Assembly: GCA_965219535.1 (NCBI GenBank) | Contig: CBDCNV010000002.1 | Span: forward strand, 660,001 to 692,000 | DNA: 32,000 nucleotides | DNA from: Opitutales bacterium | GTDB lineage: Bacteria; Verrucomicrobiota; Verrucomicrobiia; Opitutales; PNEW01 | Direction: 5' to 3' | Part shown: positions 1-32,000 of the stretch, piece after piece | How positions within the stretch are numbered: the stretch's first letter is position 1 | How the letters are laid out: every line of letters starts with the position of its first letter | Translations under genes and position numbers: made by a program | Notes under the pieces: model-generated | The model's database searches: none | Told to the model about the DNA's origin: nothing | Seen by the model: the letters and a program-made list of their open reading frames with translations, nothing else

Positions 1-171
1 GAGGGCACCTATGATCAGGTTAAAGTCGATGAGAAAGTATACGCTAAAATTCGCGCTTCTGGGTCGGGCTTTCATCCGCACTGGTTAGCCAATCCTCAAA
101 ACAGTCCCCGGCGCCAACGCTGGATCGATTGGCTGCGGAAATACGGGTTTGTCAAATCAGAAGCAGCTTGA
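1..171 (+). CDS. PhyH-like Fe(II)/2-oxoglutarate dioxygenase paralog, C-terminal fragment (5' end upstream of window)
   Basis: Frame 1 is open from nt 1 to TGA at 169-171. Translation ends ...GFHPHWLANPQNSPRRQRWIDWLRKYGFVKSEAA, the same W-L-x-N-P...RR-x-RWI-x-WL-x-x-GF tail that closes every complete paralog downstream. Confidence 0.8.
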   Translation, partial: EGTYDQVKVDEKVYAKIRASGSGFHPHWLANPQNSPRRQRWIDWLRKYGFVKSEAA

Positions 172-206
172 ATTTATTATAATCTAAAATCGAAAAGATA
201 AAAACT

Positions 207-1037
207 ATGATCACAGAACAACAGGTGTACTTCTTTAAAACTTTTGGATTTCTCGTGCTTAAAAACGTTTTAACACCGGATGAAATAAAAAAAATAAATG
301 AAGAGTTTGCGGTGGGATTGGCCAAAATGGATGAAACTAAAATGGGTGCCTCCGTGAGGAAGCAGTACAATTGGACTAATCTCGGACCCGATTCACCTTT
401 CACTGCCTCATTGCTGGAGGATGAACGGTTCTATGGAATAGCTCAGCAAATTTTGGGGGATGACTGTGTGGGTGTCGATTCTCATGCAAATCAATACAAC
501 GGGAATCGCAGTCCCTGGCATCCTGATATCAGGGAACCGGGGCCGGACCAGTTCAGTGGTTTTAAGTTTACCTTTTACCTTGCACCGGTCGACGGCAATT
601 CGGGTGCTCTCCGGGTTGTTCCCGGTTCGCACTGCCCCGGGTTCAGTAGAAATGTCGAAAAAGTCTATTTGAAAGATAATAATCCCGGACCGGACGACGA
701 TCCCGGTCTCGCTGTAAATGAAGTCCCCGCCCACATTTGCGTGTCCAAACCCGGGGACGCGGTGATTTTCGATTACTTTGTCTGGCACTCCAGTTGGGGT
801 GGCTCAAAAGACCGCCGGATGGTATCACTGCAGTATTACAAAAATCCGAAAACCCCTGAAGAAGAGGAAGGCATGCGCCAGATGGTTGCTTTTCGGAAAA
901 ATTTTAATAAAGGATTCAAACGTGAAACCAAACTTTATCCCGACTTCTGGCTTTCAAATCCGCATAATAATGCTATGCGTAGTCAATGGATAGAATGGTT
1001 TCAGAAGTGGGGCTTTATCGATGCGGTTAATGCCTGA
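207..1037 (+). CDS. PhyH-like Fe(II)/2OG dioxygenase paralog (most divergent + strand copy)
   Basis: 276 aa. N-terminal FGFLVLKNVL, metal motif SPWHPD, RVVPGSH, distal VWHSSWGG, KDRR, and tail FWLSNP...RSQWIEWFQKWGFIDA. Confidence 0.8.
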   Translation: MITEQQVYFFKTFGFLVLKNVLTPDEIKKINEEFAVGLAKMDETKMGASVRKQYNWTNLGPDSPFTASLLEDERFYGIAQQILGDDCVGVDSHANQYNGNRSPWHPDIREPGPDQFSGFKFTFYLAPVDGNSGALRVVPGSHCPGFSRNVEKVYLKDNNPGPDDDPGLAVNEVPAHICVSKPGDAVIFDYFVWHSSWGGSKDRRMVSLQYYKNPKTPEEEEGMRQMVAFRKNFNKGFKRETKLYPDFWLSNPHNNAMRSQWIEWFQKWGFIDAVNA

Positions 1038-1096
1038 CAATTAAAGAAAATTATATATTTTATTTAAAAATAATATTCAAAACTACCCCTTAAAAT

Positions 1097-1942
1097 ATGA
1101 TCGCTGAAAATTACAGCCTCACCGAAAAACAAATTCTACATTTTGAAACCTTTGGGTTTTTAGTCCGCAGAAATGTTTTCAGTGCTGAAGAAATGGCGAC
1201 AATAAATGGAGAATTCGATCGCCGCCGGGCTTCCATTTTAGCTGAAATCGATCCTGAAGAGAAAAAGACTTTCACTCAATGGCCTACCCGAAATCCGGAA
1301 AATCCCTTAACTGCCAGCTTGCTCGATGACCCGCGAATTTATGTGCCATCTGAACAACTGGTAGGAGAAGATTCCATTCCCGTCCAATCTCACTGCAACA
1401 GTTACGGGAAAAGTAGTGGATGGCATGTGGATACTTTTGATCGCCATTTATGTGTAGTCAAAAACATCATGTATCTTCAGCCGACAACCGCGGATCGTGG
1501 GGCCTTGCGTGTTATTCCCGGTTCACATAGAAATCCTTTATCGGAAGACCTGCACAGCATGGATTTGTATGGTTTCCATGATGACTCGTCGCCATTTTTA
1601 AAAGCATCCGGCATGAGAGGAGAAGATATACCCTGTTACATATTTGAGTCGGAGCCAGGCGATGTCATTACCTTTAACGAGTTAACCTGGCATGCGGCCT
1701 TTGGCGGTTATAAAGATCGCCGTTCCCTATCCTATAATTTTTTCACCAACCCAAAGACGGACGATGAAATTGAGTCGATGAAAACAATTGTCGAGCATAC
1801 CCCGGCAAACACACAGGGGTTGGGAACCGTGGGACTCGAATACCATCCCACCTGGTTGGATAATGCTGACAACAACCCGCGACGCGCGCGCTGGATAAAT
1901 TGGTTGGAAGAATGGGGCTTTGTGGATGCTTTTAAAAATTAA
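1097..1942 (+). CDS. PhyH-like Fe(II)/2OG dioxygenase paralog (clade A)
   Basis: 281 aa. FGFLVRRNVFSAEE, GWHVD, NIMYLQPTTADRGALRVIPGSH, TWHAAFGGYKDRR, and tail TWLDNADNNPRRARWINWLEEWGF. Confidence 0.85.
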   Translation: MIAENYSLTEKQILHFETFGFLVRRNVFSAEEMATINGEFDRRRASILAEIDPEEKKTFTQWPTRNPENPLTASLLDDPRIYVPSEQLVGEDSIPVQSHCNSYGKSSGWHVDTFDRHLCVVKNIMYLQPTTADRGALRVIPGSHRNPLSEDLHSMDLYGFHDDSSPFLKASGMRGEDIPCYIFESEPGDVITFNELTWHAAFGGYKDRRSLSYNFFTNPKTDDEIESMKTIVEHTPANTQGLGTVGLEYHPTWLDNADNNPRRARWINWLEEWGFVDAFKN

Positions 1943-1970
1943 AATTTAACCGGTTCTAAACTATAATATC

Positions 1971-2840
1971 ATGATACAGGACAACTATAGAATTAGTGAT
2001 CAGGAGATCGCACTTTATAAATCTTTCGGATTCTTAGTCCGCAGAAATGTATTTACGCCCGAAGAAATGGCGAAGGTGAACGAGGAATTCGACCGCCGCC
2101 GTGCATCGGTGGTGGCAGAAATCGATCCCAAAGAAGAACGGATATTTACCCAGTGGCCGACCCGAAATCCGGAGACACCCTTTACCGCCAGCCTGCTTGA
2201 AGACCCACGTATTTATGTGCCGATGGAACAACTGGTAGGTGAAGATTCTGTCCTCTTCCAGTCCAACTGTAATAGTTACTCCTGGGATGTCCAAAATTGG
2301 CACTATGATGTTGGAGTCACGGAAGTTGAAATGATCAAAAATGTCATGTATCTTCAGCCGACAACCGCAAACAACGGGGCTTTGCGATTTTTACCCGGTT
2401 CAAACAGAAATCCGCTGCGGAACGAACTTACAAACATGCAGTTGGCAAAACCACGCGACGAAATAGGTGTATTTTATGAAGCATCCGGTCTGCGGGGTGA
2501 AGATATCCCCTGCTTCATTTTTGAATCACAACCGGGTGATATCGTTGCTTTCAACGAGTTGACCTGGCATGCCGCCTTTGGCGGCTTTAAAGATCGTCGC
2601 TCCTGCACCTTTAATTTTATACAGCACCCGAAAACACCTGAGCAGAGAGCAGGTGTACAGGATATGGTGACGGGAGCTGCTCACAGCGTAGGGGCCCAGG
2701 GAACGGTGGGTCTGCAATATCATCCCACGTGGTTGGATAATCCTGACAACAGTCCACGGCGAGCGCGCTGGATAAGCAAGTTGGATGAATGGGGTTTCAT
2801 TGAGGCGTATAACACTGGAACTTATACTGAAAAAAAATGA
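1971..2840 (+). CDS. PhyH-like Fe(II)/2OG dioxygenase paralog (clade A)
   Basis: 289 aa. NWHYD, TWHAAFGGFKDRR and the conserved tail. The PGSH motif reads PGSN here. The stop overlaps the next start (ATGA at 2837-2840). Confidence 0.85.
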   Translation: MIQDNYRISDQEIALYKSFGFLVRRNVFTPEEMAKVNEEFDRRRASVVAEIDPKEERIFTQWPTRNPETPFTASLLEDPRIYVPMEQLVGEDSVLFQSNCNSYSWDVQNWHYDVGVTEVEMIKNVMYLQPTTANNGALRFLPGSNRNPLRNELTNMQLAKPRDEIGVFYEASGLRGEDIPCFIFESQPGDIVAFNELTWHAAFGGFKDRRSCTFNFIQHPKTPEQRAGVQDMVTGAAHSVGAQGTVGLQYHPTWLDNPDNSPRRARWISKLDEWGFIEAYNTGTYTEKK

Positions 2841-3682
2841 TACAGGAAAATAACAGTCTGACCGAAGCGCAGATTCAGCATTATGAGGTTTTTGGTTTCC
2901 TCGTAAGGAGAAACGTCTTCAGTGCTGAAGAGGTCGCTAAAATGAACGAAGAATTCGATCGCCGCCTTGCGACCCTCCTTGAGGAAACCGATCCAGAAGG
3001 GAAACGGGTTTTCAACAACTGGCCGAACCGGAATCCTGAAACCCCCTTTATTGCCAGTTTGCTTGATGATCCGCGTATTTATCAACACTCGGAACAACTG
3101 GTCGGAGAAGACTCAGTCCCCGTCCATTCTAATGCCAATAGCTATGGTCAAGATAGTGGATGGCATCCGGACAGGACCGATCATCATATGTGCACGATTA
3201 AAAATGTCATGTATCTTCAGCCGACAACCGCGGAGCGCGGCGCCTTGCGTGTCATTCCCGGTTCACATAAAAATCCGTTACATGAAGATCTTCTCCGCAT
3301 CGGGTTGAGGGGGTTCAAAGAAGAAGACGTTCAGTTTTTGAAAAACTCCGGTTTGCGCGGTGCAGATATTCCCTGCTATATTTTCGAATCGAATCCTGGC
3401 GATGTCATAACCTTTAATGAGCTGACCTGGCATGCGGCCTTTGGCGGTTTTAAAGACCGCCGTACTTGTACTTTTAATTTTTATCGCAACCCGAAAGAAC
3501 CTGAAGAGATCGCATCGATGCAATTGGAAGTAAAAAACTATGCTGAAGATACTAAAAATTTAGGGACCGTCGGATTGCAATTTCATCCCTCGTGGTTGGA
3601 AAATCCTGACCACAATCCCCGACGTGAACGCTGGATCAAATGGCTTGAAGAATGGGGCTTCTTACAAGCTCAATATGAATAA
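2837..3682 (+). CDS. PhyH-like Fe(II)/2OG dioxygenase paralog (clade A)
   Basis: 281 aa. GWHPD, RVIPGSHKNPLHEDLLRIGL, TWHAAFGGFKDRR, and tail SWLENPDHNPRRERWIKWLEEWGF. Confidence 0.85.
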   Translation: MIQENNSLTEAQIQHYEVFGFLVRRNVFSAEEVAKMNEEFDRRLATLLEETDPEGKRVFNNWPNRNPETPFIASLLDDPRIYQHSEQLVGEDSVPVHSNANSYGQDSGWHPDRTDHHMCTIKNVMYLQPTTAERGALRVIPGSHKNPLHEDLLRIGLRGFKEEDVQFLKNSGLRGADIPCYIFESNPGDVITFNELTWHAAFGGFKDRRTCTFNFYRNPKEPEEIASMQLEVKNYAEDTKNLGTVGLQFHPSWLENPDHNPRRERWIKWLEEWGFLQAQYE

Positions 3683-3700
3683 AATCGATACTGAATTAAA

Positions 3701-4525
3701 ATGATTCAGGATAATTATAGCCTCAGCGAGGCGCAGATTCAGCATTTTGAAGTTTTTGGTTTTCTCGTAAGAAGAAACGTCTTCAGTGCTGAAGAGGTGG
3801 CGAGAATGAACGAGGAGTTTGATCGTCGGTTTGCCGCGGTCCTCAAGGAAACAAACCCTGAAGGGAAGCGGTTTTTACATTGGACAAATTTGACTCAGGA
3901 TACTCCCTATATTGCGAGTTTGCTCGATGACCCGCGAATTTATCGGCACTCCGAACAACTGATTGGTGAAGATTCTGTTTTTATCAATTCAGGCTCCAAC
4001 AGTTTTCCGACAGGTACTGGATGGCATCCGGACAGGACCGATCTTAATATGTGCGCCATAAGAAATGTCATGTATCTGCAGCCGACAACTGCGGACCGTG
4101 GAGCCTTGCGTGTTATTCCCGGGTCGCACAAAAATCCACTGCATGAAGAGCTTCTCCGCATCGGATTGTGGGTCTCCAAAGGTAAAGGATCACCGTATTT
4201 AGAGAAATCCGGCTTGAGCGGTGAAGATATACCCTGCTACATAATTGAATCGAATCCGGGCGATGTCATTACCTTTAACGAGCTGACCTGGCATGCGGCC
4301 TTTGGTGGGTATAAAGATCGTCGCTACTGCAACTTTGATTTTTATCGCAATCCGAAGTCACCTGATGAAATAGCCTCAATGCGATTAGAAGCAGAAAAAG
4401 GTAAACAATATGATCCCTGGTGGTTGGAAAATCCTGACAACATTCCGCGACGTGGACGCTGGCTTAACTGGTTAAAAGAATGGGGTTTATTCGAGGTTGA
4501 AAATAAAGAATCAATTCTGAATTAA
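3701..4525 (+). CDS. PhyH-like Fe(II)/2OG dioxygenase paralog (clade A, shortest copy)
   Basis: 274 aa. GWHPD, RVIPGSH, TWHAAFGGYKDRR. The segment before the C-terminal tail is visibly shorter than in its neighbours (…EAEKGKQYDPWWLENP…). Confidence 0.85.
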   Translation: MIQDNYSLSEAQIQHFEVFGFLVRRNVFSAEEVARMNEEFDRRFAAVLKETNPEGKRFLHWTNLTQDTPYIASLLDDPRIYRHSEQLIGEDSVFINSGSNSFPTGTGWHPDRTDLNMCAIRNVMYLQPTTADRGALRVIPGSHKNPLHEELLRIGLWVSKGKGSPYLEKSGLSGEDIPCYIIESNPGDVITFNELTWHAAFGGYKDRRYCNFDFYRNPKSPDEIASMRLEAEKGKQYDPWWLENPDNIPRRGRWLNWLKEWGLFEVENKESILN

Positions 4526-4526
4526 A

Positions 4527-5390
4527 ATGATCCAGGACAATTATAGCCTCAGCGAGTCGCAGATTCAGCATTTTCAGGTTTTTGGTTTCCTCGTAAGGCG
4601 AAAGGTTTTCACTGATGGGGAAGTGGCGAGAATGAACGCGGAATTCGATCGTCGCCTGGCCTCTGTCCTCGAAGAAACTGATCCTGAAGGGAATCAGACT
4701 TTAAACAACTGGACTAATCGGACCCCGGAAACACCTTTTATTGCAAGCTTGCTTGAGGACCCACGTATCTATCTGCCCGCGGAACAACTGGTGGGTGAAG
4801 ACTCTGTCCCTGTCCATTCGAACGCCAACAGCTATGGGACAAATACCAATTGGCATCCGGATAGGACCGATCATAATGTGGGGGCAATCAAAAATGTTAT
4901 GTATCTACAGAAGACTACCGCGGATCGCGGTGCCTTGCGAGTCATTCCCGGGTCGCACAAAAATCCGCTGCATGAAGATCTACTCCGCATCGGATTGCGT
5001 CATATAGAGGGTGAAAAAGACAAATTTTTAGAAGCATCTAATCTTAGCGGGGAAGACATTCCCTGTTATGTATTTGAATCGGAACCGGGTGATATCATTA
5101 CCTTTAACGAGTTGACCTGGCACGCGGCCTTTGGCGGTTATCGAGATCGTCGCACTTGCACCTTTAATTTTTATCGCAATCCGAAGGCGCCCGAAGAGAT
5201 CGAATCGATGCGAAAAGAAGTGGAATATACTTCTAAGAACAATGGTAGATTTGGGACGATGGGGTTGCAATATGATCCTTGGTGGTTGGAAAATCCTGAT
5301 CATAATTCGCGTCGTGCGCGATGGATCAACTGGTTGAAAGAATGGGGTTTCGTGGATGCATATGATAATCAAAAAACTGAACTGAAGTAA
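4527..5390 (+). CDS. PhyH-like Fe(II)/2OG dioxygenase paralog (clade A)
   Basis: 287 aa. NWHPD, RVIPGSH, TWHAAFGGYRDRR and the conserved tail. The start lies 1 nt after the previous stop. Confidence 0.85.
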   Translation: MIQDNYSLSESQIQHFQVFGFLVRRKVFTDGEVARMNAEFDRRLASVLEETDPEGNQTLNNWTNRTPETPFIASLLEDPRIYLPAEQLVGEDSVPVHSNANSYGTNTNWHPDRTDHNVGAIKNVMYLQKTTADRGALRVIPGSHKNPLHEDLLRIGLRHIEGEKDKFLEASNLSGEDIPCYVFESEPGDIITFNELTWHAAFGGYRDRRTCTFNFYRNPKAPEEIESMRKEVEYTSKNNGRFGTMGLQYDPWWLENPDHNSRRARWINWLKEWGFVDAYDNQKTELK

Positions 5391-5391
5391 A

Positions 5392-6237
5392 ATGATACAG
5401 GAAAATTACAGCCTCACCGAAGCGCAGATACAGCATTTTGAAGTTTTTGGGTTCCTCGTCCGTAGAGAGGTATTCAGTCCTGAGGAAATAAGGAAAATGA
5501 ACGAGGAATTCGATCATCGTCTCGCCTCTCTCAAAGCGGAAGCAGACCCCAGCGAAGAACGACTTTTCAATAACTGGCCTAACCGGAATCCCCAGACACC
5601 CTATATTTCCAGTTTGCTCGAAGACCCGCGTATTTATGGTCCTTCGGAGCAGCTCTTAGGCGAAGACTGTGTGCCTGTTCACTCCAATGCCAACAGTTAC
5701 GCGAAAAGTTCGGCCTGGCATCCGGATACGAAGGATGCCCATTTATTGATGGTTAAGAACGTCATGTATCTACAGCCGACGACGGCTGAACGTGGGGCTT
5801 TGCGAGTCATTCCCGGTTCACATAAAAATCCCCTTCATGAAGAGCTTTTGCGTATCGGGTTGGATTGTTCCTTTGGAAAGGAATCACGTTACTTGAATGA
5901 CTCCGGCTTGCTGGGTGAAGATATACCGAGTTATGCCTTCTGTTCACAACCGGGTGATTTAATTATGTTCAACCAGCGTCTATGGCACGCGGCCTTTGGC
6001 GGTTATGAAGATCGCCGTACTTGTACCTATAATTTCTATCAGAACCCCAAGTCAGCGGAAGAAAAAGAAGTGATGCAAAAACAGCTGGAAGTTGCCCGGA
6101 AGAATATTAAATTCCTGGGAACGGTTGGACCGCAATACCATCCCTGGTGGTTGGAAAATCCCGAGGGCAACCCGAGGCGCGCACGTTGGATAAATTTCTT
6201 AAATGATTGGGGTTTCGTGGAAGCAAAAAATAATTAA
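5392..6237 (+). CDS. PhyH-like Fe(II)/2OG dioxygenase paralog (clade A)
   Basis: 281 aa. AWHPD, RVIPGSH, LWHAAFGGYEDRR and the conserved tail. The start lies 1 nt after the previous stop. Confidence 0.85.
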   Translation: MIQENYSLTEAQIQHFEVFGFLVRREVFSPEEIRKMNEEFDHRLASLKAEADPSEERLFNNWPNRNPQTPYISSLLEDPRIYGPSEQLLGEDCVPVHSNANSYAKSSAWHPDTKDAHLLMVKNVMYLQPTTAERGALRVIPGSHKNPLHEELLRIGLDCSFGKESRYLNDSGLLGEDIPSYAFCSQPGDLIMFNQRLWHAAFGGYEDRRTCTYNFYQNPKSAEEKEVMQKQLEVARKNIKFLGTVGPQYHPWWLENPEGNPRRARWINFLNDWGFVEAKNN

Positions 6238-6258
6238 TCAACCGCAAAAATAAATATT

Positions 6259-7116
6259 ATGATTCAAGAAAATCACAGTTTGACCGATGAGCAGGTCCAG
6301 CACTATGAGACCTTCGGTTTTCTTATTCGACGCCAGGTGTTCAGCCCTGAGGAAATTGACCGGATCAACGGGGAGTTCGATACTCATCTCACCGCGATTA
6401 AAGATGATTTTGATAAAATAAAAGATAGCCGTCGCCGTAAATGGCCTAACTGGTCGAACCTTATTCCGGAAACACCTATGAACGCAAATTTGTTGGAAGA
6501 TCCGCGCATTTGTCTACCCACGGAACAATTACAGGGAGAAGACACCGTTCCTGTGTATTCCAATGCTAACAGCTTTAGACAAAACACCAACTGGCACCCG
6601 GATATGAGACAACGACATATTCGCGCGCTTAAAAATCTTATCTATCTGCAACCCACGACTGCTGACCGCGGGTCTTTGCGTCTAATCCCTGGTTCACATT
6701 CTAGTCCTTTATTTGATGAGCTGATTCGTATCGGGTTGAGACCTACTGATGATAGTGAAGCTGATTTTCTTACAGAATCCGGTATGCGTGGCGAAGATAT
6801 TCCCGCTTATGTTTTTTGTTCACAGCCGGGTGATGTCGTAACCTTCAGCATGAATGTGTGGCATGCGGCTTTTGGCGGTTATGAAGACCGCAGGGACCTA
6901 TCCTTTGCCTATTACAGCAATCCTAAGACGGACCAGGAAGAAGTGGAGCTGCGCGCCCAGGTGGAAAATGCCAAAAACATCAGTCCCAATATGGATTTGC
7001 AAGATTCGGATTACTATCATTCCTGGTGGCTGGAAAATTCCGAGGGCAGTGCGAAGCGAGAGCGCTGGATAAAATGGTTGAATGATTGGGGATTTATCGA
7101 AGCAATGAATAATTAA
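6259..7116 (+). CDS. PhyH-like Fe(II)/2OG dioxygenase paralog (clade B)
   Basis: 285 aa. Clade B signatures WPNWSNLIPETP, LQGEDT, NWHPD, RLIPGSH, VWHAAFGGYEDRR, YYHSWWLENSEGSAKRERWIKWLNDWGF. Confidence 0.85.
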   Translation: MIQENHSLTDEQVQHYETFGFLIRRQVFSPEEIDRINGEFDTHLTAIKDDFDKIKDSRRRKWPNWSNLIPETPMNANLLEDPRICLPTEQLQGEDTVPVYSNANSFRQNTNWHPDMRQRHIRALKNLIYLQPTTADRGSLRLIPGSHSSPLFDELIRIGLRPTDDSEADFLTESGMRGEDIPAYVFCSQPGDVVTFSMNVWHAAFGGYEDRRDLSFAYYSNPKTDQEEVELRAQVENAKNISPNMDLQDSDYYHSWWLENSEGSAKRERWIKWLNDWGFIEAMNN

Positions 7117-7136
7117 TTAACCACGAAAATAATATT

Positions 7137-8012
7137 ATGATCCAGGATAATCACAGTCTGACCGAATCGCAGATCCAGCATTTTGAAACATTCGGTTTTA
7201 TTGTCCGTCGCCAAGTCTTCAGTCCGAAGGAAATTGATCTGATCAATGAGGAGTTCGAGCAGTATTTGACGACGACTAAAGGCGAATTTGAGAAGAAAGT
7301 CAGGGACGAAGACCGGCGTTGGCCCAACTGGTCTAACTTGAATCCGGATACGCCATTAATGGCGAGTTTGCTCGAAGATCCGCGCATCTGCGTACCCTCG
7401 GAACAGTTACAGGGAGAGGACACCTTTCCCGTGTATTCCAATTGCAACAGCTTTAGATATAACACCCGCTGGCATCCGGATACAAGATTGCAAAATTTGC
7501 GTATGCTCAAAAATCTCTTCTATTTGCAGCCCACCACCGGTGACAACGGATCTTTGCGTGTGATCCCCGGTTCGCATAAGGGTCCGTTGTTCGATGAGCT
7601 GATTAGAATCGGGTTAAATAACATTTATGATAACGATCCAGATTTTCTAAAAGAATCGGGCATGAGCGGCGAAGATATTCCCTCCTATATATTCAGTTCG
7701 CAGCCAGGCGATGTCATCACCTTTAACATGAGGCTATGGCACGCTGCTTTTAATACCTACGAAGACCGCCGGAACTGTTCCTATGCTTTTTTAAGCAATC
7801 CCAAAACGACGGATGAAGAAGAGGATCTGCGAGTAATGGCGGAATCTGCTAAAACCACGACAACGGATCTGAAAATGGTTTTGAAAGATTCTCAATACTA
7901 TCATTCGTGGTGGTTGGAGAACGCAGAGGACAGTCCGAAGCGCGCGCGCTGGATAAAAAGGCTGGATGATTGGGGTTTTATCGATAACGTGAATAATTCA
8001 ACGAAAAATTAA
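7137..8012 (+). CDS. PhyH-like Fe(II)/2OG dioxygenase paralog (clade B)
   Basis: 291 aa. WPNWSNLNPDTP, RWHPD, RVIPGSH, LWHAAFNTYEDRR and the conserved tail. 20-nt spacer to the previous gene. Confidence 0.85.
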   Translation: MIQDNHSLTESQIQHFETFGFIVRRQVFSPKEIDLINEEFEQYLTTTKGEFEKKVRDEDRRWPNWSNLNPDTPLMASLLEDPRICVPSEQLQGEDTFPVYSNCNSFRYNTRWHPDTRLQNLRMLKNLFYLQPTTGDNGSLRVIPGSHKGPLFDELIRIGLNNIYDNDPDFLKESGMSGEDIPSYIFSSQPGDVITFNMRLWHAAFNTYEDRRNCSYAFLSNPKTTDEEEDLRVMAESAKTTTTDLKMVLKDSQYYHSWWLENAEDSPKRARWIKRLDDWGFIDNVNNSTKN

Positions 8013-8032
8013 ATAGCGCGGAAAATGATCTT

Positions 8033-8893
8033 ATGATCCAGGAGAATTACAGTCTAACGGAAGAGCAGATTCAGCATTTTGAAACTTTCGGATTTATTGT
8101 TCGTCGCCAGGTCTTCAGCCCTGAGGAAATTGACCGGATTAACAAGGAGTTCGATAACTATCTCGCTTCAATTAAGGATGGATTTGAAAAGAAACATGAA
8201 CCCGGTATTCGCTGCTGGCCCAATTGGTCGAACTTGAACCCAGATACGCCCTACATGGCTGGTTTATTGGAAGATCCTCGCATTTATGTGCCCTCAGAAC
8301 AATTACAAGGGGAAGACACTTACGCCGTTTATTCCAATGCGAACAGCTTTAGATTTAATAGCAACTGGCACCCAGATGCGGTATATCCAAATTTGCATCT
8401 GCTCAAGAGTCTCGTCTATCTGCAACCGACGACCGCTGACAACGGATCATTGCGTGTAATTCCGGGTTCGCATAAAAATCCACTCTTCGATGATCTCCAA
8501 CGCCTGAAGATGATTAATTCTAATGATAAATCGGAACCTCTAGATGGATCCGCGATGCGTAGTGAAGATGTTCCCGCTTATGTATTTTGTTCGCAGCCGG
8601 GTGATGTCATTACCTTTAACCAAAGATTATGGCACGCGGCTTTTAATGGTTACGAAGACCGCAGAAACTGCTCTTTTGCTTTTTACAGCTATCCCAGGAC
8701 GGCCGATGAAAAAGAGGAACTGCAGGGACTGTTGAAAATTGCCAGAAATGCGGCAAGCGGACTGAAAATGGAATTGAAGGATTCAAAATACTACCATCCC
8801 TGGTGGTTGGAAAATCCTGAGGCTAGTCCGAAGCGCGCGAGTTGGATAAAATCGCTCGATGAATTGGGCTTTCTCAATGCGGTTGATAATTAA
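8033..8893 (+). CDS. PhyH-like Fe(II)/2OG dioxygenase paralog (clade B)
   Basis: 286 aa. NWHPD, RVIPGSH, LWHAAFNGYEDRR, and tail PWWLENPEASPKRASWIKSLDELGF. 20-nt spacer. Confidence 0.85.
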   Translation: MIQENYSLTEEQIQHFETFGFIVRRQVFSPEEIDRINKEFDNYLASIKDGFEKKHEPGIRCWPNWSNLNPDTPYMAGLLEDPRIYVPSEQLQGEDTYAVYSNANSFRFNSNWHPDAVYPNLHLLKSLVYLQPTTADNGSLRVIPGSHKNPLFDDLQRLKMINSNDKSEPLDGSAMRSEDVPAYVFCSQPGDVITFNQRLWHAAFNGYEDRRNCSFAFYSYPRTADEKEELQGLLKIARNAASGLKMELKDSKYYHPWWLENPEASPKRASWIKSLDELGFLNAVDN

Positions 8894-8913
8894 GCAATCT
8901 TCGGAATTATATC

Positions 8914-9777
8914 ATGATCCAGGAAGATCACAGTCTAACTGAAGAGCAGGTCCAGCATTTTGAAACTTTCGGTTTTATTGTCCGTCGCCAAGTCTTCGGT
9001 CTGAAGGAAATTGAACGGATTGACGCGGAGTTTGATAAATATCTCGCGGCGATTAAAGAGGAATTTGAAAAGAAAACGGATCCCAGTACACGCCGCTGGC
9101 CCAACTGGTCCAACCTGAATCCGGATACACCAATTATGGCCGGTATGTTGGAAGATCCTCGCATTTATGTGCCCACAGAACAATTACAGGGTGAAGACAC
9201 CGTCCCCCTGTATTCCAATGCCAACAGCTTTAGATTTAACAGCAACTGGCATCCGGATACGCGGCAATGTCATTTGCCTATGCTTAAAATTCTTGTCTAT
9301 CTGCAACCCACGACCGGGGACCATGGATCTTTGCGTGTGATCCCTGGTTCGCATAAGAGTCCCCTCTACGATAACCTCCAACGACTGAAGTTGAGTTATT
9401 CTGATGATAAGCAGTCGAAATCTTTAAAGGAATCCGGCATGCGTGGCGAAGATATTCCCGCTTATATATTCAATTCGCAGCCGGGGGATGTTATTATTTT
9501 TAACATGAGGTTATGGCACGCGGCTTTCTGCGGTTTTGAAGATCGCAGGAACTGTTCATTTGCTTTTTGCAGCAATCCCAAGACGACAGAAGAAGAGGAG
9601 GATCTGAAATCGCAGTTAGAAAATGCCAAAACATTGACCGGGGGGTTGAGAATGGAATTGAAAGATTCGAAATACTACCATCCCTGGTGGTTGGAAAATC
9701 CCGAGGGCAGCCCGAGGCGCGAGCGCTGGATAAACTGGCTCAATGAGCGGGGCTTCATCGATGCAGTGAATAATTAA
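8914..9777 (+). CDS. PhyH-like Fe(II)/2OG dioxygenase paralog (clade B)
   Basis: 287 aa. NWHPD, RVIPGSH, LWHAAFCGFEDRR and the conserved tail. 20-nt spacer. Confidence 0.85.
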   Translation: MIQEDHSLTEEQVQHFETFGFIVRRQVFGLKEIERIDAEFDKYLAAIKEEFEKKTDPSTRRWPNWSNLNPDTPIMAGMLEDPRIYVPTEQLQGEDTVPLYSNANSFRFNSNWHPDTRQCHLPMLKILVYLQPTTGDHGSLRVIPGSHKSPLYDNLQRLKLSYSDDKQSKSLKESGMRGEDIPAYIFNSQPGDVIIFNMRLWHAAFCGFEDRRNCSFAFCSNPKTTEEEEDLKSQLENAKTLTGGLRMELKDSKYYHPWWLENPEGSPRRERWINWLNERGFIDAVNN

Positions 9778-9797
9778 ATAGCTGTGATAATCTTATC

Positions 9798-10640
9798 GTG
9801 ATCCAGGATAATTGCACGCTTACTGAAAAGCAGATTCAGCAGTTTGAAACCTTTGGCTTTCTTGTCCGCCGCCAGGTCTTCAGCGCTGAGGAAATGGCGG
9901 AAATTGACGACGATTTCAGCCGCCGCCGTTTAACCATCCTGGCGCAGCTCGATCCTGAAGAGAAAAAGAATTTCAGACAATGGCCGACCCGAAATCCGGA
10001 ACTTCCATTTATCTCCAGCTTGCTTGAAGACCCACGCATTTATGGGCCCTCCGAGCAACTTATCGGTGAAGACTCCGTATTATTTCAATCGAACTGCAAC
10101 AGCTATGGGGTAGACACTTCCTGGCATTCGGATTCAAAAGATCGCCATATGCGATTGATCAAAAATGTCATGTATTTGCAACCAACAACTGCTGAGCGTG
10201 GGGCTTTACGCCTCATTCCCGGTTCACATAAGAGTCCTTTATATGATGAGCTGGTTCGAATCGGCCTCGATCTTTATGTCAAAGATCAAGGGCCCTATTT
10301 TCTAAAGGATTCCGAATTCAGCGGGGAAGATATTCCCTGTTACATATTTTCTTCGCAGCCGGGTGACGTCATCATCTTTAGTCAGAACACCTGGCATGCG
10401 GCTTATGGTACTTTTGAATACAGACGGACCTGCACCTTTAATTTTATCTGCAATCCTAAGACTACCGAGGAAAAAGCGGAATTTCATGCCATGGCAGGGT
10501 CTTTTAGTTTTAAAGACCTACCGGTCCAGGGACCCCAATGTCATCCGGAGTGGTTGGCCAATCTCAAAGGCAGTGCGCGGCGCGCGCGGTGGATAAAAAA
10601 GTTGGAAGAGTGGGGGTTTGTCGAAGCGGTGAAGACTTAA
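9798..10640 (+). CDS. PhyH-like Fe(II)/2OG dioxygenase paralog (clade A-like, last + strand copy, GTG start)
   Basis: 280 aa. SWHSD, RLIPGSH, TWHAAYGTFEYRR, and tail EWLANLKGSARRARWIKKLEEWGF. The start is GTG at 9798-9800, at exactly the position of ATG in the conserved (A/G)TGATCCAGGA start context of its paralogs. Confidence 0.8.
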   Translation: MIQDNCTLTEKQIQQFETFGFLVRRQVFSAEEMAEIDDDFSRRRLTILAQLDPEEKKNFRQWPTRNPELPFISSLLEDPRIYGPSEQLIGEDSVLFQSNCNSYGVDTSWHSDSKDRHMRLIKNVMYLQPTTAERGALRLIPGSHKSPLYDELVRIGLDLYVKDQGPYFLKDSEFSGEDIPCYIFSSQPGDVIIFSQNTWHAAYGTFEYRRTCTFNFICNPKTTEEKAEFHAMAGSFSFKDLPVQGPQCHPEWLANLKGSARRARWIKKLEEWGFVEAVKT

Positions 10641-10746
10641 AGTGATAGGATTAATCTCTTCACAGTATCACACTCTGTCCTTCGGCCACTGCAAGCCCGT
10701 CTTTAAATCTTTATAACCCGAGCCGTATATCCTGTGCTATCGTGAA

Positions 10747-11616
10747 TTAATTGTCGTCACGAAAGGGAACAAAGGTGGGTACTTTTTTCGCGCCCAGTCG
10801 CGGCAGGTCTTCGACCATCTGGCGAATGCGGGGGCGGTCGCTTTTCAACAAGGCATCTGAGGGTTCAAAGATACCTTTTTGATAATGGCGCAGCGAGGCG
10901 AGATGCTTGTCTGTAGTCGGTCGCGCCGCAAATTTCAGCGCGATATAACGCCGCCCTTTTGTCCCATTGAACATGCCATGCCAGAGACTATGATTAAAAA
11001 AAATAACATCACCGGGATTGCATTCAAAAGGGAAGCTGGGCATTTCCTCTCCCGTGATGCCGAAAGGTTTAACGATTTCTCCATATTGATGGCGGTCTTC
11101 CGGTTCTATTTGCGCGTGCAAGGGCAGACGATGAGAGCCCGGGATCACGCGCAGACAGCCACTGTTTTTATCCAGTGGATCGAGGTAAATCATGACTTTT
11201 ATTCTCAAATATGAGATTTCCTCTTCATCTCCCGGACGATCGGGATGCCAGCCATGTTGGCGATGAAATGTTACATGGCCTTCAGATCCTGACCAGACAA
11301 AACCAGGACTAAGCAATCCCTCGACCGTATCATGTATTCGATTGTCATCGAGCAGGGACGTCAGCAAAGGCCGCTGTTCAATGAACTGATCTAATGAAAT
11401 CGATACATCACTCGTCGGATTCTTCATCAGGGGACGCTGCTCAACGAACTCATCAAAAGATGCTCCCTTGTCATTGGAAGAAGAGTTTGCCCTATGTTCT
11501 TTCCAGATTTCTTCGGCGGTGCTTGTAATCTTATCAATCTCTTCAGGCGTGAATGCCTGTCGGAGAATAAGAAAACCAAAGGTATCAAAATGTGCTTTCT
11601 GCTCGGGCGATAACAT
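10747..11616 (-). CDS. PhyH-like Fe(II)/2OG dioxygenase paralog (clade C, opposite strand)
   Basis: 289 aa. FGFLILRQAFTPEE, HGWHPDRPGDEEE, RVIPGSHRLPLH, LWHGMFNGTKGRR. It lacks the WL-x-NP...WGF tail of the + strand copies and carries an internal duplication (see findings). Confidence 0.8.
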   Translation of the reverse strand: MLSPEQKAHFDTFGFLILRQAFTPEEIDKITSTAEEIWKEHRANSSSNDKGASFDEFVEQRPLMKNPTSDVSISLDQFIEQRPLLTSLLDDNRIHDTVEGLLSPGFVWSGSEGHVTFHRQHGWHPDRPGDEEEISYLRIKVMIYLDPLDKNSGCLRVIPGSHRLPLHAQIEPEDRHQYGEIVKPFGITGEEMPSFPFECNPGDVIFFNHSLWHGMFNGTKGRRYIALKFAARPTTDKHLASLRHYQKGIFEPSDALLKSDRPRIRQMVEDLPRLGAKKVPTFVPFRDDN

Positions 11617-11664
11617 GGGTGGTCTACTTGTGAAATAAATAGATTATCAGGTAAAATCTATTAC

Positions 11665-12507
11665 TCAATTAATCATATTCTCTTCTCGGTTATGAAAGAG
11701 TGAAGCTTTGACATCATCACGGAAAGGGGTGAAGGCAGGTACTTTTTTTGCGCCCAGGCGTGGTAAATCCTCAACCATACGGCGAATACCGGGATGTTCA
11801 CTTTTTAATAGCGTGTCTGCGGGTTCGAAGACTCCCTCTGTATAATAGTGCAGGGAGGCGAGTTGCAGGACAGTTTTGGGTCGAGCCGAATATTTTAGCG
11901 CGATATAGCGGCGCCCTTTTTTGCCATTAAACATGGCATGAAAAAGACTGTGGTTAAAAAAAATAACATCACCGGGACGACATTCCAAAGGAAATCCTGG
12001 CATCTCGGGACCGGTGACGTCGAATGGCTTTACATGGTCTGCGTGTTGGTGATGTTCTTCCGGTTCTATTTCTGCATGAAGGGGCATCCGATGGGAGCCG
12101 GGAAGCACGCGTAGACATCCACTGTCTTTATCCAGGGGATCGAGATAAATCATCACTTTAATTCTAAGAAATAAAAGTTCTTCTTCATCACCGGGTCTGT
12201 CCGTATGCCAACCATGGTAACGGTGACTCGTAACTTGCCCTTCAGATCCAGCAAAGATAAAATCAGAGCCCATCAATCCCTCGATCGTCCCGTAGATGCG
12301 ATCATCCTCTAGAAGCTTCAACAGCGGGGGATGCCGTTCGACAAACGCATCTAAAGTTATTTCCCCATTTTTCGAAGAAGCTTTTTCTTTTTCCCAAATG
12401 CTATCAGCTTCGCAAGTTATCTTTTCAATCTCTTCCGGAGTGAAAGCCTGACGAAGAATAATAAATCCAAAGGTGTCAAAATGTGCTTTTTGTTCCGGTG
12501 CTAACAT
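11665..12507 (-). CDS. PhyH-like Fe(II)/2OG dioxygenase paralog (clade C, opposite strand)
   Basis: 280 aa, closely related to 10747..11616. HGWHTDRPGDEEE, RVLPGSHRMPLH, LFHAMFNGKKGRR. Confidence 0.8.
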   Translation of the reverse strand: MLAPEQKAHFDTFGFIILRQAFTPEEIEKITCEADSIWEKEKASSKNGEITLDAFVERHPPLLKLLEDDRIYGTIEGLMGSDFIFAGSEGQVTSHRYHGWHTDRPGDEEELLFLRIKVMIYLDPLDKDSGCLRVLPGSHRMPLHAEIEPEEHHQHADHVKPFDVTGPEMPGFPLECRPGDVIFFNHSLFHAMFNGKKGRRYIALKYSARPKTVLQLASLHYYTEGVFEPADTLLKSEHPGIRRMVEDLPRLGAKKVPAFTPFRDDVKASLFHNREENMIN

Positions 12508-12599
12508 AGCAATTAATTATAAATAAAATAGCGGAATAAATTTAATTCTCAATTAAATAGATTGTCTTGTTTCAGGTGATGTCATGATATGCGTCAACG

Positions 12600-13586
12600 A
12601 TGAAAACTGTAATGGGAATCGATGGAGGTGGCACGCAGACACGTGCCGCAATCCTTGACGAGGAGGGGCATTTGCTCGGAATCGGTCAAGCCGGACCCTC
12701 TAATCCCAATGCTGTAGGATTGGATCAATCCCTGGTCGCGCTCAAGGGAGCAATGGGCGATGCCTGTGACGGTGCTGAGATAAAGTTAGATGAAATCGAT
12801 TCCGTGTTCCTCGGACTCTCGGGACTGCCACGGATTAATCGTGAAGCCTTTAAAGAGACATTGACCGAGAAACTGGCATTTACCGCGGATCAAACTTTTG
12901 CCATCGATCATGATTTGCACATTTCCTTGACGGGTGGTTTAGCAGGAGAACCGGGAATGGTTCTCGTGGTTGGAACCGGATCAGCCTGTTATGGATTGAA
13001 GGAGGACGGCAGTCGAAGTCAGGCCGGTGGTTGGGGTTACCTCGTAGACGATTTTGGCAGCGCCTATTGGATAGGGTTACAGGCCCTTGCCGCGGTCGCG
13101 CAATCTGCCGATCACCGCGCCGGCCCCACTGCGCTCACCCATGCGATCAAAGAAGCGATGGAGCTGGATGAGATGAACCAGTTGATCAACCGCATCTACG
13201 ATCCCAATTTCAGTCGGACTGAGATTGCCTCGCTCGCGCCGCACGTATTCTTAATGGCGGGTGCAGGTGATGCCACCGCCCTCGCAATCATATATCGAGG
13301 CTGTGAAGAACTGGCACGCATGACGACAACCGTGGCTCAGGAACTTCATTGGAACAATGCGCCCTTAAAAATTGTAATCACTGGCGGTGTGGCGCGCGCG
13401 AAAAAACAATTCATGGATCCGCTCAAAGCGGCCTTAAAAAACAATCTACCCCAGGCCACACTGATCAATCCCATCTTCCCCCCCATTTTCGGCGCCGCAC
13501 TGCTTGCCTATAAAGGCGTACATATTTCACCCGATGAATCGCTCATCGAGAAATTGAAGGATGAAGCGAATTCGAATTTAGATTAA
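12600..13586 (+). CDS. BadF/BadG/BcrA/BcrD-type ATPase, N-acetylglucosamine-kinase-like sugar kinase
   Basis: 328 aa. N-terminal phosphate-1 motif MGIDGGGTQTR, a later VVGTGS motif, GGWGYLVDDFGSAYWIG and a C-terminal ITGGVA. This is the ASKHA-fold pattern typical of NagK/BadF-family kinases. Confidence 0.7.
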   Translation: MKTVMGIDGGGTQTRAAILDEEGHLLGIGQAGPSNPNAVGLDQSLVALKGAMGDACDGAEIKLDEIDSVFLGLSGLPRINREAFKETLTEKLAFTADQTFAIDHDLHISLTGGLAGEPGMVLVVGTGSACYGLKEDGSRSQAGGWGYLVDDFGSAYWIGLQALAAVAQSADHRAGPTALTHAIKEAMELDEMNQLINRIYDPNFSRTEIASLAPHVFLMAGAGDATALAIIYRGCEELARMTTTVAQELHWNNAPLKIVITGGVARAKKQFMDPLKAALKNNLPQATLINPIFPPIFGAALLAYKGVHISPDESLIEKLKDEANSNLD

Positions 13587-13638
13587 CATAAGTTCTAATC
13601 ATTTAAACTTAACAAAGAAAAACCATGAGGCGCATGCA

Positions 13639-14418
13639 ATGAACCCGATGACCCAATCTAATAAAAAGGGATGGGATGGCCTCGCAGAGAGCCATTATAA
13701 GAGTTATCATCCAGAAACTTTGATCGCCGGCAAAACCACGTTGCATGACCTGATACTAAAAGAGGTAGGCGATGTCAGGGGCAGATCATTGGCGCATCTG
13801 CTCTGCCATATCGGAACCGACACCCTGTCGTGGGCACTCCTCGGCGCGAAAGTGACGGGTATTGATATCTCACCCAAGTCCTTGAAATACGCGCGGATGC
13901 TCGCGGAACAAATGAATATATCAGCAGATTTTATTGAAGCAGATATTCTGGATGTGATGGATAAGGTGAACGATAAATTTGATATCGTGTTTTCGTCTGT
14001 CGGCGTTCTTTGTTGGCTTCCTGATATTAAGCGCTACGCGCAGACCGTACGGCATTTATTAAATGATGGCGGGTTTTTCTATATATATGACGGCCATCCG
14101 TTCAGAAGTGTCATGGTAAATGATGCGGGATCGACAAAGCCTAATACTTTTCAAGGAAGTTATTTTCGTAAGGAGGTGTGGGAATTTAAAAACATGGGGG
14201 ATTATATTGATCGGGACCTGAAAATACCCTTTAAATCCTACGAGTGGAACTGGACGATGGGAGAGATCATTACAGCATTTTGTGAGGTGGGCTTGAGGAT
14301 AGAGTTTCTGCATGAATTCCCCCAGTATCTCGATAGCGGTATGGCCCTTTTTGATATGGACTATGATAAAATTGAACTCTACCCCTGTACTTTCAGTCTC
14401 AAAGCGACGGTAATTTAA
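13639..14418 (+). CDS. class I SAM-dependent methyltransferase
   Basis: 259 aa. Degenerate motif I (LLCHIGTDTLSWALLGAKVTGIDIS), an acidic loop (…EADILD), and post-I/II segments FDIVFSSVGVLCWL and GGFFYIYDGHP. Confidence 0.65.
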   Translation: MNPMTQSNKKGWDGLAESHYKSYHPETLIAGKTTLHDLILKEVGDVRGRSLAHLLCHIGTDTLSWALLGAKVTGIDISPKSLKYARMLAEQMNISADFIEADILDVMDKVNDKFDIVFSSVGVLCWLPDIKRYAQTVRHLLNDGGFFYIYDGHPFRSVMVNDAGSTKPNTFQGSYFRKEVWEFKNMGDYIDRDLKIPFKSYEWNWTMGEIITAFCEVGLRIEFLHEFPQYLDSGMALFDMDYDKIELYPCTFSLKATVI

Positions 14419-14422
14419 TATT

Positions 14423-14797
14423 ATGATTGAAAGTATTCAATACCGGCTGAATTCCGTGCGATTGTTTACCACTGATTTTAAGCGCGCGGTCAATTTCTAC
14501 TCTGAGACATTGGGGATGACATCCAAAGACGTCAATGAGACCGAGGGCTACGCGGTTTACGCTGTGGGTGACGCACAGCTGTTAATCGAAGTGATGGACC
14601 CGTCTGATAGTGAGGCAAAAGAGTTAGTCGGTCGTTTTGCCGGTGTATCGTTCACTGTTGACGACATACAAGATGCCTACGAATCGTTGAGCGCAAAGGG
14701 TGTGCGATTCACAAACCCGCCGCAAAAACAATCCTGGGGTGGCGTATTGACTCACTTTCACGATCCGGATGATAATGTGCTCACCCTGGTGCAGTGA
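14423..14797 (+). CDS. VOC-family (glyoxalase/bleomycin-resistance/dioxygenase fold) protein
   Basis: 124 aa single-domain protein. FYSETLGM near the N-terminus and HFHDPDDNVLTLVQ at the C-terminus are typical of VOC beta-alpha-beta-beta-beta modules. Confidence 0.65.
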   Translation: MIESIQYRLNSVRLFTTDFKRAVNFYSETLGMTSKDVNETEGYAVYAVGDAQLLIEVMDPSDSEAKELVGRFAGVSFTVDDIQDAYESLSAKGVRFTNPPQKQSWGGVLTHFHDPDDNVLTLVQ

Positions 14798-14849
14798 GAA
14801 TAGATACCAGTAGCTTAAGAAAATTCAGCTCGAAATATAAGCGTCTGTC

Positions 14850-15560
14850 GTGAGTGAATCCTCAAAAATCAAAGCGACAGCGCAGGAGATTGTCGAAGAA
14901 CTACGTAAATACGGACGGGGATCGAGACAGGGGGATAGGCCGAGTGTGCAAGAGGAATTCGGGGTCTATACAAAAGACCGCCACAAGGTCGTGCAGAAAT
15001 ACAAGTTAATACTTAAAAACGAGAGCGGAGAGTATGTCTATAAACTGGCGCTCGCGTTATTGAAGTTGAATCTCACCGAATGCCACGGCGTCGCTTACGA
15101 GCTGATCGCCGGTCATCGCGAAGCGCGGGAATCGCTGACGATCAAACGGATTGAAACCCTGGGTGCCGGTATCGATAACTGGGGGTGGGTCGATTTTTTC
15201 TGCACCAACTTAGTGGGACAAGCGTGGCAGAATGGACAGCTGTCGGATGGAAGCATTCGGCGCTGGGCCCGATCATCGGACCAGTGGTGGCGAAGAGCGG
15301 CCGTTGTCGCGACCGTTCCCCTCAATACAAAAACACGCGGGGGGATGGGAGACAGCGCGCGTACCCTGATGATCTGCCAGATGCTGGTCGCAGATAAATG
15401 CATTATGGTACAGAAGGCAATCAGCTGGGCCCTGCGTACCCTCGTTCCGTGGGATCGGAAAGCGGTCATACAGTTTCTCGCGGATAATGAAGCGGAGACC
15501 TCTGCAAGGGTAAAACGTGAAGTGAAAAGAAAACTGACGACCGGGAAGAAAAACTATTAA
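14850..15560 (+). CDS. DNA alkylation repair protein (AlkD/AlkC-like HEAT-repeat family)
   Basis: 236 aa with a GTG start. NWGWVDFFC, WWRRAAVVATVPLN and QKAISWALR match my recollection of the DNA_alkylation family pattern. No database check was done. Confidence 0.55.
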   Translation: MSESSKIKATAQEIVEELRKYGRGSRQGDRPSVQEEFGVYTKDRHKVVQKYKLILKNESGEYVYKLALALLKLNLTECHGVAYELIAGHREARESLTIKRIETLGAGIDNWGWVDFFCTNLVGQAWQNGQLSDGSIRRWARSSDQWWRRAAVVATVPLNTKTRGGMGDSARTLMICQMLVADKCIMVQKAISWALRTLVPWDRKAVIQFLADNEAETSARVKREVKRKLTTGKKNY

Positions 15561-15574
15561 GGCTCTGGGCGTTT

Positions 15575-16213
15575 ATGAAAGAATGGGATAAAAACTGCCT
15601 GGAGCAGCTCAGGAAATTTTTTGCTGAAGACACCCCTTATGATTCATGTATAGAATCTGTACTACAGGGATTCCAGGGAAAAGCCTTTGTTGACTGCAAT
15701 ACGAATCCATCAGTTGTTCGATTGGTGAATGGTCCATTTAACATAATGGGAGGTAATGCAGAATCTGCTGGCGCAGATGAGATTTTTTCAGAAGCACAGA
15801 AGGACGGCTATTACATGGGAGATTCATCCTGGGAAGAAAAAGTAAAAGCAGTCTACGCGGGGCGATATATCGTTCACAGAAGACAAACATTTAATCATCA
15901 GAAATTAGACAAGATTAGATTAAGCAAACTCTGTAATGAGGTGCCTGAGGGCATAGAAATCAGAAAGATTGGAAAGAAAGAAAAAGAAAGAATAGGCAGA
16001 GAGGTTTCAACCCTTCTTACATTCTATGAAGAATTCCTCGAGAAGGGCATTGGGTATTGTGCTCTTCACGAAGAGCGACTAGTCGGTGGTGTTGCCACCG
16101 CTATAAATTCAAAGCGTGCGATCCAATTTCAAATTAACACAATTCCCGAATACCGCATTCGGGAGTCACCGTTTCAAATCCTGTCAGCCATCCCATTTCT
16201 TATAATTTTATAG
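15575..16213 (+). pseudogene. GNAT-type acetyltransferase (GNAT_acetyltran-like), 3' end replaced at island junction
   Basis: Family-like sequence runs to ...GGVATAINSKRAIQFQINTIPEYR at about nt 16158. The expected (R/K)-G-L-A acetyl-CoA-binding segment is missing. The frame continues into unrelated, tRNA-3'-end-like and AT-rich sequence and stops at 16213. Confidence 0.5.
16173..16195 (+). other. tRNA 3'-end-like fragment (His-like), candidate att core of the adjacent integrative element
   Basis: TTCAAAT-CCTGT-CAGCCAT-C-CCA parses as T-loop, 3' T-stem, 3' acceptor strand, C73 discriminator and CCA. No complementary 5' T-stem or acceptor half lies upstream, so it is only a 3' fragment. It sits 115 nt upstream of an integrase gene. 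Confidence 0.3.
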
Positions 16214-16310
16214 CATTTATAATTAGATACTTATAAATATATAGGGGAACTGTAATCCAGAATTATCCTCCGTATTATTAAATATTACTATCTTATTCCT
16301 GTCAATTTTC

Positions 16311-17600
16311 TTGACAATTGAGATGAGAACAGCAACGATGTTTCCACTCATGGTAAGCAATGCAACGCGCTCGGAAAAAAGAAAGTCTAAAGTCTGGATT
16401 TATCCTCCTAAAAGTGGGATACATATTCGAGAAATTCTTAATCGAACCGCCAACAGATCGTACGGCATAAGCTACCGCGTCGAAGTCCCAGCAAAGTTAG
16501 CGGGGAAAAGATTACTTAAACAGTTTACAAAAAAGAAGGAAGCATACACCTGGGCAGAGTTTCAGTTTGCACAAGCACAGAGACAAGGACAGGCAGCTTT
16601 CGATATTACCCCCTGGCAACGAGAGCAAGCCATTGAAGCCTTTGTTATGATAGACGGTCTGGATATGACTTTACCCAGCGTGGTAAAATTTGCGGTCGCC
16701 CACCTGAAACCAGAAAAAGGTGATATCAGAATTAGTGAACTCGTTGAGAAATCTCTTCAGGATAAAGTTGAAAGGAACTTAAGGCCCCGAAGTATTGAAG
16801 ACTTTAGAAGCAGGGGGAACAAGATTTCAGAATCATTCGGTCATCTATTGGTAAAAGATGTTAATAAATCTCAAATCGAAGACTGGTTAAAATCTTTCCC
16901 CAACCTTAGCCCCTGCAGCATATTAAATTACCGTAGAGCTGTCTACGATCTTTTTGAGTTTGCGATTCGAGAAGGCTATAGAATGGGAGAGAATCCTGTC
17001 GCGCGCATACGGACACCCAAAATCGATTGGGTGGAACCAAAAATTCTAAGGATAGAAGAAGCGCAAAACTTGATTACTACTGCCTACCAGTATGCTCAAT
17101 TAGAATTATTACCTTTTATTGCCATTGGACTATTTGCGGGGATACGAGTTGCAGAAATGACCAGATTAAGATGGGATAATATTCAATTAGATGAAAAGAC
17201 GATCTATATCTCTTCGAAGATCTCCAAGAAAAGACGGGTTCGCATGGTCACAATTGAAGATAACTTACTTGAGTGGCTATTTCTTTGCCCCGACAGGGAC
17301 GGCCCGATTTGTCCATTAAAATACAAACAGAATTTCACGAAACTTCACCGATTAGCTGGGTTTCACAAATGGCATACCAACTTGATGCGACACTCGTTTG
17401 GCTCCTATTATTTCGAAATGTCCGGGGATCCTTTGAAGACAGCAACTGTTATGGGGCATCGCTCCAGTGATCAGCAGTTGTTTGACTCCTACCGTGCGTT
17501 CGTGCGCAGGGGGGAAGGAAAGCAATATTTCGACATTCGCCCGGGTCGCTTAGAAAAACCCCAAGTTGTCCCTTTTACACAAGCCGATAAGGGGAATTAA
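16311..17600 (+). CDS. tyrosine recombinase / phage-type integrase
   Basis: Catalytic signatures AGIRVAEMTRLRW (Arg), HTNLMRHSFGSYY (H-x-x-R) and GHRSSDQQLFDSY (His...Tyr). The ORF track starts at TTG 16311; ATG 16323 (MRTATMF...) is the more likely start. Confidence 0.8.
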   Translation: MTIEMRTATMFPLMVSNATRSEKRKSKVWIYPPKSGIHIREILNRTANRSYGISYRVEVPAKLAGKRLLKQFTKKKEAYTWAEFQFAQAQRQGQAAFDITPWQREQAIEAFVMIDGLDMTLPSVVKFAVAHLKPEKGDIRISELVEKSLQDKVERNLRPRSIEDFRSRGNKISESFGHLLVKDVNKSQIEDWLKSFPNLSPCSILNYRRAVYDLFEFAIREGYRMGENPVARIRTPKIDWVEPKILRIEEAQNLITTAYQYAQLELLPFIAIGLFAGIRVAEMTRLRWDNIQLDEKTIYISSKISKKRRVRMVTIEDNLLEWLFLCPDRDGPICPLKYKQNFTKLHRLAGFHKWHTNLMRHSFGSYYFEMSGDPLKTATVMGHRSSDQQLFDSYRAFVRRGEGKQYFDIRPGRLEKPQVVPFTQADKGN

Positions 17601-17606
17601 ATTTAA

Positions 17607-18491
17607 ATGCCACCAAAAACTAAACTTCCAGAGGCAGAATGGAATTTCACTAGCTTTTACGGGCCGGGTAAAGAAGATTTTAGGAAGTTGTTATATTACT
17701 ACGAATTCGGCCGTGAATATTACAATAGAGAACATGAAAATAACGAAGAACGTTATGCAGAAATCGTTGAGTTTGGATTAAAAAATCCCGGTAATAATGA
17801 TCTACCTGAATTTGATGATGCATTCGCCCCTAGAACTCCAGCTGCTCAATTTATTCGAGAGTTAGCAAGAGAAATAGAAGCAGGATTACCCGGTAGGCAT
17901 AGATTAGAGTTGCACTTTCTTGCTTTCAGGCAAACTCCCTTTTGTGCGCTGAAAAAAGGCCTGCAAAACAGGATTCTTAAAGTTTATAAAAATCCGTTAG
18001 GTTCGTTAACTAAAGATAGAGTCTCTTTACGCAATTATGGCTCTCAGATACCCTCACCAGATATGAGGGAGAAATTTAAGGGTATAGAAAAAGTATTCGT
18101 TAAAGGGTGGAAAGAACTCGGAAAGCAAATTCTCAATGAGAAGGACCAAAACTTATTTTGGGTAATATCTCCATTAGATTTACGCAATGACGATAGGATT
18201 ATTGAAAGCCAATTTAAGTACACACTAGCCTTCCTTGAAGGAGTCAGAAAAGACAGAAAAATTGAAGTTTTAAATACAAGGAGAAGGGGTAAGAAAAATT
18301 ACACCTCTGATCTTAAAAATTTAGCCGCTGCCCGAGCATTAAAACACTACGACGACGATGTTTGGACAGCCAAGGAAAAGACAGAGGGTATTAATAAAAA
18401 AGGCGAAAAAACCCCTATATATGTTAGAAACGATGATTGGTTGAAGACGCCTGAAATTGTTGAATCAGTTCTAAAAGAGTTATTTAACTAG
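17607..18491 (+). CDS. hypothetical protein (island cargo, no recognisable domain)
   Basis: 294-aa ORF starting 6 nt after the integrase stop. It is lysine/glutamate-rich and I recognise no motifs. It is followed by a perfect 15-bp-stem hairpin. Confidence 0.5.
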   Translation: MPPKTKLPEAEWNFTSFYGPGKEDFRKLLYYYEFGREYYNREHENNEERYAEIVEFGLKNPGNNDLPEFDDAFAPRTPAAQFIRELAREIEAGLPGRHRLELHFLAFRQTPFCALKKGLQNRILKVYKNPLGSLTKDRVSLRNYGSQIPSPDMREKFKGIEKVFVKGWKELGKQILNEKDQNLFWVISPLDLRNDDRIIESQFKYTLAFLEGVRKDRKIEVLNTRRRGKKNYTSDLKNLAAARALKHYDDDVWTAKEKTEGINKKGEKTPIYVRNDDWLKTPEIVESVLKELFN

Positions 18492-18498
18492 GTTTTTC

Positions 18499-18532
18499 TT
18501 ATGAGCGATAATATATTTATTATCGCTCATAA
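18499..18532. terminator. perfect hairpin (15-bp stem, 4-nt loop)
   Basis: TTATGAGCGATAATA-tatt-TATTATCGCTCATAA starts 7 nt after the stop of 17607..18491. There is no U-tract after it, so it could instead be a protein-binding palindrome. Confidence 0.45.
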
Positions 18533-18577
18533 ATTCGGGTCGATAGCGTCACTCAATGCCTTAGGTTTCCTTCTAAC

Positions 18578-18829
18578 ATGGAAGGGAAAGGTAATTTTGT
18601 TCCGAACAGCTACGAAGATGCAAAATCTGAACTGCGCAGGAACCCACCAGCCATAATGGGTGAAATTGAGTTGGCAGAGTATCTTGGCTGTTCAACTCGC
18701 CATATACGCAACTTAGTGGCTCGTCGCGTCCTTCCATTTTTCAAACTCGGTCGGCGCCGATTGTTCAGACGTGAAGCGATCTTGAAGACCCTGGAGAAAC
18801 TCGAAATCCCATCCCTGGGAGGACGTTAA
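18578..18829 (+). CDS. excisionase-family helix-turn-helix DNA-binding protein
   Basis: 83 aa. LAEYLGCSTRHIRNLVARRVLPFFKLGRRRLFRREAI is the typical MerR-like/excisionase HTH pattern of small island-encoded Xis/AlpA-type proteins. Confidence 0.6.
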   Translation: MEGKGNFVPNSYEDAKSELRRNPPAIMGEIELAEYLGCSTRHIRNLVARRVLPFFKLGRRRLFRREAILKTLEKLEIPSLGGR

Positions 18830-18902
18830 TGAGAAATTTAAAGATTCAAAGCATGAAAAGCACGCAATCACATTTAATTGAATTACTTATATCACACCTG
18901 AA

Positions 18903-19619
18903 ATGACATACCAAGGTTACATATTGCTTCATAGAAAACTACTTGACTCAAATCTTTGGCGACAACAGCCACCGGCAACATTTAAAACAGCCGCATATCT
19001 GATACTATCTTGTAATCATAGGCCTTCATCGTGGGCAGATATCACCATCGAAAGAGGTGAGACATTCCGAACAATCGAAAAAATGATCGATGAAGTATCA
19101 ATGTCCGCTCCTACCCTTCGTAAGGCCCTTAGCAACCTCGAAAAGGCAGGATTCATCACAAGAACTACCCCTCTGGGGAAAAACAGGGGATTTCTGATCA
19201 AGGTTATAAATTATAACCTATATCAAAGTGTTTCTTCAACTTTGTCTGATACTTCACCCATTCATGAAAACGGTAAAAAGCACTTGAATAATTCTGGTTC
19301 CGAGATTGGGCAACAGGCAGAAAAAATCTACAAAATATACCCCAGAAAAATAGATAAAATCCGTGCCATTAAAGCAATTATAAAGGCCATTAATAAGCAC
19401 GGTTTTAACCACATCTTTGAGAGAACCCAATTATACGCACAGAAGTATAACGGTGATCCCACATTTATTCCCTATCCCTGTACATTTTTTAATCAAGAAC
19501 GCTATAATGATGACGCATCTGAATGGTCAAATAATACAACAAATAGATCTTCGCGCCAATTTAAACCTCAAAAGATTTCAAGCGAAAATTTCGAAACGAC
19601 AATAAAGAAAAGTTTATAA
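18903..19619 (+). CDS. putative replication-initiator-like / winged-helix DNA-binding protein
   Basis: 238 aa. The N-terminal GYILLHRKLLDSNLW...ERGETFRTIEKMIDEVSMSAPTLRKALSNLEKAGFI resembles the N-terminal wHTH of phage/plasmid replisome-organizer proteins. The C-terminal half is unassigned. Confidence 0.4.
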   Translation: MTYQGYILLHRKLLDSNLWRQQPPATFKTAAYLILSCNHRPSSWADITIERGETFRTIEKMIDEVSMSAPTLRKALSNLEKAGFITRTTPLGKNRGFLIKVINYNLYQSVSSTLSDTSPIHENGKKHLNNSGSEIGQQAEKIYKIYPRKIDKIRAIKAIIKAINKHGFNHIFERTQLYAQKYNGDPTFIPYPCTFFNQERYNDDASEWSNNTTNRSSRQFKPQKISSENFETTIKKSL

Positions 19620-19621
19620 TT

Positions 19622-19831
19622 ATGTATTTTAGTACCGGTTTACGTGCAATATGGGAAGATGTTCCGAGCGGTAAGTTTTCGGAAATAGAAAAAGCACACA
19701 AGTCATGGCTGTCAAAGTCACGATGTTGCGACATTCATAAAAAGGAGCAATTAAGCTTAAGGACTGAAGTAAGCATAAGCAAGGTTAAGGAATATAACGG
19801 CCCTAACAGAATCCCCAGCAACATGGAGTGA
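19622..19831 (+). pseudogene. 5' part of a hypothetical gene interrupted by the IS3-family element
   Basis: The ORF ends at the TGA formed by the first three bases of the IS terminus (TGACCCCC at 19829). A coding-looking open frame resumes directly after the IS. Confidence 0.35.
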
Positions 19832-19888
19832 CCCCCAAAAATCGTATCATTTACAGAGAGAGGTTATCGGGATAAACAGATAACCTCA

Positions 19889-20182
19889 ATGAAAAGAAAA
19901 AGATACACAACAGAACAGATTATAACAATATTGCGGCAAGCCGATACCGGTAAAACGGTACAGGAAATCTGCCGTGGAAACAACCTGAGCGAACAGACTT
20001 TCTATCGCTGGCGTAAAAAATATGGCAATTTAGAACTTGCCGATGCGAAGCGATTTAAAGAGCTGGAAAAAGAATTCACGAGCGCAAGCGAGAAGGCCTG
20101 ACATACCGAGCTGAAGAAGCTGCTCGCAGATCAAATGCTCAAGAATCAGGTAATGGAGGAAACGCTGTCAAAAAAATGGTGA
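19889..20182 (+). pseudogene. IS3-family transposase orfA with in-frame TGA
   Basis: HTH (TEQIITILRQADTGKTVQEICRGNNLSEQTFYRWRKKYG) followed by a leucine-zipper region. An in-frame TGA at 20099-20101 lies inside an apparently extra segment FTSASEKA*. The frame continues ...TELKKLLADQMLKNQVMEETLSKKW to TGA at 20180-20182. Confidence 0.65.
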
Positions 20183-21141
20183 GCCCAAAGCAGAAGAAAC
20201 GAGTAGTAAAAGCTGCGGCTGAGAAAGGGTTGTGCTCGTTGCGGAGGGCTTGTGCTTATCTCAGCCTGAGTTGGTCAACGTTCAGTTACCGGCCCAAACA
20301 GGCCAGTGAGAAAGCTCAGCGGTTGGTCGAGCGGATTGTGAGCTTGTCCTGGAAACATCCCCGCTACGGTTACCGGCGCATCCGTGCCTTGCTGGTAAAG
20401 GAAGGCTGGACAACAAGCAGGAAGTTTGTCCAGGCGGTACGACGTTCAGAAGGGCTGCAGGTAAAGCCCCCGAAAAAGGGCAGACACCGTCAAGGAGTCT
20501 CTACGGGGTCACCTACTAAAGCAAAGGGTCGCAATCACGTTTGGTCCTGGGACTTTGTCCATGATCGTACAGACAACGGCGGTCCATTAAAGATGATGAC
20601 TCTGATCGATGTACCGAGGAGCTGAAAGCGACGACACTCAAGCGAAGCGAAGACATATACGCGTAAATGCCTGGATATCCGGGTCGCTCGTCAACTCACC
20701 TCAACCGATGTCCTCTCTGTGCTTAGCGAGGCCATTGAAGAGGAGGGACCTCCCAGCTATATCCGTAGTGACAACGGCAGTGAGTTCATTGCTCATCAAG
20801 TGCAGCAGTGGTTGTCCGGTAATAACATAAAGGCGATCTATATCGATCCGGGCAGTCCCTGGCAAAACGGTTTCATCGAGTCGTTTCACAACCGCTTACG
20901 CGATGAGTGTTTGAACCGTGAAGTGTTGCTCAGCGTGGCTGAAGCGCAAGTGGTAATCGAACAATGGCGTCAGACCTATAACCATGAACATCCCCACAGT
21001 CGTTTAGGCTTCAAAAGCCCACAAGAGTTTGTCAGATTCCTTTCCGATCTTGGCCGCGTTCGGGCTACGCCCTCACTTCGCCAAGATCTCTCATATACAT
21101 CAATCCTAAAACCATTAACACCCGGTAACTCTCTCACTTAA
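20176..21141 (+). pseudogene. IS3-family transposase orfB (rve/DDE) with in-frame TGA
   Basis: ORFs 20176..20625 and 20719..21141 are in the same frame, separated only by TGA at 20623-20625. That stop lies inside an apparently extra segment (MTLID-VPRS*KRRHSSEAKT-YTRKCLDIRVAR). Confidence 0.65.
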
Positions 21142-21164
21142 ATTGGTACGAAAAACGGGGTCCG

Positions 21165-21347
21165 ATCATTCCTGTTCCTGAGTTAGCAAATGGTGGATAT
21201 GATGGACTCTCAGAGGGAGATAAGAAGGAAAAGCTTAAGAATGATTTTACTGCCTTTATCCAACGTCGGGGGGAAATTGTAATTAAAGCGATTCATTTGC
21301 TTACCCAAGGGCGGCAATTAAGCATTGCAAAGCTTTTCCAGAATTAA
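21165..21347 (+). pseudogene. 3' part of the hypothetical gene interrupted by the IS3-family element
   Basis: Open frame IIPVPELANGGYDGLSEGDKKEKLKNDFTAFIQRRGEIVIKAIHLLTQGRQLSIAKLFQN* begins at the IS right end and has no start codon of its own. Confidence 0.35.
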
Positions 21348-21375
21348 GCTAACGTCCTACTTTCTAAATTTAGAG

Positions 21376-22205
21376 TGACCAAAAAATATCGAATCATTTA
21401 CAGAGAACGCTATGTGGTCTTTGAGTATTATAATCAAGCCGCCAAGTTTCAAGTTTTTCTTTTGCTTCAGCCAGCGTACAAAAATACTCGGTGTTAAGAA
21501 GTTCATCTCGTAAGCGTCCATTGAAGAGCTAAATATAGCCATTTTCTACGGGTTTAGCAGACTGGATAAAATCCAGCTGGTTGCCGTGGCCGTAAACCTA
21601 CTCATCGACAACGGTGAGAATGCGCAATGGGTGGCCTTTGGCCAGCCGATCGCTCATAAAGTCCATCGACCAGCATTCCTAGGGTGCTGAAGCCACGGTC
21701 ACTGAGAGCTGCTGTTGTGCAGCATGCTTCTTACATTTCTTCGTACGCACTTACTCCCTTGTAGCATCGATAACCGCGTTTCTTTCCTTCCAGCCAGCCT
21801 TCTCGATTTAACAACACCGTAATTCACCTATGCCCGTAGCCGCATGCCCACCGTAGCGAGGTCACAGATACGAACCATCAACGCGCATTTGTCCTACTTC
21901 ACACAGCTAGTCGTTATAACTCGATTAACCAAAAGGCATTAGCCTGTATGCCCGGCGTTTGCTCACCTCGTAGGTTTCCACTTAACACTCAGCAACCACC
22001 ATATTGCACACAAGCTAAATTCACTTGATTCCCAGACCAGTGTATTTCCCTCCCAACGGTGGTAAGGTCTGTTCGCTCACACTTGACTCTCCGCACACTT
22101 CGGCAATCCTATTTGTTTTTCATGGGGTTTTTCCTGTCTTTTATTTTCTTTTCCACCCATGCGAGACTAAATATTTGCTCGTCAAGTTTAATGGGGTTAG
22201 GTCGC
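21376..22205 (-). mobile_element. degenerate IS3-family remnant (opposite orientation)
   Basis: The terminus TGACCAAAAAATATCGAATCATTTACAGAGAAC at 21376 resembles the 19829 terminus. The - strand reads broken transposase pieces: ...VSEQTYHRWEGKYTGL near 22050-22100, then ...TVVDE*..., then ...LFNGRLRDELLNTEYFCTLAEAKEKLETWRLDYNTQRPHS near 21400-21520. There are many stops, frameshifts and an internal deletion. The right boundary is approximate. Confidence 0.55.
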
Positions 22206-22241
22206 AGTCCCCCCCTGTTTTATTAAGCTTACCCAACTGAT

Positions 22242-23456
22242 TCATCCCCCGGGGACTATCCTCCAGAAACGATCTGCTTCCTCAGTCGTTACCAAGTCGA
22301 GATAGTACTTGCGGATCACGGATTCAGAGTTACCCGCCTGAAGGGCAGCGTCTCCTACCGAGCGAAAGGACCCCACCGTCATCGAAATATAGGTATGCCG
22401 AAGGACATTATGAGATAGCTTGCGCTCTTTACGGACATGGACCCACATGTCTCTGAACCTCCTTGTTGGAATGATGGGGTAGCGGGCAGGTGGATACTTC
22501 TCCAGCCAGAGGCTTAAGTTGGGTTGGATTTTAATGGCACGTTTATCATTAACTTTAGAGACATCCGGTTCGATAAGAATAACCCCGGTGTCCGTATGGA
22601 TGTGCTTGGGTTTGAGTTTACTCATTTCACCGTGCTTCCAGTCGGGTCTGATTCCTGCAAACAGGGTTAATGAGTAGTAGGGTACCATGCACCCGGGCAC
22701 GCCCCACCAGGATCCGTCCCTGTTCTGCTTCCCACGATAAGTTTCCAGCCATTCCATCAGATCGGCTGCTTCATTAGCAGAGAGAATCTCCGCTGTACCC
22801 CTGCGTTGCTTTATTTTATACTGAGGAACTTCCAGGATCGGGTTTTCTCCCACATATTTTTTCGACACGCAGTACTTAAAAAATGTACTTAAATATCCAC
22901 GGTAGTTATTCCAACTTTTAAGGGAAAGCGTTGCTTTTGATCGACCGTGTCGTGTGTCGAGGTAAGTATTAAGCTCTTCAGCTTGAATTTCATTAACGAT
23001 CCGTCCTGCGAAATAGTGCTTTAACTTTTTCATCTCCAAGGCAATAGCGTGCTCCTGGCGATAGGATATGATTCCGCGCTCTAATTCTTTGGATTTATGA
23101 TCGCAATACTCTCGAACAGCCTCTTCGACAGTCATTGTCTCAGCAGCTTCTTTATAATGTGCTAAAAAGTAGTTAACAGCGAAGGTGAGAGGTTTATTGG
23201 ACTTGGCTTGGTTGAGGCGATTAATAGCTGAAATGGCCTCTTTGTTCTGCCCGTGGGTCAGGGTTGTCCAAACGGTCTGCCCTTCGGATTGTTCGTTTAA
23301 ATAACGGATAGATAACTTTTGACGCTCGGCGACAGCATCGTTTCGGGATTTGAAATTTTTGCGTATTTGCTTACCATTCAGGGTGCCGGATAACCGCCAG
23401 GCTTCTGACCCGCTAGGGTTGATAAACCCGGTGATTTTAAATCTCTGTTTCGCCAT
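22242..23456 (-). CDS. tyrosine recombinase / phage-type integrase
   Basis: 404 aa. AGIRPDWKHGEMSKLK (Arg), SHNVLRHTYISMTV (H-x-x-R) and GNSESVIRKYY (Tyr). The start codon lies 57 nt from the 3' end of tRNA-Pro, the classic tRNA-integrase arrangement. Confidence 0.8.
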   Translation of the reverse strand: MAKQRFKITGFINPSGSEAWRLSGTLNGKQIRKNFKSRNDAVAERQKLSIRYLNEQSEGQTVWTTLTHGQNKEAISAINRLNQAKSNKPLTFAVNYFLAHYKEAAETMTVEEAVREYCDHKSKELERGIISYRQEHAIALEMKKLKHYFAGRIVNEIQAEELNTYLDTRHGRSKATLSLKSWNNYRGYLSTFFKYCVSKKYVGENPILEVPQYKIKQRRGTAEILSANEAADLMEWLETYRGKQNRDGSWWGVPGCMVPYYSLTLFAGIRPDWKHGEMSKLKPKHIHTDTGVILIEPDVSKVNDKRAIKIQPNLSLWLEKYPPARYPIIPTRRFRDMWVHVRKERKLSHNVLRHTYISMTVGSFRSVGDAALQAGNSESVIRKYYLDLVTTEEADRFWRIVPGG

Positions 23457-23513
23457 CTAAATTAAAATTTGCTAAATAGGATTAGCAAATTTTAACAAAA
23501 TGTCGATAAATAA

Positions 23514-23590
23514 TGGTCGGGGCGACTGGACTTGAACCAGCGACCTCTGCGTCCCGAACGCAGCGCTCTACCAGGCTGAGCTACACCCCG
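23514..23590 (-). tRNA. tRNA-Pro (anticodon CGG)
   Basis: The reverse complement folds as a 77-nt cloverleaf. Acceptor CGGGGTG, TA, D-arm GCTC-AGCCTGGTA-GAGC, anticodon arm CTGCG-TTCGGGA-CGCAG (CGG), variable AGGTC, T-arm GCTGG-TTCAAGT-CCAGT, acceptor CGCCCCG, A73, encoded CCA. Confidence 0.9.
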
Positions 23591-23664
23591 CTTAATACAG
23601 GGTAATACTTATATTACTTTTTAAAGGGTCAACGAAAGCTATTTTTTCTTGAGCGAAGATTAAA

Positions 23665-23778
23665 GGTGGAACGCGCTGCGATTCGGCTGAGCTCATCGAA
23701 GTCCTGTCCGTCATAGCCTTGGCGACGGCTGTTCCCTAGCGCGTTAGAGAGTGTTGTAAGTGAAGAAGCGTGCTGGGA
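23665..23778. repeat. REP-like palindromic intergenic element (partial), abutting the IS481-like copy
   Basis: It starts GGTGGAACGCGCTG and ends ...GCTGTTCCCTAGCGCGTTAGAGAG...CGTGCTGGGA. The last 57 bp (23722-23778) are identical to the outer flank of the second IS copy (30513-30569, reverse complement). Confidence 0.55.
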
Positions 23779-25155
23779 CGGTATAGGTTCAAGACATTCT
23801 TTACACAAAAGGTTCAGGACATCCTTTACAGATTGCCAAAGAAAGAAGGATGCTAAGTAAGGGGTATGATGTCATGGAAGGAAACAAATAAAATGGACCA
23901 AAGATACCAATTCGCCCTGGAATCGATGCAACCGGGAGTAAAGATGAACGAGCTGTGTGAAGACTACGGGATCAGCCGACCGACAGGGTATAAATGGAAG
24001 AAGCGCTTCCTGAGCGAAGGGATGGAGGGGTTGCACGAGCGCTCACGCCGACCGCATGGAAGTGTTCAGGAACTATCCGAATCAGTAGTATGTACGCTGA
24101 TCAAACTCAAGCATCATCACCCGACGTGGGGCCCCTACAAGATCCGCGAGCTTTACCAGAGGCGTTACGGGAAGGCCCCCTCAGACTCGAGCGTGAAACG
24201 GGTCTTGGAACGTGCGGGACTGGTGCAAAAGCGTCGGCGCAGAAGCGCTCAAAAAAGCGGACGCCTTTACCGCAGCGTCAAGGCCAGTGGCTGTAACGAA
24301 GTGTGGAGCGTAGACTTCAAAGGGTGGTGGCACACCGTTGATGGCAACCGTTGTGAACCTTTGACGGTACGGGATGAATGGAGCCGCTATGTATTAGAGG
24401 TGCGGGTGCTCAGTTCAGCCCGTAGCGAAGCGGTGCGTGAATGCTTCACAAAACTCTTTGAACGCTATGGACTTCCCGCTTGCATCCGCAGCGACAACGG
24501 CAGTCCCTTTGCCAGTGCCAATGCGGTCCTGGGCCTGAGCAAACTGGCGGCCTGGTGGCTGGCCTTAGGGATCAATCTCGAGCGTGGACGTCCGGGTAAA
24601 CCCCAGGATAACGGTGCCCATGAGCGTCTCCATCGCGATATCAAAGAGGAGTTGCAAAAACATGCCCAGGACGATCTTCGCACCCAACAGGTGGCCTTCG
24701 ATCTGTGGCGCAAGACCTTCAATGAAGAACGCCCCCATGCGGCTCTTGCCATGAGCACGCCCTCTGAAATCTATCAGCACAGCTCTCATCCTTACGGTGG
24801 CACTCCTGCCGATATCAGCTATGATTTGATGACTCGCCGGGTCTCAAAAAGCGGGTCTATCAAACTCGATGGCTTCCAGATTCCTATCTCCACCGCCCTC
24901 GCCGGTTGGAGCGTTGGACTAAAACCACTAGACACGGTACACTTCGATGTTTACTTTGCCACTCTCAGAATCGGTCAGATTGACCTTTCAACGGCTGCTT
25001 TCATTGGGGCCGCTTGCGGCCCCAACAATGCCAGCCAAACCTCTAAAACCGCATAACATTAACTTAACTATATAACCCGATTACCGTTCAGCATCCCTCA
25101 CAAAGTGTAAACCATGTCTTGATCTAAATCTGTAAACCATGTCCTGGTTGTACCG
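23779..25155 (+). mobile_element. IS481-family-like insertion sequence, copy 1 (1377 bp)
   Basis: Imperfect terminal inverted repeats: CGGTATAGGTTCAAGACAT... on the left, and ...ATGTCCTGGTTGTACCG on the right. Each end carries two copies of a GACAT-NN-TTTACA motif. It has a single 396-aa DDE transposase and appears identical by eye to the copy at 29136..30512. Confidence 0.75.
23866..25056 (+). CDS. IS481-family-like DDE transposase (HTH + rve core)
   Basis: 396 aa. N-terminal HTH (ELCEDYGISRPTGYKWKKRF...GLHERSRRPH) and a DDE core (WSVDFKG ... IRSDNGSPF ... KPQDNGAHERLHRDIKEE). Confidence 0.8.
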   Translation: MMSWKETNKMDQRYQFALESMQPGVKMNELCEDYGISRPTGYKWKKRFLSEGMEGLHERSRRPHGSVQELSESVVCTLIKLKHHHPTWGPYKIRELYQRRYGKAPSDSSVKRVLERAGLVQKRRRRSAQKSGRLYRSVKASGCNEVWSVDFKGWWHTVDGNRCEPLTVRDEWSRYVLEVRVLSSARSEAVRECFTKLFERYGLPACIRSDNGSPFASANAVLGLSKLAAWWLALGINLERGRPGKPQDNGAHERLHRDIKEELQKHAQDDLRTQQVAFDLWRKTFNEERPHAALAMSTPSEIYQHSSHPYGGTPADISYDLMTRRVSKSGSIKLDGFQIPISTALAGWSVGLKPLDTVHFDVYFATLRIGQIDLSTAAFIGAACGPNNASQTSKTA

Positions 25156-25211
25156 TCAATTACCTAAAACCTAACACTTAACACCTAAAACGCGCATCAG
25201 CGCTCCCCCCC

Positions 25212-25243
25212 TTTTTGACCTTTTGACTTTTTGACCTTTTGAC
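25212..25243. repeat. 4 x 8-bp tandem repeat TTTTGAC(C/T)
   Basis: TTTTTGACC TTTTGACT TTTTGACC TTTTGAC lies just 3' of the NHL gene stop. It is bracketed by a direct repeat AGCGCTCCCC (about 25198-25207 and 25251-25260). Confidence 0.7.
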
Positions 25244-25248
25244 GCGCT

Positions 25249-26580
25249 TTAGCGCTCCCCTTGCATAAAAGTCTCCACGCCGGCTTCATCTTCACCGTTG
25301 AAGATGCAATAGACTATGCCCTCATCATCGACGACAACTTCGGATTCGGTGTGATCTTTTTCGGTATAGGACCATCCACAAATGAAGTCGCCGTTGTTAT
25401 TATATTTCATGATACTGTAGTAACCCTCTTCGCCTCGCTGAATAGCACCGTCGTAACCACCCTGGTTCCGCACCGAGAGGTAAGCGTTCCCCCATTTGTC
25501 ACCGGAAACACTGTGGAAATAGCTCGGCCCGTCCGGGGGGTCGCCATGGGCAAATGCGAACACAAATTCACCGTATCTATTAAATTTCTGGGTGGGCCCA
25601 TAGTAGCCGGAGACTATGACATCATCACTCCGGTCTACATATAAACCGTGAGATGCGTTGAACTCACCAGGCAGCAATCCTTCCGTGCCCCAGTCGCGCA
25701 AAGACGCACCGTGCTGGTCGTAGACGTTGACCCGCATATTATCCACGTCCACGACATAGAGATTGCGCGCTGAATCGTGATCCATGCCGTGAGCGCGAAG
25801 GAGCATACCGGGCAGGCGCCCTTTCTCGGCGAAAATCTGTAGAAACTCACCTTCGTGGGTAAATACTTGGAGTCTTGGCCTGTCCCCCTTACTGTCGGAA
25901 ACAAAAATGCGCCCTTCTACATCACTGGTCACTTCTCGCGGGCTGCTGATTTCACCCGGAAGGCGCCCAACCCCCTTACCTATCTGGTCGATAAATTTTC
26001 CTTTCCGCGAGTAACGGTGTACCTTGGAATTACCCATATCCGCAATCAGGATATTGCCGTCTATGTCCATCCCGATTCCGTGGGGTGTGGAAAGATGAGA
26101 CCCTTTTTTATCCCGTTTCTCCGACCAGGAATGAATCGACTTATACCTGATCGGCGCATCACCAATAATTACCGTAGCGAAGAGATATTTATTCGCGGCG
26201 GAAGCAACGTATGCCCCAATATGAATTTCACGGGGGGACGGCATTACGTCAGGCGCGGTGTATACGCCCTGCTCATCGATCGTACCTATCGTGGCATTGC
26301 CGCCGGGCAGATCATTGACCGACCACTTTACTGATTCCGGCACGGTCGCCGCCATCAAGCGGGCGGCCACAATTACCGACCTGAATTTTTGTTGTTCGCC
26401 CGGATCAAGATGTACCAGCGTGGGACTGATCGTAGCCCGCCGATAGCGAATGTCCGTGTGATTGAGAGCACTCTCTCCAACTGAATCAGTATAGGGCCCA
26501 TCACTGTAGGCGCTGCCGCCTGATAACAATAAGAGGGTGAAAATAAGCGCACCCAAACGCGTAAATTTTTTTGTATGCAT
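25249..26580 (-). CDS. secreted NHL-repeat beta-propeller protein with N-terminal Ig-like (Big_2-type) domain
   Basis: 443 aa. Signal peptide MHTKKFTRLGALIFTLLLLSGGSAYS. Ig-like segment ISPTLVHLDPGEQQKF...VKWSVND...IDEQGVYTAP. Repeated NHL-type blades (PHGIGMDIDGNILIADMGNSKVHRY, PREVTSDVEGRIFVSDS, AHGMDHDSARNLYVVDVDNMRVNVY, SHGLYVDRSDDVIVSG). Confidence 0.75.
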   Translation of the reverse strand: MHTKKFTRLGALIFTLLLLSGGSAYSDGPYTDSVGESALNHTDIRYRRATISPTLVHLDPGEQQKFRSVIVAARLMAATVPESVKWSVNDLPGGNATIGTIDEQGVYTAPDVMPSPREIHIGAYVASAANKYLFATVIIGDAPIRYKSIHSWSEKRDKKGSHLSTPHGIGMDIDGNILIADMGNSKVHRYSRKGKFIDQIGKGVGRLPGEISSPREVTSDVEGRIFVSDSKGDRPRLQVFTHEGEFLQIFAEKGRLPGMLLRAHGMDHDSARNLYVVDVDNMRVNVYDQHGASLRDWGTEGLLPGEFNASHGLYVDRSDDVIVSGYYGPTQKFNRYGEFVFAFAHGDPPDGPSYFHSVSGDKWGNAYLSVRNQGGYDGAIQRGEEGYYSIMKYNNNGDFICGWSYTEKDHTESEVVVDDEGIVYCIFNGEDEAGVETFMQGER

Positions 26581-26650
26581 GATGAATACTCGAAAGACCC
26601 AAGGAGAGTTGTCAATGTTGGAAAGCGCTGACGCGCGTGTTAAGTTTTAG

Positions 26651-26741
26651 GGTGGAGCGGGCTGTCCCTAGCACGCTTCTTTGCTTGTACCCTTTTTTAC
26701 TCTTGGACATTCTAAACGCGGTAGGGACACCGCGTTCCACC
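26651..26741. repeat. REP-like palindromic intergenic element (intact copy)
   Basis: The 5' arm is GGTGGAGCGGGCTGTCCCTAGCAC and the 3' arm is GCGGTAGGGACACCGCGTTCCACC. The outer arms are reverse-complementary. It is preceded by GTTAAGTTTTAGG, as at the other copies. It lies in the divergent intergenic region between the NHL gene and the surface-protein gene. Confidence 0.65.
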
Positions 26742-26766
26742 AAAAACATTAACAGAGCTACTATAT

Positions 26767-26800
26767 TTTACTGTTTACTGTTTACTGTTCACTGTTTACT
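26767..26800. repeat. about 5 x 7-bp tandem repeat TTTACTG
   Basis: TTTACTG TTTACTG TTTACTG TTCACTG TTTACT lies 59 nt upstream of the ATG at 26859. Confidence 0.75.
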
Positions 26801-26858
26801 AAATTTCCCTGCCGTTGTATTTCATTCACTTACATTTAAAGCCCTTAAAACACTCACC

Positions 26859-29087
26859 ATGCTATTAAAAAAATCGCTCGCCTTCTTCATCCTCTCATTT
26901 TTATCGCCCGTTCTTCTTATCGCACTGCCGCAAGATCTGGAAATCTTCACTGATTTTGAAAATGTCAGCGGCGAAGGGACGATCTTCATCGGCGAGGAGC
27001 CAAATGTGGTTACGTTGATCGGTTTTGCGGTGGAAACTTTAGAGGATCCGGCGCAATTACATTCGGGAACAAAGGCGCTGACCCTGGGCCCCGGACAAGA
27101 GGGGAGAATCATTTCCAACAGAGGTCTGCAATTTATTGAATTTTATGCGGGCGAATCGACCGGCGCGGGAAAATTTGAGATAAGAGGAGAAGTGAATACC
27201 GCTCAACAGGGAGGCCAAGCGGACACAAGTGTTATTACTATCATCGCCGAGGATGGTGTTGTTGAAGGATTACCTTCAAATATCAGCCCGGGCGCCAATC
27301 CACCCTTATACAGCTATGTCGCACATACCAATAGTTTTTTTGATGATGAAGATTTAAATTTCCTAACTGGAATAAAGGAAGTTAAGTTTCTAAATGTTAC
27401 GGGAAAACTCGTGATCGATGACTTGGGGTTCACTCTGACCGATTTTCCCTCAAATAATACGGTCTACGAAAGTTTTGATTCATTTGGTCCGGGTGCAGGA
27501 CAGTCAGAAGCATTGGTCATTGGAACGCCACCCAATACTGCGACTTTGGAAGGAGGACTTATTTTAGTTGAATTTTCAGATGGTCTCCAGTACACGCGCT
27601 CCTCTCCTACTTCATATGGATTATTTAATGGTGAGGAAGCAACGATCACTTTTGAAACCCCAGCTTATGAAATTGATACATTCGCCTCTCAGAGTACTGC
27701 ACCTAAAGAAGGCATCAATCCAGATGGCTTTATCGACGTCTATGATACAAACGACAACTTACTAATTACGATTGATACTTTAGAAGGCGATATATCAGCC
27801 ACATTCAAACCCGGTTTTATAACGATTAACGCAGTTGAATTAGGAGCTCCAGGGGGCATTGGCAGAATTGTCTTGAGAGATCATCCGACTGTTAATCCGG
27901 ATGGTCATACAGCGATCGACGATTTTGGTTATACACCGATAGGAGCACCGGGAACCGGATCCGACGGTCCCCCACCTGCTACCGCTCCATCTATCACGAC
28001 GCAACCGGCAAGTCAGGAAATCGAATCGAGCGCATCGGCGAGCTTGTCCGTCACCGCCAGTGGTGACGACCTAACTTACCAGTGGTATACCGGCAACAGC
28101 GGTGACACCGCTAGTCCCGTCGCCGGCGCGATCGCCGGGACCTTAGACACGGGCGCTCTCACCGCGAGCACAAGCTTCTGGGTACAGATTACTAACGCCG
28201 GCGGCAGCGCTGACAGTGATACGGCCGTGATCACGGTAGCTGCACCAGCTGTCCCCCTCGTCCTCGACGGCTCGGGCGATATCGCAGGTGAAAATATTCA
28301 GCATGCCAACGGTAATGTCTTCGACCAGATTTTACTCACTGGAGAGTCCGTCCAACTCCAGGCCAAACCGGGACAGATCACCCGCGTTTCATTCATGGAT
28401 GAAACCGAGGACATCGTACAGGTAGAATTTTCAGGTGTTGGGACCTTTACCGTAACCCTGGATTCGGCCACCTTCCTCCCCCCGGCAACCCCACCACGTT
28501 ACAACCAGGCCGTTGAGTACGTGACGGGCAAACCGAGTGTAGTCATCGACGGAGCGGACGCCAATACCTTCTTCAGTATCTTCACCGTGGGTAGGATCAA
28601 CGCGTTTAACCAGGCCCTCTTCCCCGAGGGACAGGTTTATGATGCACAGGCTGATGTTACGTTAGTTGAGATTGTAAATTCCACGGGCATGGGCGGCATA
28701 CAACTGTCGAACACGGCGTTCAGTGGAAGTACCGGCAAGACCGGTATCGACGCGCGTGGAGTACCGATCGGTGTACGCTTAACGATTGGCGATATCGATG
28801 CCAGTGGCGACGCGGTACCGCACATACTGTTTGGCTCAGGCTCCTTCACGGTACCCGCGGGCAACCCCGGGTTACGGATCACGGGTGGCGACCTCTTGCA
28901 GACAAACGGTGCCGCGGTTGTAGTTGCGGAGAGTGGATCGACAACAACGGGATTCGATACCTTGATCACACAGAACAATTTTAAATCTGACAACACCCCA
29001 CAGCCGACACTGAGCATCGACGCCACCTTCGCCAACGAAGACGGCGACGCGATCGAGGTTGCGACCGAAGAGATCACTATAGAGTGA
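26859..29087 (+). CDS. secreted Ig-like-domain surface protein (variable N-terminal modules + conserved C-terminal module)
   Basis: The start is reassigned to ATG 26859 (MLLKKSLAFFILSFLSPVLLIALPQD is a signal peptide). The track's GTG 26637 start would read through the REP element and the 7-mer repeat. Two N-terminal modules each end in IDD(L/F)G(F/Y)T. They are followed by a PPPATAPS linker, an Ig-like domain (ITTQPASQ...LTYQWYTGNSGDT...AVITV) and a ~290-aa C-terminal region shared with 30651..32000. Confidence 0.75.
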   Translation: MLLKKSLAFFILSFLSPVLLIALPQDLEIFTDFENVSGEGTIFIGEEPNVVTLIGFAVETLEDPAQLHSGTKALTLGPGQEGRIISNRGLQFIEFYAGESTGAGKFEIRGEVNTAQQGGQADTSVITIIAEDGVVEGLPSNISPGANPPLYSYVAHTNSFFDDEDLNFLTGIKEVKFLNVTGKLVIDDLGFTLTDFPSNNTVYESFDSFGPGAGQSEALVIGTPPNTATLEGGLILVEFSDGLQYTRSSPTSYGLFNGEEATITFETPAYEIDTFASQSTAPKEGINPDGFIDVYDTNDNLLITIDTLEGDISATFKPGFITINAVELGAPGGIGRIVLRDHPTVNPDGHTAIDDFGYTPIGAPGTGSDGPPPATAPSITTQPASQEIESSASASLSVTASGDDLTYQWYTGNSGDTASPVAGAIAGTLDTGALTASTSFWVQITNAGGSADSDTAVITVAAPAVPLVLDGSGDIAGENIQHANGNVFDQILLTGESVQLQAKPGQITRVSFMDETEDIVQVEFSGVGTFTVTLDSATFLPPATPPRYNQAVEYVTGKPSVVIDGADANTFFSIFTVGRINAFNQALFPEGQVYDAQADVTLVEIVNSTGMGGIQLSNTAFSGSTGKTGIDARGVPIGVRLTIGDIDASGDAVPHILFGSGSFTVPAGNPGLRITGGDLLQTNGAAVVVAESGSTTTGFDTLITQNNFKSDNTPQPTLSIDATFANEDGDAIEVATEEITIE

Positions 29088-29120
29088 TCTCTTCGAGAAG
29101 TGTTAGGTTTTAGGTATTAA

Positions 29121-29135
29121 GGTGGAGCGGGCTGT
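29121..29135. repeat. REP-like element, left arm (split by IS copy 2)
   Basis: GGTGGAGCGGGCTGT is identical to the first 15 nt of the intact element at 26651. The IS terminus follows immediately. Confidence 0.55.
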
Positions 29136-30512
29136 CGGTACAACCAGGACATGGTTTACAGATTTAGATCAAGACATGGTTTACACTTTGTGAGGGATGC
29201 TGAACGGTAATCGGGTTATATAGTTAAGTTAATGTTATGCGGTTTTAGAGGTTTGGCTGGCATTGTTGGGGCCGCAAGCGGCCCCAATGAAAGCAGCCGT
29301 TGAAAGGTCAATCTGACCGATTCTGAGAGTGGCAAAGTAAACATCGAAGTGTACCGTGTCTAGTGGTTTTAGTCCAACGCTCCAACCGGCGAGGGCGGTG
29401 GAGATAGGAATCTGGAAGCCATCGAGTTTGATAGACCCGCTTTTTGAGACCCGGCGAGTCATCAAATCATAGCTGATATCGGCAGGAGTGCCACCGTAAG
29501 GATGAGAGCTGTGCTGATAGATTTCAGAGGGCGTGCTCATGGCAAGAGCCGCATGGGGGCGTTCTTCATTGAAGGTCTTGCGCCACAGATCGAAGGCCAC
29601 CTGTTGGGTGCGAAGATCGTCCTGGGCATGTTTTTGCAACTCCTCTTTGATATCGCGATGGAGACGCTCATGGGCACCGTTATCCTGGGGTTTACCCGGA
29701 CGTCCACGCTCGAGATTGATCCCTAAGGCCAGCCACCAGGCCGCCAGTTTGCTCAGGCCCAGGACCGCATTGGCACTGGCAAAGGGACTGCCGTTGTCGC
29801 TGCGGATGCAAGCGGGAAGTCCATAGCGTTCAAAGAGTTTTGTGAAGCATTCACGCACCGCTTCGCTACGGGCTGAACTGAGCACCCGCACCTCTAATAC
29901 ATAGCGGCTCCATTCATCCCGTACCGTCAAAGGTTCACAACGGTTGCCATCAACGGTGTGCCACCACCCTTTGAAGTCTACGCTCCACACTTCGTTACAG
30001 CCACTGGCCTTGACGCTGCGGTAAAGGCGTCCGCTTTTTTGAGCGCTTCTGCGCCGACGCTTTTGCACCAGTCCCGCACGTTCCAAGACCCGTTTCACGC
30101 TCGAGTCTGAGGGGGCCTTCCCGTAACGCCTCTGGTAAAGCTCGCGGATCTTGTAGGGGCCCCACGTCGGGTGATGATGCTTGAGTTTGATCAGCGTACA
30201 TACTACTGATTCGGATAGTTCCTGAACACTTCCATGCGGTCGGCGTGAGCGCTCGTGCAACCCCTCCATCCCTTCGCTCAGGAAGCGCTTCTTCCATTTA
30301 TACCCTGTCGGTCGGCTGATCCCGTAGTCTTCACACAGCTCGTTCATCTTTACTCCCGGTTGCATCGATTCCAGGGCGAATTGGTATCTTTGGTCCATTT
30401 TATTTGTTTCCTTCCATGACATCATACCCCTTACTTAGCATCCTTCTTTCTTTGGCAATCTGTAAAGGATGTCCTGAACCTTTTGTGTAAAGAATGTCTT
30501 GAACCTATACCG
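29136..30512 (-). mobile_element. IS481-family-like insertion sequence, copy 2 (inverted relative to copy 1)
   Basis: It has the same termini, the same 396-aa translation and the same shadow ORFs as copy 1. It is inserted inside a REP-like element between ...GGGCTGT and CCCAGCACGCTTCTT... Confidence 0.75.
29235..30425 (-). CDS. IS481-family-like DDE transposase (identical to 23866..25056)
   Basis: The 396-aa translation is identical to copy 1. Confidence 0.8.
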   Translation of the reverse strand: MMSWKETNKMDQRYQFALESMQPGVKMNELCEDYGISRPTGYKWKKRFLSEGMEGLHERSRRPHGSVQELSESVVCTLIKLKHHHPTWGPYKIRELYQRRYGKAPSDSSVKRVLERAGLVQKRRRRSAQKSGRLYRSVKASGCNEVWSVDFKGWWHTVDGNRCEPLTVRDEWSRYVLEVRVLSSARSEAVRECFTKLFERYGLPACIRSDNGSPFASANAVLGLSKLAAWWLALGINLERGRPGKPQDNGAHERLHRDIKEELQKHAQDDLRTQQVAFDLWRKTFNEERPHAALAMSTPSEIYQHSSHPYGGTPADISYDLMTRRVSKSGSIKLDGFQIPISTALAGWSVGLKPLDTVHFDVYFATLRIGQIDLSTAAFIGAACGPNNASQTSKTA

Positions 30513-30611
30513 TCCCAGCACGCTTCTTCACTTACAACACTCTCTAACGCGCTAGGGAACAGCCGTCGCTGTGCAATGTTAGGCTATGGCCGTCAGGCAG
30601 CCCGTTCCACC
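30513..30611. repeat. REP-like element, right part (split by IS copy 2)
   Basis: It reads CCCAGCACGCTTCTTCAC...GCGCTAGGGAACAGCC...CAGCCCGTTCCACC. It continues the element begun at 29121 and ends in the arm complementary to GGTGGA(A/G)CGGGCTG. Confidence 0.55.
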
Positions 30612-30650
30612 TTATTGCTTAACACTTAAAACTTATCACTAGATCACACC

Positions 30651-32000
30651 TCATTCAATCGTCAACTCTTCAATGGCAACAGTGATTTCATCCCCGTCTT
30701 CATTGGCAAAGGTGGCAACGATGCTCAGTGTCGGCTGAGGCGTTTCGTCAGACTTGAAGTTGTTCTGTGTAATCAGGGTTTCAAACCCAGTCGTTCTCGA
30801 ACCACTCTCCGCGACGACGATCGAAGCGCCGTTCGTCTGCAAGAGGTCGCCTCCAGTGATCCGCAACCCAGGGTTGCCGGCGGCTACAGTGAAGGAACCT
30901 TCTCCGAATAATAGGTGCGGCACCGCATCGCCATCGGCATCGATGTCGCCTACTGTTAAGCGTACCGCGATCGGCACGCCGCGCGCGTCCACACCCACTC
31001 TTCCGGTGCTTCCGCTGAAGACGGTGTTTGAAAGCTGTACCCCTCCCAGTCCCGTGGAGTTGACTACTTCCACGAGGGCCACGTCGGCCTGGGCGTCATA
31101 GACCTGTCCTTCGGGGAACAGCGCCTGGTTAAAGGCGTTGATCTTGCCCACTGTGAAGATGCTGAAGAAGGTATTGGCGTCCGCTCCATCGATGACCACG
31201 CTGGGCTTGCCCGTCACGTACTCAACCTGCTGGTTGTAGCGCGGGGGTATGGACGGGGGCAGGAAGGTGGCCGGATCCAGGGTTACAGTAAAGGTCCCGT
31301 TGCCTGAGAACTCTACCTGCACAATGTCTTCGGTTTCATCCATGAAGGAAACGCGGGTGATCTGTCCCGGTTTGGCCTGGAGTTGGACGGACTCTCCGGT
31401 GAGTAAAATCTGGTCGAAGATGTTACCGTTGGCATGCTGAATGTTTTCACCTGCGATATCGCCCGAGCCGTCGAGGACGAGGGGTACAGAGGGAGCTGCT
31501 ACGGTGATGACCGCGGTATCGCTGTCAGCGCTACCTCCGGCGTTAGTAATTTGTGCCCAGTAGTTCGTGCTCACAGTGAGAGCGCCGGTGGTTAAGGTGC
31601 CACTGGTGGCACCGGTTACGGGATTATTGGTGTCACCGCTGTTACCGGTATACCACTGGTAAGTAAGATCATCACCGCTCGCTGCTACGGTTAGAACGAC
31701 AGCGGTACCCGACTGTACTTCCTGGCTTGCCGGCTGCGTGGTGATGGATGGACCTGTTGCCGGGGGTGGTCCACCTCCACCATCGAACCCGGGTGCGCCA
31801 ATGGGGGTAAAGCCTAAGTCGTCGATGGCAACAGAGCTGAAAGTCGAATTTATGTTCGCATTATCGATTAAAAGAATCTTAGCAATGCCGCCCACCGCTC
31901 CCAATTCGCTGGCAACAAGTTTATACTGTGGAGCACCGGATGGCGGACGGATATTTGCCGGCAGTTCATTGTTTGTGAAAATTAAGTTATCTTCCGTGTC
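30651..32000 (-). CDS. secreted Ig-like-domain surface protein paralog (5' end beyond window)
   Basis: The reading frame stays open upstream of the track's TTG start at 31904 to the window edge (...DTEDNLIFTNNELPANIRPPSGAPQYKLVASE-LGAVGG...). The C-terminal ~390 aa are near-identical to 26859..29087 (IDDLGFTPIGAPG, PPPATGPSITTQPASQ..., ...EELTIE*). Confidence 0.75.
   Translation of the reverse strand, partial: DTEDNLIFTNNELPANIRPPSGAPQYKLVASELGAVGGIAKILLIDNANINSTFSSVAIDDLGFTPIGAPGFDGGGGPPPATGPSITTQPASQEVQSGTAVVLTVAASGDDLTYQWYTGNSGDTNNPVTGATSGTLTTGALTVSTNYWAQITNAGGSADSDTAVITVAAPSVPLVLDGSGDIAGENIQHANGNIFDQILLTGESVQLQAKPGQITRVSFMDETEDIVQVEFSGNGTFTVTLDPATFLPPSIPPRYNQQVEYVTGKPSVVIDGADANTFFSIFTVGKINAFNQALFPEGQVYDAQADVALVEVVNSTGLGGVQLSNTVFSGSTGRVGVDARGVPIAVRLTVGDIDADGDAVPHLLFGEGSFTVAAGNPGLRITGGDLLQTNGASIVVAESGSRTTGFETLITQNNFKSDETPQPTLSIVATFANEDGDEITVAIEELTIE

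What the first reader, a model, noticed from the sequence alone, without database searches (positions are those of the whole stretch)
1..12507. At least 15 tandem PhyH-like Fe(II)/2OG dioxygenase paralogs in 12.5 kb, array open at the left edge
Thirteen consecutive same-strand genes (one truncated by the window edge) and two convergent genes all encode 274-291 aa proteins of one family.
- Each has an N-terminal FGF(L/I)(V/I) motif, a W-H-x-D metal motif, a PGSH motif, a distal (W/F)-H and an R-R pair.
- This is the pattern of the phytanoyl-CoA dioxygenase (PhyH) branch of 2-oxoglutarate oxygenases.
- No copy is obviously dead: there are no internal stops and the H-x-D...H triad is retained in all 14 complete genes.

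This therefore looks like a maintained battery of diversified enzymes, not a decaying amplification. No other gene type (transporter, regulator, precursor peptide, carrier protein) is interleaved. PhyH-family genes are usually single tailoring or catabolic genes. I am not aware of a described system built from more than 13 head-to-tail copies. Possible readings:
- A substrate-range battery, for example hydroxylation or demethylation of a family of related small molecules or glycan decorations.
- A dosage amplification caught after divergence.
Basis: partly seen in the sequence, partly recalled or inferred. Interest (0 to 1): 0.85.

Follow-up and report, generated by a model that had tools for sequence, protein, structure and literature searches.

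The report
Conserved 22-gene PhyH dioxygenase operon
A marine Opitutales (Verrucomicrobiota) bacterium keeps 22 diverged but intact copies of one iron/2-oxoglutarate oxygenase gene side by side, conserved copy for copy in related species, which looks like an enzyme toolkit for oxidising a family of related small molecules that has not been identified.

Summary
Window 1-12507 holds 14 complete PhyH (PF05721) genes plus a C-terminal fragment. An identical public contig shows 8 more copies to the left, giving 22 PhyH genes in about 22.4 kb.

- **Layout:** an aldo-keto reductase leads 20 head-to-tail copies separated by -4 to 59 bp.
- **Conservation:** five other Opitutales assemblies, including a free-living Sargasso Sea single-cell genome, carry the same array with 14 to at least 24 copies and the same flanks.
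- **Age:** almost every paralog has a positional ortholog, so the array predates these species.
- **Selection:** all 22 copies show ortholog dN/dS of 0.04-0.26 and keep H-x-D...H...RR.
- **Structure:** an AlphaFold model (pLDDT 92.5) matches PhyH-family structures.
- **Excluded:** assembly artefact and recent amplification.

No characterised enzyme is close. Ectoine hydroxylase is the nearest profile match but falls far below its family cut-off, and the PHYHD1/FJS O-demethylases share only 21-25% identity.

The conserved neighbours are sugar-type genes: a mutarotase-like DUF4432, an enolase-superfamily enzyme, the reductase and a NagK-like kinase. My best guess, which is inferred, is a cytoplasmic battery that oxidatively removes decorations from algal sugars. 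An osmolyte or amino-acid hydroxylase battery is the main rival.

PhyH expansions are known in sponge Poribacteria. I found no description of this operon.

The parts
1..168 (+). C-terminal 55 codons of PhyH copy 8 of 22 (full gene 261 aa in L001 9180..9965)
207..1037 (+). PhyH copy 9 (276 aa). It belongs to the 'left-hand' subgroup and is 32-40% identical to copies 10-20.
1097..1942 (+). PhyH copy 10 (281 aa), WHVD
1971..2840 (+). PhyH copy 11 (289 aa), WHYD. PGSN replaces PGSH. It overlaps the next gene by 4 bp.
2837..3682 (+). PhyH copy 12 (281 aa). This is the copy modelled with AlphaFold.
3701..4525 (+). PhyH copy 13 (274 aa)
4527..5390 (+). PhyH copy 14 (287 aa), 1-bp spacer on both sides
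5392..6237 (+). PhyH copy 15 (281 aa)
6259..7116 (+). PhyH copy 16 (285 aa)
7137..8012 (+). PhyH copy 17 (291 aa)
8033..8893 (+). PhyH copy 18 (286 aa)
8914..9777 (+). PhyH copy 19 (287 aa)
9798..10640 (+). PhyH copy 20 (280 aa, GTG start), the last gene of the head-to-tail run
10747..11616 (-). PhyH copy 21 (289 aa), convergent, from a separate subfamily shared with copy 2 of the array
11665..12507 (-). PhyH copy 22 (280 aa), convergent, 70% identical to copy 21
12600..13586 (+). Conserved right flank: a BadF/BcrAD-type sugar kinase. Its closest solved relatives are an N-acetylmuramic acid/GlcNAc kinase and a hexokinase. It is transcribed divergently from copy 22.

Best explanation
**What is shown.** Window 1-12507 is the right-hand two thirds of a cluster of about 22.4 kb in a marine Opitutales (Verrucomicrobiota) genome. 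The cluster encodes 22 Fe(II)/2-oxoglutarate oxygenases from an uncharacterised PhyH subfamily. None has a signal-peptide-like N-terminus, so they are probably cytoplasmic.

An aldo-keto reductase gene is followed by 20 head-to-tail copies with spacers of -4 to 59 bp within the window. No convincing terminator lies between them, so the run is most likely one transcript. One further copy forms a divergent three-gene unit with a mutarotase-like DUF4432 protein and an enolase-superfamily enzyme. Two copies lie convergently at the far end, next to a NagK-like sugar kinase.

The cluster is old and evolves by gene birth and death. Every copy is kept intact and under purifying selection.

**What is inferred.** Each copy binds Fe(II) through H-x-D...H and binds 2-oxoglutarate through the conserved Arg. 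Each oxidises a different member of one family of small polar substrates. I put the 'substrate-range battery' reading at about 0.85.

The specific mechanism I commit to, at about 0.3-0.35, is oxidative unmasking of decorated monosaccharides released from algal glycans.
1. The enzyme hydroxylates the C-H next to an O-methyl, O-sulfate or amino substituent.
2. The unstable intermediate collapses.
3. The collapse releases formaldehyde (O-demethylation), or it leaves a keto-sugar.
4. The reductase reduces the keto-sugar back to an alcohol.
5. The freed sugar enters the neighbouring mutarotase, lactone-cycloisomerase and kinase routes.
For: **Family and fold.** PF05721 hits for all copies. AlphaFold model with pLDDT 92.5. 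Foldseek matches to PhyH-family structures at E about 1e-12. Catalytic residues align to EctD and are invariant in 57 homologs and in all copies of four genomes.

**Extent.** L001 is identical to the window over the stored overlap, window 1..11037, and adds 8 copies.

**Conservation.** L003 has at least 24 copies, L004 has 22 and L005 has 14. L016 has at least 23. L019 carries the same left end.

**Positional orthology.** NJ tree.

**Selection.** Ortholog dN/dS is 0.04-0.26 for all 22 copies. Paralog dN/dS is 0.13-0.25 with dS of 0.75-1.9.

**Divergence pattern.** 68 of 281 columns are conserved within ortholog groups but differ between them. They cluster in loops and strands around the H-x-D motif and in the C-terminal helices. 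Only 20 columns, essentially the cofactor ligands, are shared by all groups.

**Cellular location and operon structure.** No N-terminal hydrophobic segment and tiny spacers. Terminator-like sites do not exceed chance.

**Sugar context.**
- DUF4432 matches PDB 3TY1, an aldose-1-epimerase-like protein, at E 6e-97.
- The enolase-superfamily protein matches A. tumefaciens 1RVK/4HCD at E 5e-75.
- The kinase matches a MurNAc/GlcNAc kinase and a hexokinase.
- These flanks are conserved in L005, L016 and L019.
- A second PhyH-rich locus combines PhyH genes with a GDSL esterase, ThuA and another reductase.

**Precedents.** PhyH-family FJS/PHYHD1 demethylate 2'-O-methyl ribose (PMC12709175). HygX, EvdO and AviO, which are among the top fold matches, act on oligosaccharide antibiotics (my knowledge). 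KanJ, also among them, works with the reductase KanK on an aminoglycoside (my knowledge). The SAG paper describes the lineage as a consumer of eukaryotic-phytoplankton carbohydrates (PMC6003095).
Against: - No biochemical data exist for any member.
- The nearest characterised relatives by profile are ectoine, proline and leucine hydroxylases, not sugar-acting enzymes. The fold matches are all at a similar TM of 0.53-0.60, so they do not discriminate.
- Similarity to the proven O-demethylases is only family-level: PHYHD1 at E 1e-4, and FJS-like enzymes at 21-25% identity.
- The sugar-type neighbours are on the opposite strand or in separate transcription units. The DUF4432 protein has a signal-peptide-like N-terminus, so it may work in another compartment.
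- No transporter or regulator was found next to the array.
- In other genomes, relatives sit beside a TauD-family oxygenase and a creatinase/M24 hydrolase, or stand alone in unrelated contexts.
- The within-group versus between-group conservation pattern is partly expected from the phylogeny alone. I could not map it onto coordinates.
Confidence: 0.55

Rival explanations
1. The copies form a battery of hydroxylases for nitrogenous osmolytes or amino-acid-like zwitterions, such as ectoine-like compounds, proline derivatives, betaines or guanidino compounds released by phytoplankton. Each copy would hydroxylate a different solute to start its catabolism.
For: The best profile matches among solved structures are ectoine hydroxylases (E 1.6e-15), proline hydroxylase H11 (1e-12) and leucine hydroxylase (9e-9). 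NCBIfam's only hits are ectoine hydroxylase, the chlorinating-enzyme subfamily and, for the divergent left-end copy, methylphosphonate hydroxylase, all weak. Relatives at 72% identity lie next to a TauD-family oxygenase and a Creatinase_N/Peptidase_M24 hydrolase. Another PhyH-rich locus has such a hydrolase about 5 kb away. A Caldilineaceae homolog lies near an enolase-superfamily gene, a DAO-type oxidase and a peptide/opine-type ABC transporter.
Against: The ectoine hydroxylase score is 33 bits against a cut-off of 336.5. The conserved flanks of the array itself are sugar-type genes. No betaine or amino-acid transporter is adjacent. The reductase at the head of the operon has no obvious role in this scheme.
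Confidence: 0.25
2. The enzymes are biosynthetic tailoring enzymes. They would decorate a secondary metabolite or a cell-surface glycan made by the bacterium itself.
For: Many characterised bacterial PhyH-family enzymes are tailoring enzymes, including FtmOx1, HygX, EvdO, AviO, KanJ and SnoK, and these dominate the fold matches.
Against: No PKS, NRPS, glycosyltransferase, carrier protein or precursor gene appears in the 20 kb on either side in any of six genomes. Twenty parallel tailoring steps by a single family would be unprecedented. The array is kept in a streamlined planktonic genome of about 2.65 Mb (PMC6003095).
Confidence: 0.07
3. The array is a recent dosage amplification now diverging or decaying, or an assembly artefact of a repeat.
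For: The tandem, same-strand arrangement and the shared 20-21-nt spacers between copies 15-20 show that the copies arose by tandem duplication. Copy number differs between genomes, from 14 to at least 24.
Against: Paralog dS is 0.75-1.9 and DNA identity is only 60-83%. Positional orthologs occur across species. Purifying selection acts on every copy, and catalytic residues are intact in all the full-length copies analysed. The same structure appears in six independent assemblies, made from both long-read metagenomes and a single-cell genome.
Confidence: 0.02
4. The enzymes are 2'-O-methyl-nucleoside demethylases of the FJS/PHYHD1 type, used to salvage modified nucleosides.
For: Activity on 2'-O-methyl nucleosides is reported to be widespread in PF05721, including in a Poribacteria enzyme (PMC12709175).
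Against: Identity to the tested bacterial enzymes is only 21-25%, and PHYHD1 scores E 1e-4. The H-Q-D-S-G-Y motif of the FJS-like enzymes is not present; the array proteins have W-H-P-D instead. Twenty paralogs are far more than four nucleobases would need, given the broad specificity reported for FJS.
Confidence: 0.05

Closest known systems
PhyH-family gene expansion in sponge-symbiont 'Candidatus Poribacteria' (Kamke et al. 2014, PMC3909097)
   Same: Both involve a massive, highly diverse expansion of PF05721 proteins in marine bacteria that specialise in degrading complex carbohydrates. In both cases the function is unknown and the proteins are annotated only as 'ectoine hydroxylase-related/phytanoyl-CoA dioxygenase family'.
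   Different: The Poribacteria expansion was described as a genome-wide count: more than 1.9% of genes, with 305 sequences in 193 clusters. None of the phyH passages I read mentions an operon or tandem array. The case here is a different phylum (Opitutales), includes a free-living planktonic member, and is a single syntenic operon with positional orthologs.
Ectoine hydroxylase EctD (PDB 4MHR/4Q5O, 3EMR)
   Same: It is the closest solved relative by profile (E 1.6e-15). It shares the fold, the H-x-D...H triad and a PGSH-type motif.
   Different: The score is 33 bits against the TIGR02408 cut-off of 336.5. The region after H-x-D differs. No ect genes are nearby. The array proteins carry a C-terminal extension of about 60 aa with a conserved W-L-x-N-P...R-R-x-R-W-I-x-W-L-x-x-W-G-F motif that I do not recall in EctD (not compared here).
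FJS / PHYHD1 2'-O-methyl-nucleoside demethylases (PMC12709175)
   Same: These are PF05721 enzymes shown to remove an O-methyl group from a sugar (ribose) with release of formaldehyde. They are the mechanistic precedent for the O-demethylation reading.
   Different: Similarity is only family-level: 21-25% identity and PHYHD1 at E 1e-4. They are described as individual enzymes, with no array reported.
KanJ/KanK of kanamycin biosynthesis
   Same: A PhyH-family dioxygenase oxidises a sugar carbon that carries a heteroatom to a ketone, and a separate NADPH reductase then reduces it (my knowledge). KanJ is among the fold matches at TM about 0.56. The array is led by an aldo-keto reductase.
   Different: KanJ/KanK is biosynthetic, a single pair, and acts on an aminoglycoside. 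Sequence identity is 17-18%.
Paralog expansions of oxidative enzymes in SAR202 Chloroflexota (PMC5395668, PMC6946804)
   Same: The concept is the same: old expansions of one catabolic oxygenase family are proposed to widen the range of marine dissolved organic compounds a cell can oxidise.
   Different: Those papers centre on other families, including flavin monooxygenases and enolase-superfamily enzymes (my recollection). They do not describe one head-to-tail operon.
Cytochrome P450 sugar demethylases of marine Bacteroidetes (PMC6292453, PMC9400963)
   Same: They perform the same proposed physiological task, oxidative removal of O-methyl groups from algal sugars with release of formaldehyde.
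   Different: They belong to an unrelated enzyme family (haem P450 with redox partners, from my knowledge). One substrate, 6-O-methyl-D-galactose, is covered in those papers.

Membership tests
PhyH family (Pfam PF05721) of Fe(II)/2-oxoglutarate oxygenases | Significant match to the PF05721 profile above the gathering score | tested here: met
   All 14 window genes score 42-71 bits against a cut-off of 22. The left-hand copies in L001 carry precomputed PF05721 hits, one of them marked weak.
PhyH family (Pfam PF05721) of Fe(II)/2-oxoglutarate oxygenases | Double-stranded beta-helix fold resembling solved PhyH-family structures | tested here: met
   The AlphaFold model has pLDDT 92.5 and pTM 0.89. 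Foldseek gives E of 8e-13 to 1e-10, probability 1.00 and TM 0.53-0.60 to FtmOx1, HygX, EvdO1/2, AviO1, EctD, H11 and KanJ.
PhyH family (Pfam PF05721) of Fe(II)/2-oxoglutarate oxygenases | H-x-D...H facial triad for Fe(II) | tested here: met
   H110, D112 and H199 are invariant in 57 homologs and in all the full-length copies analysed from four genomes. They align to the WHSD and distal His motifs of EctD. I could not inspect the model coordinates directly.
PhyH family (Pfam PF05721) of Fe(II)/2-oxoglutarate oxygenases | Basic residue about 10 positions after the distal His that binds the C5 carboxylate of 2-oxoglutarate | tested here: met
   R209 is invariant and R208 nearly so. The assignment of its role rests on knowledge of the family, not on a structure with ligand.
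PhyH family (Pfam PF05721) of Fe(II)/2-oxoglutarate oxygenases | 2-oxoglutarate-dependent turnover to succinate and CO2 | not testable with these tools
   Requires an enzyme assay.
Ectoine hydroxylase (EctD, TIGR02408) | Score above the equivalog cut-off | tested here: not met
   24-35 bits against a cut-off of 336.5.
FJS/PHYHD1-type 2'-O-methyl-nucleoside demethylases | Close sequence relationship to the tested enzymes | tested here: not met
   PHYHD1 (2OPW) scores E 1e-4 over 43 residues only. Identity to the Acidisoma and Poribacteria enzymes taken from the paper's supplement is 21-25%.
Genome-wide PhyH expansion of the poribacterial type | PF05721 genes make up more than about 1.9% of all genes in the genome | not testable with these tools
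   The whole genome is not available here. What was seen: 22 copies in this locus, plus a second locus type with 6-7 copies in related genomes.
Anti-phage defence systems (PADLOC) | Match to any PADLOC model | tested here: not met
   No hit for four representative copies.

The most novel reading that the evidence does not exclude
The array is a previously unrecognised catabolic device: about 20 specialised 2-oxoglutarate oxygenases in a single operon. It would let pelagic Verrucomicrobia strip the many positional O-methyl (or sulfate or amino) decorations from algal and dissolved-organic-matter sugars inside the cell, with one shared reductase repairing the keto intermediates. This would be the first 2-oxoglutarate-dependent carbohydrate 'de-decoration' system. 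It might also explain the unexplained PhyH expansions in sponge symbionts.
Probability: 0.25. Interest if true: 0.85.

Novelty: new variant of a known kind. Interest (0 to 1): 0.66.

Why it matters
PhyH-family genes are among the most expanded and least understood enzyme families in marine polysaccharide-degrading and sponge-associated bacteria. Their role has been open since at least 2014.

This locus offers a defined test set: 22 intact paralogs, each with orthologs in several genomes, in one operon with a reductase. If the copies prove to be substrate-specialised, they would reveal how small-genome planktonic Verrucomicrobia deal with chemically decorated sugars or other polar metabolites, which are thought to slow carbon turnover in the ocean. 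They would also supply a ready panel of regio-selective C-H oxidation catalysts.

Independently of function, the locus is a clean natural example of long-term birth-and-death evolution of a tandem enzyme array in a bacterium.

Tried and rejected
- **Sponge-symbiont origin.** I first suspected it because close homologs carry Caldilineaceae, Gemmatimonadetes and Bacteroidota MAG names and because of the Poribacteria literature. The array is also present in a free-living Sargasso Sea single-cell genome, and relatives occur in TARA mesopelagic data. Host association is therefore not established.
- **Function from NCBIfam equivalogs.** Only far sub-threshold hits.
- **Link to FJS/PHYHD1 demethylases.** Sequences from the paper's supplement gave only family-level similarity.
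- **Promoter and terminator scans.** Counts were at chance level and uninformative.
- **Context of homologs outside the clade.** They are singletons in unrelated neighbourhoods with no recurrent partner.
- **Defence-system reading.** No PADLOC hit.
- **Literature.** Searches for PhyH arrays in Verrucomicrobia/Opitutales, and for 2-oxoglutarate-dependent sugar demethylases in marine bacteria, found nothing. Among the papers listed, only P450 demethylases and the Poribacteria count bear on this question.
- **Identity of PDB 1RVK/4HCD.** I recall it as galactarolactone cycloisomerase, but I could not verify this in the library. It stays marked as memory.

Full report
**1. The observation**

The window contains 12 complete ORFs on the plus strand between 207 and 10640. 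It also contains two convergent ORFs on the minus strand (10747..11616 and 11665..12507) and an in-frame C-terminal fragment at 1..168. The complete ORFs are 274-291 aa.

All 14 match Pfam PF05721 (PhyH) at E 1e-10 to 2e-19, well above the gathering score. The one exception is the gene at 1971..2840, which has PGSN where the others have PGSH.

Pairwise identities show three groups:
- The core genes (1097..10640) are 44-72% identical to each other.
- The first gene is 32-40% identical to the core.
- The two convergent genes are 70% identical to each other but only 25-33% to the rest.

At the DNA level the copies are 60-83% identical. There is no near-identical repeat that an assembler could collapse or inflate.

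**2. The array is larger than the window shows**

Looking up the first gene's product found an ENA contig of 117 kb. Its stored stretch, L001, overlaps window 1..11037 and is identical to it. To the left it carries, in order:
- seven more plus-strand PhyH genes;
- an aldo-keto reductase (AKR) directly upstream of them, on the same strand;
- one PhyH gene on the opposite strand;
- a DUF4432 protein and an enolase-superfamily (MR_MLE) protein.

The total is 22 PhyH genes in about 22.4 kb. Twenty of them follow the AKR head to tail. Spacers in the window part are -4 to 59 bp, several exactly 1 or 20-21 bp, and AT-rich. Terminator-like sites do not exceed chance. None of the 22 proteins has a signal-peptide-like N-terminus.

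**3. Source organism and conservation**

A scan of one genome per species found the same array in two Opitutales MAGs and in the single-cell genome Opi.OSU.00C. Two further assemblies carry it.

| Locus | Source | PhyH copies |
|---|---|---|
| L003 | Opitutales MAG | at least 24 (runs off both ends of the 20.8-kb locus) |
| L004 | Opitutales MAG | 22 |
| L005 | Opi.OSU.00C single-cell genome | 14 |
| L016 | further assembly | at least 23 |
| L019 | further assembly | same left end |

The full order is DUF4432, PhyH(-), AKR, the PhyH run, 1-2 convergent PhyH and a BadF-type kinase. It is seen complete in the window plus L001 and in L005. L016 and L019 carry the same left-hand flank.

Opi.OSU.00C is a free-living bacterium from 250 m depth in the Sargasso Sea, with an estimated genome of 2.65 Mb. 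Its describers emphasise catabolism of eukaryotic-phytoplankton carbohydrates and do not mention these dioxygenases (PMC6003095).

**4. Evolution**

A neighbour-joining tree of all copies from four genomes groups the genes by position, not by genome. Almost every paralog has an ortholog at the corresponding place. The array is therefore older than the split of these species.

There are lineage-specific gains, for example L003_13 beside L003_12. There are also losses: the L003_15/L004_14 lineage is absent from the window genome. L005 is much shorter. This is birth-and-death evolution.

- Ortholog dN/dS is 0.04-0.26 for all 22 genes.
- Among paralogs, dN/dS is 0.13-0.25, with dS of 0.75-1.9, near saturation.
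- H-x-D, the distal His and the RR pair are intact in every full-length copy analysed from the four genomes.

These results reject both rival readings, recent dosage amplification and decay.

**5. Structure and family placement**

An AlphaFold model of the gene at 2837..3682, built on a 57-sequence alignment, has mean pLDDT 92.5. Foldseek against the PDB returns only PhyH-family structures at the top, at E about 1e-12 and TM 0.53-0.60. These are FtmOx1, HygX, EvdO1/2, AviO1, EctD, proline hydroxylase H11 and KanJ.

A profile of the subfamily finds these relatives:

| Solved relative | E-value |
|---|---|
| Ectoine hydroxylase (best) | 1.6e-15 |
| Proline hydroxylase H11 | 1e-12 |
| Leucine hydroxylase | 9e-9 |
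| PHYHD1 | 1e-4 |

The alignment places H110, D112 and H199 on the EctD metal motifs.

No NCBIfam equivalog is approached. Ectoine hydroxylase scores 33 bits against a cut-off of 336.5. The bacterial 2'-O-methyl-nucleoside demethylases of PMC12709175 are 21-25% identical.

An exhaustive profile search of 1.84 billion cluster representatives gives only 343 at E <= 1e-30. Annotations are limited to 'hypothetical' or 'ectoine hydroxylase-related dioxygenase'. The proteins thus belong to a narrow, uncharacterised PhyH subfamily.

**6. Evidence for specialisation**

I used ortholog groups from five genomes. Of 281 columns, 68 are conserved within groups but take six or more different residues between groups. 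They cluster at residues 43-64, 93-125 (including the x of H-x-D and the loop after it), 145-170, 180-196, 210-218 and 225-248.

Only 20 columns have the same consensus in all groups, and these are essentially the cofactor-binding motifs. The variable positions are rich in polar residues.

This is what a set of enzymes with one chemistry and different polar substrates would show. Two caveats apply: part of the pattern follows from the tree alone, and I could not map it onto coordinates.

**7. Context and the proposed mechanism**

*Shown.*
- The AKR is the first gene of the long run in three genomes (L001, L005, L016), and probably in L003.
- In L019 the divergent PhyH copy, DUF4432 and the MR_MLE gene are co-directional with gaps of 28 and 15 bp.
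- DUF4432 is 3TY1-like, that is aldose-1-epimerase-like, at E 6e-97.
- The MR_MLE protein is very close to A. tumefaciens 1RVK/4HCD/4MMW at E 5e-75. I recall this enzyme as the galactarolactone cycloisomerase of oxidative uronate catabolism, but I could not verify that.
- The right-flank kinase resembles MurNAc/GlcNAc kinase and hexokinase.
- A second PhyH-rich locus in the clade combines PhyH genes with a GDSL esterase, ThuA and another AKR.

*Inferred.* The battery acts on decorated monosaccharides.
1. Hydroxylation next to an O-methyl group would release formaldehyde, as shown for ribose 2'-O-methyl by PhyH-family enzymes in PMC12709175.
2. Hydroxylation at a carbon bearing sulfate or an amine would leave a ketone.
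3. An AKR could reduce that ketone, as in the KanJ/KanK pair (my knowledge).

I give the generic battery reading about 0.85 and this specific substrate class about 0.3-0.35.

*Main rival (0.25).* A battery for osmolyte or amino-acid-like compounds. It is supported by the EctD, proline and leucine hydroxylase proximity. It is also supported by TauD plus creatinase/M24 neighbours of close relatives in other genomes.

*Other readings.* Biosynthetic tailoring (0.07) lacks any scaffold genes nearby. A defence role has no support.

**8. Comparison with what is known**

Very large PhyH expansions were reported in 2014 for sponge Poribacteria, where PF05721 is the most abundant domain family and its function is mostly unknown (PMC3909097). 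Old expansions of other oxygenase families in SAR202 have been proposed to broaden the range of oxidisable marine organic matter.

I found no description of a PhyH operon of this kind. I also found none of PhyH expansion in Opitutales, or of 2-oxoglutarate-dependent sugar demethylases in marine bacteria.

I therefore rate it a new variant of a known kind. The family and the idea of paralog expansion are known. What is new is the single, syntenic operon of more than 20 genes with positional orthologs.

**9. Verdict**

Its biochemical role is unresolved but directly testable. Interest 0.66.

Noticed in passing
window 16311..23590: Probable integrated mobile element. It contains a tyrosine integrase (16311..17600), ORFs with no family hits, IS3-type transposase remnants (20176..21141), and a second integrase-like ORF (22242..23456, minus strand) directly beside tRNA-Pro(cgg) at 23514..23590. 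The otherwise identical ENA contig ends at about window 15650, just before this region.
   Followed up: partly
window 23722..25191 and 29100..30569: Two 1470-nt copies of an IS481-type insertion sequence, 99% identical, in inverted orientation. Each encodes the same 396-aa transposase. They bracket 3.9 kb that encodes an NHL-repeat beta-propeller protein and an 816-aa Ig_7-domain protein, a layout that resembles a composite transposon.
   Followed up: partly
window 28048..29087 and 30651..31690: The C-terminal ~345 codons of the 816-aa Ig_7 protein are duplicated in inverted orientation at 82% nucleotide identity, as part of a second Ig_7 protein (30651..31904, minus strand).
   Followed up: no
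window 13639..16213: Downstream of the kinase lies a run of small 'chemical housekeeping' genes: a SAM methyltransferase, a glyoxalase/VOC protein, an AlkD-like DNA-alkylation repair protein and a GNAT acetyltransferase. L005 instead has a different, 405-aa PhyH-domain protein after the kinase, so the run is not conserved there. A link to aldehyde or alkylation stress from the oxygenases is pure speculation.
   Followed up: partly
L006 8962..18155 and L014 8958..20364: A second PhyH-rich locus type in the same clade: two PhyH genes, a GDSL esterase, ThuA, an aldo-keto reductase, two PhyH genes, an unknown 398-aa protein, and two more PhyH genes. The PhyH family is therefore expanded beyond the main array, and it again sits with a reductase.
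   Followed up: partly
L010/L011 10001..16725: In another genome a 72%-identical relative sits in a small cluster: PhyH, PhyH, a TauD-family oxygenase and a Creatinase_N/Peptidase_M24 hydrolase, with another PhyH about 2 kb further on. This hints at nitrogenous small-molecule catabolism for at least some members of the subfamily.
   Followed up: no
L013 2925..4633: In a contig with 3x coverage, the positions of two array genes are broken into four short ORFs. This is most likely sequencing error at low coverage, not pseudogenisation.
   Followed up: no
L001 669..1913 (minus strand): The DUF4432 mutarotase-like protein has an N-terminal extension of about 21 aa that looks like a signal peptide and is absent from the solved homolog 3TY1. 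The 413-aa length recurs in most homologs. If the protein is exported, it would work in a different compartment from the oxygenases.
   Followed up: no
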